From contig NC_043023.1 in NCBI RefSeq assembly GCF_006345805.1, positions 15,438,001 to 15,502,000 of the forward strand: a DNA stretch of 64,000 nt, written 5' to 3'. Numbering within the stretch: the stretch's first letter is position 1; every line of letters begins with the position of its first letter. A program made the translations under genes and the position numbers. The notes beneath the pieces are model-generated. The model searched no databases and was not told the DNA's origin. It saw nothing but the letters and a program-made list of their open reading frames with translations. This document shows, one piece after another, positions 1-64,000 of this stretch. Source of the stretch: Octopus sinensis. Lineage: Eukaryota.

Positions 1-541
1 ATGAGGAAAACAATTGTTGCTATCAATTCAGAAGAAATATTTCACCGTTATTCACCATAGATATATTATATAAACAGAGTTATTATCTATTATTTATAAC
101 GGCTGACATTCGTTTTTAAAACATGATCAATATTCATGATGTATCTCACGTAAAACTCCTTTATACGAGTATCTGAAATGACACAGAAACAGTAGAAGAT
201 ATAGGAAAGACTTAAAAAGCAAAGGTTTAACAATAAAAATTATAACTACATTTTCATAATGATAAACTGTGGATATAAACTTTTACCCGAATAAATTACA
301 CTTTAAAATGATACTCATGACACAAGACATTACTTTCGTCTATAATGACCTGAGTCATAAATCTAATACTTTCTCTAGTTTAGTTTCAATGCACCCAAAC
401 AAACAAAAGGAAAAGCAGTGTAAATAACGGACAGAGTCAAAACTATTGAAAAGGTTGCAAGACGCAATGAAAATTTTAGGAAAAAAGGAAATAAGTAAGA
501 AATAACTGCAAAATTTTACCGATGAGTGTGCTAAATTATAA
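1..541 (-). other. 5' UTR/intron 1 of an A-type ZNF gene whose coding exon lies left of the window; acceptor AG near 173
   Basis: Near-identical to 39866-40402 and to the reverse complement of 9740-10295, which precede the 38477 and 10452 ZNF ORFs. Contains the shared acceptor tgtgtcatttcAG on the minus strand. Confidence 0.85.
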
Positions 542-1300
542 GGCATCAACCACAGTGAAAATTTTGTTGATCCAACAAATGCATTGGTGCACATACAGAC
601 GATAGAGAGATTGTGGGGGTCAGTTAAGAGATCAGTTGTTCGCCCAGGCATTCGTGCCTGTTACTTAAAGCAATACCTCTCCAAGTTCCTATTTATGGAA
701 AGCATCAAACCTGCTGCCAAGAAAATACACGTATTCTTATTGGCAGCAGCAAGTCTTTATCTTGATAATTTTTTCCTCCAACTCATCTCATTTCTTTATC
801 ATCAATGTCGATGGACCACTCAAAGAGGTATGTATACATTATCATTTTCGTAACATAATTTCTGTAGTATTTCAAGATGTTTCTGACACGTATTTTGATT
901 CATATAGCGAAGATCTGACATTTCTTCACTTGTTCCACTTTTTTTTTTTTTTTTGCGAAATATGTACAAAAATACGGAGTTTATGATTCATGTGTGAGTG
1001 TGTGTTCTTGATACTCGTTTAGAACAAGTAGTTTTACACCAATTACACTATTTTTTCTTAGTTTAAAGGCCGTGGACTGAAGATGTGAAATTTCCGAAGC
1101 CTCTCCCCCACCCCCCTTTCGCGAGCGCGCATTTTTTTTTTATCATATTCGTTTAGAGCAATTTGTTTTACACCTATTACGCTATTTTTGTTTTTGTGCC
1201 CGGGTCAGACGGTTTCGGAAATTCCCGATGTAAATTTCCGAGGCCTCTCCCCCACCCCTCTTTCGCGAGTGCGCATTTTTTTTGTCATATTCGTTCATAT
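542..1300 (+). mobile_element. Merlin (IS1016/IS1595-like) DNA transposon remnant: C-terminal transposase fragment (542-~770) followed by subterminal tandem repeats
   Basis: Frame 542 reads GINHSENFVDPTNALVHIQTIERLWGSVKR...YLKQYLSKFLF. This matches the NHS-NFVDP...HTQ/NTIE-LW-K motif of ISXO2/Merlin transposases. Two ~145-bp tandem units follow (~1005-1150, ~1146-1295). Confidence 0.8.
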
Positions 1301-2196
1301 TTTTTTTAGTTTCTTTGAATGGTGTAACGCTTTAGTTTAACAGTTAATTCTATTCGCCAATAAATGTCTTTAATTAAGCCAAGAAACTTTGGATTTTACT
1401 TGGCATGGCCATGAAAAAGCACCGAATTTTTAGCTTTTTTTTTTTTATTACAGTAGATATTCCATTTGCTGACTGTGTCGATTCAAAGCCGTCTATTGAT
1501 TTATCATAGAGGTATTATTTGCTAAACATCTATATTTGCTGTTCCTGTCGAAATAGTCCACGTTAATTATGTCTGATTTTTGCTCCTGTGAATAATCTGC
1601 AATCTAATAAAACAGAAATAGCTGACTGCAACATGAGGCCAGTGGTACCGCGATGATAAAATAAAATACACAAACGTATTCAACACATGTGAATGCAGAA
1701 TTTCTTTAAAAGATTTACATTATTAATAAGGTTACAAAAGGAAAAGTCGTGGTGGGTTGGTGTTTAAATTATAGTTGTGTTTATGTTTGACGTATTCTAA
1801 AAGTCAGGACAGTCGGGAACACAAGCGAATTTCATTAAGAGGTCTGCTCAGTCAGGGGTGACCATGGGCTAAACAACAGTGACTTACCACGTTTCTGAAG
1901 ATAGTAGAATATTATTGTCCACCGTTTTGTAGTTTAACATTTTCCATAATATCTGAAGGTGGAGGGGTTAAACTAAAGCGTTACACCATTCAAAGAAACA
2001 AAAAAAAAATGTGTGTAATAGGTGTAAAACAAGCCAATGTGGTTAGCCATGGATGGCTTCTAAACTTCCTTTAGTTTAACCGAATTAACATCGATGTCAA
2101 ACTAGCAACTTTTAAAACTTTTTACTTTTCTTTGGAGTTTCCAATTAGCCAGGTTAATCGGCTTCTGCTAAAAAATAAAATATATATTACATCTTA

Positions 2197-2360
2197 CCTG
2201 TTTTGATAAGTAGATCATATGTTACGATAATTAGATTAATGTGAATTAATGTTAATTACACGAAAGAGCAATTAACGGGAATATAGTTTAAAGACACTTT
2301 AAAAGTCGGCATGGAAAGTCAACGAAACGAACAAAAATATCCTGATGTTGTATACCTCGT
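2197..2360 (-). promoter_or_regulatory. Non-coding exon 1/core promoter of a ZNF gene; donor CAG|GTAAGA at 2197
   Basis: Homologous to 22829-22950, 26650-26777, 40802-40955 and 41278-41432. Each copy ends in a GT donor and lies upstream of a ZNF coding exon. Confidence 0.6.
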
Positions 2361-2800
2361 ATTACTACACATTTGTCGGATGATAAAACTGAGTTGGTAA
2401 ATTTTTTATGTTTTATTATTGCTATAATTACTATTTAAAATTTTGAATTGTAAGAAAAAAATCCAAATGATGGCAAAAGATACAAAACTAAAGCTTATTT
2501 TCCAGTCGATTGCTACTTTTACGCTGTTCTGTCGTCGAACCCGTAAGTTACAGGGACGGAAAGAAACGAATACAGCTTATCAGAGTGATGTTGGATGAGG
2601 ATAGGGGGAAAGATGCAGGCATCAGTGTTCGAAAACCATTTTTGGTTTGTTTATATTCCAGTAACTTAGTTGTGCAATGGAAGAGGGCGGGGGTAAAGAA
2701 TACGCACACCACCCGTTTACGGTGTAAGCCTAACCCATGGGTCGCAGGAGGCGGAAGAGGTCAAGCAGGACGCACGTGTGGTCATCGACGAAGGGACAGT

Positions 2801-4488
2801 TCTATTTCTTTATTACCCACTAGGGGCCACGAAGAGGGAACATTACAAAACATGGGGGACATAAAACAATGCGATTAAAATTATGATTAAATGAATGTTA
2901 AAATGAAAAAATGATAACATGAAAGCGATGCTAACGGCCCCCTCCGCCAGCATCACTTACCTTTCCGTTTCCTATCACGATTCCAAAGTCTTTCACCTCA
3001 CCTTTCATTTCTCTCTCATACCTCTCTATCATATCATCCTTCATATATGCTGAGAAACAATTTATACGTAGTTCATTACACTTGCTCATCAAAGAGCCCA
3101 TAAGTTCAAAATCGAACACCGCATAGCTTCCGTCCTCATACTCCTGCCATACATTGTCTTCAAAAAGCCTTCTTGCGTTCTCTGTATCCCCCTTCCTCAC
3201 AACACATAAAAAGTAGGACTGGGGCCTTTGTATGTTCTGTGTGTCTGTTTTCGTTTTTCTTGTAGGCGGGGAGTGGGTGGGATTGCTGTTTGCAGGGGCA
3301 GGATGGGTCTCCAAGGGTGTGGGTGGTGTTGGGGTGGGTTGGGGCTTCGCACAGTTTTTCCTTTTCTCTTCTTTCTGCCCTCCTCACACTCTTTTTGCAT
3401 CTCCTCCTCCTCTGTCGTTTCCCTTTCCGTCTGCTTCTCTTTAATTTCTTCCTTTTTTGGGGCCTCCTCTTTTGGAGCTTCCTCAACGATTTCCTTTTCT
3501 CTTGGTGGGGGAGGGCAGAAGGCTCTTATGTGGCCCCTCAGGCCACACTTGTAACAACGTGGAGCTCTGCCCTCCACCCACACTCTCATAATCACGTCTC
3601 CCAATTTAATGCTCTCCGCCAGGTCCACCAGTACCTCGCTCTCCGCCTGCACGTTCAGCTCCACTGTTACGCCTCTCCAGCCCTCGGTCCTGACCGAGGC
3701 ATGGAGAATATCCACTTTCTCCTCGTGGCCGCTGATCACAGCCGCCACAATCCATTCAGCCTCAACGTTTGGTGGCACTCCCTCCACCCTTACTCGTGTA
3801 ATCCTTCTATTCAAGTACGTAGGTAAAAGTGTTACCTTTTCTGACTTCACCACCTTCACCGCCATCTTCCTCGCTGCAGTCTCACTTTTAAAATGTACCA
3901 CTACAGTACCGTACTTCGATCCTCGAGTCAGAAAAATGATTTCCTCCTCCGATCTTCTCAGGGCCTCCTCTATCCATTCCATGTTTACGATCTCTATTTT
4001 CTTTCTTTCGTTCACGAACACCCTGTAAATTATGGTCCTCTTATTGTACCATTCCTTTCTCTTTGGTGGTGGTTCCAGTTCCACCTCGCCGCTGTCCTTC
4101 CTCATATACCTCTGGAAACCTGGCAATTTTTCTAGGTTTATTTCTTTTTCCTGTTCCGTGTTCTTTTTTGCAACTCCTGCGTACGTTTTCCTGTTTTGTG
4201 TCTCCACATTATTTACATCACCGATTTGCTCGTCTTCAGAGTTTGATGTCTCCGACAAGCTCTCAAATATCCATTCTTCCTCTGACTCCTCCACTAGGGA
4301 GTGGTTATCCATCTCCTCCCGCTTGACAGGCCAAAACGGCCGTCAAAACAGAAAAAGTGTAACGCGCAGAACCAGCGGAACGCGAAACCGCTTTAGCGCC
4401 ATTCAAAATTTCCACAACAACAACAATTCTTTTTGATCTTTTTTACCGAATTTTACGAGCGTAAACAAAAAACACGACCGAGTGAGTA
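2801..4488 (-). mobile_element. ORF1-only (HAL1-like) non-autonomous L1/Tx1-clade retroelement, ~1.7 kb
   Basis: ~175-nt 5' UTR, ORF1, short 3' UTR ending gcccctagtgggtAATAAAgaaata. No endonuclease or RT sequence between ORF1 and the tail. Confidence 0.7.
3197..4312 (-). CDS. LINE ORF1p: RRM-like region plus CCHC zinc knuckle; the C-terminus probably continues by frameshift into 2931-3314
   Basis: TYAGVA motif, ITRVRVEGVPP RRM-like strand and CYKCGLRGHIRAFC (CX2CX4HX4C) followed by a charged low-complexity tail. This is typical of L1/Tx1 ORF1p. Confidence 0.8.
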   Translation of the reverse strand: MDNHSLVEESEEEWIFESLSETSNSEDEQIGDVNNVETQNRKTYAGVAKKNTEQEKEINLEKLPGFQRYMRKDSGEVELEPPPKRKEWYNKRTIIYRVFVNERKKIEIVNMEWIEEALRRSEEEIIFLTRGSKYGTVVVHFKSETAARKMAVKVVKSEKVTLLPTYLNRRITRVRVEGVPPNVEAEWIVAAVISGHEEKVDILHASVRTEGWRGVTVELNVQAESEVLVDLAESIKLGDVIMRVWVEGRAPRCYKCGLRGHIRAFCPPPPREKEIVEEAPKEEAPKKEEIKEKQTERETTEEEEMQKECEEGRKKRKGKTVRSPNPPQHHPHPWRPILPLQTAIPPTPRLQEKRKQTHRTYKGPSPTFYVL

Positions 4489-4571
4489 TCGACTAAAGGC
4501 ACTGCTCCAGCATGGCCACTGTCAAATGCCTGAAACATGTAAAATAGATAGGTTTCCCTATTTTCTTCCAT

Positions 4572-5581
4572 GTATCCATATTTATTATTGAAATATCACT
4601 TCCAGTATCGAACTGAAGTTTAATATTTATTCCAATCATTTTTACGTGTACAAATTTTCTCATTTGGGAGTCGAATTTTGTTTCTGTTGAGAGCCCTCTA
4701 GGATCTTTAATGGTTGATCTTCAGAATTTAGTTCTGCAGTGTGAATTTCTGTATATTCAGTTGTTGTAAGGCCTTTTACCAAAAGAAGACACCTGAACAT
4801 CTCAGGTGTAATTCTTTGAGTTTAAAAATATTCACACATTCTGTTAATTGTTCCTGCGTATGTGATAAAATCACCATCCTCTTTTTTCATTCTATTCCAA
4901 AACACCATCCAAGTGTTAGACAAGTTTTATCACCGAATATGTTAGACAGTAATTCTATTGTTTCTTTAAAACAAATTTCATTGAGTTTTTTGGGGTAATA
5001 TGAAATTAAAGTAATGTTCATACTCAGATGGGGCTCATTTATGTCATAATAACCTTACTTTTTCTGTGTCTGACCATGTCTTACAATCTTCCTTAAAAAT
5101 TACCTGCTGTAGTACAATGCAACAGTTATACCGTCCTCTGGGTTATAACTGGATTCATCGAGTCCAAAACGGCGTCTGGCAAAAATGTACTTCCCTTATT
5201 TTTGGACTTCTTTGAATAAAGCTCCAATAATTGTTGTTGTTGCTGCCTTTGTCGTTGATTTTGCAACAGTTTTAAAGAAGCTAATTAGTCTTCCATGATT
5301 TAACAATTTTGTATCACAAAAATTTGTTAACTGACCTGCAAGAGCTTCGAAACCCTCATCGCCAGATGTTGTAACATAATTGTTCCGTACAATAAATAAG
5401 ATAACCAGAAAATTGTAACAACAATCTAATGAACTAACAAATCTTTTACGAACCAACATTCAATATTCCTTAGGAAGTAAACCAAGCGACACCTTCCAAC
5501 TTCAGTTGACTCTGAACCGCAAACTCACTCAGATCGTTACTATTTATACTTTACTCGAGCCAGTCTACTCTCATCACAACA
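4572..5581 (-). mobile_element. Ty3/Gypsy relic: 5' LTR (5367-5581), PBS, degenerate gag, protease
   Basis: Reverse-complement copy of 13547-14555. Protease reads KLQFDTGSDISII. Confidence 0.8.
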
Positions 5582-6531
5582 GGTGCCATTCTAACCAGAT
5601 GCCCATCATAAATCCCTGCTTGGTGTCTGGTAAGAACAAGACCATGAAAACCTGCTCTACAGAATGATTTATCAAAAAATAAGTATGATGATAATCACTT
5701 GCATGGGTTGAGCGGGGATGTGCTTGAACCATAGGTAAAGTGGGGCATTAGGCTCTTGAAAAATATTTCCCACTCTACACCCAAAACTGTGACAAACAGC
5801 AATAAGCCTCCAGCTAGTGCCAGAATATGTGGGCAGTAGCACAAAGGGTGCAGATCCTGGGATCCCTGAGTGTGTCCAGCAGAGGATAACTGATCACGGC
5901 TGGGAACTGGAGTGTAATACATTTGTGTCAAAATAATATATCCTCAAGGAAACAGAGCAAATTAATATAATCAATATTGTTTGAATAAAAAACACAAATC
6001 GTAATTAGTGAGTTGATGCAAATGAGGAAAATGTGAAAAATGAATTTATTTTGTAAAAAGTAATACATTTGCTGTATTTTATTCAGCAGGACATCTGTTT
6101 TATCATTAATATTGTTATTGATCAATATGAATAAGTATATGTTTAGTTAAGGTAGATTATTGAGAGAATGATTTAGCACAGATTACACAGTCATAAGAAT
6201 CTTCTCCTGTATGAATATGTTTGTGTTTAGTTTATTATTTCTCTCTATGAAAGAATGACTTGTCACAGATGTCACAGTGATATGATTTCTCTCCTGTATG
6301 AATGTATTTGTGATGAGTTCAATATTGTTCCACAGAGAATGATTTACCTCAGGTATCACAGCAATAGAGTTTCTCTCCTGTATGAATACGTTTATAAGTA
6401 TATACAGCATATTCACAATAGAATGATTTGCTGCAGACATCACAGTCACATAGTTTCTCTCCAGTATGAGCAGACTTGTAATTAATTAAATATTTTCTTA
6501 AACGGAATAATTTACTGCAGATACCACAGTG

Positions 6532-7740
<1,209 letters not shown>

Positions 7741-9270
7741 TATTGTTCTATAGTATACAAACACAAAATATAATTTTGCCTCCTTTTTTATATATTTCTA
7801 TTGCTTATATTTCCAGCAGTCCCGATCTTCATCAATATCTGAAGATGATACAAACACCTTTGCAGATATCTCCCGCTCCAAACAGAATGTGAAATACTTT
7901 AGCAAATATTCCAGGCAATGATGGAAACAAATGTTGCCATCAATTCAGAAGAAATATTTCACAGTTTTCCACCATAGACAAATCATATAAACAGAGTTAT
8001 GTCAAATATTTATAACTTCTTCCATTAGGTGATCAATATTCATGAAGTGTCACTAACATTTCACCTCCTGAAATGACACAGAAACAGAAGAAGATATAGG
8101 AAAAACTTAAAAAGCAGAGATTCAACTATTAAAAAAAATATAACTACATCTTCAAAATGATAAACTGTGGATAAAATCCTTCAATTTGTCTTTGTAATTT
8201 ATTTATGGTAATTTATAATATGGTAACCCTTTTGTTACCATATTTCTTTTGAGATTCAGTGTGTTTCTTTCAATTATTTTAAATATAATAAAGAATTTAG
8301 TAAACTTAGTTATCATTCAACTAGTGTTGGCAACATAAATTGTAACTAAGGTTTCGTGGAAGATTTTAATTCAAAACTTATGAAAACAAGACATTTTACC
8401 ACAGAGCCAGAGCCGGTTTGGGCCGGGTTAGTAACAAAAGGGTGTGGTCTTTGAAATTTATTTTATTAAAATTATATGATACAACCTTGTGTAATGTCTA
8501 CATATAGACGGACTTCAGTTCCTCTTCCTTCAGATATTATGTAAAACATTATCCCTTTAGTGTTCAGATTATTCTGTTAAATGTAATTCTTTTTCACTCA
8601 AATTGTTTTGAATTAATCATGCAATATCTTATAGCTTTTAGGTTTCAATGATGTGATTGTTTATTTCTAGAATGTCAATGTAGGTTAGTGTGAGGGGCCA
8701 GATACCGCCAGTTTGAATATAAAACATGCAGAATATCTGGGCCTGATATGGCCGGTTTTAAACAATAAAGGGTTCAACTATAGGATATTGGACAATAATA
8801 TGATAAGTGACTACTGTTTAACCCTAGGTATCCCTGACTGAGCAGATCTATTATTAATGAAATTAGGTAATGTTCATGATTGTTACAACTTCTGTAACAG
8901 ATCAAACATAAACATAAACTACAATTTAGTGAACCAACCCATCATGACTTTCCTCTGGTAACTTTATTAATAATAAAAACAAAACTGCACTCACATATGT
9001 TGAAGGTGTGGTCACTAATTTAGAGAAAGTGTTCTGTGAATTGACATATGAAGAGTAGAGCCAGGACAGAATGGCGATCCTTCGGTATAGGTACACACGT
9101 GACTTTGTTTACATTTCTGAAGATAACATAAACCCTTTTCTCCCACCCCCCACCCACATATAAAAAAACACCTTTTTGAAATGTATCCGGTACTTCCGGA
9201 TGTACACCGGTACTTATACCGTAAGATCGCCTTTCTTTTTAAAACAAAGTAAATAAAACACAAACGCATA

Positions 9271-9336
9271 GGTACTACTAGCGAAGACTGGACCCGGTAC
9301 GCGCTAGCTAGTCGTAAGTAGTCGATCCTACAACGA
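9271..9336 (+). mobile_element. Single terminus of a GGTACT-type (Merlin-like) MITE
   Basis: Near-identical to the left end of the two-ended copy at 21787-22401. Truncated at the palindrome junction. Confidence 0.6.
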
Positions 9337-9817
9337 AAATTTTAGGAAAAAAGTAAATAAGTAAGAAATAACTGCAAAATTTTACCGATGAATGTGTTAA
9401 ATTATAAGGCACAAAAAGAAAATGACTCTCCGCAGACACAACAGAATATGCTTCAATACACGAATTCATATAAAGAACCTTGCAAACCAAATCCAAAAAC
9501 GAAATAGAATTAATATCTGTTTCTTTATTACCCACAAGGGGCGAAACACGGACGGGACAAACAAGGACAGACAAACGGATTAAGTCGATTACATTGACCC
9601 AGTGCGTAACTGGTACTTAATTTATCGACCCCGAAATTCTATTTCGTTTTTGGATTTGGTTTGCAAGATTCTTTATATGTATTCGTGTATTGAAGCATAT
9701 TCTGTTGTGTCTGGGGAGAGTCATTTTCTTTTTGTGCCTTATAATTTAACACATTCATCGGTAAAATTTTGCAGTTATTTCTTATTTCTTACTTATTTCC
9801 TTTTTTCCTAAAATTTT
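9336..9817. repeat. Inverted repeat (arms 9336-9510 and 9636-9817) with a partial SINE as spacer
   Basis: aaaattttaggaaaaaag...gaaatagaat pairs with attctatttc...ctttttcctaaaatttt. Confidence 0.9.
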
Positions 9818-10451
9818 CTTTGCATCTTGCAACCTTTTCAATAGTTTTGACTCTGTCCGTTATTTACACTGCTTTTCCTTTTGTTTGTTTGGGTGCATTG
9901 AAACTAAACTAGAGAAAGTATTAGATTTATGACTCAGGTCATTATAGACGAAAGTAATGTCTTGTGTCATGAGTATCATTTTAAAGTGTAATTTATTCGG
10001 GCAACAGTTTATATCCACAGTTTATCATTATGAAAATGTAGTTATAATTTTTATTGTTAAACCTTTGTTTTTTAAAGTCTTTCCTATATCTTCTACTGTT
10101 TCTGTGTCATTTCAGATACTCGTATAAAGGAGTTTTACGTGAGATACATCATGAATATTGATCATCTTTTGAAAACGAATGTCAGCCGTTATAAATAATA
10201 GATAATAACTCTGTTTATATAATATATCTATGGTGAATAACGGTGAAATATTTCTTCTGAATTAATAGCAACATTTGTTTTCCTCATTGCCAGGAATATT
10301 TACAAAAGTATTGCATATTCAGTTTGAATGTGAGAAAATCTGGAAAGGTGTTTGTATCATTTTCAGATATTCAAGTTCAGATTTGCTGTAGAAGATATAT
10401 ATAAAGAAGAAGGGGGAAATATATTTTCTATCTGTATACTACAGAACAATA

Positions 10452-12596
10452 ATGAATAGTCTGGAAATGTTAAAAGAAAGAGAAAAGTTATCAAACCAAT
10501 CTGATATCTGTAAAAAGACTTATTCTAATAAGGGAAATCTCACTGTTCACAAATTCATTCATGCAGGGGGGAAACAATATCATTGTGATATCTGTGGTAA
10601 ATCATTCTCTCAAAAAAGTCACCTTACTCATCACAAATACACTCATACTGGAGAGAAACCATATCAGTGTGATATCTGTGGTAAATCATTCTCTCAAAGC
10701 ACTGTCCTTTCTTATCACAAATCTGTTCATACTGGAGAGAAACCATATCACTGTGATATCTGTGGTAAATCATTCTCTACAAAATATAACCTTACTAAAC
10801 ACAAATACATTCATACAAGAGAGAAACCAAATCAATGTCATATTTGCGGTAAATCATTCTCTCATAGAAGTTCCCTTGATTCTCACACACATATTCATAC
10901 AGGAGAAAAACCACATCAGTGTGATGTTTGTGGTAAATCATTCTCTCAAAAAAGTAGCCTTAATTCTCACAAATACATTCATACAGGTGAGAAACCATAT
11001 CAGTGTGATATCTGTGATAAATCCTTTTCATTAAAAAGTTATTTAACTACTCACAAATCCATTCATACAGGAGAGAAACCATATCGATGTGATATTTGTG
11101 GTAAATCATTCACTCAGAAATATAGCCTCACTCATCACAAATACACTCATACTGGAGAGAAACCATATCAATGTGATATTTGTGGTAAATCATTCTCTCA
11201 AAAGACTGCCCTTTCTTATCACAAAGTCGTTCATACTAGAGAGAAACCATATCACTGTGATATTTGTGGTAAATCATTCCCTAAAAAATATAACCTTACT
11301 AAACACAAATCCATACATACAGGAGAGAAACCATATCACTGTGATATTTGTGGTAAATCATTCCCTAAAAAATATAACCTTACTAAACACAAATCCATAC
11401 ATACAGGAGAGAAACCATATCACTGTGATATTTGTGGTAAATCATTCACTCAGAAATGTAACCTTAATTCTCACAAATATATTCACACAGGAGAGAAACC
11501 ATATCAGCGTGATATCTGTAATAAATCCTTTTCATTAAAAAGTTATTTAACCACTCACAAACTAACACATACAGGTGAGAAGCCATATCACTGCGATATT
11601 TGTGGTAAATCATTCTGTTATATGAGTAGCCTTGATTCTCACAAACACATACATACAGGAGAGAAACCATATCACTGTGATATTTGTGGTAAATCATTCT
11701 GTTATATGAGTAGCCTTGATTCTCACAAACACATACATACAGGAGAGAAACCATATCACTGTGATATTTGTGGTAAATCATTCTGTTATATGAGTAGCCT
11801 TGATTCTCACAAACACATTCATACAGGAGAGAAACCATATCACTGTGATATTTGTGGTAAATCATTCTGTTATATGAGTAGCCTTGATTCTCACAAACAC
11901 ATACATACAGGAGAGAAACCATATCACTGCGATATTTGTGGTAAATCATTCTGTTATATGAGTAGCCTTGATTCTCACAAACACATACATACAGGAGAGA
12001 AACCATATCACTGTGATATTTGTGGTAAATCATTCTGTTATATGAGTACCCTTGATTCTCACAAACACATTCACACAGGACAGAAACCACATCACTGCGA
12101 TATTTGTGGTAAATCATTCTGTTATACGAGTACCCTTGATTCTCACAAACACATTCACACAGGACAGAAACCACATCACTGCGATATTTGTGGTAAATCA
12201 TTCTGTTATACGAGTACCCTTGATTCTCACAAACACATTCACACAGGACAGAAACCACATCACTGCGATATTTGTGGTAAATCATTCTGTTATACGAGTA
12301 CCCTTGATTCTCACAAACACATTCACACAGGACAGAAACCACATCACTGCGATATTTGTGGTAAATCATTCTGTTATACGAGTACCCTTGATTCTCACAA
12401 ACACATTCATACAGGAGAGAAACCACATCACTGCGATATTTGTGGTAAATCATTCTCTCAAAAAAGTTACCTTGATTCTCACAAATCAGTTCATACAGGT
12501 GAGAAACCATATCGGTGCTATATCTGTGGTAAATCATTCTCTCAGAAGAGGTATTTAAATAGACACAAATGCATTAATACAGGGGACAAACCATAG
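10452..12596 (+). CDS. A-type C2H2 zinc-finger protein, 714 aa, 25 fingers (3 degenerate)
   Basis: Uninterrupted ORF of 28-aa CX2CX12HX3H units with TGEKP linkers. Acceptor ttcAG at 10115. Confidence 0.95.
11580..12420 (+). repeat. Ten near-identical 84-bp finger repeats
   Basis: 5x CYMSSLDSH, 1x CYMSTLDSH, 4x CYTSTLDSH. Confidence 0.95.
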
Positions 12597-13546
12597 CACT
12601 GTAGTATCTGCAGTAAATTATTCCGTTTAAGAAAATATTTAATTAATTACAAGTCTGCTCATACTGGAGAGAAACTATGTGACTGTGATGTCTGCAGCAA
12701 ATCATTCTCTCAGGAATATGCTGTATATACTTATAAACGTATTCATACAGGAGAGAAACTCTATTGGTGTGATATCTGCGGTAAATCATTCTCTGTGGAA
12801 CAATATTGAACTCATCACAAATACATTCATACAGGAGAGAAATCATATCACTGTGACATCTGGGACAAGTCATTCTTTCATAGAGAGAAATAATAAACTA
12901 AACACAAACATATTCATACAGGAGAAGATTCTTATGACTGTGTAATCTGTGCTAAATCATTCTCTCAATAATCTACCTTAACTAAATATATACTTATTCA
13001 TATTGATCAATAACAATATCAATGATAAAACAGATGTCCTGCTGAATAAAATACAGCAAATGTATTACTTTTTACAAAATAAATTTATTTTTCACATTTT
13101 CCTCATTTGCATCAACTCACTAATTACGATTTGTGTTTTTTATTCAAACAATATTGATTATATTAATTTGCTCTGTTTTCTTGAGGATATATTATTTTGA
13201 CACAAATGTATTACACTCCAGTTCCCAGCCATGATCAGTTATCCTCTGCTGGACACACTCAGGGATCCCAGGATCTGCACCCTTTGTGCTACTGCCCACA
13301 TATTCTGGCACTAGCTGGAGGCTTATTGCTGTTTGTTACAGTTTTGGGTGTAGAGAGGGAAATATTTTTCAAGAGCCTAATGCCCCACTCTACCTATGGT
13401 TCAAGCACATCCCCGCTCAACCCATGCAAGTGATTATCATCATACTTATTTTTTGCTAAATCCTTCTGTAGAACAGGTTTTCATGGTCTTGTTCTTACCA
13501 GACACCAAGCAGGGATTTATGATGGGCATCTGGTTAGAATGGCACC
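12597..13546 (+). other. A-type 3' UTR: decayed finger repeats followed by a conserved AT-rich segment with AATAAA (~13045)
   Basis: Repeated at 5582-6531, 37059-37990, 51798-52748 and 55536-56485; a diverged homologue lies at ~62100-62480. Confidence 0.7.
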
Positions 13547-14555
13547 TGTTGTGATGAGAGTAGACTGGTCCGAGTAAAGTATAAATAGTAACAATCTGAG
13601 TGGGTTTGCGGTTCAGAGTCAAGTGAAGTTGGAAGGTGTCGCTTGGTTTACTTCCTAAGGAATATTGAATGTTGGTTCGTAAAAGATTTGTTAGTTCATT
13701 AGATTGTTGTTACAATTTTCTGGTTATCTTATTTATTGTACGGAACAATTATGTTACAACATCTGGCGATGAGGGTTTCGAAGCTCTTGCAGGTCAGTTA
13801 ACAAATTTTTGTGATACAAAATTGTTAAATCATGGAAGACTAATTAGCTTCTTTAAAACTGTTGCAAAATCAACAACAAAGGCAGCAACAACAACAATTA
13901 TTGGGGCTTTATTCAAAGAAGTCCAAAAATGAGGGAAGTACATTTTTGCCAGACGCCGTTTTGGACTCGATGAATCCAGTTATAACCCAGAGGACGGTAT
14001 AACTGTTGCATTGTACTACAGCAGGTAATTTTTAAGGAAGATTGTAAGACATGGTCAGACACTGAAAAAGTAAGGTTATTATGACATAAATGAGCCCCAT
14101 CTGAGTATGAACATTATTTTAATTTCACATTACCCAAAAAAACTCAATGAAATTTGTTTTAAAGAAACAATAGAATTACTGTCTAACATATTCGGTGATA
14201 AAACTTCTCTAACACTTGGATGGTGTTTTGGAATATAATGAAAAAAGAGGATGGTGATTTTATCACATACGCAGGAACAATTAACAGAAAGTGTGAATAT
14301 TTTTAAACTCAAAGAATTTACACCTGAGATGTTCAGGTGTCTTCTTTTGGTAAAAGGCCTTACAACAACTGAATATACAGAAATTCACACTGCAGAACTA
14401 AATTCTGAAGATCAACCATTAAAGATCCTAGAGGGCTCTCAACAGAAACAAAATTCGACTCCCAAATGTGGAAATTTGTACACGTAAAAATGATTGGAAT
14501 ACATATTAAACTTCAGTTCGATACTGGATGTGATATTTCAATAATAAAAATGGAT
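13547..14555 (+). mobile_element. Ty3/Gypsy LTR retrotransposon relic: LTR 13547-13761, PBS, gag, aspartic protease
   Basis: LTR TGTTGTGA...TTACAACA with TATAAATA, followed by the PBS TGGCGATGAG. Broken frames read SSYNPEDGIT...IFKEDCKTWSDTEKVRLL...ICFKETIELLSNIFGDKTSL...DFITYAGTIN...FKLKEFTPEMFRCLLLVKGL (K02A2.6-like gag), then KLQFDTGCDISII (protease DTG). Confidence 0.85.
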
Positions 14556-14556
14556 A

Positions 14557-14921
14557 CATGTTTCAGGCATTTGACAATGGCCATGCTGGAGCAGTGCCTT
14601 TAGTCGAGCAAATAAACCCAGGACTTGTTCTTTGTAAGCCTAGTACTTATTCTATTTTTCTCTTTTGCCAAACTGCTATGTGACGGGGGTGTAAACACAC
14701 CAGCATCGGTTGTCAAGCAATGTTTGGGGGATAAACATATACACACACACACATTATACGATGGGCTTCTTTCAGTTTCCGTCTACCAAATCCACTTACA
14801 AGGCTTTGGTCGGCCCGAGGCTATAGTAGAAGACACTTGTCCAAAGTGCTACACAGCGAGACTGAACCTGGGACCATGTGGTTGGTAAGCAAGCTACTTA
14901 CCACACAGCCACTCCTACGCC
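14557..14921 (-). mobile_element. tRNA-head SINE, family S2
   Basis: Minus strand starts ggcgtaggagTGGCTGTGTGGtaag...GGTTCAGTC (A/B boxes) and contains an (AC/AT)n tract. Copies at 27343, 35403, 50762, 57925 and 58320. Confidence 0.8.
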
Positions 14922-15957
14922 TATATGTACACATTACACAAGATATTGTTTGCTTTTTTCTCTGTTGTCTGTATTAAAGAAATATTTTCAAATTATTTCA
15001 CTTTAATAGAATTTATTATTTCTTTAGCTTGTATTAAATAATTTTGACCTCATAACTCATTAAAATAATTGCATTATCTTTTTAACTTATCTCTCTGCTT
15101 TTACATATTATGTTGGGTGTGTAGGCATGTATAAATATATATATAGAGAGAGATTTTAAAAGTGTCCCATATATATGGTTTTCTAATTTGGCAACCCTAT
15201 CCAAACGTGTCCCTTATGAGCCTATACAATTGATGATACAGCATAGAATTCACACTTGATCAATGTTTGATAAGTTACACATTTCTCCAAACTGATCTAT
15301 AATAAATGTTTGTTTTGAAGTTATATAATTTGTTGATATTACTTAATATACAAAATACTTGGTGTTAGATGCTAAGATACAGTGATGAGAGATAAACGAA
15401 GGGATAAGTTTGTTCATTAAATGCTAATGATGGTGGTTATCTAGTGAATATGCGATGGAGCCATTGAGTAGATGGTAACCATGTGAGAGAAGGAGTGTGA
15501 AGGAAATATATTTCCCAGTCACTGATGAAATGTTAAAATAAGACAATGGTAGGAAATTCTCAAGAGAGCTGAACAGCGGAAGGTCTTCGGAGAGGAAACC
15601 CTACTCAGGCAAGATCCAGAGGTCATGCGTTGACATATAAGGTTAATTGAAGGAAAAGCTTGTAACATCAGATGAACATATTTTGCAACCACGTCTCAAA
15701 GCAAAATAAGGCGAACACATGACCTGAGTCAATGCATGTCTAGGAGTCAGGAGTCAACGCAAGGGTGGCACAAAATTAGAATGTTCTGCTTTATATTAGG
15801 GATAAACCAGAAGTCCCTGACTGCTATGTCATCTGGAAGTTTATAGGAAGCTTCTAAAATATTCAAGAAGGTCGAGGGAGATTACTCTTGTTAAATCCCA
15901 TTTTCATTTTGCTTTCCTGTCTGACCGCCAGGGGTCACTCAGGTTTTAGTTATACAA

Positions 15958-16146
15958 GGCGGTGAGCTGGCAGAAATGTTAGCACGCTGGGCGAAATGCG
16001 TAGCCGTATTTCGTCTGCCGTGATCTTCTGAGTTCAAATTCCGCCGAGGTCGACTTTGCTCTTCATCTTTTCGGGGTCGATATAACGGACTTAACCCGTG
16101 CGTCTGTCCTTTGGGTGTTTAGCCCCTTGTGGGTTATAAAGAAATA
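15958..16146 (+). mobile_element. tRNA-head SINE, family S1
   Basis: ggcggtgagctggcag...GAGTTCAAATTCC B-box. Tail gccccttgtgggttataaagaaata. Confidence 0.8.
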
Positions 16147-16469
16147 AGTTATGCAAGATTCCCTTGATTGTGTCAAGAATGATGAAAATTTGTGTGGGCC
16201 TCTGAGCAGATATTGCCCTGAGTTTGGCAAAATCTGATGCAGATTCTCTGCTAAACTTTCTCTATCATGCTCAATGTGACAATCACACACTACACACCTT
16301 CCTTCCAAGCATTGCTGCAAACAGCAGAAGAGAGCTAAAATGTTAACACTTAGTGTGAATGCACAGCAGAGTTTAGAGTCAATCTTTCCCAAGTGGCTTC
16401 ACTCTATGTATCTTAGCTTCGTTGCTATAGCAACAGTCTGCATGTATGTACGTATATATGTATGCCATT

Positions 16470-16990
16470 GTTCAGTTTTATTTCTTCAATTTCAAGCAAT
16501 CAATGACGTCTATTGAGGTGAAAACATTCTGTGCCGTATGAACATGTCCCTCTTTTAAGAAACAGATTGGGTTTATTTACATTTGTGAAAAAAAAAATAC
16601 CCTTCTCTCACCCCTAACCCTAAAAGAGATTGAAATGCAATAGATTGATACTAGGGTCATAATGGGTGACCATTTCATATGACACCGCTAGAAAAACTGC
16701 CGTTCAAACCGAAAAGATCCAATACATTTCTAAATATCTCAGAGATTTATGCAGTAGTGGTACAATAAAGATACCCTTCCCCCACCCCTAACCCTAACTC
16801 TAACCAAACCTAACCCTAAAATAGATTGAAATGCAAAGATCGATACTAGGGTTATAATTATTGGTGACATTTTCATTTGACACCATTAGAAAAAAATCCC
16901 ATTTTCTGTAAAAATGATGTTTTATAAACACATTCTACCAGTATACGAAGTTTAAAAGTGTTTAGTTAACTAGAAATTGTGTTGACAGAT
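16470..16990. mobile_element. Nested and truncated GGATC-TIR MITE pieces with CCCTAA tracts
   Basis: TIR end ctgccgttcaaaccgaaaagatcc at ~16720; shares terminal sequence with 60564-61347. Confidence 0.7.
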
Positions 16991-17313
16991 CAGCGCAAAC
17001 TTGTACGAAGTACAGACATCTGCGTGTTAATATACATCTCAGGAAAAACAGGCTTCTCATATTCAATAAGATTGGTGGCACCCTGGTAGTACATATCATT
17101 GTGGAAAACGTAAAACCACCTATAATTGTTATATATATATTAATTACCAGAGTGACCCACGACTTGACTGGTTACAGGCGCTGAGTACTATTTACGAAAA
17201 GTGGTCCCGCTGCACACCATCGCGCTAGCTAGTTGTGACTAGTCAATCCTACAACTACCTGGCGCGAGTGCACGTATGCAAATTAATAGATGCACGCATG
17301 TGCAAAGCACGTA

Positions 17314-17770
17314 CTGTAAATCCTCGAGTATAATCCACATTTTTTCCCAAAAAATTTAAAGGTCAAATCCCAGGTACGGATTATACACGAGGTTAAAAAT
17401 GAAAATATTTTCTAAGCAATGTCCAAGTCTCTATTTGCTGTCCGGCAATGTTTATTCAGACACATTTTGTGATGTCGGGTGTGAAAATACCCTAAGCTAA
17501 TCCTGAAAGTAATGAAGTCATAAAAGAATCAACCATGACTTGCAGTAAGTAACATTTATTAAACATTATTGCTGTTATTTCTTTATTTTCTGCAAACAAA
17601 AATGCACAAAAAAGCTACACGTTTGCATTATATTATATATACAATAATAATAAAGGATGTTATACAGACCTCCTTCACTCAGGGTAGAGAAGGGGTGCGT
17701 ATTATACACAAGGTTTAGGTTTTACTGTTATTTCTTTATTTTCAAAATGCACAAAAAAGCACAAAAAGAA
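17314..17770. mobile_element. Tc1/pogo-like MITE, truncated by the adjacent GGATC MITE
   Basis: TA|CTGTAAATCCTCGAGTATAATCC terminus. Complete TA-flanked copies at 32202-32713 and 46519-47001. Confidence 0.65.
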
Positions 17771-17775
17771 ATACC

Positions 17776-18427
17776 AGATCTTTTCCTTTTGAACGGCAGT
17801 TTTCAACACAATTTTTAGTTAACTAAACACTTTTAAACTTCGTATACTGGTAGAATGTGTCAAAAAACATTTTTTTCTCTTGGCTTTCTTGAGAAAATTG
17901 TAATTTGTAAGTTTAATGTAGTTTAATTTTTAGAATTTTAACCAATCAATGGCCTCTATTGAGCTAAAATCATTTGCTGCGTCCAAAACTGAGACAACAT
18001 CACCCTAACCCTAAATTCTAGCCTTTCCTTTTTTTTTTTCTCAAATGTTAAATTAATTTAAGGATAACAATTACGAAAAAAAAAAACTCAACAAAAACAA
18101 AATGAATAATTTTAGACACACGCGAAACGATTAAATTAATTTAACAATTAAGAAAAAAAAAATGAAAGGCACAAATTTAAGGTTAGGGTTAGTGACAGGA
18201 TGTTGCCTCAGTTTTAGACGCAGCAAATAATTTTAGCTCAATAGAGGGCATAGGATTGGTTAAAATTCGAAAAATTAAACTACATTAAACGAACAAATTA
18301 CAATTTTCTCAAGAAAGCCAAAAGAAAAAAATGTTTATTTTGATACATTCTACCAGTATACGAAGTTTTAAAGTGTTTAGTTAACTAGAAATTGTGTTGA
18401 AAACTGCCGTTCAAAAGGAAAAGATTC
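17776..18427. mobile_element. GGATC-TIR MITE abutting the ZNF 3' end; no TSD
   Basis: ~250-bp TIRs (agatcttttcc...ggaaaagattc). The flanks are not direct repeats. Confidence 0.85.
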
Positions 18428-18460
18428 GACTTAGAATGATTTACTGCAGATATTACAGTG

Positions 18461-19918
18461 CTATGGTTTCTCTCCTGTATGAATGTTTTTATGAGAGGTT
18501 AAAGAGCGCAAGCAAGACAATGATTTACCACAAATATCACACTCATACAGTTTCTCTCCTGTATGAATGGATTTGTGATAAGTAAGGCTATGCTTCCGGG
18601 AGAATGATTTACCACAAATACGACATTGATATGGTTTCTCTCCTGTATGAATGTGTTTGTGAAAATCAGGGTGACTTTTTTGAGAGAATGATTTACCACA
18701 AATACGACATTGATATGGTTTCTCTCTTGTATGAATGAATTTGTGATTAGTAAGGTGAATTTTTTGAGAGAATGATTTACCACAAATATCACACTGATAT
18801 AGTTTCTCACCTGTATGAATGGATTTGTGAGAATTAAGGTTACTTTTTTGAGGGAATGATTTACCACAAATATGACACTGATTTGGTTTCTCACCTGTGT
18901 GAATGTATTTGTGATAAGTAAGGCTACTCTTATGGGAGAATGAGTTACCACAAATATCACAGTGATATGGTTTCTCTCCTGTATGACTGTATTTGTCTTT
19001 AGTTAAGTCACCTAACTGGGAGAATGATATAACACAAATATCACAGGGATGTGGTTTCTCCCCTGTATGAATGTATTTGTGATAGGTAAGGCTCTGCTTA
19101 TGGGAAAATGATTTACCACAAATACGACATTCATATGGTTTCTCACCTGTATGAATGAATTTGTGAGTAGTTAAATTATATTTTAATGCAAAATATTTAC
19201 CACAGATGTCACAGTGATAAGGTTTCTCTCCTGTATGAATGGATTTGTGAGAGGTAAGGCTACTGATATGAGAGAATGATTTACCACAAATATCACACTG
19301 ATATGGTTTCTCACCTGTATGACTGTATTTGTGTCTAGTTAGGTCACCTAACTGGGAGAATGATATACCACATATATAACAGGGATGTGGTTTCTTCCCT
19401 GTATGACTGACTTTGTGATAAGTAAGGCTATGCTTATAGGGGAATGATTTACCACAAATATCACAGTGATATGGTTTCTCACCTGTATGAATGAATTTGT
19501 GATTAGTAAGGTGAATTTTTTGAGAGAATGTTTTACCACAAATATCACACTGATATGGTTTCTCACCTGTATGAATGAATTTGTGAGTAGTTAAATTATA
19601 TTTTAATGCAAAAGATTTACCACAGATGTCACAGTGATATGGTTTCTCTCCTGTATGAGTGGATTTGTGTCTAGTAAGGTGACTTTTATCAGAGAATGAT
19701 TTACCACAAATATCACAGTGATATGGTTTCTCACCTGTATGACTGTATTTGTGAGAGGTAAGGTTACTTTTCTGAGAGAATGATTTACCACAGACATCAC
19801 AGTGATATGGCTTCCTACCTGCATGAATGAATTTGTGAACAGTGAGATTTCCCTTACTAGAAAAAGTCTTTTTACAGATATCACATTGGTATGATAATTT
19901 TTCTCTTTCTTTTGTCAT
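18461..19918 (-). CDS. B-type C2H2 ZNF, ~485 aa, 17 fingers (1 with His to Asp)
   Basis: Intact ORF. The paralogous first ATG is mutated to TTG, so the likely start is MTKERE at 19918. Acceptor at 20264. Confidence 0.92.
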   Translation of the reverse strand: MTKEREKLSYQCDICKKTFSSKGNLTVHKFIHAGRKPYHCDVCGKSFSQKSNLTSHKYSHTGEKPYHCDICGKSFSDKSHLTRHKSTHTGEKPYHCDICGKSFALKYNLTTHKFIHTGEKPYQCDICGKTFSQKIHLTNHKFIHTGEKPYHCDICGKSFPYKHSLTYHKVSHTGKKPHPCYICGISFSQLGDLTRHKYSHTGEKPYQCDICGKSFSHISSLTSHKSIHTGEKPYHCDICGKYFALKYNLTTHKFIHTGEKPYECRICGKSFSHKQSLTYHKYIHTGEKPHPCDICVISFSQLGDLTKDKYSHTGEKPYHCDICGNSFSHKSSLTYHKYIHTGEKPNQCHICGKSFPQKSNLNSHKSIHTGEKLYQCDICGKSFSQKIHLTNHKFIHTREKPYQCRICGKSFSQKSHPDFHKHIHTGEKPYQCRICGKSFSRKHSLTYHKSIHTGEKLYECDICGKSLSCLRSLTSHKNIHTGEKP

Positions 19919-21357
19919 CTCGTGAGGATTCAATATTGTTCTATAGTATACAAGCACAACATATAATTTTGCTTCCTTTTTTATATATTTCTATTGCTTA
20001 TATTTCCAGCAGTTCCGATCTTCATCAATATCTGAAGATGATACAAACACCTTTGCAGCAGATATCTCCCGCTCCAAACAGAATGTGAAAGACATTAGCA
20101 AATATTCCAGGCAATGATGGAAACAAATGTTGCCATTAATTCAGAAGAAATATCTCACAGTTTTCCACCATAGACAAATCGTATAAACAGAGTTATGTCA
20201 AATATTTATAACATCTTCCATTAGATGATCAATATTCATGAAGTATCACTAACATTTCACCTCCTGAAATGACACAGAAACAGAAGAAGATATAGGAAAG
20301 ACTTAAAAAGCAGAGATTCAACTATTAAAAAGAATATAACTACATCTTCATAATGTTAAACTGTGGATATTATCCTTTAATTTGTCTTTGAAATTTATTT
20401 ATGGTAATTTATAATATGGTAACCCTTTTGTTACCATATTTCTTTTGAGATTCAGTGTGTTTCTTTCAATTATTTTAAATATAATAAAGAACTTAGTAAA
20501 CTAACTTAGTTATCATTCAACTAGTGTTAGGAACATAAATTGTAACTAAGGTTCGGTGGAAGATTTTAATTCAAAACTTATGAAAACAAGACATTTTACC
20601 ACAGAGCCAGAGCCAGTTTTGGCCGGGTTAGTAACAAAAGGGTGTGGTCTTTGAAATTTATTTTGTTATTAAAATTATATGATACAAACTTGTATAATGT
20701 CTACATATACACAGACTTCAGTTCCTCTTCCTTCAGATATTATGTAAAACATTATCCCTTTAGTGTTCAGATTATTCTGTTAAATGTAATTCTTTTTCAC
20801 TCAAATTGTTTTGAATTAATCATGCATTATCTTATGGCTTTGAGGTTTCAATGATGTGATTGTTTATTTCTAGAATGTCAATGTAGGTTAGGTGTGAGAG
20901 GCCAGTTTGAATATAAAACATGTAGAATATCTGGGCCTGATATGGCTGGTTTAAACAATAAAGGGTTCAACTCTAGGATATTGGACAATAATATGATAAG
21001 TGACTACTGTTTAACCCTAGGTTATCCCTGACTGAGCACATCTATTATTAATGAAATTAGGTAATATTCATGATTGTAACAACTTCTGTAACAGATCAAA
21101 CATAAACTAGAATTTAGTGAACCAACCCATCATGACTTTTCCTCTTGTAACTTTATTAATAATAAAAACAAACTGCACTCACATATGTTGAAGGTGTGGT
21201 CACTAATTTCGAGAAAGTGTTCTGTGAATTGACGTATGAAGAGTAGAGCCAGGACAGAATGGCGATCCTTCGGTATAGGTACACACGTGACTTTGTTTAC
21301 ATTTCTGAACCCTAACAGAAACCCTTTTCTCCCACCCCTAACCCTAACAGAAACACT

Positions 21358-21632
21358 CATCACCATCATTGTTCGTCCGTGGTCGAGACAATGGAATTTA
21401 CAATGCTACGCCAGACTTCACAGTCCATCATGGCATTACGTAGGTACTGTTGCTCGATGCCTGTATCCCTGGAGATTACATCAGGGTAGGAGAGTGTGCG
21501 CCCTCTGGTATTGCGAGTAGATGGCTTCCAGAGGAGGAGAGTAGAAATTACCTCTTTTTCAGCTCTACAACAATGTCCAGCACACTGGACTCTCCTACCT
21601 TTCACAAGAGATGACACAGGTGGTAGTTTCCC
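21358..21632 (-). mobile_element. 5'-truncated RTE-type LINE 3' end
   Basis: RRVQCAGHCCRAEKEVISTLLLWKP...YPDVISRDTG...NAMMDCEVWRSIV followed by a (GAT)-like tail. Absent from the paralogous sites at ~9130 and ~42090. Confidence 0.75.
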
Positions 21633-21786
21633 ATATATTTGCATTTACAGAAACCCTAACCCCCCCCCCCCCACTATAAAAAAAAACTTTTTTGAAATGT
21701 ATCCAGTACTTCCGGAAGTACACCGGTACTTATACCGTAAGATCGCCTTTCTTTTTAAAACAAAGTAAATAAAACACAAACACACA

Positions 21787-22401
21787 GGTACTCCTAGCGA
21801 AGACTGGACCCGGTACGCGCTAGCTAGTCGTAAGTAGTCGATCCTACAACGACTTGCGCGTATGCAAATGACTGGACTCTCGAAGGAAGGTGAGGCATGT
21901 TTTCACTGTACGGTTGCAGTAGTAAAAGAATGCATGTGGAGAACAAGAATGGAAGGAGCCGCGATAGGAACCTTTGTCTCCGGCCCCGGCTTGCTCACTT
22001 ACTTCAGATATCATCTGAGGAGCAAAATGGGGCTGGTGAAGAGGAGCTTACCACGGGGAGTGTATGAGAAAAGATGGAAGGAAGTGGAAAGAAAGGTGGG
22101 TGTTAGAAACCCAGCTTAACTATGGAGGGAGGAGAGGAAATAAAAGCTGCGGGGCTTGTAAATTGCCGGGGTTTGAACTGTGATAAGATGCGACTGGTTA
22201 TACAAAGGACAATTTAGAGACGAATTTTTAATATAAATGTTATAAAAAAAAATTTTTTTTAAAGCGAACCTCTTAATTATTTGTTTTACATGTTTGTTTT
22301 GTAATTGTAATTCTATGTGTAAGATTATATAATCATAATAAAGAAATTACGACTAACGAGCGCGAGTGCGCACACCGGGACCACTCTTCTAGAGTAGTAC
22401 C
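21787..22401. mobile_element. GGTACT-type (Merlin-like) MITE carrying a LINE fragment
   Basis: Imperfect TIRs ggtactcctagcgaagactggacccggt...accgggaccactcttctagagtagtacc. Confidence 0.65.
21870..22348 (+). mobile_element. L1/Tx1 ORF2 C-terminus plus 3' UTR
   Basis: LSKEGEACFHCTVAVVKECMWRTR...LLTYFRYHLRSK...YEKRWKEV resembles the Tx1-type ORF2 end. Terminates in taATAAAgaaatt. Confidence 0.65.
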
Positions 22402-22828
22402 CATCGCCAGTATATGACATTTGCCGATTCTGTCTACAAAAGGCTGTATCTGCTTTTTATCATAGTGCTATCACTGGCCACATGTTTCAGTTAGCTATTG
22501 ATGTTTTATGATGTTGCAGATTATTTATTCTGAGAAGCTGAAATGGACAGAATTATTAACGTGTATCATTTTGACAGAATAAACAGCAAATACAGATGTT
22601 TAGCAAATGATACATCTGTGATAAAACAACAAACAGCTTTGAATGGACACAACCAGCAAATGGATTATCTACCAAAATAATTGAAATTAAAAACCAGGTG
22701 CTTCACTGGACAATAGAATTAATATCGATTTCAGACTACTATTATTTAAAACTATCGATACTGTCTGGATTTTCCAATTAGCCAGATACATAGGCTTTTA
22801 CTAAAAAGAAAATATGTATTACAACCTA

Positions 22829-22950
22829 CCTCTGATGATAATTTAGTCGCTGTTTTATAAGAAATATTTTTAATTACACGCTCGGACGAGAGGGAAGTAT
22901 TACTGGAAGACACATAGAAAAGCTGACACGGTATGTCAACGAAACGAAAA
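22829..22950 (-). promoter_or_regulatory. Exon 1/promoter of the 18461 gene; donor GAG|GTAGGT
   Basis: Homologue of the other exon-1 copies; carries the CGTTTCGTTGAC motif. Confidence 0.55.
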
Positions 22951-23700
22951 ACCCTAAATGTCTATTGTTAAAATGGATCGGCTTGATTATCTGTGTAATT
23001 TCTTTATCATATAAAATAATATAAGATTAAATTTTTCTTATTTGTGTAATTCCTTGCAAACATAAGGACACAGGAAATCTTCCACCAAACCTTAGTTACA
23101 ATTTATGTTCCTAACACTAGGTGAATGATAATTAAGTTAGTTTACTAAATTGTTTATTATATTTAAAATAATTGAAAGAAACACACTGAATCTCAAAAGA
23201 AATATGGTAACAAAAGGGTTACCATATTATAAATTACCATAAATAAATTTCAAAGACAAATTAAAGGATTATATCCACAGTTTATCATTATGAAGATGTA
23301 ATTATATTTTTTTTATATTTGAATTTCTGCTTTTTGAGACTTTCCTATATCTTCTGTTTCTGTGTCATTTCAGGAGGTGAAATGTTAGTGATACTTCATG
23401 AATATTGATCATCTAATGGAAGATGTTATAAATATTTGACATAACTCTGTTTATACGATTTGTCTATGGTGGAAAACTGTGAAATATTTCTTCTGAATTA
23501 ATGGCAACATTTGTTTCCATCATTGCCTGGAATATTTGCTAAAGTATTTCACATTCTGTTTGGAGCGGGAGATATCTGCAAAGGTGTTTGTATCATCTTC
23601 AGATATTGATGAAGATCAGAACTGCTGGAAATATAAGCAATAGAAATATATAAAAAAGGAAGCAAAATTATATTTTGTGCTTGTATACTATAGAACAATA

Positions 23701-25323
<1,623 letters not shown>

Positions 25324-25356
25324 CACTGTAATATCTGCAGTAAATTACACTAAGTC

Positions 25357-26416
25357 AGATCTTTTCCTTTTGAAAGGCAGTTTTTAACAATATTTCTAGT
25401 TAACCAAACACTTTAAATCTTCGTATACTGGTAGAATGTATCAAAATAAAACATATTTTTCTCTTGGCTTTCCTGAGTAAATTGTAATTTGTAAGTTTAA
25501 CGTAGTTTATTTTTTGAATTTTAAACAATCCTATGCCCTCTATTGAGCTAAAATTATTTGCTGCGTCTAAAACTGAGACAACATCACCCTAACCCTAACC
25601 CTAAATTTTAGCCTTTTGTTTTTTTCTTTTATTGTTATCCTTAAATTAATTTAAGGATAACAATTAAGAAAAAAAAACGAAAAGCTAAAATGAAAGCAAA
25701 AACTCAACCAATACAAAACGGTTAGGGAAGGGTATCTTCTTTTCTTCGCAAATGTAAATAAACCCAATAAACATATTCATGCAGCACGGTATGATTTGAC
25801 TCCAAATGGACGTATTTGATTGGTAAAAATTGCCGAGATGCTCGATTTTAAAGTGGAAATGGGTTGACCGTAATCAGAATTCAATGTTGCATCGATAAAC
25901 CAAAATTGAAAACGATCTAAGCAAAATTAATGATGGGGAGGGATCATTTTGCAAATGAGAAAGACTATACCAAAACATTTTAAATCTAGTAGCTATATCA
26001 TCCGACTCTTTTGCTGCAGAACAAGGATCTTTTCTGTTTGACCGGCAGTCTTTTAAAATAATTTCCATGTAACTAAACACTTTTAAACTTCGTATACTGG
26101 TAGAATGTCTTTATAAAACATCTTTTTCTCTTGGCTTTATTGAGAAAATTCTATAGTTTGTAAGATATTTGTTGTTTTTTATTTCTGCAATTTCAACCAA
26201 TCAATGACGTCTATTGAGGTGAAAACATTCTGTGCCGTATGAATATGTCCCTCGTTTAAGAAACAGATTGGGTTTATTTACATTTGTGAAAAAAAAAAGA
26301 TACCCCTAACCCTAAAACAGATTGAAATGCAATAGATTGATACTAGGGCCATAACTATGGGTGACAATTTCATATGATACCGCTAGAAAAAACTGCCGTT
26401 CAAACGGAAAAGATCC
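25357..26416. mobile_element. GGATC-TIR MITE fragments (25357-~25720 one-ended; 26025-26416 two-ended without TSD)
   Basis: Terminal agatcttttcc, and ggatcttttc...gaaaagatcc. Confidence 0.75.
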
Positions 26417-26649
26417 GATGGGAGTAAGACACGTGCCTGTTCCCCACACCCACCACTATCTGACAAGTCGTGTTGCTTTCTTTGACATTGTGGTTCGGTA
26501 CACGGAGGATGTAAAAGTAGCAATAAAAATGTCAGCTTCTAGCTTTGTATCATTTGTTATTATTTGCATTTTTTCTTACAATTCACATTTTCAAAAATTT
26601 ACCACTTTACTTTTAGCATCAGACAAAAGTGTTATTAATACGGGAAGCA

Positions 26650-26777
26650 CAACAACCGGATTCCTGATTCGTTTATTTGACGTTCCGTGTAGGCTTTTCG
26701 ATGTGTCTTTTTCGCTAGATCGCTTATTTGTGTTATTAAAAATATTATAAAACACCGACTAATATATTATAAGAGGT
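26650..26777 (+). promoter_or_regulatory. Exon 1/promoter of the 29599 gene; donor GAG|GTAAGA at 26776
   Basis: Diverged homologue of the other exon-1 copies, followed by homologous intron-1 sequence. Confidence 0.55.
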
Positions 26778-27342
26778 AAGATGTAACACATATTTTCTTT
26801 TTAGTAAAAGCCTATGTATCTGGCTAATTGGAAACACCAGGCAGTTTTGAAAGTTTTAAATACTGCTTGTCTGAAATCGATATTAATTCTATTGTCCAGT
26901 AAACTTCGTAAATTATGCCTAGAAAATCTGGATTTTACTTGTGGCCATGAAAAAGCACCAGATTTTTAATTACAATTATTTTAATAAATACTTCATTATT
27001 TTAGTAGATATTTCAGTGTTTTCATTTCAAGTTTTAATTTGGAAAACTGACAGTTCATTCTATTAATAAACTGGTATAATTTTTGTAAAAAATAAAATTA
27101 AGAAGTGATTTTGTTATGGTTATCTGGATTGCTATAACCTTTAGAATAATACCTATCCAAACCGATTTTGGCCGTTTTCTTTTAACTTAAAAACCACGGG
27201 AGGGGCCTTTTCGGTTAAAATAAAACAAGTAAATATTTTCAGAGGAAAAGGTGAACAATTCAAGGGATGTTTTGCTGGTGTTTCTAGCACAACCGAAACC
27301 ACCCTCCCTTTTCACTCTCACGTATCTCTCTCTTTTACTCTT

Positions 27343-27725
27343 TTACTTGTTTCAGTCATTTTGACTGCGGCCATGCTGGAGCACTGCCTTTAATCGAGCA
27401 ACTCTATCCCAGGACTTACTCTTTGTAAGCCCAGTTCCTATTGTATCGGTCTCTTTTGCCGAACCGCTAAGTGACGGGAACATAAACACACCAGCTTCGG
27501 TTGTCAAGCGATGTTGGGGGGACAAACACAGACACACAAACATATACACACACATACATATATAGGACAGGCTTCTTTCAGTTTCCGTCTACCAAATTCA
27601 CTCACAAGGCATTGGTCGGCCCGAGGATATAGCAGAAGACACTTGCCCAAGGTGCCACGCAATGGGACTGAACCCGGAACCATGTGGTTGGTAAACAAGC
27701 TACTTACCACACAGCCACTCCTGCG
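27343..27725 (-). mobile_element. SINE family S2
   Basis: Same sequence as 14557-14921. Confidence 0.8.
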
Positions 27726-27776
27726 TGTTGATGTTTTTTTAAAAATATTTTTCTCCTATTATATTTTATGGAATGA

Positions 27777-28997
27777 CTAGCAGAGATACCCGGCGTTGCT
27801 CAGTATTAAAATGTCATAGTTTGTGTATATATATATTACAGTTATGTTGAAACAGGTGATATAGGAAAGTGCAGCATTGATGACAAAACATTTGTGGAGT
27901 AAAAGATGGACTAAGCGACTTGTCATTTGTCCGAGTATTCCTTGCCCTAACCAGTCGTGAAAATTGGGGGTGGAGTGTTTGTGGTTTTTGAATGCCCCGA
28001 AAAGCTGTCAGTGGATATGTTTACCTTTGTGGCAGTTGGTCCTGCATCTAACATGACCCATTGTCTGAAGTTTTGACACCTCCTGTGGGTTTATTGTCCT
28101 ACATCACTCATGAAGTAAATTTTGAGGACCTGTAACACATAAAAGCACCAACCGACTGTGGCCATTTGCCAGCCTCCTCTGGCCGGTGGCACATAAAAAG
28201 CACCCACTATACTCATGGAGTGGTTGGCATTAGGAAGGGCATCCAGCTGTAGAAACACTGCCAGATCAGACTGGAGCCTGGTGCAGCCTCGTGGTTTCCC
28301 AGATCCCGGTCAAACCGTCCAACCCATGCTAGCATGGAAAACAGACGTTAAACGATGATGAAGATGTGGTTGGTTGTTCATCTGTGGGTAACAGGGAACC
28401 ATTGAGGTGACAGACTTGCCCTTCGACTGTAAATGTCAGTGTAAATCCATGTTCAACTATCTCCTTATATGCACCAAACAATGTCATTTGTGATGCAGGA
28501 TTGTCTGATATTGTTCAGGAAATCCTTTGACTGGATGGAAGTACCTTCCAGAAGAGGTTGAGAAGGAGCTGGTAGTGCTGGCAATATTACCTTACTGCCT
28601 GGGCATTGCATGCCATTAGTTTCATTTGGAAATTTTAAAGCTTTACAGAAACAACGATTTGAGTTTAGCACACTAATTTGGCCAAAATTATCATTTTCAT
28701 AAAAATGGGATGGATTATATCTGAAAGCAGCTCCAGGATTTGTGAAGAACGCATTTATACATAGTCTGTTTGTGAGAGCTATTCTATTGGACCACTGTCT
28801 AATCATTAAAATGTTTTAATGGCTAAGCATTAAATGCTGCAGCATGTGTTTGCTGATCTTGCAAAAGTCTCAACTCCCTTCTGTATTGAGACTCCATCTG
28901 ATGTGCTGCGGCTTGCCTTTGCTCATCTTGAGAAAGTCCCATCTTGCTTCTGTCTTAAGAAGCAAGATGGAAATATTGTCCAATGATATGTAATTTA
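27777..28997 (-). mobile_element. Helitron relic in intron 1
   Basis: Minus-strand 3' end ...gagcaacgccgggtatctctgCTAG|t. 28465-28806 encodes AAFRYNP...CKALKFPNETNGMQCPGSKVILPALPAP...QSKDFLNNIR, resembling the Helitron Rep N-terminal region. Confidence 0.7.
28140..28362 (+). mobile_element. SINE family S3 with RTE-like (GAT)n tail
   Basis: aagcacccactatactcatggagtggttggc...gttaaacgatgatga. Copies at 59280, 59715 and 62560. Confidence 0.75.
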
Positions 28998-29598
28998 ATG
29001 TTTTACATAATATCCGATGGTAGAGGAGCTGAAGTCTGTGTATATGTAGACATTACACAAGGTTGTATCATATGATTTTAATAACAGAATATATTTCAAA
29101 GACAACTTAAAGGATTATATCCACAGTTTATGATTATGAAAATGTAATTATATTTTCTATTGTTGAATCTCTGCTTTTTAAGTCTTTCCTATATCTTCTA
29201 CTGTTTCTGTGTCATTTCAGAATATGAGATGTTAGTGGTATAAAGGAGTTTTTACATCAGATACATCATGAATATTGATCATCACCTGAAGACTAATGGA
29301 AGATGTTATAAATAATATATAGAACCACGTTTATATAATTTATCTATGGTGAAGAACTGTGAAAAATTCCATCTGAATTAATAGCAACATTTGTTTCCAT
29401 CATTGCCTGGAATATTTGCTGAAGTATTTCCCATTCAGTCTGAACTTGGGAAAATCTGCAAAGGTGTTTCTATTACCTTTAGATATTGACAAAGACCAGA
29501 CTTGTGGAAAATATAACTAGAGAAGTATTTGAATCGACAAAGGAATATATAAGAAGAACAGGAAAATATATTTTGTGTTTGTATACTATAGAACAATA

Positions 29599-30987
29599 AT
29601 GAATCCTCAAGAGATGACAAAAGAAAGAGTAAAATTATCACACCAATGTGATATCTGTAAAAAGACTTTTTCTAATAAGGGAAATCTCACTGTTCACAAA
29701 TTCATTCATGCAGGTAGGAAGCCATATCACTGTGATGTCTGTGGAAAGTCATTCTCCCGAAAAAGTCACCTTACTTCTCACAATTACATTCATACAGGAG
29801 AGAAACCTTTTCACTGTGATATTTGTGGTAAATCATTCTCTGATAAAAGTAACCTTACCTCTCACAAATACATTCATACAGGAGAAAAACCATATCAATG
29901 TGATATTTGTGGTAAATCATCTTCCCAAAAGACTGGCCTTACTTATCACAAATCCATTCATACAGGAGAGAAACCATATCACTGTGATATCTGTGGTAAA
30001 TCTTTTTCATTAAAATGTAATTTAACTACTCACAAATCCATTCATACAGGAGAGAAACCTTATCACTGTGATATCTGTGGTAAATCTTTTTCATTAAAAT
30101 GTAATTTAACTACTCACAAATCCATTCATACAGGAGAGAAACCTTATCACTGTGATATCTGTGGTAAATCTTTTTCATTAAAATTTAATTTAACTACTCA
30201 CAAATCCATTCATACAGGAGAGAAACCATATCAATGTGATATTTGTGGTAAATCTTTTTCATTAAAATTTAATTTAACTACTCACAAATTCATTCATACA
30301 GGTGAGGAACCATATCAGTGTGATATTTGTGGTAAATCATTCTCTCAAAAGACTGGCCTTACTTATCACAAATCCATTCATACAGGAGAGAAACCACATC
30401 CCTGTGATATCTGTGGTAAATCTTTTTCATTAAAATGTAAGTTAACTACTCACAAATTCATTCATACAGGTGAAAAACCATATCAGTGTGATATTTGTGG
30501 TAAATCATTCTCTCAGAAGATAAGCCTTACTAAACACAAATACATTCATACAGGAGAGAAACCATATCAATGTCATATTTGTGGTAAATCATTCTCTCAA
30601 AAGACTGGCCTTACTTATCACAAATCCATTCATACAGGAGAGAAACCACATCCCTGTGATATCTGTGGTAAATCTTTTTCATTAAAATGTAATTTAACTA
30701 CTCACAAATTCATTCATACAGGTGAAAAACCATATCAGTGTGATATTTGTGGTAAATCATTCTCTCAGAAGATAAGCCTTACTAAACACAAATACATTCA
30801 TACAGCAGAGAAACCATATCAATGTCATATTTGTGGTAAATCATTCTCCCGTAAGTATAGCCTTACATATCACAAATCCATTCATACTGGAGAGAAACTG
30901 TATGAGTGTGATATTTGTGGTAAATCATTGTCTTGCTTGCGCTCTTTAACCTCTCATAAAAACATTCATACAGGAGAGAAACCATAG
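29599..30987 (+). CDS. B-type C2H2 ZNF, 462 aa, 16 fingers
   Basis: Intact ORF with internal SLK(C/F)NLTTH x4 and a duplicated 3-finger block. Acceptor at 29220. Confidence 0.95.
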   Translation: MNPQEMTKERVKLSHQCDICKKTFSNKGNLTVHKFIHAGRKPYHCDVCGKSFSRKSHLTSHNYIHTGEKPFHCDICGKSFSDKSNLTSHKYIHTGEKPYQCDICGKSSSQKTGLTYHKSIHTGEKPYHCDICGKSFSLKCNLTTHKSIHTGEKPYHCDICGKSFSLKCNLTTHKSIHTGEKPYHCDICGKSFSLKFNLTTHKSIHTGEKPYQCDICGKSFSLKFNLTTHKFIHTGEEPYQCDICGKSFSQKTGLTYHKSIHTGEKPHPCDICGKSFSLKCKLTTHKFIHTGEKPYQCDICGKSFSQKISLTKHKYIHTGEKPYQCHICGKSFSQKTGLTYHKSIHTGEKPHPCDICGKSFSLKCNLTTHKFIHTGEKPYQCDICGKSFSQKISLTKHKYIHTAEKPYQCHICGKSFSRKYSLTYHKSIHTGEKLYECDICGKSLSCLRSLTSHKNIHTGEKP

Positions 30988-31020
30988 CACTGTAATATCT
31001 GCAGTAAATTACACTAAGTC

Positions 31021-32008
31021 AGATCTTTTCCTTTTGAACGGCAGTTTTCAACAAAATTTCTAGTTAACTAAACACTTTTAAACTTCGTATACTGGTAGAA
31101 TGTATCAAAATAAAACATTTTTTTCTCTTGGCTTTCTTGAGTAAATTGTAATTTGTTTGTTTAACGTAGTTTAATTTTTAGAATTTTAACTAATCAATGG
31201 CCTCTATTGAGCTAAAATCATTTGCTGCGTCTAAAACTGAGGCAACATCCTGTCACTAACCCTAACCTTAAATTTTAACCTTTTGTTTTTTTTTTCTTAA
31301 TTGTTAAATTAATTTAATTGTTACGTGTGTGTCTAAAATTATTAGTTTTGTTTTTGTTGAGTTTTTGCTTTCGTTTTAGCCTTTTGTTTTTTTTTTCTTA
31401 ATTGTTAAATTAATTTAATTGTTACGTGTGTGTCTAAAATTATTAGTTTTGTTTTTGTTGAGTTTTTGCTTTCGTTTTAGCCTTTTGTTTTTTTTTTTCT
31501 TAAATGTTAAATTAATTTAATTGTTACGTGTGTGTCTAAAATTATTCGCCTCGTTTTTGTTGAGTTTTTGCTTTCGTTTTAGCCTTTTGTTTTTTTTTTC
31601 TTAATTGTGAAATTAATTTAATTGTTACGTGTGTGTCTAAAATTATTAGTTTTGTTTTTGTTGAGTTTTTGCTTTTGTTTTAGCCTTTCATTTCTTTTAT
31701 CTTAATTGTTATCCTTAAATTAATTTAACAATTGAGAAAAAAAAACCGAAAGGCTAAAATTTAGGGTTAGGGTTAGGGTGATGTTGTCTCAGTTTTAGAC
31801 GCAGCAAATGATTTTAGCTGAATAGAGGCCATTGATTGGTTAAAATTCGAAAAATTCAACTACGTTAAACTTACAAATTGCAATTTTCTAAAGAAAGCCA
31901 AGAGAAAAAAATGTTTTATTTTCACACATTCTACCAGTATACGAAGTTTAAAAGTGTTTAGTTGACTAGAAATTGTGTTGAAAACTGCCGTTCAAAAGAA
32001 AAAGATCA
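31021..32008. mobile_element. GGATC-TIR MITE with an internal ~105-bp minisatellite x4 (31285-31700)
   Basis: ~260-bp TIRs. The spacer repeat has a single copy in the paralogues at 17776 and 45663. Confidence 0.85.
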
Positions 32009-32201
32009 GGTATTTCTCCTGCATCTGTCTTACCAGAAATATATAGCATCAGTGGTGCTTTTCCCTGGCATGAAGCCAAACTGCATCTCATCTAAACTGA
32101 CTCTCTCCCTAATTAGTTGATAATTATTTATTTGTTTGAAAAAATTATTTACCTTGTTTTAAAAAAAAAAAATTATTTGATATACAGCCTTTAAATACAT
32201 A

Positions 32202-32713
32202 TAATAAATCTTTGAGTGTAGTCCGCTCTTGAGTTTAATACTCAGGGGAGTTTTTAGGGGGCTGTACCTCTGAAAAACCTAAACCATGTATATAATATGC
32301 ACCCTTTCTCTAACCTGAGTCAAGGAGGTCTGTATAACATCCTTGGTTTGTAAAAATGTATATGGTAACGTCCTTTATTATTATTGTATATATAACATAA
32401 TGCAAACGTGTAGCTTTTTTGTGTATTTTGTTTGCAGAAAATAAAGAAATAACAGTAATAACGTTTAATAAATGTTGCTTACTGCAAGTTATGGATGATT
32501 CTTTTATGACTTCATTACTTTCAGGCTTAGCTTAAGGTATTTTCATGCCGGACATCACAAAATGCGTCTGAATAAACATTGCCGGACAGCAAAGAGAGAC
32601 TCGGACATTGCTTAGAAAATATTTTCATTTTTAACCTTGTATATAATCCGCACCTGGGATTTTGACCTTTAAATTTGGGGGGTAAAATGAGAATTATACT
32701 CGAGGATTTATAG
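32202..32713. mobile_element. Tc1/pogo-like MITE
   Basis: Imperfect TIRs ...taaatctttgagtgtagtccgc and gaattatactcgaggatttatag|ta. Confidence 0.65.
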
Positions 32714-33017
32714 TACGTGCTTTGCGCATGCACGCATCTATTAATTTGCATACGTGCACTCGCGCTTGGTAGTCGTAGGATTGACTAGTCACAACTAGCT
32801 AGCGGGATGGCGCGCAGTGTGACCACTTTTTGTAAATAGTACTCAGCGTCTGTAACCAGTCAAGTCATGGGTCACTCTGGTAATTAATATATATATAACA
32901 ATTATAGGTGGTTTTACGTTTTCCACAATGATATGTACTACCAGGGTGCCACCAAGCTTATTGATTATGAGAAGGCTGTTTTTCCTGAGATGTATATTAA
33001 CACGTACAAGTTTGCGC

Positions 33018-33555
33018 GGATCTTTTCCTTTTGAATGGCATATGTCAACACAATTTATAGTTAACTAAACACTTTTAAACTTCGTATACTGGTAGAATGT
33101 GTTTATAAAACATCATTTTTTCTTGGATTTATTGAGAAAATTCTATAGTTTGTAACATATTTCCACTTTAAAATCGAGCATTTCGGCAATTTTAACCAAT
33201 CAAATACGTCCATTTGGAGTCAAAACATACCGTGCTGTATGAATATGTCCCTTGTTTAAGAAACAGAGTGGGTTTATTTACATTTGCAAAGAAAAATAGA
33301 TACCCTTAACCCTAAAATAGATTGAAATGCAAAGATCAATACTAGGGTTATAATTATGGGTGACAATTTCATACGACACCACTACAGAAAATGGGATTTT
33401 TTTCTAGCGGTGTCATATGAAATTGTCACCCATAATTATGACCCTAGTATCGATCTATTGCATTTCTATCTCTTTTAGGGTTAGGGGTGGGGGGAAGGGT
33501 ATCTTTTAGTTACCTAGAAATTATGTTAAACACTGCCGTTCAAACCGAAAAGACC
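33018..33555. mobile_element. Composite GGATC-TIR MITE (collapsed version of 47325-48292)
   Basis: ggatcttttcc...ccgaaaagacc with an internal hairpin centred near 33395. Confidence 0.7.
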
Positions 33556-33987
33556 TACATACTCTGTTGTTGATGGTGAAATTCCAATGAAGGATCCTTG
33601 GATTTAGGTTAGAAATTGGCTCTTTCTGTATTGGCAAGTAATTTTGATATAAAACTGAAGAATGGTATACATATATACATACGTACATACATACATGCAG
33701 ACTGTTGCTATAGCAACGAAGCTAAGATACACAGAGTGAAGCCATTTGGGAAAGATTGACTCTAAACTCTGCTGTGCATTCACACTAAGTGTTAACATTC
33801 TAGCTCTCTTCTGCTGTTTGCAACAATGCTTCGAAGGAAGGTGTGTAGCGTGTGATTGTCACAATGAGCATGATAGAAAGTTGAGCAGAGAATCTGCATC
33901 AGATTTTGCCAAAATCAGGGCAATACCTGCTCAGAGGCCCACACAAATTTTTATAATTCTCGACCTAATCAAGGGAATCTTGTATAA

Positions 33988-34340
33988 CTTATTTCTTTAT
34001 TACCCACAAGGGGCTAAACACAGAGAGGACAAACAAGGACAGACGCACGGGTTAAGTCCGTTATATCGACCCGAAACGATGAAAGGCAAAGTCGACCTCA
34101 GCGGAATTGGAACTCAGAACGTGATGGCAGACACAATACATATTTCTTTACTACCCACAAGGGGCTAAACAGAGGGGACGAACAAGGACAGACAAACAGA
34201 GTAAGTCGATTACATCAATCCCAGTGTGTAACTGGTACTTAATTAATCGACCCTGAAAGGATGAAAGGCAAATTCGACCTCAGATGAAATACGGCCACGT
34301 GTTTCGCCCAGCATGCTAACGTTTCTGCCAGCTCACCGCC
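33988..34340 (-). mobile_element. Two stacked SINE S1 copies
   Basis: Two tatttctt(a)t(t)acccacaaggggc tails and one tRNA-like head. Confidence 0.75.
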
Positions 34341-35402
34341 TTGTATAACTAAAACCTGAGTGACCCCTGGCGGTCAGACAGGAAAGCAAAATGAAAATGG
34401 GATTTAACGAGAGTAATCTCCCTCGATCTTCTTGAATATTTTAGAAGCTTCCTATAAACTTCCAGATGACATAGCAGTCAGGGACTTCTGGCTTATCCCT
34501 AATATAAAGCAGAACATTCTAATTTTGTGCCACCCTTGCGTTGACTCCTGACTCCTAGACATGCATTGACTCAGGTCACGCACATACACACCCGCAAGTG
34601 CATGTGTTTGCCTTATTTTGCTTTGAGACGTGGTTGCAAAATATGTTCATCTGATGTTACAAGCTTTTCCTTCAATTAACCTTATATGTCAACGCATTAC
34701 CTCTGGATCTTGCCTGAGTAGGGTTTCCTCTCCAAAGACCTTCCGCTGTTCAGCTCTCTTGAGAATTTCCTACCATTGTCTTATTTTAACATTTCATCAG
34801 TGACTGGGAAATATATTTCCTTCACACTCCTTCTCTCACATGGTTACCATCTACTCAATGGCTCCATCGCATATTCACTAGATAACCACCATCATTAGCA
34901 TTTAATGAACAAACTTATCCCTTCGTTTATCTCTCATCACTGTATCTTAGCATCTAACACCAAGTATTTTGTATATTAAATAATATCAACAAATTATATA
35001 ACTTCAAAACAAACATTTATTATAGATCAGTTTGGAGAAATGTGTAACTTTTATCATACATTGATCAAGTGTGAATTCTATGCTGTATCATCAATTGTAT
35101 AGGCTCATAAGGGACACGTTTGGATAGGGTTGCCAGATTAGAAAATCATATATACGGGACACTTTTAAAATCTCTATCTATATATATATTTATACATGCC
35201 TGCACACCCAACATAATATATAAAAGCAGAGAGATAAGTTAAAAAGATAATGCAATTATTTTAACGGGTTATGAGGTCAAAATTATTTAATACAAGCTAA
35301 AGAAATAATAAATTCTATTAAAGTGAAATAATTTGAAAATATTTCTTTAATACAGACAACAGAGAAATAAGCAAACAATATCTTGTGTAATGTGTACATA
35401 TA

Positions 35403-36030
35403 GGCGTAGGTGTGGCTGTGTGGTAAGTAGCTTGCTTACCAACCACATGGTCCCAGGTTCAGTCTCACTGTGTAGCACTTTGGACGAGTGTCTTCTACTA
35501 TAGCCTCGGGCCGACCAAAGCCTTGTGAGTGGATTTGGTAGACGGAAACTGAAAGAAGCCCATCGTATATATGTATGTTTGTGTGTCTGTGTTTGTTCCC
35601 CTAGCATTGCTTGACAACCGATGCTGAGGTGCTTATATCCCCGTCACTTAGCGGTTCGACAAAAGAGACCAATAGAATAAGTCCTGGGTCTATTTGCTCG
35701 ACTAAAGGCACTGCTCCAGCATGGCCACTGTCAAATAGATAGGTTCCCCTATTTTCTTCCGGACCGGGCTGCATGTTGTGTTCTTGAGCAAGACACTTTA
35801 TTTCACGTTGCTCCAGTTCACTCAGCTGTAGAAATGAGTTGCGACATCACTGGTGCTAAACTGTATCGACCTTTGTCTTTCCCTTGGACAACACTGGTGG
35901 CGTGGAGAGGGGAGGCCGGTATGCATGGGCGACTGCTGGCCTTCCATAAACAACCTTGCCCAGACTTGTGCCTGGGAGGGTAACTTTCTAGGTGCAAACC
36001 CATGGTCACTCATGACCGAAGGGTGTCTTT
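35403..36030 (+). mobile_element. SINE S2 (35403-35735) plus a fourth SINE family (35761-36030)
   Basis: The S2 head has A/B boxes. The second element (gagcaagacactttatttcac...gaccgaagggtgtc) is absent from the paralogous site at ~4570. Confidence 0.7.
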
Positions 36031-37058
36031 ATCCATATTTATTATTGAAATATCACTTCCAGTATCGAACTGAAGTTTAATATGTATTCCAATCATTTTT
36101 ACATGTACAAATTTTCTCATTTGGGAGTCGAATTTTGTTTCTGTTGAGAGCCCTCTAGGATCTTTAATGGTTGATCTTCAGAATTTAGTTCTGCAGTGTG
36201 AATTTCTGTATATTCAGTTGTTGTAAGGCCTTTTACCAAAATAAGACACCTGAATATCTCAGGTGTAAATTCTTTGAGTTTAAAAATAATCACACATTCT
36301 AATTGTTCCTGTGTATGTGATAAAATCACCATCCTCCTTTTTCATTATATTCCAAAACACCATCCAAGTGTTAGAGAAGTTTTATCACCAAATATGTTAG
36401 ACAGTAATTCCATTGTTTCTTTAAAACAAATTTCATTGAGTTTTTTGGGGTAATATGAAATTAAAATAATGTTCATACTCAATGGGGCTCATTTATGTCA
36501 TAATAACCTTACTTTTTCTGTGTCTGACCATGTCTTACAATCTTCCTTAAAAATTACCTGCTGTAGTACAATGCAACAGTTATACCGTCCTCTGGGTTAT
36601 AACTGGATTCATCGAGTCCAAAACGGCATCTGGCAAAAATGTACTTCCCTCATTTTTGGACTTCTTTGAATAAAGCTCCAATAATTGTTGTTGTTGCTGC
36701 CTTTGTCGTTGATTTTGCAACAGTTTTAAAGAAGCTAATTAGTCTTCCATGATTTAACAATTTTGTATCACAAAAATTTGTTAACTGACCTGCAAGAGCT
36801 TCGAAACCCTCATCGCCAGATGTTGTAACATAATTGTTCCGTACAATAAATAAGATAACCAGAAAATTGTAACAACAATCTAATGAACTAACAAATCTTT
36901 TACGAACCAACATTCAATATTCCTTAGGAAGTAAACCAAGCGACACCTTCCGACTTCACTTGACTCTGAACCGTAAACCCACTCAGATCGTTACTATTTA
37001 TACTTTACTCGGACCAGTCTATCTCTCCCAAGGGGACATGGTAACTCTCATCACAACA
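36031..37058 (-). mobile_element. Ty3/Gypsy relic (LTR 36821-37058, PBS, gag, protease)
   Basis: Reverse-complement copy of 13547-14555. Confidence 0.8.
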
Positions 37059-37990
37059 GGTGCCATTCTAACCAGATGCCCATCATAAATCCCTGCTTGG
37101 TGTCTGGTAAGAACAAGACCATGAAAACCTGCTCTACAGAATGATTTAGCAAAAAATAAGTATCATCCGTTGCAGGGGTTGAGCAGGGATGTGTTTGAAC
37201 CATAGGTAGAGTGGGGCATTAGGCTCTTGAAAAATATTTCCCACTCTACACCCAAAACTGTGACAAACAGCAATAAGCCTCCAGCTAGTGCCAGAATATG
37301 TGGGCAGTAGCACAAAGGGTGCAGATCCTGGGATCCCTGAGTGTGTCCAGCAGAGGATAACTGATCATGGCTGGGAACTGGAGTGTAATACATTTGTGTC
37401 AAAATAATATATCCACAAGAAAACAGAGCAAATTAATATAATCAATATTGTTTGAATAAAAAACACAAATCGTAATTAGTGAGTTGATGCAAATGAGGAA
37501 AATGTGAAAAATGAATTTATTTTGTAAAAAGTAATACATTTGCTGTATTTTATTCAGCAGGACATCTGTTTTATCATTGATATTGTTATTGATCAATATG
37601 AATAAGTATATGTTTAGTTTGAGAGAATGATTTAGCACAGATTACACAGTCATCAGAATCTTCTCCTGTATGAATATGTTTGTGTTTAGTTTATTATTTC
37701 TCTCTATGAAGGAATGACTTGTCACAGATGTCACAGTGATACGATTTCTCTCCTGTATGAATGGATTTGTGATGAGTTCAATATTGTTCCACAGAGAATG
37801 ATTTATCTCAGATATCACAGCAATAGAGTTTCTCTCCTGTATGAATACGTTTATAAGTATATACAGCATATTCCTGAGAGAATGATTTGCTGCAGACATC
37901 ACAGTCACATAGTTTCTCTCCAGTGTGAGCAGACTTGTAATTAATTAAACATTTTCTTAAACGGAATGATTTACTGCAGATACTACAGTG

Positions 37991-39703
<1,713 letters not shown>

Positions 39704-40322
39704 TATTGTTCTGTAGTATACAGACAGAAAATATATTTCTCCCTTCTTCTTTATATATATCTTCTACAGCAAATCTGATCTTAAATATCTGAAAATGATA
39801 CAAACACCTTTCCAGATTTTCTCACATTCAAACACAATGCAAAATACTTTTGTAAATATTCCTGGCAATGAGGAAACAAATGTTGCTATTAATTCAGAAG
39901 AAATATTTCACCGTTATTCACCATAGATATATTATACAAACAGAATTATTATCTATTATTTATAACGGCTGACATTCGTTTTCAAAACATGATCAATATT
40001 CATGATGTATCTCACGTAAAACTCCTTTATACGAGTATCTGAAATGACACAGAAACAGTAGAAGATATAGGAAAGACTTAAAAAGCAAAGGTTTAACAAT
40101 AAAAATTATAACTACATTTTCATAATGATAAACTGTTGCCCGAATAAATTACACTTTAAAATGATACTCATGACACAAGACATTACTTTCGTCTATTATG
40201 ACCTGAGTCATAAATCTAATACTTTCTCTAGTTTAGTTTCAATGCACCCAAACAAACAAAAGGAAAAGCAGTGTAAATAACGGACAGAGTCAAAACTATT
40301 GAAAAGGTTGCAAGACGCAAAG

Positions 40323-41896
40323 AAAATTTTAGGAAAAAAGGAAATAAGTAAGAAATAAGAAATAACTGCAAAATTTTACCGATGAGTGTGTTAAATTATA
40401 AGGCACAAAAAGAAAATGACTCTCCCCAGACGCAACAGAATATGCTTCAATACACGAATTCATATAAAGAACCTTGCAAACCAAATCAAAAAACGAAATA
40501 GAATTAATATCTGTTTCTTTATTACCCACAAGGGGCGAAACACGGACGGGACAAACAAGGACAGACAAACGGATTAAGTCGATCACATTGACCCCAGTGC
40601 GTAACTGGTACTTAATTTATCGACCCCGAAAGGATGAAAGGCAAAGTCGACCTTGGCGGAATTTGAACTCAGAACGTAACGGCGGACGAAATTAATATCG
40701 ATGTCAGACTAGCAACATTGAATACTTTCATTATTGTCTGGAGTTTCGAATTTTCCAGGTTCTTCTGCTTTCACTAAAAATAAAATATGTACGATATCTT
40801 ACCTGTTATGATAAATAAATCAGTGCTAAAAGTCAATTAACGCAAACCACACCAAAAAAGCCATTCAGCGGGAAACGTAATTTAAAGAAAGCTCAAAAAA
40901 TAGACATGGAATGTAGACGAAACGAACTGATATCCGGATGTTGTATATATCGTAATACTATAAATTTATCGGATGCTAAAACTAAGTTGGTAAATTCTCA
41001 ATGTTTTTTATTGGTATAATTACTTTTCAAAAATGTGAGTTATGAGGAAAAATCCAAATGATGACAAAACATACAAAACTGACTGCTTATTTTCATATCT
41101 ATTGGTACTTTTCCACTATCCTGTTACCGAACCCTTAAATTACAGGGACGGAAAGAAACCAACAGGACTTATCAAAGAGGGACGGAGGGAAAACTGGAAG
41201 ACTCGTGTGTGTTATTTCTACCTGTATTCGAGAACCATTGTTACTTTGTTTACATTCCTGTAACTTCGTTGTATATGTTACGATATATACAACATCCGGA
41301 TGTTCAGTTGTTTCGTCGACATTCCATGTCTATTTTTTGAGCTTTCTTTAAATTACGTTTCCCGCTGAATGGCTTTTTTGGTGTGGTTTGCGTTAATTGA
41401 CTTTTAGCACTGATTTATTTATCATAACAGGTAAGATATCGTACATATTTTATTTTTATTGAAAGCAGAAGAACCTGGAAAATTCGAAACTCCAGACAAT
41501 AATGAAAGTATTCAATGTTGCTAGTCTGACATCGATATTAATTTCGTCCGCCGTTACGTTCTGGGTTCAAATTCCGCCGAGGTCGACTTTGCCTTTCATC
41601 CTTTCGGGGTCGATAAATTAAGTACCAGTTACGCACTGGGTCAATGTGATCGACTTAATCCGTTTGTCTGTTCTTGTTTGTTTCGTCCGTGTTTCGCCCC
41701 TTGTGGGTAATAAAGAAACAGGTATTAATTCTATTTGGTTTGCAAGGTTCTTTATATGAATTCGTGTATTGAAGCATATTCTGTTGTGTCTGGGGAGAGT
41801 CATTTTCTTTTTGTGCCTTATAATTTAACACACTCATCGGTAAAATTTTGCAGTTATTTCTTATTTCTTACTTATTTACTTTTTTCCTAAAATTTT
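40323..41896. repeat. 1.57-kb palindrome: arms 40323-40955 and 41278-41896, ~320-bp spacer
   Basis: Each arm contains exon 1, the donor, intron start and an S1 SINE with TSD aattaatatc. Confidence 0.95.
40802..41432. promoter_or_regulatory. Bidirectional promoter with two outward-facing exon-1 copies (donors at 40802 minus, 41431 plus)
   Basis: CAG|GTAAGA on both strands, an ETS-like CCGGATGT and the conserved exon-1 motif in both arms. Confidence 0.6.
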
Positions 41897-42670
41897 CGTT
41901 GTAGGATCGACTACTTACGACTAGCTAGCGCGTACCGGGTCCAGTCTTCGCTAGTAGTACCTATGCTTTTGTGTTTTATTTACTTTGTTTTAAAAAGAAA
42001 GGCGATCTTACGGTATAAGTACCGGTGTACTTCCGGAAGTACTGGATACATTTCAAAAAGGTGTTTTTTTTATATGGGGGGGGGGTTCTGTTATCTTTAG
42101 AAATGTAAACAAAGACACGTGTGTACCTATACCGAAGGATCGCCATTCTGTCCTGTCTCTACTCTTCATACGTCAATTCACAGAACACTTTCTCTAAATT
42201 AGTGACCACACCTTCAACATATGTGAGTGCAGTTTGTTTTTATTATTAATAAAGTTACGAGAGGAAAAGTCATGATGGGTTGGTTCACTAAATTGTAGTT
42301 TATGTTTATGTTTGATCTGTTACAGAAGTTGTAACAATCATGAACATTACCTAATTTCATTAATAATAGATCTGCTCAGTCAGGGATAACCTAGGGTTAA
42401 ACATTAGTCACTCATCATATTATTGTCCAATATCCTATAGTTGAACCCTTTATTGTTTAAACTGGCCATATCAGGCCCAGATATTCTGCATGTTTTATAT
42501 TCAAACTGGCGGTATCTGGGCCCTCACACCTAACCTACATTGACATTCTAGAAATAAACAATCACATCATTGAAACCTCAAAGCCATAAGATATTGCATG
42601 ATTAATTCAAAACAATTTGAGTGAAAAAGAATTACATTTAACAGAATAATCTGAACACTAAAGGGATAAT

Positions 42671-43164
42671 AAGAAATATTGAATTTCTAAATCTCTCATA
42701 GAGAGATGTACAGTGGTGGGGCGATAGAATGGTTGTATACTGTCAATCTAACAAGAACGTGACAGTAGGGGGTAAACCACCGTTGTATAGCCCTAGGAGG
42801 CATCGAACGCCTCCTGACAGCTTCGACACATTTTTTCCGTTTCCTTATATACATATACGAAGTCCAGACAAACACCCCCAACCGCCGGAACTGCATCTGA
42901 GTTTATATATATACAGATACGAAGTCCAGACAAATATCACCAGCCAACCGGTGTCTGCTACTCTAGGCAATGATCTTGAAACACGGTGTCCCTAGATGCA
43001 GTTCCGGCGGTTGGGGGTGTTTGTCTGGACTTCGTATATGTATATAAGGACACGGAAAAAATGTGTCGAAGCTGTCAGGAGGCGTTCGATGCCTCCTAGG
43101 GCTATACAACGGTGGTGTACCCCCTACTGTCACGTTCTTGTTAGATTGACAGTATACAACCATT
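42671..43164. mobile_element. ~495-bp fold-back insertion with 13-bp TSD; family unknown
   Basis: Flanked by ctaaagggataat (42658-42670, 43165-43177). 174-bp inverted arms. Empty sites at ~8550 and ~20755. Confidence 0.8.
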
Positions 43165-43990
43165 CTAAAGGGATAATGTTTTACATAATATCTGAAGGAA
43201 GATGAACTGAAGTCCGTGTATATGTAGTCATTACACAAGGTTGTATCATATAATTTTAATAACAAAATAAATTTCAAAGACCACACCCTCTTGTTACTAA
43301 CCCGGCCAAAACGGGCTCTGGCTCTGTGGTAAAATGTCTTGTTTTCATAAGTTTTGAATTAAAATCTTCCACCAAACCTTAGTTACAATTTATGTTCCCA
43401 ACACTAGTTGAATGATAACTAAGTTAGTTTACTAAATTCTTTATTATATTTAAAATAATTGAAAGAAACACACTGAATCTCAGCAGAAATATGGTAACAA
43501 AAGGGTTACCATATTATAAATTACCATAAATAAATTTCAAAGACAAATTAAAGGATTTTATCCACAGTTTATCATTATGAAGATGTAGTTATATTTTTTT
43601 TTATAGTTGAATCTCTGCTTTTTAAGTTTTTCCTATATCTTCTTCTGTTTCTGTGTCATTTCAGGAGGTGAAATGTTAGTGATACTTCATGAATATTGAT
43701 CATCTAATGGAAGATGTTATAAATATTTGACATAACTCTGTTTATATGATTTGTCTATGGTGGAAAACTGTGAAATATTTCTTCTGAATTAATGGCAACA
43801 TTTGTTTCCATCATTGCCTGGAATATTTGCTAAAGTATTTCACATTATGTTTGGAGTGGAGATATCTGCAAAGGTGTTTGTATCATCTTCAGGTATTGAT
43901 GAAGATCGGAACTGCTGGAAATAACAGCAATAGAAACATATAAAAAAGGAAGCAAAATTATATTTTGTGTGTGTATACTATAGAACAATA

Positions 43991-45547
43991 ATGAATCCTC
44001 AAGAGATGACAAAAGAAAGAGAAAAATTATCACACCAATGTGATATCTGTAAAATGACTTTTTCTAATCAGGGAAATCTCACTGTTCACAAATTCATTCA
44101 TGCAGGTAGGAAGCCATATGACTGTGATGTCTGTGGTAAATCATTCTCTCAGAAAAGTAACCTTACCTCTCACAAATCCATTCATACAGGAGAGAAACCA
44201 TATGAATGTGATATTTGTTGTAAATCATTCTCTCAGAAAATTCACCTTACTAGACACAAATCCATTCACACAGGTGAGAAACCATATCAATGTGATATCT
44301 GTGGAAATTCATTCTCTGATAAATGTCACCTTTCTTCTCACAAATACATTCATACAGGTGAGAAACCATATCAATGTGATATTTGTGGTAAATCATTCTC
44401 CCATAAGCACATCCTTACTTCTCACATATCCATTCATACCGGAGTGAAACCTTATCACTGTGATATTTGTGGTAAATCATTCTCTCAAAGGACTGGCCTT
44501 TCTTATCACAAATCTGTTCATACTGGAGAGAAACCAAATCAGTGTGATATTTGTGGTAAATCATTCTCTCAGAAAAGTAGCCTTACCACTCACAAATACA
44601 TTCATACAGGAGAGAAACCTCATCAATGTGATGTCTGTGGAATGTCATTCTCTCAAAAAAGTAGCCTTGATTCTCATAAATACATTCATACAGGTGAGAA
44701 ACCATATCAGTGTGATATTTGTGGAAAATCATTCTCTCAAAAAAGTAACCTTGATTCTCATAAATATATTCATACAGGAGAGAAACCTCATCAATGTGAT
44801 GTCTGTGGAATGTCATTCTCTCAAAGACGTTACCTTGATTCTCACAAACATATTCATACAGGAGAGAAACCATATCAATGTGATATCTGTGGAAATTCAT
44901 TCTCTGATAAATGTCACCTTTCTTCTCACAAATACATTCACAGAGGTGAGAAACAATATCACTGTGATATTTGTGGTAAATCATTCTCCCATAAGCACAT
45001 CCTTACTTCTCACATATCCATTCATACAGGAGTGAAACCTTATAACTGTGATATTTGTGGTAAATCATTCTCTCAAAGGACTGGCCTTTCTTATCACAAA
45101 TCTGTTCATACTGGAGAGAAACCAAATCAGTGTGATATCTGTGGTAAATCATTCTCTCAGAAAAGTAGCCTTACCACTCACAAATACATTCATACAGGAG
45201 AGAAACCTCATCAATGTGATGTCTGTGGAATGTCATTCTCTCAAAAAAGTAGCCTTGATTCTCATAAATACATTCATACAGGTGAGAAACCATATCAGTG
45301 TGATATTTGTGGAAAATCATTCTCTCAAAAAGGTAACCTTGATTCTCATAAATATATTCATACAGGAGAGAAACCTCATCAATGTGATGTCTGTGGAATG
45401 TCATTCTCTCAAAGACGTTACCTTCATTCTCACAAACCCATTCATACAGGAGAGAAACCATATCAATGTGATATTTGTGGTAAATCGTTCTTCCATAAGC
45501 GTAGCCTTACTCATCACAAATCCATTCATACTGGAGAGAAACTATGA
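43991..45547 (+). CDS. B-type C2H2 ZNF, 518 aa, 18 fingers; last ancestral finger lost by a 2-nt deletion
   Basis: Intact ORF; acceptor at 43664. aaactatgag here versus aaactgtatgag in paralogues. Confidence 0.93.
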   Translation: MNPQEMTKEREKLSHQCDICKMTFSNQGNLTVHKFIHAGRKPYDCDVCGKSFSQKSNLTSHKSIHTGEKPYECDICCKSFSQKIHLTRHKSIHTGEKPYQCDICGNSFSDKCHLSSHKYIHTGEKPYQCDICGKSFSHKHILTSHISIHTGVKPYHCDICGKSFSQRTGLSYHKSVHTGEKPNQCDICGKSFSQKSSLTTHKYIHTGEKPHQCDVCGMSFSQKSSLDSHKYIHTGEKPYQCDICGKSFSQKSNLDSHKYIHTGEKPHQCDVCGMSFSQRRYLDSHKHIHTGEKPYQCDICGNSFSDKCHLSSHKYIHRGEKQYHCDICGKSFSHKHILTSHISIHTGVKPYNCDICGKSFSQRTGLSYHKSVHTGEKPNQCDICGKSFSQKSSLTTHKYIHTGEKPHQCDVCGMSFSQKSSLDSHKYIHTGEKPYQCDICGKSFSQKGNLDSHKYIHTGEKPHQCDVCGMSFSQRRYLHSHKPIHTGEKPYQCDICGKSFFHKRSLTHHKSIHTGEKL

Positions 45548-45662
45548 GTGTGATATTTGTGGTATACCACTGTCTTGCTTGCGTTCTTTAACCTCTCATA
45601 AAAACATTCATACAGGAGAGAAACCATAGAACTGTAATATCTGCAGTAAATCACTCTAAGCC

Positions 45663-46326
45663 GGATCTTTTCCTCTTGAACGGCAGTTTTCAACAAAATT
45701 TCTAGTTAACTAAACACTTTTAAACTTCGTATACTGGTAGAATGTATCAAAATAAAACATTTTTTTCTCTTGGCTTTCTTGAGAAAATTGTAATTTGTAA
45801 GTTTAACGTAGTTTAATTTTTCAAACTTTAACCAATCCTATACCCTCTATTGAGCTAAAATTATTTGCTGCGTCTAAAACTGAGGCAACATCCTGTCACT
45901 AACCCTAACCCTAAATTTTAGCCTTTCGTTTTTTTTTTTTCTTAATTGTTACGCGTGTGTCTAAAATTATTGGTTTTGTTTTTGTTGAGTTTTTGCTTTT
46001 GTTTTAGCCTTTCGTTTTTTTTTCTTAATTGTTATCCATAAATTAATTTAACAATTGAGAAAAAAAATAAAAACGAAAGGCTAAAATTTAGGGTTAGGGT
46101 TAGTCTCAGTTTTAGACACAGCAAATGATTTTAGCTCAATAGAGGTCATAGGATTGGTTAAAATTCGAAAAATTAAACTACATTAAACTTACAAATTACA
46201 ATTGTCTCAAGAAAGCCAAGAGAAAGAAACGTTTTCTTTTCACACATTCTACCAGTATACAAAGTTTAAAAGTGTTTAATTAACTAGAAATTGTGTTGAA
46301 AACTGCCGTTCAAAAGAAAAAGATCA
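45663..46326. mobile_element. GGATC-TIR MITE at the ZNF 3' end; no TSD
   Basis: Same flanks as 31021-32008. Confidence 0.85.
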
Positions 46327-46518
46327 GGTATTTCTCCTGCATCTGTCTTACCAGAAATATATAGCATCAGTGGTGCTTTTCCCTGGCATGAACCCAAACT
46401 GCATCTCATCTAAACTGACTCTCTCCCTAATTAGTTGATAATTATTTACTTTGTGTGAAAAAATTATTTACCTTGTTTAAAAAAAAAAATTATTTGATAT
46501 GCAGCCTTTAAATACATA

Positions 46519-47001
46519 CCATAAATCTTCGAGTGTAGTCCGCCCTTGAGTATAATACGCAGGGGAATTTTTAGGGGGCTGTACCTCTGAAAAACCTAAA
46601 TCTTGTATATAATATGCACCCCTTCTCTAACCTGAGTCGAGGAGGTCTATATAACGTCCTTTATTATTATTGTATATATAACATAATGCAAACGTGTAGC
46701 TTTTTTGTGTATTTTGTTTGCAGAAAATAAAGAAATAACAGTAATAACGTTTAATAAATGTTGCTTACTGCAAGTTATGGATGATTCTTTTATGACTTCA
46801 TTACTTTCAGGCTTAGCTCAAGGTATTTTCATGCCGGACATCACAAAATGTGTCTGAATAAACATTGCCGGACAGCAAAGAGAGACTCGGACATTGTTTA
46901 GAAAATAATTTTCATTTTTAACCTTGTATATAATCCGCACCTGGGATTTTGACCTTTAAATTTTTTTGGGTAAAATGCGGATTATACTCGAGGATTTACA
47001 G
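46519..47001. mobile_element. Tc1/pogo-like MITE, TA-flanked
   Basis: TA|ccataaatcttcgagtgtagtccgc...gcggattatactcgaggatttacag|TA. Confidence 0.7.
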
Positions 47002-47324
47002 TACATGTTTTGCGCATGCGTGCATCTATTAATTTACATACGTGCACTCGCGCTAGGTAGTCGAGGGATCGACTAGTCACAACTAGCGAGCGATAGTGCG
47101 CAGTGGGACCACTTTTCTTAAATAGTAACCGGCGTCAATAACCAGTCGAGTCGTGGGTCACTCTGGTAATTAATATATATATAACAATTATAGGTGGTTT
47201 TACGTTTTCCACAATGATATGTACTACCAGGGTGCCACCAAGCTTATTGAATATGAGAAGGCTGTTTTTCCTGAGATGTATATTAACACGCAGACGTCTG
47301 TACTTCGTACAAGTTTGCACTGAT

Positions 47325-48292
47325 ATTTTCCTTTTGAACGGCATATGTCAACACAATTTATAGTTAACTAAACACTTTTAAACTTCGTATACTGGTAGAA
47401 TGTGTTTATAAAACATCATTTTTTCTTGGCTTTATTGAGAAACTTCTATAGTTTGTAACATATTTCAACTTTAAAATCGAGCATTTCGGCAATTCTAACC
47501 AATCAAATACGTCCATCTGGAGTCAAAACATACCGTGCTGTATGAATATGTCCCTTGTTTAAGAAACAGAGTGGGTTTATTTACATTTGCGAAGAAAAAA
47601 AGATACCCTTCCCCCACCCCTAACCATAACTCTAAACCTAACCCTAAAATAGATTGAAATGCAAAGATTGATACTAGGGTTATAATTGTGGGTGACAGTT
47701 TCATACGACACCGCTATAGGAAATGGGATTTTTTTCTCGCGGTGTCAAATGAAAATGTCACCCATAATTATAACCCTAGTATCGATCTTTGCATTTCAAT
47801 CTATTTTAGGTTTAGGGGTGGGGGAAGGGTATCTTTATCGTACCACTACTGCATAAATCTCTATGAGATATTTAGAAATGTATTGGTTCTTTTCGGTTTG
47901 AACGGCAGTTTTTCTAACGGTGTCATATGAAATTGTCACCCATTATTATGACCCTAGTATCAATCTATTGCATTTCAATCTCTTTTAGGGTTAGGGGTGG
48001 GGGGAAGGGTATCTTTTTTTTCTTCAGAAATGTAAATACACCCAATCTGTTTCTTAAACGAGGGACATATTCAAACGGCACAGAATGTTTTCACCTCAAT
48101 AGACGTCATTGATTGGTTGAAATAGCAGAAATTGAAGGAAAAAAAAACAAATATCTTACAAACCGTAGAATCTTCTCAATAAAGCCAAGAGAAAAAGATG
48201 TTTTATAAACACATTCTACCAGTATACGAAGTTTAAAAGTGTTTAGTTACCTAGAAATTATGTTAAAAACTACCGTTCAAACCGAAAAGACC
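47325..48292. mobile_element. Nested GGATC-family MITEs
   Basis: Terminal repeats at ~47325, 47886 and 48292; CCCTAA tracts; internal hairpin near 47725. Confidence 0.7.
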
Positions 48293-48723
48293 TACATACT
48301 CTGTTGTTGATGGTGAAATTCCAATGAAGGATCCTTGGATTTAGGTTAGAAATTGGCTCTTTCTCTTTGGCAAGTAATTTTGAAATAAAACTGAACAATG
48401 GCATACATATATACGTACATACATGCGGACTGTTGCTATAGCAACGAAGCTAAGATACACAGAGTGAAGCCACTTGGGAAAGATTGACTCTAAACTCTGC
48501 TGTGCATTCAGACTAAGTGTTAACATTGTAGCTCCCTTCTGCTGTTTGCAGCAATGCTTGGAAGGAAGGTGTGTAGCGTGTGATTGTCACAATGAGCATG
48601 ATAGAAAGTTGAGCAGAGAATCTGCATCAGATTTTGCCTAAATCAGGGCAATACCTGCTCAGAGGCCCACTCAAATTTTTGTAATTCTCGACACAATCAA
48701 GGGAATCTTGTATAACTTATTTC

Positions 48724-49297
48724 GAATCTTTTCCTTTTGATAGACAGAATTAAACCCAATTTCTAGTTAACTAAACAACTTGAAACTTCGTATACTGGTA
48801 GAATGTGTCAAAATAAAACATTATTTTCACTTGGGTTTTGTGATGAATTTGTAATTGGTAAGTTTAACGTAGTTTAATTCTTTGAATTTTAACCAATGAA
48901 TCGCCAGTATTTGAGCTCAAATCATTTGCTGCGTCTAAAAACTCAGACAACTTCCTGTTACTGTTTACGTAGACAGTGCACACACAATGTTTGTTTTTGT
49001 CACATTCGTTCCCTTCTCTCACTCAGTCCATCTCTCTCTCTCTCCCTGTATGTCTTTCTTATTCCATCTCTCTATTGTTTTTCTCAGTCAAAGGTCTCTT
49101 TCTCTCTTTTAATCCATTTTTTACTAAATGTTTTGGATCTTTTCCTTTTGATAGACAGAATTCAAATTACAAATTTATCAAAAAACCCAAGTGAAAATAA
49201 TGTTTTCTTTTGACACATTCTACCAGTATATGAAGTTTCAAGTTGTTTAGTTAACTAGAAATTGGGTTGAATTCTGTCTATCAAAAGGAAAAGATCC
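48724..49297. mobile_element. Complete GGATC-TIR MITE (574 bp) with 8-bp TSD CTTATTTC; probably Merlin superfamily
   Basis: TSD at 48716-48723 and 49298-49305; empty site at ~33985. GG...CC termini with an 8-bp TSD fit Merlin best, although hAT and P also make 8-bp TSDs. Confidence 0.85.
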
Positions 49298-49700
49298 CTT
49301 ATTTCTTTATTACCCACAAGGGGCTAAACACAGAGAGGACAAACAAGGACAGACACACGGGTTAAGTCCGTTATATCGCCCCCAGTGCGTAACTTTCAAC
49401 CCCGAAAGGATGAAAGGCAAAGTCGACCTCGGCGGAATTTGAACTCAGAACGTAATGGCAGACGAAATATGTATTTCTTTACTACCCACAAGGGGCTAAA
49501 CACAGAGGGGCAAACAAGGACAGACACACAGATTAAGTCGATTACATCGACCAAGTGCGTAACTGGTACTTATTTAATCAACTCCGAAAGGATGAAAGGC
49601 AAAGTCGACCTCGGCGGAATTTGAACTCAGAAGATTACGGCAGATGAAATACGGCTACGCACTTCGCCCAGCATGCTAACATTTCTGCCAGCTCACCGCC
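49298..49700 (-). mobile_element. Two stacked SINE S1 copies
   Basis: Paralogous to 33988-34340. Confidence 0.75.
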
Positions 49701-50761
49701 TTGTATAACTAAAACCTGAGTGACCCCTGGTGGTCAGACAGGAAAGCAAAATGAAAATGGGATTTAACAAGAGTAATCTCCCTCGACCTTCTTGAATATT
49801 TTAGAAGCTTCCTATAAACTTCCAGATGACATAGCAGTCAGGGACTTCTGGTTTATCCCTAATATAAAGCAGAACATTCTAATTTTGTGCCACCCTTGCA
49901 TTGACTCCTGACTCCTAGACATGCATTGACTCAGGTCACGCACATACACACCCGCAAGTGCATGTGTTTGCCTTATTTGCTTTGAGACGTGGTTGCAAAA
50001 TATGTTCATCTGATGTTACAAGCTTTTCCTTCAATTAACCTTATATGTCAACGCATTACCTCTGGATCTTGCCTGAGTAGGGTTTCCTCTCCAAAGACCT
50101 TCCGCTGTTCAGCTCTCTTGAGAATTTCCTACCATTGTCTTATTTTAACATTTCATCAGTGACTGGGAAATATATTTCCTTCACACTCCTTCTCTCACAT
50201 GGTTACCATCTACTCAATGGCTCCATCGCATATTCACTAGATAACCACCATCGTTAGCATTTAATGAACGAACTTATCCCTTCGTTTATCTCTCATCACT
50301 GTATCTTAGCATCTAACACCAAGTATTTTGTATATTAAATAATATCAACAAATTATATAACTTCAAAACGAACATTTATTGTAGATCAGTTTGGAGAAAT
50401 GTGTAACTTTTATCATACATTGATCAAGTGTGAATTCTATGCTGTATCATCAATTGTATAGGCTCATAAGGGACACGTTTGGATAGGGTTGCCAGATTAG
50501 AAAATCATATATATGGGACACTTTTAAAATCTCTCTCTATATATATATTTATACATGCCTACACACCCAACATAATATATAAAAGCAGAGAGATAAGTTA
50601 AAAAGATAATGCAATTATTTTAATGAGTTATGAAGTCAAAATTATTTAATACAAGCTAAAGAAATAATAAATTCTATTAAAGTGAAATAATTTGAAAATA
50701 TTTCTTTAATACAGACAACAGAGAAATAAGCAAACAATATCTTGTGTAATGTGTACAAATA

Positions 50762-51110
50762 GGCGTAGGAGTGGCTGTGTGGTAAGTAGCTTGCTTACCA
50801 ACCACATGGTCCCAGGTTCAGTCTCACTGTGTGGCACTTTGGACAAGTGTCTTCTAATATAGCCTTGGGCCGACCAAAGCCTTGTGAGTGGATTTGGTAG
50901 ACAGAAACTGAAAGAAGTCCATTGTATATATGTGTGTGTGTGTATATGTTTGTCCCCCAAACATGGCTTGACAATCGATGCTAGTGTGTTCACGTCCACC
51001 ATAACTTAGCGGTTCAGCAAAAGTAACTGATAGAATAAGTCCTGGGTCTATTTGCTCAACTAAAGGTGGTGCTCCAGCATGGCCACTGTCAAATGCCTGA
51101 AACATGTAAA
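50762..51110 (+). mobile_element. SINE S2, joined directly to a ZNF array
   Basis: Paralogous to 35403-35735. Confidence 0.8.
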
Positions 51111-51797
51111 ATGGATACAGGTGAGAAACCATATCAGTGTGATGTTTGTGGTAAATCATTCTCTCACAGAAGTCACCTTACTTCTTACAATTCCGTTCAT
51201 ACTGGAGAGAAACCATATCAGTGTGATATCTGTGGTAAATCATTTTCTGAAAAAAGTCACCTTAGTAGACACAAATACATTCATACAGGAGAGAAACGAT
51301 ATCACTGTGATATCTGTGATAAATCATTCTCTTACTTGAGCACTTTAAATTCTCATAAACCCATTCATACAGGAGAGAAATCATATCACTGTGATGAATC
51401 CTTTTCATCAAAAAGTCATTTAACTACTCACGAACTCACTCATGCTCATAAGAGGCCATATCCCTGTGATATTTGTGGTAAATCATTCTCTCAAAGGGGA
51501 GGCCTTACTTATCACAAATACACTCGTACAGGAGAGAAACCATATAAATGTGATATTTGTGGTAAATCATTCTCTCAAAAAGGTCACCTTACATATCACA
51601 ATTCCGTTCATACAGGTGAGAAACCATATCAGTGTGATATCTGTGATAAATCCTTTTCATTAAAAAGTTATTTAACTACTCACAAACTCACTCATGCTCA
51701 CGAGAGACCATATCAGTGCGATATCTGTGGTAAATCATTCTCTCAAAAAAGGTACTTAAATGGACACAAATGCATTAATACAGGGGACAAACCATAG
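51093..51797 (+). pseudogene. 5'-truncated A-type ZNF fragment (8 fingers, 4 intact) with in-frame ATGs supplied by the SINE flank
   Basis: MPETCKMD|TGEKPY junction near 51115. No ZNF head, intron or acceptor. Confidence 0.75.
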
Positions 51798-52748
51798 CAC
51801 TGTAGTATCTGCAGGTAAATCATTCCGTTTAAGAAAATATTTAATTAATTACAAGTCTGCTCATACTGGAGAGAAACTATGTGACTGTGATGTCTGCAGC
51901 AAATCATTCTCTCAGGAATATGCTGTATATACTTATAAACGTATTCATACAGGAGAGAAACTCTATTGCTGTGATACCTGAGGTAAATCATTCTCTGTGG
52001 AACGATATTGAACTCATCACAAATACATTCATACAGGAGAGAAATCATATCACTGTGACATCTGGGACAAGTCATTCTTTCATAGAGAGAAATAATAAAC
52101 TAAACACAAACATATTCATACAGGGTAAGATTCTGATGACTGTGTAATCTGTGCTAAATCATTCTCTCAATAATCTACCTTAACTAAACATATACTTATT
52201 CATATTGATCAATAAAAATATCAATGATAAAACAGATGTCCTGCTGAATAAAATACAGCAAATGTATTACTTTTTACAAAATAAATTCATTTTTCACATT
52301 TTCCTCATTTGCATCAACTCACTAATTACGATTTGTGTTTTTTATTCAAACAATATTGATTATATTAATTTGCTCTGTTTTCTTGAGGATATATTATTTT
52401 GACACAAATGTATTACACTCCAGTTCCAAGCCATGATCAGTTATCCTCTGCTGGACACACTCAGGGATCCCAGGATCTGCACCCTTTGTGCTACTGCCTA
52501 CATATTCTGGCACTAGCTGGAGGCTTATTGCTGTTTGTCACAGTTTTGGGTGTCGAGTGGGAAATATTTTTCAAAAGCCTAATGCCCCACTCTACCTATG
52601 GTTCAAGCACATCCCCGCTCAACCCATGCAAGGGATTATCATCATACTTATTTTTTGCTAAATCATTCTGTAGAGCAGGTTTTTATGGTCTTGTTCTTAC
52701 CAGACACCAAGCAGGGATTTATGATGGGCATCTGGTTAGAATGGCACC

Positions 52749-52890
52749 TGTTGTGATGAGAGTTACCATGTCCCCTTGTGAGAGATAGACTGGTTCGAGT
52801 AAAGTATAAATAGTAACGATCTGAGTGGGTTTGCGGTTCAGAGTCAAGTGAAGTCGGAAGGTGTCGCTTGGTTTACTTCCTAAGGAATAT
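52749..52890 (+). mobile_element. Truncated Gypsy LTR (U3 with TATAAATA at 52805) fused to intron 1 of the next gene
   Basis: LTR sequence stops at cttcctaaggaatat and continues as ttttatttttagtgaaagc (intron 1, compare 41445). Confidence 0.8.
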
Positions 52891-52984
52891 TTTATTTTTA
52901 GTGAAAGCAGAAGAACCTGGAAAATTCGAAACTCCAGACAATAATGAAAGTATTCAATGTTGCTAGTCTGACATCGATATTAAT

Positions 52985-53152
52985 TTCGTCCGCCGTTACG
53001 TTCTGGGTTCAAATTCCGCCGAGGTCGACTTTGCCTTTCACCCTTCGGAGTCGATAAATTAAGTACCAGTTACGCACTGGGGTCAATGTAATCAACTTAA
53101 TCCGTTTGTTTGTCTCGTCCGTGTTTCGCCCCTTGTGGGTAATAAAGAAACA
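52985..53152 (+). mobile_element. SINE S1 in intron 1
   Basis: Same insertion as 41540-41720. Confidence 0.8.
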
Positions 53153-53652
53153 GATATTAATTCTATTTCGTTTTTGGATTTGGTTAGCAAGATTCGTGTA
53201 TTGAAGCATATTCTGTTGTTTCTGGGGAGAGTCGAAAATGTAGTTATAATTTTTATTGTTAAACCTTTGCTTTTTAAGTCTTTCCTATATCTTCTACTGT
53301 TTCTGTGTCATTTCAGATACTCGTATAAAGGAGTTTTACGTGAGATACATCATGAATATTGATCATGTTTTGAAAACGAATGTCAGCCGTTATAAATAAT
53401 AGATAATAACTCTGTTTATATAATATATCTATGGTGAATAATGGTGAAATATTTCTTCTGAATTAATAGCAACATTTGTTTTCCTCATTGCCAGGAATAT
53501 TTACAAAAGTATTTCACACTCAGTTTGAATGTGAGAAAATCTGGAAAGGTGTTTGTATCATTTTCAGATATTCAAGATCAGATTTGTTGTAGAAGATATA
53601 TATAAAGAAGAAGGGGAAAATATATTTTCTGTCTGTATACTATAGAACAATA

Positions 53653-55314
53653 ATGAATAGTCTGGAGATGTTAAAAGAAAGAGAAAAGTTATCAGACCAA
53701 TGTGATATCTGTAAAAAGACTTTTTCTAATAAGGGAAATCTCACTGTTCACAAATGTATTGATCCAGGTGGAAGGAAATATTACTGTGATATTTGTGGTA
53801 AATCATTCTCTCAAAAAAGTCACCTTACTCATCACAACTACACTCATACTGGAGAGAAACCACATCACTGTGATATCTGTGGTAAATCATTCTCTAAAAA
53901 ATATAACCTTACTAAACACAAATCCATTCATACAGGAGAGAAACCATATCAATGTTGTATTTGCGGTAAATCATTCTCTCATAGAAGTTCCCTTGATTCT
54001 CACAAACACATTCATACAGGAGAGAAACCACATCACTGTGATATCTGTGGTAAATCATTCTCTAAAAAATATAACCTTACTAAACACAAATACATTCATA
54101 CAAGAGAGAAACCATATCAATGTCGTATTTGCGGTAAATCATTCTCTCATAGAAGTTCCCTTGATTCTCACAAACACATTCATACAGGAGAGAAACCACA
54201 TCAGTGTGATGTTTGTGGTAAATCATTCTCTCAAAAAAGTAGCCTTAATTCTCACAAATACATTCATACAGGTGAGAAACCGTATCAGTGTGATATCTGC
54301 GATAAATCCTTTTCATTAAAAAGTTATTTAACTACTCACAAATCCATTCATACAGGAGAGAAACCATATCGATGTGATATTTGTGGTAAATCATTCACTC
54401 AGAAATGTAGCCTCACTCATCACAAATACACTCATACTGGAGAGAAACCATATCAATGTGATATTTGTGGTAAATCATTCTCTCAAAAATCTAACCTTAC
54501 TACTCACAAATCAGTTCATACAGATGAGAAACCATATCAGTGTGATATCTGTGATAAATCCTTTTCATCAAAAAGTCATTTAACTACTCACAAACTCCCT
54601 CATGCTCATGAGAGGCCATATCCCTGTGATATTTGTGGTAAATCATTCACTCAAAGGATAGGCCTTACTTATCACAAATACACTCATACAGGAAAGAAAC
54701 CATATAAATGTGATATTTGTGGTAAATCATTCTCTCAAAAAGGTCACCTTACTTATCACAAATCAGTTCATACAGGTGAGAAACCATATCAGTGTGATAT
54801 CTGTGATAAATCTTTTTCATCAAAAAGTCATTTAACTACTCACAAACTTACACATACACGTGAGAAGCCACATCACTGCGATATTTGTGGTAAATCATTC
54901 TCTCAAAAATGTAACCTTACTACTCACAAATCAGTTCATACAGATGAGAAACCATATCAGTGTGATATTTGTGATAAATCCTTTTCATCAAAAAGTTATT
55001 TAACTACTCACGAACTCACTCATGCTCATGAGAGGCTATATCCCTGTGATATTTGTGGTAAATCATTCACTCAAAGGAGAGGCCTTACTTATCACAAATA
55101 CACTCATACAGGAGAGAAACCATATCACTGCAATATATGTGGAAAATCATTCTCTCATAGGAGTGGCCTTACTTATCACAAATTAGTTCATAAAGGAGAG
55201 AAACCATATCACTGTGATATCTGTGGTGTAGCATTCTCTGAAAAAAGTCGCCTTGCTTATCACAAATACACACATGCAGGAGACAATCCATATCCCTGTG
55301 ATATATCTGTGTAA
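53653..55314 (+). CDS. A-type C2H2 ZNF, 553 aa, 19 fingers
   Basis: Intact ORF; acceptor at 53316. Ends CDISV* through an older frameshift shared with the 38-kb gene. Confidence 0.93.
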   Translation: MNSLEMLKEREKLSDQCDICKKTFSNKGNLTVHKCIDPGGRKYYCDICGKSFSQKSHLTHHNYTHTGEKPHHCDICGKSFSKKYNLTKHKSIHTGEKPYQCCICGKSFSHRSSLDSHKHIHTGEKPHHCDICGKSFSKKYNLTKHKYIHTREKPYQCRICGKSFSHRSSLDSHKHIHTGEKPHQCDVCGKSFSQKSSLNSHKYIHTGEKPYQCDICDKSFSLKSYLTTHKSIHTGEKPYRCDICGKSFTQKCSLTHHKYTHTGEKPYQCDICGKSFSQKSNLTTHKSVHTDEKPYQCDICDKSFSSKSHLTTHKLPHAHERPYPCDICGKSFTQRIGLTYHKYTHTGKKPYKCDICGKSFSQKGHLTYHKSVHTGEKPYQCDICDKSFSSKSHLTTHKLTHTREKPHHCDICGKSFSQKCNLTTHKSVHTDEKPYQCDICDKSFSSKSYLTTHELTHAHERLYPCDICGKSFTQRRGLTYHKYTHTGEKPYHCNICGKSFSHRSGLTYHKLVHKGEKPYHCDICGVAFSEKSRLAYHKYTHAGDNPYPCDISV

Positions 55315-56485
55315 ATCATTTTCTTCTAGAAGCAGTTTAACCTCTCATAGATACATTCACGCAGCAGAGAGACCATATTCTTGCGATATCTATGATAAGT
55401 CATTCTGTTTAAAAAAATATTTAACTGATCACAAACACGTTCATACACACGAGAAACCATATCTGTGGTAAATCATTCTCTCAAAAAAGGTACTTAAATA
55501 GACACAAATGCATTAATACAGGGGACACACCATAGCACTGTGGTATCTGCAGTAAATTATTCCGTTTAAGAAAATATTTAATTAATTACAAGTCTGCTCA
55601 TACTGGAGAGAAACTATGTGACTGTGATGTCTGCAGCAAATCATTCTATTGTGAATATGCTGTATATACTTATAAACGTATTCATACAGGAGAGAAACTC
55701 TACTGCTGTGATACCTGAGGTAAATCATTCTCTGTGGAACAATATTGAACTCATCACAAATACATTCATACAGGAGAGAAATCATATCACTGTGACATCT
55801 GTGACAAGTCATTCTTTCATAGAGAGAAATAATAAACTAAACACAAACATATTCATACAGGGTAAGATTCTTATGACTGTGTAATCTGTGCTAAATCATT
55901 CTCTCAATAATCTACCTTAACTAAACATATACTTATTCATATTGATCAATAACAATATCAATGATAAAACAGATGTCCTGCTGAATAAAATACAGCAAAT
56001 GTATTACTTTTTACAAAATAAATTCATTTTTCACATTTTCCTCATTTGCATCAACTCACTAATTACGATTTGTGTTTTTTATTCAAACAATATTGATTAT
56101 ATTAATTTGCTCTGTTTTCTTGAGGATATATTATTTTGACACAAATGTATTACACTCCAGTTCCCAGCCATGATCAGTTATCCTCTGCTGGACACACTCA
56201 GGGATCCCAGGATCTGCACCCTTTGTGCTACTGCCCACATATTCTGGCACTAGCTGGAGGCTTATTGCTGTTTGTCACAGTTTTGGGTGTAGAGTGGGAA
56301 ATATTTTTCAAAAGCCTAATGCCCCACTCTACCTATGGTTCAAGCACATCCCCGCTCAACCCATGCAAGGGATTATCATCATACTTATTTTTTGCTAAAT
56401 CATTCTGTAGAGCAGGTTTTCATGGTCTGGTTCTTACCAGACACCAAGCAGGGATTTATGATGGGCATCTGGTTAGAATGGCACC

Positions 56486-57498
56486 TGTTGTGATGAGAGT
56501 TACCATGTCCCCTTGTGAGAGATAGATTGGTTCGAGTAAAGTATAAATAGTAACGATCTGAGTGGGTTTGCGGTTCAGAGTCAAGTGAAGTCGGAAGGTG
56601 TCGCTTGGTTTACTTCCTAAGGAATATTGAATGTTGGTTCTTAAAAGATTTGTTAGTTCATTAGATTGTTGTTAGAATTTTCTGGTTATCTTATTTATTG
56701 TACGGAACAATTATGTTACAACATCTGGCGATGAGGGTTTCGAAGCTCTTGCAGGTCAGTTAACAAATTTTTGTGATACAAAATTGTTAAATCATGGAAG
56801 ACTAATTAGCTTCTTTAAAACTGTTGCAAAATCAACGACAAAGGCAGCAACAACAACAATTGTTGGAGCTTTATTCAAAGAAGTCCAAAAATGAGGGAAG
56901 TACATTTTTGCCAGACGACGTTTTGGACTCGATGAATCCAGTTATAACCCAGAGGATGGTATAACTGTTGCATTGTACTACAGCAGCTAATTTTTAAGGA
57001 TGATTGTAAGACATGGTCAGACACAGAAAAAGTAAGGTTATTATGACATAAATGAGCCCCATCTGAGTATGAACATTATTTTAATTTCATATTACCCGAA
57101 AAAACTCAATGAAATTTGTTTTAAAGAAACAATAGAATTACTGTCTAAAATATTCGGTGATAAAACTTCTCTAACACTTGGATGGTGTTTTGGAATATAA
57201 TGAAAAAAGAGGATGGTGATTTTATCACATACGCAGGAACAATTAACAGAATGTGTGAATATTTTTAAACTCAAAGAATTTACACCTAAAATATTCAGGT
57301 GTCTTCTTTTGGTACAAGGCCTTACAACACTGAATATACAGAAATTCACACTGCAGAACTAAATTCTGAAGATTAACCATTAAAGATCCTAGAGGGCTCT
57401 GAACAGAAACAAAATTCGTACACGTAAAAATGATTGGAATACATATTAAACTTCAGTTAGACATTGGAAGTGATATTTCAATAATAAATATGGATACA
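56486..57498 (+). mobile_element. Ty3/Gypsy relic (LTR 56486-56723, PBS, gag, protease)
   Basis: Copy of 13547-14555. Protease reads IKLQLDIGSDISII. Confidence 0.8.
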
Positions 57499-57924
57499 GT
57501 GAACTCTCCCTACTATGCCAGTTTTGCAGATGCCCAGAGAGCATGGAGCACTATCCGAAAGTTTATGCAGCAGAAGAGCAGCGGAGAACCCAGGGTCATG
57601 CAGGCGTATGATAGGCTAGACAATGAAATGAATGAAAACCGCCGAAAGTAGATGAGTCAGCCGACAATTTTTGAGAGCTTCAGGATTAACTAAAAGCAAT
57701 TTGAACTTAATAAACATGGATGTCTTCTTTTTACCATTGCATTGAACTTCTTATTGGCCTTACTTCCTACTCTACGAATTTTTATTCGTATGTTCAGTAA
57801 ATTTTTGGTTATGTAGTGTTTAGATAACAGACCCTCGGTACTATGCCACTCTGGTTCAGTCCCACAGGGTGGCAAAGTAGCGAGAGTTGACTGTATATGG
57901 AAGAAAATAGGGAAACCTATCTCT

Positions 57925-58685
57925 TCTACATGTTTCAGTCATTTGACAGTTGCCATGGTGGAGCACCACCTTTAGTCAAGCAAATAAACACCAGGACTTA
58001 TTCTTTGTAAGCCCAATACTTATTCTATCGGTCACTTTTGCCGAACCGCTAAGTTACAGAGACATAAACGCACCAGCTTCAATTGTCAAGCGATGTTGGG
58101 GGGAGAAATATAGACATACAAACTTACACACACACATATATACATATATATGATGGGCTTCTTTCAGTTTTTGTCTACCAAATCCACTTACAAGGTTTCA
58201 GTCGGTCCGAGGCTATAGTAGAAAACACTTGCCCAAGGTGCCACATAGTGGGACTGAACCCGGAACCTTATGGTTCAGAAGCAAGAAACTTACCACACAG
58301 CCACTCCTATGCCTATACTCTTTTACTTGTTTCAGTCATTTGACTGGAGCACTGCCTTTAATCGAGCAAATCAACCCCAGGACTTATTCTTTTGTAAGCC
58401 CAGTACTTATGATATCGGTCTCTTTTGCCGAACCACTAAGTGACAGGGACATAAACACACCAGCATCGGTTGTCAAGCAATGCTAGGGGGACAAACACAA
58501 ACACACATATATATATATATATGACGGGCTTCTTTCAGTTTCCGTCTACAAAATCCGCTCACAAGGCTTTGGTCAAGCCAAGGCTATAGTAGAAGACACT
58601 TGACCAAGATGTCATGCAATGGGGCTGAACCCGGAACCTTATGGTTCATAAGCAAGCTACTTTCCACACAGCCACTCCTGCGCCT
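57925..58685 (-). mobile_element. Two tandem SINE S2 copies
   Basis: Each ends ccacacagccactcct(a/g)(t/c)gcc on the plus strand. Confidence 0.8.
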
Positions 58686-58894
58686 ATGTTGAGAAAAACA
58701 GCAAAATTTCTTTGTAGCATGACGGGTGACAAATTAAATTTCATAGGCAAAATGTGGGGATAAGTCACATTTCAAGTGAAAGCATGCAATGTCTTCATTG
58801 TTAAATATGTTGATTATCTGTTTGGTACCAATTTTTTTTTTCTTGTTTCAGCTCAGAGCTGCGGCCATGCTGATGCACCGCCGTTTTGTACTAG

Positions 58895-59270
58895 AATGTT
58901 ATTACAAAGAACTTCCTCTAATGTGTGGCACTTGGTGAAGAATGGAGTTTGATATAGCTACTCTCATTTGCACCTCTTGCCGTGAGGTAGGTTCATCTGA
59001 GACTCTCGACAGGAAGATGTCCAGCTTTGATTTAAAAATCACTACATCTACTTTGTGCAAGTTCCTCAGACTCTTTGGGAGAATATTAAAAAGCTGTGGG
59101 CCCTTGAAACCCAGCCTGTTGCAGAAGCTGGTCCTGAAGCATGATGTCATTGCCGGGATCTTTGGCACTATGCAATGTTGTCCTGTTCTAAAATTGCTGT
59201 GGTTTACAATGCAATTAGTTAGAATTATTCAATATGGGACTTCCCTATAAATATCTATTGTAAAAATGTA
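58895..59270 (-). mobile_element. CR1/L2-clade LINE 3' fragment
   Basis: GFKGPQLFNILPKSLRNLHKVDVVIFKSKLDIFLSRVSDEP resembles the CR1-type ORF2 C-terminus. Confidence 0.75.
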
Positions 59271-60374
59271 AATGGTTCATCATCATCATTTAACATCCAC
59301 TTTCCATACTGGCATGGGTTGGACGATTTTGACTGAGGGCTGGTGAGCCAGATGGCTGCACTAGGCTCCAATCTGATCTGGCAGAGTTTCTACAGCTGGG
59401 TGCCCTTCCTAATGCCAACCACTCCGAGAGTGTAGCGGGGCTGTCCAAGAATTTGGACCTGGAGATCTCCATTTCCACTGACTTCAAGGGCCACCTCCCA
59501 GTGGTGTCGGGCATCAATGGAAAGCGCCCTCGACTGCAACAAGACGACCACAGATTTTTTATTTCCCTTACCTGTCTTGTTGCCTAACAACAAGAGTGTA
59601 GTGGGTCTTTTTCAAGTGTGACTGGCACGGAAGGGGGCGCAGCCAGATGGCACTGGCATAGATAAGGCTCAAATGGTAGTTCTTTTGTGCCAACTCATTA
59701 TCTCACATTCACAGCATCATCATCGTTTAGTGTCCGTTTTGGATGGTTCGACTGTGGTCTGGGAAGCCAGAAGGCTGCACCAGGCCCAGTCTGATCTGGC
59801 AGTGTTTCTACATCTGGATGCCCTTTTCTCCATGCCGAGCAGGGCCATCTCCCTGACAGGATCTGTCTTTGGTCTTTGCTAAATTTACTGTATGGTTTTT
59901 CAATCCAGATCTTGCTTCCATACCTGAAATTTGTTCTCTAATTGTGGTAGGGATTCAGCAATAAGAACAAGGTCATCAGCTTGGAAGAGATCCCAAGGGC
60001 AGCCAATCTTAAATTCCTTCCTAATGCCAACCACTCCGTGAGTGTAGTGGGTGCATTTTACATGCCACCAGCACAGGTGTCAGGCAAGGCTGGCAACGGC
60101 TATGATCGGTTGGTGCTTTTTACCAGCAAGGAAGCCAGTCAAGGTGGTGCTGGCATCAGTCATGTTCAGATGGTGCTTTTTACTTGCCACCGGCACAGGT
60201 ATCACAACTACAATTTCCATTTGATTTTTTGATGTTAATGTACTTGACTCAATAGGTCTCCTCATATATCAATGTAAGTTCCATGGATCAAGGTGTAGAA
60301 TTGTATCAAGTAGAAGCACCAGCAATGCTATCTTCCTGGTGAGGCAAAAGCAGAAGTACTTGGTCAAAGATATA

Positions 60375-60563
60375 TCTTTGCATTTGGATTTTGTTGACAT
60401 GGAAAAAGCTTTTGACAGAGTCCCCTACTCCATTATTTGGTGAGAAATAGAGAAGCTAGGGAGAGATGAGTGGTTGGTAAGATTGGCTGCCCTTGGGATC
60501 TCTTCCAAGCTGATGACCTTGTTATTATTACTGAATCCCTACCAAAATTAGAGAACAAATTTC
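60375..60563 (+). mobile_element. RTE LINE reverse-transcriptase fragments (also 59830-60010 minus, 61855-62090 plus)
   Basis: FVDMEKAFDRVP, CPWDLFQADDL..AESLPKLENKFQVWKQ, NLAKTK and RWPCS motifs. Confidence 0.8.
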
Positions 60564-61347
60564 GGATCTTTTCCTTTTGAACGGTGCGTTTCAACACAAT
60601 TTCTAGTTAACTAAACACTTTTAAACTTCGTATACTATTAGAATGTGTTTATAAAACATCATTTTTTCTTGGCTTTATTGAGAAAATTCTATAGTTTGTA
60701 AGATATTTCGTCTGAAAATTCGAGTATTTTGGCAATTTTAACTGATCGCTGAGTCATTTAGGTAAATAACATTCTGTGCATAATGAATATGTCCCTCCTT
60801 TAAGAAACAGATTGGGTTTATTTACATTTGTGAAGAAAAAAAGATACCATTCCCCCACCCCGAACCCTAATCTAAAAGAGATTGAAATGCAATAGATCGA
60901 TACTAGGGCCATAATTATGGATGACAATTTCATACGACACCGCTACAGAAAGTGGGATTTTTTTCTAGCGGTGTCAAATGAAAATGTCACCCATAATTAC
61001 GGCCCTAGTATCGATCTATTGCATTTCAATCTATTTTAGAGTTAGAGTTAGGGGAGTGGGAAGGGTATCTTTTTTTCTTCACAAATGTAAATAAACCCAA
61101 TCTGTTTCTTAAAGGAGGGACATATTCATACAGCACGGAATATTTACCTAAATAGACTCCAGCGATTGGTTAAAATTGCCAAAATACTCGAATTTTCAGA
61201 CGAAATATCTTACAAACTATAGAATTTTCTCAATAAAGCCAAGAAAAAATGATGTTTTATAAACACATTCTTCCAGTATACAAAGTTTAAAAGTGTTTAG
61301 TTAACTAGAAATTATGTTACAAAGTGCCGTTCAAAAGGAAAAGATCC
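60564..61347. mobile_element. Self-palindromic GGATC-TIR MITE (784 bp) with inverted rather than direct flanks
   Basis: caaatttc|GGATC...GATCC|gaaatttg. Confidence 0.9.
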
Positions 61348-62559
61348 GAAATTTGTTCTCTAATTTTGGTAGGGATTCAGCAATAATAACAAGATCATCA
61401 GCTTGGAAGAGATCCCAAGGGCAGCCAATCTTACCAACCACTCATCTCTCCCTAGCTTCTCTATTTCTCACCAAAGTCCAAATGCAAAGATATATCTTTG
61501 ACCAAGTACTTCTGCTTTTGCCTCACCAGGAAGATAGCATTGCTGGTGCTTCTACTTGATACAATTCTACACCTTGATCCATGGAACTTACATTTATATA
61601 TGAGGAGACCTATTGAGTCAAGTACATTAACATCAAAAAATCAAATGGAAATTGTAGTTGTGATACCTGTGCCGGTGGCAAGTAAAAAGCACCATCCGAA
61701 CATGACTGATGCCAGCACCACCTTGACTGGCTTCCATGCCGGTAAAAAGCACCAACCGATCATAGCCGTTGCCAGCCTTGCCTGGCACCTGTGCTGGTGG
61801 CATGTAAAATGCACCCACTACACTTACGGAGTGGTTGGCATTAGGAAGGAATTTAAGATTGGCTGCCCTTGGGATCTCTTCCAAGCTGATGACCTTCTTA
61901 TTGCTGAATCCCTACCAAAATTAGAGAACAAATTTCAGGTTTGGAAGCAAGATCTGGATTGAAAAACCATACAGTAAATTTAGCAAAGACCAAAGACAGA
62001 GATGGCCCTGCTCGGCATGTAGAAAAGATGTCAGGAGAAACTCCATGTAGTGTACCCAGTACAAGATATGGACACATATTGTTCATTTGATTATAGGCTG
62101 GAGATTGTGGGATAGCCTAAGCATGTCCAGCAGAGAACAACTGATCATCGTTGGGAACTGGAATGTGATACAATGGTGTCGGAATAATATATCCACAAGA
62201 AAACAGCAAATTAATGTAATTAAAATTGCTTGATTGAAAACCACACACATCATAATTAATGAGTTGATGCAAATGAGGAAAATGTAAAAAATTTATTTGT
62301 CTCAAAAAAAGTAATACAATTGCTGTATTTTATTCCCCATTTTATCACTGGTATTGTTATTGATCAATATGAATAAATACAGGTTTAGTTAAATTACGTT
62401 AAGAGAATGATTTTGCACAGATAACACAGCAATATGTCTTCTCTCCTGTATGAATGCATTTAAAATTAGTTAAACAACATAATCCTAAGAGAATGATTTA
62501 CTACAGATATCAAAACCAAAAATCAAAGTCATAATCGATCAACATCAATGGAATTTGTA

Positions 62560-62822
62560 GCTGTGATACCAAGGCCGGTGGCACATAAGTGAACCATCCG
62601 AACGTGGCCGTTTGCCAGTTCCTTCTGGCACCTTTGCCGGTGGCACGTAAAAAGTACCCACTACAATCACGGAGTGGTTGGCGTTAAGAAGGGCATCCAG
62701 CTGTAGAAACACTGCCAGATCAGACTGGAGCCTGGTGCAGCCTTCTGGCTTCCCACACCCCAGTTGAACCGTCCAACCCATGCTAGCATGGAAAGTGGAC
62801 GCTAAACGATGATGATGATGAT
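62560..62822 (+). mobile_element. SINE S3 in the decayed ZNF tail
   Basis: Ends in (gat)n at ~62820. Confidence 0.75.
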
Positions 62823-63131
62823 CACAGTGATACAATATCTCCCCCATCTAAGTGGATTTGTGATAAAAATATTTTCTCACGCAGAATGACTTACTGCAGA
62901 TATTACAGTGCTTTCTCTCCTGTATGAATGTATTTGTGATTAGTTAAATATTGTTCCACAGACAATGATTTGCCACACCTCTTACAGTGAAAGGGCTTCT
63001 CTCTTGTATGAATACATTTATGAGTATATATAGCACATTCCCAAGAGAATGATTTACCACAGATATCACAGTGACATAGTTTGTCTCCTTTATGAATAGA
63101 CTTAGAATGATTTACTGCAGATATCACAGTG

Positions 63132-64000
63132 CTATGATTTCTCTCCTGTATGAATGTATTTGTGTCTAGTAAGGTTACTTTTTCCAGAGAATGATTTACC
63201 ACAGATATCACATTGATATGCCCTCTCATCAGTGTGGGTACGTTCATGAGCAGTTAAATAACTTCTTAATACAAAGGATTTACCACATATATTGCAGTGA
63301 TATTGTTTCTCTCCTGTATGAATGTATTTGTGTCTATTAAAATTACTTTTATGAGAGAATGATTTACCACAGATATCACACTGATATGGCCTTTCATTAG
63401 TGTGAGTAAGTTCATGAGCAGTTAAATTACTTCTCACTACAAAGGATTTACCACAGATATTGCAGTGACATGGTTTCTCTCCTGTATGAATGGATTTGTG
63501 AGAAATAAGGCTACCTTTTTGAGAGAATGATTTACCACAAATATCGCAGTGATATGGCTTCTCACCTGTATGTTAGTTTGTGAGTGGTTAAATAACTTTT
63601 TAATGAAAAAGATTTATTACAGATATCACACTGATATTGTTTCTCTCCTGTGTGAATATATTTGTGAGAAGTAAGGTTACATTTGTGAGTGAATGATTTA
63701 CCACAAATATCACAATGAAATGGCTTCTCATGAGCATGAATAAGTTTGTGTTTAGTTAAAGAACTTCTTATTGAAAAGGATTTATTACAAATATCACAGT
63801 GATGTGGTTTCTCTCCTGTATGAATGTATTTGTGAGAAGTAAGGCTAGTCTTTTGAGAGAATGATTTACCACAAATACCACACTGATATGGTTTCTCTCC
63901 TGTGTGAATGTATTTGTGATAAGTAAGGCTAGTCTTTTGAGAGAATGATTTACCACAAATACCACACTGATATGGTTTCTCTCCTGTATGAATGTATTTG
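63132..64000 (-). pseudogene. 3' part of a third-type C2H2 ZNF running in from the right edge; 2-nt frameshift near 63572; decayed fingers continue to ~62400
   Basis: Finger frame is open from 64000 to ~63575. aactaacatacagg versus aactaacacatacagg at 11562. Stop EKS* at 63132. Confidence 0.8.

What the first reader, a model, noticed from the sequence alone, without database searches (positions are those of the whole stretch)
9336..9817. Collapsed copy of the promoter palindrome leaves an intact 25-finger ORF without exon 1
This is the 40.3-41.9 kb palindrome with its centre deleted (junction cgaccccgaa|attctatttcg, 2-nt microhomology), as expected for cruciform resolution. Both exon-1 copies are gone, so the intact 714-aa ORF (10452) and the chimeric gene (7740) have acceptors but no recognisable first exon. 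The 23701 and 53653 loci are also orphaned. Such loci could be silent donor cassettes for gene conversion, or alternative last exons spliced from a distant exon 1 (e.g. donor 22829 to acceptor 8068; donor 41431 to acceptor 53316). Both options are inference.
Basis: partly seen in the sequence, partly recalled or inferred. Interest (0 to 1): 0.7.

Follow-up and report, generated by a model that had tools for sequence, protein, structure and literature searches.

The report
Promoter-deleted copy of zinc-finger gene pair
In an octopus-type zinc-finger gene cluster, one recently duplicated head-to-head gene pair has lost 1.1 kb from its mirror-image intergenic region, including both putative first exons; this is ordinary structural turnover in a fast-evolving gene family, not a new kind of element.

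Summary
Window 9331-9822 is an inverted repeat with arms 9331-9511 and 9635-9822 and a 123-nt spacer. It is the 40318-41901 palindrome minus about 1,096 bp.

The two loci are inverted segmental duplicates, 95-99% identical in non-coding DNA, so the small one is the deleted form. The deletion removed:
- one SINE copy and part of the other;
- both copies of a conserved segment that ends in a CAG|GTAAG donor (the putative non-coding exon 1);
- the 322-nt centre.

No other exon-1-like segment lies between genes 7740 and 10452. Loci 23701 and 53653 also lack a usable one.

The mechanistic and functional readings are not supported by anything specific:
- A 1.1-kb deletion inside a 1.58-kb palindrome must cover the centre.
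- The parent had a long spacer, which disfavours cruciforms.
- Gene 7740 is a pseudogene.
- The 714-aa ORF is open to the family's shared stop. However, 280 of its residues are ten near-identical, just-amplified fingers, and flank divergence is only about 2.5%, so its intactness says little.

Expression, long-range splicing and a donor-cassette role remain untested. The locus is ordinary and of low to moderate interest.

The parts
9331..9511 (.). Left arm of the small inverted repeat. It is the orthologue of the big palindrome's right outer arm, 41727-41901.
   Evidence: Two diagnostic sites pair it with 41727-41901.
9512..9634 (-). The 'spacer'. It is the 3' ~125 nt of a tRNA-derived SINE with the A and B boxes deleted. 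It is what remains of the SINE copy at 41544-41726.
   Evidence: The same family occurs in the Octopus sinensis locus L001 at up to 92% identity.
9634..9635 (.). Deletion junction. It joins big-locus positions 41602 and 40505 with a 2-nt microhomology. The 40505 side lies inside the SINE's target-site duplication.
9635..9822 (.). Right arm of the small inverted repeat. It is the orthologue of 40318-40505.
9140..9330 (.). Flank on the 7740 side. It is CpG-undepleted and ends in a dispersed-repeat sequence. The palindrome's outer breakpoint (9333/9334) cuts that repeat.
10080..10115 (+). 36-nt polypyrimidine/AG acceptor block of the 10452 gene. It is identical at every specified position (one position left free) in 8 genes of the window.
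10452..12596 (+). 714-aa C2H2 poly-zinc-finger ORF (called G2 in this report). It is open up to the stop that it shares with its paralogue at 39703.
11586..12425 (+). Ten near-identical 84-nt finger units (fingers 14-23). This is a very recent amplification within the array, specific to this gene.
7111..7740 (-). Remnant ORF (209 aa) of the chimeric partner gene (G1). The 5' part is type II and the 3' part is type I. Many stops follow the ORF.
8068..8103 (-). Acceptor block of the 7740 gene.
40318..40955 (.). Left arm of the parent palindrome. It consists of segment A (40318-40505), a SINE with its 10-bp duplication AATTAATATC (40502-40699), and segment B, which carries the minus-strand donor at about 40802.
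40956..41277 (.). Non-palindromic centre (C). It is contiguous with the left B in the paralogue at 2086-2673.
41278..41901 (.). Right arm of the parent palindrome. It carries the plus-strand donor at about 41431.
4489..6700 (.). Outer inverted arm. The 3' unit of G1 is 96-99% identical to the 3' unit of G2 (about 12400-14607) in inverted orientation, so the small repeat sits at the middle of a ~10-kb imperfect palindrome.

Best explanation
**Setting.** The window is a cluster of recently duplicated C2H2 poly-zinc-finger genes from an octopus-type genome.

**Inferred gene layout.** A short non-coding exon 1 (segment B) is followed by an intron, then by a strictly conserved acceptor block about 340 nt before the ATG, and then by one large finger exon.

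**Inferred history.**
1. A SINE inserted into intron 1 of one gene, about 110 nt past the donor.
2. About 640 bp (A-SINE-B) was then duplicated in inverted orientation and fused into the upstream region of a neighbouring gene of the other subtype. This produced a head-to-head pair with a palindromic intergenic region holding two exon 1 copies (40318-41901).
3. The whole head-to-head unit was duplicated in inverted orientation to 4.5-14.6 kb.
4. In that copy a single ~1.1-kb deletion, joined with 2 nt of microhomology (end joining), removed both exon 1/promoter copies, the centre, one SINE and part of the other. This left the 492-bp inverted repeat at 9331-9822.

**What the repeat is.** The repeat itself is a scar with no function of its own.

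**Consequences (inferred).**
- The pair has lost its normal transcription start sites.
- The 7740 gene is already a pseudogene.
- The 10452 gene is a recently orphaned copy. Its ORF is still open because too little time has passed and because 40% of it was amplified very recently. It is most likely silent or dependent on fortuitous transcription.

**Shown versus inferred.** The anatomy, the direction of change and the junction are shown. Promoter function of B, loss of expression and the repair pathway are inferred.
For: **Recent duplicate plus one deletion**
- 8548-14607 against the reverse complement of 36027-42670 is 95-99% identical outside the finger array, with a single 1,098-column gap.
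- Flank divergence is 1.9-2.6%.

**Direction of change**
- Both outer palindrome junctions are shared between the two loci.
- The contiguous A-SINE-B order is also present upstream of 53653.
- B+C is contiguous at 2086-2673.
- The small locus joins A directly to an internal SINE position.

**The SINE is real**
- It has a 10-bp duplication AATTAATATC, and empty sites exist at 22717 and 26879.
- A full-length copy with A and B boxes lies at 49700-49470.
- The same family is present in O. sinensis.

**B as exon 1**
- The donor AG|GTAAG or AG|GTAGG is kept in all five copies, which are only 64-77% identical overall.
- CpG observed/expected is 1.05-1.54 in the B copies, against 0.52 for the window.
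- Exon 1 has only short ORFs (read).
- The 36-nt acceptor block is conserved without a mismatch at its specified positions in 8 genes.

**State of the genes**
- G1 is a pseudogene.
- G2's stop is the shared ancestral stop.
- Fingers 14-23 are near-identical.

**Taxon**
- The best protein hits to the N-terminus are from Octopus species, at 62-73% identity among the five best.
Against: - No expression data exist here, so loss of transcription is an inference.
- G2 is the only one of the three type-I genes in the window with an uninterrupted ORF to the shared stop. The promoter-linked G6 (408 aa) and also G9 (553 aa) carry frameshifts. This is the opposite of what 'promoter-linked = alive, orphan = dead' would predict.
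- All of G2's downstream splice signals are intact.
- One breakpoint falls within a few nt of the SINE/flank boundary. This coincidence is not explained by a random break.
- Promoter function of B is not shown.
Confidence: 0.6

Rival explanations
1. The deletion was caused by the palindrome itself. A hairpin or cruciform formed, its tip was cut, and the ends were joined. This is the 'centre-break' or cruciform-resolution mechanism that the first reader proposed.
For: - The deletion spans the symmetry axis and is asymmetric.
- It has a 2-nt microhomology junction and leaves a shorter, spaced inverted repeat.
- These are the features I recall for centre-break products (Cunningham et al. 2003). 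That paper was seen only in the reference list of PMC3300023 and was not read.
Against: - The parent has a 322-nt non-palindromic centre. Spacer length suppresses cruciform extrusion, and in a study cited by PMC3300023 Alu inverted repeats with a 52-bp spacer no longer stalled replication.
- Covering the centre is forced by geometry: 1,096 bp deleted within 1,584 bp.
- The breakpoints are 611 and 485 nt from the axis, so they are not paired stem positions.
- The parent palindrome at 40.3-41.9 kb has persisted with 4.4% arm divergence.
Confidence: 0.2
2. The 10452 gene is still expressed from its own start site in the retained sequence (former intron 1, or the arms), or by read-through. Exon 1 is non-coding, so the protein would be unchanged and the gene would be functional.
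For: - The ORF is uninterrupted to the family stop, while the paralogues G6 and G9 are frameshifted.
- The acceptor block and downstream signals are intact.
- A TATAAAGG motif lies 25 nt downstream of the acceptor block in type-I genes.
- Octopus C2H2 duplicates are reported to switch regulation often (PMC12513265).
Against: - The retained upstream sequence is 97-99% identical to intron 1 of the paralogue, so nothing new was gained.
- The TATA-like motif is absent from the type-II genes.
- CpG observed/expected in 9823-10115 is 0.45, which is not promoter-like.
- ORF intactness carries little weight at about 2.5% divergence, with 280 aa just amplified.
- Three finger units have lost zinc ligands.
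Confidence: 0.25
3. Orphan finger exons are alternative terminal exons spliced to a distant shared exon 1. Examples are donor 22829 to acceptor 8068, and donor 41431 to acceptor 53316.
For: - The window has 9 acceptor blocks (8 that match the 36-nt pattern exactly, plus the 23701 copy with a 3-nt gap) but only 5 exon-1 donors.
- For 7740 and 53653, a same-strand donor does lie upstream, at 14.7 and 11.9 kb.
Against: - For 10452 and 23701 there is no same-strand exon 1 upstream anywhere in the window.
- 7740 is a pseudogene.
- Each proposed intron would have to skip a complete gene with its own 3' end.
- There are no transcript data.
Confidence: 0.07
4. The orphan copies are maintained as silent donor cassettes for gene conversion into expressed paralogues.
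For: - Finger arrays are mosaics. Flanks are 95-99% identical while arrays are 77-90% identical.
- Individual fingers of G2 match G9, G6, G7/G4, G10 and G1 best, in patches.
- The 3' half of G1 is 96-99% identical to that of G2 in inverted orientation.
Against: - Exchange among tandem finger arrays is expected without any selected cassette role.
- Nothing shows directionality from orphans to expressed copies.
- The amplified fingers 14-23 have no close copy elsewhere in the window.
Confidence: 0.05
5. The repeat is a mobile foldback or MITE-type element, or it is an assembly artefact.
For: - A real foldback insertion with a 13-bp duplication exists nearby at 42671-43164.
- Palindromes are common in the window.
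Against: - The small repeat has no target-site duplication.
- Copies occur only in homologous gene contexts.
- Its parts are traceable to intron sequence plus a SINE.
- The arms differ at 5 positions plus an indel, and the locus differs from its parent by about 2.5%. That is not what a collapsed or chimeric assembly would give.
Confidence: 0.03

Closest known systems
Tandem/inverted C2H2 poly-zinc-finger gene clusters, including the octopus-specific C2H2 expansions (PMC12513265) and vertebrate KRAB-ZNF clusters
   Same: - Krüppel-type fingers with TGEKP linkers, all in one large exon.
- Many young paralogues, pseudogenes among them.
- Finger arrays that change much faster than their flanks.
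- Best protein hits are Octopus ZNFs.
   Different: - No KRAB, SCAN or BTB effector domain was seen in the ORFs examined: no effector-domain family appears among those listed for the 7740 and 53653 ORFs (which lists only the best 25 of 43 families for 7740).
- The 10452 ORF was not scanned against Pfam. Its translation shows only a ~15-residue leader before the first finger.
- Exon 1 appears to be non-coding.
- The head-to-head pair with a duplicated, palindromic first-exon region is a local peculiarity. I found no description of it in the papers I read.
Stabilising central deletions of palindromes ('centre-break', Cunningham et al. 2003; palindrome resolution by deletion, Kogo et al. 2008). 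Both were seen only as references in PMC3300023.
   Same: An asymmetric deletion across the symmetry axis, a junction with 2 nt of microhomology, and a shorter spaced inverted repeat as the product.
   Different: The parent here already had a 322-nt spacer and 4.4% arm divergence, so structure-driven breakage is not needed and is less likely. The evidence does not separate it from an ordinary break with end joining.
Drosophila lola and mod(mdg4): common 5' exons joined to many alternative zinc-finger 3' exons (from my own knowledge, not checked here)
   Same: There are more finger-exon acceptors than first exons, on both strands of one cluster.
   Different: - In those loci the common exons encode a BTB domain, and the joining is documented by transcripts.
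- Here exon 1 is non-coding.
- Each finger exon has a full-length paralogue with its own exon 1.
- No transcript evidence exists here.
Cephalopod tRNA-derived SINEs (for the 123-nt spacer)
   Same: - A full-length copy has A-box-like and B-box-like motifs.
- There is a 10-bp target duplication, and empty paralogous sites exist.
- Dispersed copies occur in this window and in O. sinensis.
   Different: The piece in the small repeat is only the 3' ~125 nt. It was cut by the deletion and has no polymerase III promoter boxes.

Membership tests
Palindrome centre-break / cruciform-resolution deletion | The parent is a perfect or near-perfect palindrome with no spacer or a very short one. | tested here: not met
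   The parent arms are 638/624 nt at 95.6% identity, but they are separated by 322 nt. Spacer length suppresses extrusion (PMC3300023).
Palindrome centre-break / cruciform-resolution deletion | The deletion spans the symmetry centre and is asymmetric. | tested here: met
   40506-41601 is deleted and the axis is at about 41116. The breakpoints lie 611 and 485 nt from it. This is uninformative, because a deletion of that size inside the palindrome must include the centre.
Palindrome centre-break / cruciform-resolution deletion | An end-joining junction with no homology or only microhomology. | tested here: met
   The overlap is TT, 2 nt. This is also expected for any end-joined break.
Foldback / MITE transposon | A target-site duplication flanking the inverted repeat. 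| tested here: not met
   The flanks read ...cctacaac | and | tttgcatcttg..., with no direct repeat. The real foldback at 42671-43164 has a 13-bp duplication.
Foldback / MITE transposon | Dispersed copies in unrelated contexts. | tested here: not met
   The arm sequence is found only in paralogous upstream regions: 465-545, 40318-40505, 41727-41901 and 53044-53233.
tRNA-derived SINE (spacer 9512-9634) | Internal A and B boxes in full-length family members, a target-site duplication, and dispersed copies. | tested here: met
   - Full-length copy at 49700-49470.
- Duplication AATTAATATC and empty sites.
- Copies in the window and in the O. sinensis locus L001.
- ARAGORN calls no tRNA, as expected for a degenerate tRNA-like head.
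C2H2 (Krüppel-type) poly-zinc-finger gene | Tandem C-X2-C-X12-H-X3-H units of 28 aa with TGEKP-type linkers. | tested here: met
   - 25 units in 10452-12596, of which 22 are canonical.
- The array has an 84-nt period with 27.5 copies.
- Pfam zf-C2H2 and zf-H2C2_2 match the paralogues.
Shared-first-exon / alternative finger-exon locus (lola, mod(mdg4) type) | Transcripts that join one common 5' exon set to many alternative 3' finger exons. | not testable with these tools
   No transcript data are available. Only the count of 9 acceptors against 5 donors.
Shared-first-exon / alternative finger-exon locus (lola, mod(mdg4) type) | The common exons encode a protein domain (BTB). | tested here: not met
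   Exon 1 has only short ORFs that end in stops (read). The ATG lies in the finger exon in all genes.
Head-to-head gene pair with a bidirectional promoter | Divergent genes with start sites in a shared intergenic region. | tested here: inconclusive
   - Divergent orientation, mirrored donors at 40802(-) and 41431(+), and CpG observed/expected of about 1.5 are shown.
- The start sites themselves are not observable here.

The most novel reading that the evidence does not exclude
In octopus zinc-finger clusters a few non-coding first exons may serve many finger exons. 'Orphan' finger exons such as 10452, 53653 and 7740 would then be alternative terminal exons reached by long-range (or even trans-) splicing, making the cluster a combinatorial transcription unit of the lola/mod(mdg4) kind. 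A weaker variant is that the 180-bp hairpin left by the deletion is transcribed and yields small RNAs against the intron-1 sequence of its paralogues.
Probability: 0.07. Interest if true: 0.7.

Novelty: new member of a known kind. Interest (0 to 1): 0.28.

Why it matters
The locus gives a clean, datable example of how regulation is lost or rewired in a rapidly expanding transcription-factor family. The sequence of events is: a SINE insertion, an inverted duplication that hands one gene's first exon to its neighbour, duplication of the pair, and then a single deletion that removes both first exons.

Cephalopod C2H2 duplicates are reported to change expression module often (PMC12513265). Structural promoter turnover of this kind is one plausible cause.

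If the orphan 714-aa gene turned out to be expressed, it would point to start sites or splicing routes that are not visible in the sequence. As it stands, the feature is a by-product of cluster turnover.

Tried and rejected
- **Exact-sequence look-ups of six ORFs of the window**. None is on record, so no annotated gene model or exon structure could be borrowed.
- **Homology search with the whole 714-aa ORF**. It returned only generic vertebrate poly-ZNF hits at 60% identity or less and was uninformative on origin. An 80-aa N-terminal query pointed to Octopus.
- **dN/dS for orphan versus promoter-linked copies**. The ratio is about 0.5 for every pair. However, dS is 0.12-0.31 against a flank divergence of 0.02, which shows that the aligned fingers are not orthologous.
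- **Cross-species check in an O. sinensis ZNF locus**. The two share the SINE and other repeats, but that locus has no homologue of the arm or of exon 1, so there is no conservation evidence for exon 1 across species.
- **Rfam and ARAGORN**. Neither found anything.
- **MITE/foldback reading of the small repeat.** Rejected: there is no duplication and no dispersed copies.
- **The small form as ancestral.** Rejected: it would require an insertion that exactly restores a SINE and creates two mirrored exon 1 copies.
- **Arm-to-arm gene conversion**. Two sites favour it and two favour simple orthology, which is too few to decide.
- **The octopus genome paper (Albertin et al. 2015).** It is not held in the library.

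Full report
**What the window is.** The 64-kb window has about 36% G+C and is CpG-depleted (observed/expected 0.52). It holds ten or more C2H2 poly-zinc-finger genes on both strands. An 80-aa N-terminal query finds Octopus sinensis, O. vulgaris and O. bimaculoides proteins as best hits (62-73% identity among the five best). The window shares its SINE and several other interspersed repeats with an O. sinensis locus at 80-93% identity. I therefore treat it as an octopod zinc-finger cluster. The exact species is not identified, and no ORF of the window is on record.

The genes fall into two 5' types:
- Type I begins [14 protein letters not shown]: 10452 (G2), 39703 (G6), 53653 (G9), and one gene off the left edge of the window.
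- Type II begins [18 protein letters not shown]: 7740 (G1), 19933 (G3), 23701 (G4), 29599 (G5) and 43991 (G7).

**The observation.**
- An inverted repeat lies at 9331-9511 and 9635-9822, with 123 nt between the arms. Its predicted hairpin energy is 35 standard deviations below shuffles.
- The parent palindrome has arms 40318-40955 and 41278-41901 (95.6% identity) and a 322-nt centre.
- BLAST and a global alignment show that 8548-14607 is an inverted copy of 36027-42670. It is 95-99% identical everywhere outside the finger array, apart from one gap of 1,098 columns at 9634.
- A three-way alignment places the junction at 40505|41602 with a TT overlap.

**Anatomy of the parent.** Each arm consists of three segments:
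- A, 188 nt.
- A 5'-truncated tRNA-derived SINE.
- B, 263 nt.

The SINE is bounded by a 10-bp target-site duplication, AATTAATATC (40502 and 40690, mirrored in the right arm). Two paralogues keep the empty site ATAGAATTAATATCGAT (22717 and 26879). A full-length copy with A-box-like and B-box-like motifs lies at 49700-49470.

B has homologues at 2086-2673 (there continuing into the centre C, so left B plus C is the original arrangement), at 22720-22948 and at 26456-26885. A truncated piece lies at 52887-52982. In all full copies, which are only 64-77% identical overall, the motif AG|GTAAG or AG|GTAGG is kept. CpG is not depleted there (observed/expected 1.05-1.54). The stretch upstream of the donor has only short ORFs (read).

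Downstream, every gene has a 36-nt polypyrimidine/AG block about 340 nt before its ATG. It matches without a mismatch (one position left free) in eight genes of both types, although the surrounding sequence differs. It remains an inference without transcripts.

**How the palindrome arose.** Its right outer boundary (41899/41900, equivalent to 9333/9334) cuts a dispersed repeat. That repeat continues uninterrupted in the type-II paralogue G3 and in three other copies. The right arm is therefore an inverted duplicate of a type-I gene's A-SINE-B, fused into the upstream region of a type-II gene, which thereby acquired a copy of the type-I first exon. Both outer junctions are shared by the small and the big locus, so the palindrome predates their duplication.

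**Direction of change.** Four points show that the small locus is the derived form:
- The A-SINE-B order is also contiguous upstream of G9.
- B-C is contiguous at 2086.
- In the small locus A abuts an internal SINE position.
- For the short form to be ancestral, an insertion would have had to rebuild a SINE precisely and add two mirrored exon 1 copies.

**Mechanism of the deletion.** The junction has 2 nt of microhomology, which fits end joining.
- A 1,096-bp deletion inside a 1,584-bp palindrome must contain the axis.
- The breakpoints lie 611 and 485 nt from the axis, so they are not opposite each other on the stem.
- The parent has a 322-nt spacer. Spacer length suppresses extrusion, and in a study cited there Alu inverted repeats with a 52-bp spacer no longer stalled replication (PMC3300023).
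- The intact palindrome has survived long enough for 4.4% arm divergence.

One oddity remains. The left breakpoint lies inside the SINE's target-site duplication. I have no explanation for this beyond chance or a locally fragile AT-rich site.

**What was lost and what remains.** The deletion removed both B copies (both donors), the centre C, one SINE, and the 5' 61 nt of the other SINE, including its B box. No B-like sequence lies between 7740 and 10452.

Counting same-strand partners gives 9 acceptor blocks and 5 donors. The 23701 acceptor has a 3-nt gap. For G2 and G4 there is no same-strand donor upstream anywhere in the window.

**State of the genes.**
- G1 is a chimera. Its 5' part is type II, and its 3' unit is 96-99% identical to G2's in inverted orientation. 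It is broken after 209 aa.
- G2 is open for 714 aa up to a stop (NTGDKP*) that G6 shares and that is followed in both by the same decayed fingers. It is therefore 'intact' by family standards.
- G6 (promoter-linked) and G9 are frameshifted after 408 and 553 aa.

Three facts weaken the inference that G2 is under selection:
- Fingers 14-23 (840 nt, 280 aa) are ten tandem units, 79-84/84 identical to their neighbours. They have no close relative elsewhere in the window, so they are very young and keep the frame automatically.
- Flank divergence between the loci is only 1.9-2.6%, which leaves little time for decay.
- Three of the 25 units have lost a zinc ligand.

dS in aligned arrays is 0.12-0.31, against 0.02 in the flanks. 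This shows that the fingers are shuffled and not orthologous.

**Interpretation.** The best-supported reading is that 9331-9822 is the scar of a single end-joined deletion in a recent inverted duplicate of a head-to-head zinc-finger gene pair. The repeat has no function of its own. The pair lost both normal first exons. One partner is dead, and the other is a young orphan whose fate is open.

The rival readings cannot be excluded without transcript and population data, and I rank them low to moderate. They are structure-driven deletion, a cryptic own start site for G2, long-range splicing, and a donor-cassette role. Mosaic finger arrays and the G1/G2 inverted 3' arms do show that sequence moves between paralogues, including orphans. 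That is expected for such arrays and does not show a selected cassette function.

**Comparison and novelty.** The components are all known kinds:
- a lineage-specific C2H2 expansion in octopus (PMC12513265);
- a tRNA-derived SINE;
- an inverted segmental duplication;
- a central deletion of a palindrome;
- promoter-less duplicates.

The particular arrangement, a palindromic intergenic region that carries two copies of one first exon and a paralogue in which both were removed at once, was not described in the papers I read. It is still a new instance, not a new kind. Interest is low to moderate. It would rise only if transcripts showed that orphan finger exons are used.

Noticed in passing
window 42671-43164: A 494-bp palindromic (foldback/MITE-like) element is inserted in the big locus only. 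It is flanked by a 13-bp duplication CTAAAGGGATAAT (42658 and 43165). The small locus (8548) and the G3 locus (20751) keep the empty site.
   Followed up: partly
window 11586-12425: Ten tandem, near-identical 84-nt finger units ([13 protein letters not shown] / [13 protein letters not shown]) lie in the 10452 gene and have no close copy elsewhere in the window. A protein with ten identical fingers is unusual. The array may be behaving like a minisatellite.
   Followed up: partly
window 59823-62027: A 2.2-kb self-complementary palindrome (about 90% identity). Smaller ones lie at 33302-33488 and 47637-47816. Inverted repeats are frequent in this window.
   Followed up: no
window 173-208, 8068-8103, 10080-10115, 20264-20299, 29185-29220, 40039-40074, 43629-43664, 53281-53316: A 36-nt polypyrimidine/AG block matches at every specified position (one position left free) in eight genes of two subtypes, although the neighbouring sequence differs. 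It is probably the acceptor of the finger-exon unit.
   Followed up: partly
window-wide, e.g. 8548-14607 vs 36027-42670, 6100-9336 vs 18300-21852: Non-coding flanks of paralogues are 95-99% identical while their finger arrays are only 77-90% identical, with indels in multiples of 84 nt. The arrays are reshuffled much faster than the rest of the duplication unit.
   Followed up: partly
window 19931-19933 (minus strand): The start codon of the 19933 gene (G3) reads TTG where all its paralogues have ATG. This gene keeps its own exon 1 at about 22829.
   Followed up: no
window 52887-53355: Upstream of 53653, the A-SINE-B unit is cut 14 nt short of the donor by another duplication breakpoint (52887). 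It also carries a 296-bp internal deletion relative to 40122-40417. The 96 nt at 52887-52982 are 100% identical to 40693-40788.
   Followed up: partly
window 3197-4312 (minus strand): A 371-aa ORF with no Pfam match. It contains a CX2CX4HX4C zinc-knuckle motif (CYKCGLRGHIRAFC) and acidic/basic low-complexity ends, so it resembles a retroelement gag/ORF1. It sits in the most G+C-rich part of the window.
   Followed up: no
window 49302-49700: A full-length SINE is followed head-to-tail by a 5'-truncated copy that starts at the same internal position as the copies in the palindrome arms. A similar pair lies at 33992-34280.
   Followed up: no
window 9268-9333, 17165-17270, 21770-21862, 22347-22404, 32760-32865, 47055-47150: A dispersed CpG-rich repeat (GGTACTACT...CGCTAGCTAGTCGTAA...) occurs at these sites. 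In the G3 locus two copies lie in inverted orientation about 510 nt apart, which suggests the ends of a DNA transposon.
   Followed up: partly

Follow-up and report, generated by a model that had tools for sequence, protein, structure and literature searches.

An inverted partial duplication joins a copied 5' unit of one zinc-finger gene to its divergently oriented neighbour in Octopus sinensis

Within a 64,000-nucleotide stretch of the Octopus sinensis genome (hereafter the window), a local inverted partial duplication in a fast-rearranging C2H2 zinc-finger gene cluster has placed a copy of the 5' unit of one gene (A-type, hereafter A) upstream of the coding exon of its neighbour (B-type, hereafter B), and this copied unit now probably gives B its first exon and core promoter. 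The structure and the timing of the rearrangement are established by sequence comparison among the paralogues, and the rearrangement is of an ordinary kind within a gene cluster that is highly dynamic. Coordinates of the features discussed are collected in Table 1.

Results

Zinc-finger genes of the window and their common 5' unit

The window has a G+C content of 35.7% and holds a cluster of poly-C2H2 zinc-finger genes. Both A and B encode C2H2 fingers in tandem, joined by H/C links, and contain no further domain, as expected of the C2H2 zinc-finger family, and match Pfam zf-H2C2_2 and zf-C2H2 with E values from 1e-76 to 1e-147. Searches with the full-length proteins returned only generic zinc-finger proteins, the top identity among the matches listed being 65% to an Octopus sinensis protein. 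Exact look-up in public assemblies gave no record of the A and B proteins, and the family-specific N-terminus used alone as query gave no candidate and no close relatives in the protein collection. The O. sinensis locus of the 65% relative contained no exon-1 homologue, and its stored gene range begins at the coding start. The open reading frames of A (minus strand, 39703 down to 38477) and B (plus strand, 43991-45547) are arranged 5' to 5', and the two gene bodies form an inverted pair at 77-80% identity.

Nine gene bodies that are otherwise 77-97% alike are preceded by an identical acceptor 17-mer, TTTCTGTGTCATTTCAG, which ends at 40039 (minus) for A and at 43664 (plus) for B, so that exon 2 would start at 40038 and 43665, respectively. 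The sequence TATCATAACAG/GTAAGAT occurs at 40796-40813 (minus) and 41420-41437 (plus) and gives putative exon ends at 40803 and 41430. An earlier note on this DNA had predicted splice junctions at these four coordinates (41430, 43665, 40803 and 40038), and donor and acceptor motifs are indeed found at each of them.

A search of the 64 kb with a profile built from five copies located exactly five full exon-1 units, with matches only beside zinc-finger genes and with every full unit facing a zinc-finger gene body 0.8-2.5 kb off. The donor AGGTA is invariant across the five units, which are otherwise ~76% identical, and the best-conserved non-coding stretch among them is the 110 bp directly after the donor. 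Additionally, the upstream region can be aligned over 300-470 bp among three old paralogues. The putative exon-1 unit holds no long open reading frame and so would be a 5' UTR leader. Given the invariant donor, the perfect acceptors in nine gene bodies and the alignable upstream region, this unit looks functional. The conserved 110-bp intronic block is best read as regulatory or as involved in splicing. A tRNA or small-RNA origin of the block was considered and rejected after ARAGORN, Rfam and RNAalifold gave nothing in its favour: there was no Rfam match, and the consensus fold (-6.3 kcal/mol) had no meaningful covariation, with 1/24 pairs changed on both sides.

Genes of this family are built from three conserved parts, namely a short 5' unit without coding sequence (it comprises the upstream region, the putative exon 1 with its donor, and the conserved 110-bp intron stretch), an intron 1 of 0.8-2.5 kb and the conserved acceptor into a single coding exon. 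With the coding sequence in one exon behind a long intron 1, intron breakpoints spare the protein, and 5' units and coding exons recombine freely.

Table 1. Features of the rearranged A-B locus and related sequences (positions are those of the window)
Feature	Position	Strand	Remarks
Left arm, original 5' unit of A	40318..40955	-	Colinear with copy 3 (53233-52887), locus 2 and older unit 2083-2404; holds 153 bp upstream of donor (putative core promoter and non-coding exon 1), donor 40803/40802 and 485 bp of intron 1
A exon 1 with proximal promoter (putative)	40803..40955	-	Donor AGGTA invariant in 5 paralogous units
Spacer, native upstream region of A exon 1	40956..41277	-	Aligned with 2310-2673 and 26690-26456
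Inner junction	41266..41278	+	Compared with 2634-2690 and left arm
Right arm, derived inverted copy of 40318-40955	41278..41901	+	13-bp deletion; both ends are breakpoints relative to every paralogue
Copy of putative exon 1 and core promoter, facing B	41278..41430	+	Donor 41430/41431
Outer junction, right arm to B intron 1 inside MITE-like element	41896..41901	+	Three-way comparison of left arm, B' and locus 2
SINE-like repeat, 179 bp	40511..40689	-	9-bp target-site duplication AATTAATAT at 40502-40510 and 40690-40698
SINE-like repeat copy	41544..41721	+	Duplicated target site at 41535-41543 and 41722-41730, one duplication copy with one substitution
494-bp insertion in B intron 1	42671..43164		12-13-bp flanking duplication CTAAAGGGATAAT; 174-nt inverted arms, 99% complementary
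Remnant of palindrome in locus 2	9331..9822		188-bp outer arms around 125 bp of SINE
A gene body	38477..40055	-	Conserved acceptor, exon 2 from 40038; ATG 39703; 408-aa poly-C2H2 ORF
B gene body	43648..45547	+	Conserved acceptor, exon 2 from 43665; ATG 43991; 518-aa poly-C2H2 ORF
Full exon-1 unit	2043-2404	-	Profile search
Exon-1 unit of B'	22683-23000	-	Profile search; donor GAG/GTAGGT at ~22829; kind of unit lost by B
Full exon-1 unit	26595-26936	+	Profile search
Full exon-1 unit	40641-40997	-	Profile search
Full exon-1 unit	41234-41592	+	Profile search
Partial intronic piece of exon-1 unit	52887-53034		Profile search
Acceptor 17-mers	173-189, 8068-8084, 10099-10115, 20264-20280, 23357-23373		
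Acceptor 17-mers	29204-29220, 40039-40055, 43648-43664, 53300-53316		

Two inverted arms around an unrepeated spacer

The earlier note had also described exon 1, its donor and ~480 bp of intron as present twice, facing outward around a ~320-bp spacer and each time with a SINE and its target-site duplication. A repeat finder, BLAST and a global alignment recover this arrangement nearly exactly where it had been placed, with the SINE body and a 9-bp duplication located in each arm. Within the 64-kb window the repeat finder and BLAST both detect the two mutually inverted arms. The former reports three segments, separated by gaps and 95-98% complementary, and the latter joins 40318-40955 and 41901-41278 into one match of 639 columns at 95.6% identity with gaps counted. 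When the arms are aligned globally, 17 of the 624 aligned positions are substituted (2.72%) and there are two indel events, one of them the 13-bp deletion in the right arm. The left arm is 638 bp long (~0.64 kb), and the 322-bp spacer is neither itself palindromic nor itself repeated. In each arm a CAG/GTAAGA donor is preceded by 153 bp of sequence and followed by ~470-485 bp of intron that contains the SINE-like repeat, and the two arms are identical over 140 bp across exon and donor (40775-40914 on the left, ~41319-41458 on the right). An inverted repeat of this kind cannot have arisen by chance.

The SINE-like repeat has a target-site duplication together with an empty site in paralogues, and has many dispersed copies, as a SINE should. 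The empty site, ATCGATATTAATTCTATT, is uninterrupted in the older paralogues; several copies of the repeat occur in the window, and one 42-kb Octopus sinensis locus gives 13 matches at 77-93%. The family is confirmed, on sequence evidence, as octopod, and the repeat travelled with the arm when the arm was copied. In a search for a tRNA, small-RNA or other pol III origin of this repeat, ARAGORN and Rfam returned no match; a B-box-like GAGTTCAAATTCCGCC is visible by eye only.

The left arm is original and the right arm derived

Colinearity marks the left arm as original and the right arm as its copy. The former has A-type sequence on either side and, together with the entire spacer, keeps the order found in other paralogues, and the latter lies between two breakpoints. 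For example, copy 3 (53233-52887) covers 40418-40788, the second A-B locus of the window (locus 2, 7632-10455) matches 39700-40505, and an older paralogous unit (2083-2673) covers 40690-41272 at 75%, which takes in the inner arm and the whole spacer. On the spacer side, 40905-41272 matches 2310-2673 at 75%, and 40904-41179 matches 26690-26456, in the unit upstream of gene 29575, at 63%. Thus the spacer is the usual upstream region of the family, in the orientation of A.

The proposal that the right copy is fused near 41896, within a MITE-like element, to the intron of B is borne out by an outer breakpoint at 41897/41898, beyond which the sequence is that of intron 1 of the paralogue B' (at 18461; from 21851 downwards) and of locus 2. 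The microhomology at this junction amounts to TC, or to as many as 6 nt if one mismatch is allowed. At the inner junction, homology to the A-type upstream region stops at ~41272 and is followed by a few filler bases and then by the right arm. Inverted arms of which one is ancestrally colinear, with junctions that carry microhomology or short insertions, identify the structure as an inverted segmental duplication.

What B has lost can be read from B', which keeps ~980 bp more of intron 1, up to its own donor, and the right arm stands in place of this ~980 bp of intron and of the exon-1 unit that B' still holds. The earlier description of B' as retaining its own, different exon 1 at 22829 is right as to retention and wrong as to difference, since the B' unit is homologous, at ~77% identity, with this exon-1 unit and has diverged from it. 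B' had also been credited with a two-ended MITE, and the far end of the MITE-like element does survive only there, as a weak terminal inverted repeat (21816-21833/22347-22364); related ends are also present at 17173-17272. With the left arm original, the right arm lying between breakpoints and the lost part kept by B', replacement of the 5' region of B by a copy of its A-type neighbour's unit stands as a structure. As a separate observation, B' reads ...TILNPHEM at 19921-19957 versus ...TIMNPQEM in the others, so that the usual start codon of the family is altered and the first ATG lies 4 codons downstream.

Locus 2 and the timing of the duplication

Locus 2 repeats the entire A-B pair in inverted orientation at 2.3-3.3% divergence, and its outer junction (9331-9336) is identical to that of the pair described above (locus 1). 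The right arm and the B side of locus 2 also have derived states in common, namely 40341 G>T and a 1-nt deletion at 40592. The shared junction and derived states indicate that the inverted duplication predates the split of the two loci, and by the same junction the palindromic A-B arrangement is not unique to locus 1. Missing from locus 2 is the equivalent of 40506-41601 (1.1 kb), a stretch that takes in the spacer, both copies of exon 1, the whole of one SINE and a portion of the second. At 9636 the sequence across the deletion is CGACCCCGA/AATTC. The deletion is asymmetric, with ~2 nt of microhomology, and the loss of the centre may be a genuine microhomology deletion or else a collapse in the assembly. 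The 494-bp insertion in intron 1 of B has an empty site in both locus 2 (8548-8560) and B' (20751-20763), and by this comparison it is a gain of locus 1 after the two loci split.

Two further ideas about the arms were abandoned. Arm-to-arm gene conversion is unsupported, as the derived states follow descent, and the right arm at first seemed to have changed in excess (6.4% against copy 3), an effect that vanished after site-by-site polarisation.

The two gene bodies of locus 2, at 4489-7557 and 11568-14607, form 3-kb inverted arms that are 91% identical, which sets the B-type 5' end (7632-8560) on an A-like finger array and indicates a chimera or a converted gene. The A gene of locus 2 (10452-12596, 714 aa) contains two runs of near-identical tandem fingers, with ~6 copies of one 28-residue unit and ~4 of another, and this internal expansion of the array is very recent.

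Discussion

Course of the rearrangement and proposed role of the copy

By sequence comparison, a rearrangement with two junctions, through replicative template switching or through end joining, made a reversed copy of a 638-bp piece of the A 5' unit. This piece takes in 153 bp on the upstream side of the donor and 485 bp of intron 1, the resident SINE-like repeat included. The copy landed 322 bp upstream of the original with its far end joined to intron 1 of B, and B lost its own exon-1 unit and ~1 kb of its intron. This event preceded the duplication that gave rise to locus 2, which later lost the centre of the palindrome. At locus 1 the copied unit may supply B with a first exon and a core promoter. 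Transcription of the two genes would in that case diverge from starts separated by under 630 bp, with an identical 5' leader, and the spacer would be shared as upstream DNA in native orientation for A and reversed for B.

Is the copied unit used?

The same structure may instead be an inert scar of error-prone segmental duplication, in which the right exon-1 copy is unused and B is either a silent, young, 5'-truncated pseudogene or is started elsewhere. This is possible, but we doubt it. Copies with a truncated 5' end are common in the window, where four of the nine gene bodies have no exon-1 unit (acceptors 8068-, 10099+, 23357+ and 53300+), and locus 2 has lost both of its exon-1 copies. In addition, the right copy holds just 153 bp of sequence upstream of the donor. 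The spacer is where the upstream motifs shared by A, copy 4 and gene 29575 are found, and hence for B they are reversed and at different distances. The mirror-image regulatory DNA that had been attributed to the pair extends to the 153 bp upstream of each donor and not to the 322-bp spacer, which is native upstream DNA for A and reversed for B. Against an inert scar, the right arm has an intact donor and shows no change in the conserved block of the intron or over the 140 bp that span the exon, native upstream DNA lies directly beside the copy, and B retains its 518-aa open reading frame and a perfect acceptor. The open reading frame is weak evidence because all copies are young (2-4% divergence). 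Furthermore, long intact frames persist where no exon-1 unit remains, in the A gene of locus 2 (714 aa) and in copy 3 (553 aa), so an intact frame does not show the presence of a promoter, and an argument for selection from frame intactness was dropped on this ground. The low divergence of a 232-bp conserved block between the arms is likewise not significant (2/14 independent events, binomial P ~0.07), and the CpG-rich SINE inflates arm divergence outside the block.

If the copied unit does serve B, as we prefer to think, the further question is whether the two units fire side by side. The putative donors face outward 627 bp apart, and if both exon-1 units are used the starts must fall within this interval. 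That both copies are active, with two genes of different finger arrays (~80% identical) running divergently from one 322-bp region behind an identical 5' leader, is a tentative reading of the sequence. In that event the two mRNAs would carry the same leader sequence and not complementary ones; a hairpin RNA or endo-siRNA precursor from the palindrome would need one transcript across both arms, by read-through from outside. The centre-deleted locus 2 would then be a natural knockout of a shared promoter, and intron-1 breakpoints would represent routine reshuffling of promoters and coding exons in this family.

Under a different history, A and B would be an old head-to-head pair in which both genes had an exon 1 of their own, with A sequence overwriting the exon-1 region of B by gene conversion; this is very improbable and is contradicted by the junction anatomy. 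The A and B gene bodies do form an old inverted pair (77-80%) and all exon-1 units of the cluster are homologous, but no B-type upstream region is present to the left of 41278, where the spacer is A-type and in A orientation up to 41272. Moreover, the right arm includes the intron of A with the SINE and its target duplication, and ends in the MITE-like element ~980 bp from the position of the B' donor, so that the flanks lack the colinearity that conversion of an existing B exon 1 would need. Short-spacer inverted repeats are both a recognised class of assembly artefact and a transposon architecture, and the centre-deleted locus 2 could itself be an assembly collapse, but a chimeric or fold-back read or a foldback/MITE-type transposon is scarcely credible here, since the arms differ by 2.7% and two indels, the spacer is unrepeated, the arm content is gene-specific and colinear with paralogues rather than a dispersed repeat, and the outer junction recurs with shared derived substitutions independently at locus 2.

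Comparison with known systems

Bidirectional promoter pairs are commonly defined by transcription starts less than 1 kb apart, and the classic bidirectional promoter is a single, usually CpG-rich region that fires both ways. Like such pairs (see also PMC2688522 and PMC3815023), A and B lie on opposite strands with their putative donors 627 bp apart and with shared DNA between them. The difference, as far as sequence alone can tell, is that each side would have its own duplicated core unit with just the spacer shared. Among animals, inverted duplicates make up 20-40% of linked duplicates and head-to-head pairs ~10-21% (PMC3194840). The present case resembles inverted local gene duplications in being a young inverted duplicate near its source within a family cluster, but here the 5' unit alone was duplicated and was grafted onto another paralogue.

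Replicative template switching (FoSTeS/MMBIR) and fold-back inversion are known routes to complex rearrangements. Microhomology of 0-6 nt or a short filler of a few bases at both junctions, the nearby inverted copy and the loss of sequence are all in keeping with them. However, the mechanism proposed here is drawn from junction anatomy, and end joining of a fragment into a break leaves the same product. Sex-chromosome palindromes are inverted repeats of tens to hundreds of kilobases with genes in their arms, and deletion of palindrome centres is also known. The A-B structure is similar in having an inverted repeat with a spacer, and locus 2 appears to have lost its centre through an asymmetric microhomology deletion, but the scale here is hundreds of bp and there is no sign of arm-to-arm gene conversion.

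Partial and chimeric gene duplicates can recruit a new 5' exon or promoter, and B similarly has a coding exon joined to a foreign 5' unit, a process also visible in copy 4 of the same window. In contrast, the unit recruited by B is a homologue from a neighbouring paralogue, and the novelty gained is therefore small. The principle is already familiar, and the value of the locus is that of a worked example and not of a new mechanism. If the copied unit is active, it would offer a clean and datable case of a duplicated gene that regained a promoter by borrowing that of its neighbour, and would illustrate the origin of a bidirectional arrangement in one step. Comparisons are built in, as B' retains the original 5' unit and locus 2 lacks both exon-1 copies.

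Other rearrangements in the cluster

The window contains nine acceptors and only five exon-1 units, which indicates that intron-1 breakpoints are common in it. Such breakpoints lie at 545 (copy 4), 52887-52891 (copy 3), 23075 (B''), 41898/9336 (B) and 9636 (locus 2). Copy 4 (1-2673) is a mosaic in which 1-545 is only 1.7% diverged from the proximal intron of A, 1440-1884 consists of B-type intron-1 pieces in opposite orientation and without the MITE-like element, and 2083-2673 is an exon-1 unit just 75% identical to that of A. The disparity between the 1.7% divergence of the proximal intron and the 75% identity of the exon-1 unit indicates that reassortment of 5' units with coding exons is recurrent here. 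At 23075 the upstream region of B' meets the proximal intron of B'', ~245 bp from the B' donor, which makes another head-to-head junction, this one without a duplicated exon 1; the gene body of B'' at 23677 (plus) has an open reading frame cut to 198 aa. A 5'-truncated A-type fragment at 51115-52891 is joined to intron 1 (52887-53034) of the A-type gene 53653 (copy 3), with the joint ~15 bp short of the expected donor, so that exon 1 is lost and the 553-aa frame remains intact. Finally, a 371-aa open reading frame at 3197-4312 (minus) contains a CCHC knuckle (CYKCGLRGHIRAFC) and a tail rich in lysine and glutamate and resembles a retroelement gag; Pfam gives it no match at E<=0.001.

Follow-up and report, generated by a model that had tools for sequence, protein, structure and literature searches.

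The palindrome and its central transposon

A 2.2-kb palindrome lies inside a zinc-finger (ZNF) gene cluster of the octopus, at positions 59823-62030 of the window, the 64-kb stretch of DNA analysed here; it is centred on a miniature transposon (MITE), and the question it raises is how such an element could become the axis of a mirrored copy of its own flanks. The explanation that we favour, with moderate confidence, is a break at this single locus repaired by fold-back synthesis, primed by the hairpin of a foldback-type MITE, after two earlier events that would have prepared the site, three steps in all.

The anatomy can be read directly from the letters. The left arm (59823-60563) and the right arm (61348-62030) flank a complete, unstranded MITE of 784 bp (60564-61347), with ends GGATCTTTTCC...GGAAAAGATCC, and the mirrored flanks begin exactly at both its termini. 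An earlier note on this DNA had described mirrored host flanks with junctions caaatttc/GGATC...GATCC/gaaatttg (slashes mark junctions here and below); the palindrome was found at the position it gave, with the junction letters as stated. The element is self-complementary, as also proposed there: its 21-bp termini are perfectly paired (GGATCTTTTCCTTTTGAACGG), its arms pair almost to the centre, and the whole element forms one hairpin (-363 kcal/mol, z = -58.6). The loop, put at about 20 nt in that note, measures 10 nt (60952-60961, unstranded) and is the axis of the whole palindrome, since the midpoint of the flanks, (60563+61348)/2 = 60955.5, falls within it.

A search for the terminal inverted repeats (TIRs) gave 17 matches in comparison with 0 expected, and ten copies of the family, at five independent insertion sites with differing flanks, are present in the window; TIRs together with several dispersed copies in different flanks are the features by which a MITE is recognised. 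The longest ORF wholly within the element has 59 aa. Arm-to-arm identity in the other copies is 82-97%, and thus the hairpin form is a property of the family and not a product of the palindrome event. A direct 8-bp target site duplication (TSD), which the earlier note had attributed to the family, is present at the reference copy at 48724-49297 (unstranded; CTTATTTC), the sole copy in the window with a clean one, while the remaining three independent insertions (alpha, beta, 26025) have none.

Outside the window, the comparison set consisted of four octopus loci, 102 kb in total, reached via reverse transcriptase (RT) and ZNF homologues in O. vulgaris, O. bimaculoides and GCA_006345805.1, which we take to be O. 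sinensis. No further copy of the MITE was found in these four loci, although SINE and RTE copies are present. A DNA scan of metagenome contigs for the MITE terminus returned zero matches, and prokaryote genomes returned two, where about one is estimated by chance for a 20-mer in 596 Gb.

The exact axial position would be accounted for if the MITE had inserted at the centre of a pre-existing palindrome without spacer, for instance by cruciform targeting. Such an insertion predicts an 8-bp TSD around the axis (tttcgaaa on either side), and none is present; this is weak evidence, since most copies in the window have no clear TSD. Nevertheless, the prior for hitting the axis to the nucleotide is about 1/1400, and we know of no plausible origin for a zero-spacer 1.4-kb palindrome, which would moreover be unstable; we consider this history highly improbable.

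Host sequences in the arms

The arms are built from pieces of an RTE retrotransposon and of a SINE. To the left of the MITE, segment X+A (60229-60563, plus strand) is an RTE reverse-transcriptase fragment (..STSNAIFLVRQ..FVDMEKAFDRVP..EWLVR, then KIGCPWDLFQADDL..KLENKF) with an internal deletion of about 177 bp at TAAGA (60478-60482), seen as a 59-aa gap in the protein alignment, and truncated by the MITE at caaatttc; its match to the RVT_1 profile is weak (E=0.04; 14.1 bits, cut-off 29.6), and octopus RT homologues were found. Its mirror copy, A'X' (61348-61636, minus strand), is shorter by 46 bp within the RT motif region. Further out, the 5' half of a SINE is present on the left (S', 60016-60228, minus strand) and again in mirror orientation on the right (S, 61637-61849, plus strand).

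The outermost part of each arm is again RTE. On the right, AQ (61850-62030, plus strand) is a sense fragment with the uninterrupted target site of the MITE, caaatttc/aggtttgg, between 61936 and 61937; this site, which the earlier note had reported, was confirmed at 61929-61944, and aaatttcaggtatggaagcaag is likewise present in an independent RTE copy from O. vulgaris. The GGAATT that natively lies upstream of TAAGA is preserved in the outer RTE copy and missing from the inner one. As the same note had observed, the RTE runs on beyond 62030 (WPCSACRK/DVRRNS..CTQYKIWTH), into segment D (62031-62170, plus strand, 3' limit approximate) with the Cys-rich PHD-like motif DVRRNSM*CTQYKIWTH...; collinearity with an O. 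vulgaris RTE copy (L003:1690-2130) extends over the 62030 boundary, and the A/B and Q/D junctions are both RTE-native in the independent O. vulgaris copy. On the left, Q'A' (59826-60015, minus strand) is a reverse-complement RTE fragment (EFKIGCPWDLFQADDL ... WPCSA.RK), which also carries the uninterrupted target site.

Q'A' sits within a split SINE, and the split is directly visible. Just outside the left arm is the 3' half of a SINE (L2, 59712-59825, minus strand), aligned with the full SINE copies at 62541-62820, 28135-28366 and 59277-59439; its 5' end (aagggcatcc...) adjoins the palindrome, and 59823-59825 (ctt) is a microhomology between it and the RTE fragment. S' ends in ...attaggaagg where L2 begins. 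When 59826-60015 is removed, 59712-59825 and 60016-60228 combine into a single SINE whose halves overlap by 4 bp, AAGG, and the composite aligns end to end with full SINEs; the insert has 3-nt microhomology at both junctions. Because the SINE is split by this insert, the outer 190 bp of each arm go back to an earlier inverted duplication of an RTE segment, and the outer limits of the palindrome appear, on the reading of these junctions, to be set by that older event and not by the endpoint of copying.

The RTE running past 62030 had led the earlier note to take the right arm as the donor. In such a history, fold-back synthesis would have proceeded out to 62030, followed by end joining to unrelated DNA at 59823. 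Native RTE sequence is indeed found past the palindrome on the right only, and the mirroring begins at the MITE end, as that history requires. The DNA to the left of 59823, however, is not unrelated: it is the missing SINE half, in the same orientation and with breakpoints within -1 to +4 nt, a match whose chance by coincidence is estimated at about 1% (6/~280 positions x 1/2 orientation), so that the left arm is as continuous with its surroundings as the right one. Neither do the three deletions in the right arm, described below, mark it as the template. This version is unlikely; two mirror-image histories fit the letters equally well, and neither arm can be named as the donor.

Sequence beyond the palindrome is thus collinear with the inside on both sides, the SINE across 59826-60015 and the RTE across 62030, which indicates an origin in situ and argues against the whole 2.2-kb unit being a dispersed composite transposon, that is a MITE with captured flanks. 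Foldback-type elements can carry long and complex arms; nevertheless, in the window the arm sequences recur only as SINE pieces, no second copy of the arms exists in the 64-kb window or in the 102 kb of other octopus loci, barring generic SINE/RTE similarity, and no TSD surrounds the ends at 59823/62030, leaving a composite transposon extremely improbable.

Two other routes to this arrangement were discarded. Twin priming of the RTE, or an RT template switch at the SINE-RTE junction, leaves the SINE half outside the left arm unexplained; one complex event starting from a MITE-bearing ancestor would need the RTE to be copied across the MITE without the MITE. As for coding sequences, an exact-protein look-up of the ORFs that span the palindrome junctions and of the nearest ZNF ORF gave no record; in a homology search the 553-aa ZNF ORF had a top identity of 59%, and a gene model for the locus was not found.

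Relative age of the arms and of the element

Alignment of the two arms over 59862-60563 gives 642 matches and 11 mismatches, 6 transitions and 5 transversions (1.68%, 11/653). Three indels separate them, of about 11 bp at 59851-59861, 3 bp at 59966-59968 and 46 bp at 60389-60434; all are deletions in the right arm, and Q'A' retains the 11 bp and 3 bp missing there. Derived substitutions are present on both arms, which indicates that the duplication is old and genuine.

These differences bear on the possibility of an assembly or library artefact, such as a chimeric read produced by fold-back at an element able to form a hairpin. Palindromes of this kind are well known for snap-back chimeras generated in vitro, and the structure is known from one assembly; conversely, the 11 substitutions and the 46-, 11- and 3-bp indels all fall outside homopolymer runs, both arms carry derived states, and the two MITE arms are genuinely different and old. 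Only a very slim chance is left for an artefact.

The divergence changes abruptly at the MITE end. Between the two arms of the element 33/389 positions mismatch (8.5%), and 10 of these are at positions 22-80 (17%); the flank, at 1.68%, differs significantly both from positions 22-80 and from the whole MITE arm (Fisher p = 1.8e-5 and 2.5e-7, respectively). Either arm of the element also has private departures from the family consensus. The jump in mismatches and the private changes together imply that both MITE arms pre-existed, and that the flank plus at most 21 bp of the element were copied: the flank copy begins no more than 21 bp from the MITE end and is younger than the MITE arms, an age step that is directly observed. 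A replication U-turn at the MITE centre was rejected, since it would leave the MITE arms as alike as the flanks and they differ far more.

It can also be observed that the mismatch cluster at positions 22-80 lies between two very similar stretches, the flank and positions 81-180 of the element (1.0% mismatch between the arms), and could partly reflect something besides age.

A proposed fold-back repair pathway

The earlier note had proposed either fold-back repair or alternative transposition. With a flank copy that starts at the MITE terminus and MITE arms that are old, hairpin-primed fold-back remains the best explanation, while alternative transposition loses ground because no new 8-bp TSD is present.

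In the pathway proposed here, the starting state would be a minus-strand SINE placed head to head with a plus-strand, 5'-truncated RTE. An earlier rearrangement would have placed an inverted copy of an RTE segment of about 190 bp (EFKIG to CRK) in the SINE, and this older RTE insertion would have created a short inverted repeat, with copies about 0.5 kb apart. Such a step has a possible parallel, as the staggered-break model accounts for inverted duplications at the breakpoints of inversions and insertions. Inversions and insertions with inverted duplications at their breakpoints are the topic of a Drosophila study (PMC3355041). A staggered break is one possible origin of the older 190-bp inverted RTE duplicate, with its 0-4-bp SINE duplication; it covers the earlier RTE step only, and there it is indistinguishable from a templated inverted insertion.

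The MITE would then have inserted into one RTE copy at caaatttc/aggt, the predicted intermediate state being a MITE flanked by an 8-bp CAAATTTC duplication. Subsequently, a break at or near one MITE end may have been produced by a single-end transposase cut; alternatively, it may have arisen anywhere close by, with the flap trimmed off afterwards. Once resected to a single strand, the MITE would fold on itself, and the 21 nt at its terminus, which pair perfectly, would prime a synthesis that copies the opposite flank in mirror orientation for about 650 nt, including the older inverted RTE copy. The new strand would at that point match the RTE sequence beyond the break and anneal there; completion by annealing would explain why no end-joining scar is seen. 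In an equivalent variant, a MITE arm would invade its partner arm in the sister chromatid. The older inverted RTE repeat thus most likely let the fold-back copy end by annealing, as suggested by its position at the outer limits of both arms.

The proposal requires that three distinct events all fit into a small window of divergence, and their putative order relies on few characters; inner and outer copies of the 86-bp block have one fixed difference only.

Alternative transposition, as known for maize Ac/Ds, involves sister-chromatid or reversed ends: two element ends are used, and a new target receives an 8-bp TSD. At the octopus locus it would mean that a transposase used the sister-chromatid or reversed ends of the MITE, and that reinsertion nearby generated the inverted duplication. 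As in the Ac/Ds cases, a TIR element is found at an inverted-duplication breakpoint; one breakpoint is exactly at the transposon terminus, and one family copy has an 8-bp TSD. Unlike the Ac/Ds products, the locus shows neither an 8-bp TSD nor a second target: the outer breakpoints have only a 0-4-bp duplication (AAGG) and 3-nt microhomology, and the older inverted RTE repeat already accounts for them. Furthermore, no autonomous element or transposase for the MITE was found in the 64-kb window. Alternative transposition is therefore quite unlikely, and hairpin-primed fold-back repair is the pathway compared below with other systems.

Comparison with known systems

Palindrome formation was studied earlier in Tetrahymena, yeast and mammalian cells. 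In S. cerevisiae, ssDNA hairpins give rise to foldback inversions (Li, Putnam & Kolodner 2020, PMC7467729); hairpins with long stems far from the break can be used after flap processing, and resolution most often occurs by single-strand annealing with a repeat in the opposite orientation (ura3-52/URA3; PMC7467729). Hairpin-primed inverted duplications at inverted repeats were also described in this yeast by Al-Zain et al. (2023, PMC10622511). The octopus palindrome shares two defining features with these inversions: it is centred on an inverted repeat that already existed and has a small loop, and the duplicated flank, younger than the stem arms, begins at the stem base. Its anatomy would also fit a putative resolution by annealing via an oppositely oriented older RTE copy, of the ura3-52/URA3 class. 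Unlike the yeast events, which are selected chromosome-arm rearrangements, it is fixed in the germline, interstitial, 0.7 kb long and in an animal genome; moreover, its hairpin is a 784-bp transposon, and it is known here from sequence rather than from genetics.

At a smaller scale, polymerase-theta makes 'snap-back' insertions. A yeast amplicon study (PMC11724301) reports short templated inverted insertions at breaks, of about 5-34 bp and with few-base stems. The octopus copy resembles these insertions, being an interstitial, locally templated inverted fold-back copy at a putative break, and differs from them in its length of about 650 nt and in its priming by a stem of about 390 bp. That documented templated fold-back insertions are usually much shorter counts against the proposal.

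Long-armed hairpin transposons, local rearrangements and hairpin-primed repair synthesis after excision-type breaks are also features of the Foldback/Galileo-type elements of Drosophila and of the abortive gap repair that yields inverted duplications in P or Ds elements, and the octopus locus would share this general scheme. In those cases it is mostly the element itself that is rearranged, or large inversions arise by ectopic recombination, whereas in the octopus the host flank is mirrored around an intact element.

The palindrome is thus most likely a tidy natural example of a known, faulty type of DNA-break repair and not a new mechanism. Work on foldback inversions has centred on yeast mutants and cancer genomes; a germline case that is fixed and preserves the priming hairpin, the start of synthesis and the finishing homology would show the same pathway shaping animal genomes at the sub-kilobase scale, with hairpin-type transposons as its natural seeds. 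A practical rule also follows, namely that where an older inverted repeat defines the limits, running on into native DNA does not by itself make an arm the template.

The mirrored layout of the zinc-finger cluster

The MITE had also been suggested in the earlier note as an engine of the mirrored architecture of the ZNF cluster. This was not borne out: mirrored flanks are found in 0/9 of the other copies, which represent four other insertions, no larger inverted block converging on a MITE exists in the window, and the palindrome does not explain the mirrored layout. That the family recurrently seeds mirrored flanks, for example by single-end cuts, and with them hairpin loci for silencing RNAs and inverted arrangements of ZNF genes, is very unlikely; if true, hairpin arms bearing RTE and SINE sequences could give silencing RNAs, in the manner of Mu killer in maize.

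A second small palindrome, at 40318-41901, is without the MITE. The apparent axes at about 25, 32 and 46.8 kb were considered as centres of converging arms and rejected, being merely the midpoints between three copies of a repeated unit formed by a ZNF array and two MITEs.

The palindrome and its MITE core

The 2.2-kb palindrome at 59823-62030 is genuine, and the earlier observation of a mirrored duplication of flanking DNA centred on a MITE is confirmed. The core is a 784-bp MITE (60564-61347) with perfect 21-bp termini, GGATCTTTTCCTTTTGAACGG, a sequence that occurs 17 times within the window against 0 expected; the element folds into one hairpin, whose 10-nt loop lies at 60952-60961. At the junctions (caaatttc-MITE-gaaatttg) the same sequence runs outward on either side in mirror orientation, and host DNA is mirrored for about 740 bp on the left and 683 bp on the right. 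Over 59862-60563 the aligned arms match at 642 positions, mismatch at 11 and differ by three indels. The window is cephalopod DNA, and C2H2 zinc-finger arrays with an 84-bp period fill it. Among named sequences, the RT pieces of this region match best those of Octopus vulgaris and O. bimaculoides.

An assembly or library artefact is unlikely, since the differences between the arms are substitutions (transition:transversion 6:5) and non-homopolymer indels, derived states are present on both arms and the two MITE arms are truly different; no second assembly of the locus was found by exact-protein look-ups, homology search or DNA scans. The sequence outside each end is collinear with that inside, and the unit lacks a bounding TSD; therefore, it is also unlikely that the 2.2-kb unit is a dispersed composite element. 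To the left of the palindrome, at a distance of 4.5 kb, an intact ORF of 553 aa (53653-55314) encodes a C2H2 zinc-finger protein; no identical or near-identical protein is found among 5.8 billion proteins, the best match having 59% identity.

Relative age of the MITE arms and the flanks

Arm-to-arm divergence is 1.68% in the flanks and 8.5% over the whole MITE arm, with 0/21 differences in the terminal 21 bp and 10/59 (17%) at positions 22-80; Fisher tests of flank versus MITE divergence give p = 1.8e-5 and 2.5e-7. Moreover, each MITE arm carries private departures from the family consensus. This divergence step and the private departures indicate that both MITE arms predate the mirroring of the flanks, copying having begun at most 21 bp from a MITE terminus. 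The divergence data rule out replication that made a U-turn at the centre of the MITE; MITE arms as alike as the flanks would then be expected. Because the arms of other family copies are 82-97% identical, the hairpin form is a trait of the MITE family.

The ten mismatches at positions 22-80 (60585-60639 and 61272-61326), where both arms deviate from the family consensus, have the perfect 21-bp terminus on one side and, on the other, 100 bp containing a single mismatch. Five MITE copies (17776-18427, 31021-32008, 45663-46326, 48724-49297 and 60564-61347) have arms 91-97% identical within each copy and are only 77-88% identical to each other, a pattern suggesting either symmetric-master subfamilies or arm-to-arm conversion inside each element.

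Arm anatomy and the left boundary

Next to the MITE, the left arm carries a plus-strand RTE fragment from the reverse transcriptase (60229-60563); it is followed outward by a SINE 5' half on the minus strand (60016-60228) and then by a further RTE fragment (59826-60015, reverse complement). The latter overlaps the first fragment by an 86-bp block and then extends downstream; thus, the block is present in four copies. The MITE target site, caaatttc-aggt, is uninterrupted in both outer RTE copies, at the distal ends of the arms, and in an independent O. vulgaris RTE copy, which is likewise continuous across the right boundary at 62030.

The key new observation is that the left palindrome boundary is non-arbitrary. 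The 3' half of the SINE (59712-59825, minus strand) lies directly outside the left arm and starts with (aag)ggcatcc, and the 5' half within the arm ends with ...attaggaagg; without 59826-60015 the two halves form one full SINE with a 4-bp AAGG overlap, and this insert has 3-nt microhomology at both junctions. A truncated SINE of unrelated origin would begin within a few bases of the same position and in the right orientation with an estimated chance of about 1%. Since the SINE halves rejoin in this way, the outermost 190 bp on either arm derive from an older event, the copying of an RTE segment in inverted orientation into the SINE, at a distance of about 0.5 kb from the original; equivalently, the intervening segment was inverted and the 190 bp duplicated.

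The inner RTE copies, adjoining the MITE, carry an internal deletion of about 177 bp (60478-60482 and 61429-61433; about 59 codons, EWLVR to FKIGCPW), whose junction, TAAGA, is common to both sides. Upstream of TAAGA the outer copies keep GGAATT, the native RTE sequence that encodes E-F, and the inner ones do not. Only some 5 nt separate this junction from the edge of the older inverted repeat, a closeness hinting at slippage at a hairpin-stem base.

The SINE 5' half of the arms (60016-60228 and 61637-61849) contains three copies of a unit of about 60 nt including gccggtggcaNgtaaaaagcacca; full SINE copies (62541-62820 and 28135-28366) contain two. Five copies of the window SINE, with identity up to 92%, were matched in 21 kb of an O. 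vulgaris locus (OX597814.1), and only one partial copy (81%) in 37.5 kb of an O. bimaculoides locus (CM046607.1), a hint that the window belongs to the O. vulgaris/sinensis lineage.

Proposed mechanism

Hairpin-primed fold-back copying is the most likely origin of the mirrored flank; the fold-back idea of the earlier note is supported in a refined form, with copying from the MITE terminus and an end set by the older inverted RTE. The process would start with a break at or near one MITE end, followed by resection and snap-back of the single-stranded MITE, whose paired terminus would prime synthesis on the opposite flank. Synthesis would cross the inner RTE fragment, next the SINE half, and finally enter the inverted RTE copy left by the older event; the new strand, now identical to the RTE beyond the break, could anneal there, and annealing would end the repair leaving no end-joining scar. 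This model would explain why the palindrome ends with the older inverted copy, and why native sequence continues across 62030 in the RTE and across the left insert in the SINE. A single-end transposase cut would be a natural, non-obligatory source of the break, hypothetical and unsupported at this locus.

The proposed steps agree with those documented for foldback inversions in yeast, which originate from ssDNA hairpins; long-stem hairpins serve even far from the break, after 3'-flap processing, and the commonest resolution is single-strand annealing via an oppositely oriented repeat (ura3-52/URA3) (PMC7467729). The locus is a clear natural member of this known class, a hairpin-primed foldback duplication resolved through homology, in which the hairpin is a transposon.

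The right arm had been considered the donor, since the RTE continues past it; this assignment is not supported, as two mirror-image histories yield exactly the observed product. In one, the right-hand RTE copy harboured the MITE, and the right arm was synthesised on the left flank; in the other, the MITE lay in the left-hand inverted copy, and it is the left arm that is new. Polarised by RTE homologues, all three arm indels are right-arm deletions (46 bp at 61476, 3 bp at 61911-61912 and 11 bp at 62000-62001), a pattern that would be consistent with error-prone repair synthesis in case the right arm was the one newly made; three indels on one arm are non-significant by themselves (p about 0.25), and derived substitutions are found on both arms.

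The MITE family and the cluster layout

The proposal that the MITE is the engine of the cluster's mirror architecture is unsupported within the window, where mirrored flanks are found at the axis copy only. Five independent insertions account for the ten MITE copies, since two insertions travelled in a thrice-repeated unit made of a ZNF array and two different MITEs, located at about 16.5-20.7 kb (minus strand, inverted), 29.7-33.5 kb (plus) and 43.2-48.3 kb (plus). These are the alpha insertion (17776/31021/45663, plus a truncated copy at 25357) and the beta insertion (16480/33018/47321); since the three units share them, most copies in the window were spread by segmental duplication and not by transposition. 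No convergence on a MITE is seen for the large inverted blocks, e.g. 4569-7557 versus 11568-14560. The 8-bp TSD attributed to normal copies is present for 48724-49297 only, other copies showing none, and no member of the family occurs in 102 kb of other octopus loci.

A second small palindrome at 40318-41901, in which no copy of the GGATCTTTTCC MITE is found, has arms (40318-40962 and 41272-41901) 95-98% complementary, separated by a 310-322-bp non-palindromic spacer. A segment of one arm (40418-40788) is found again, in inverted orientation, at 52887-53233.
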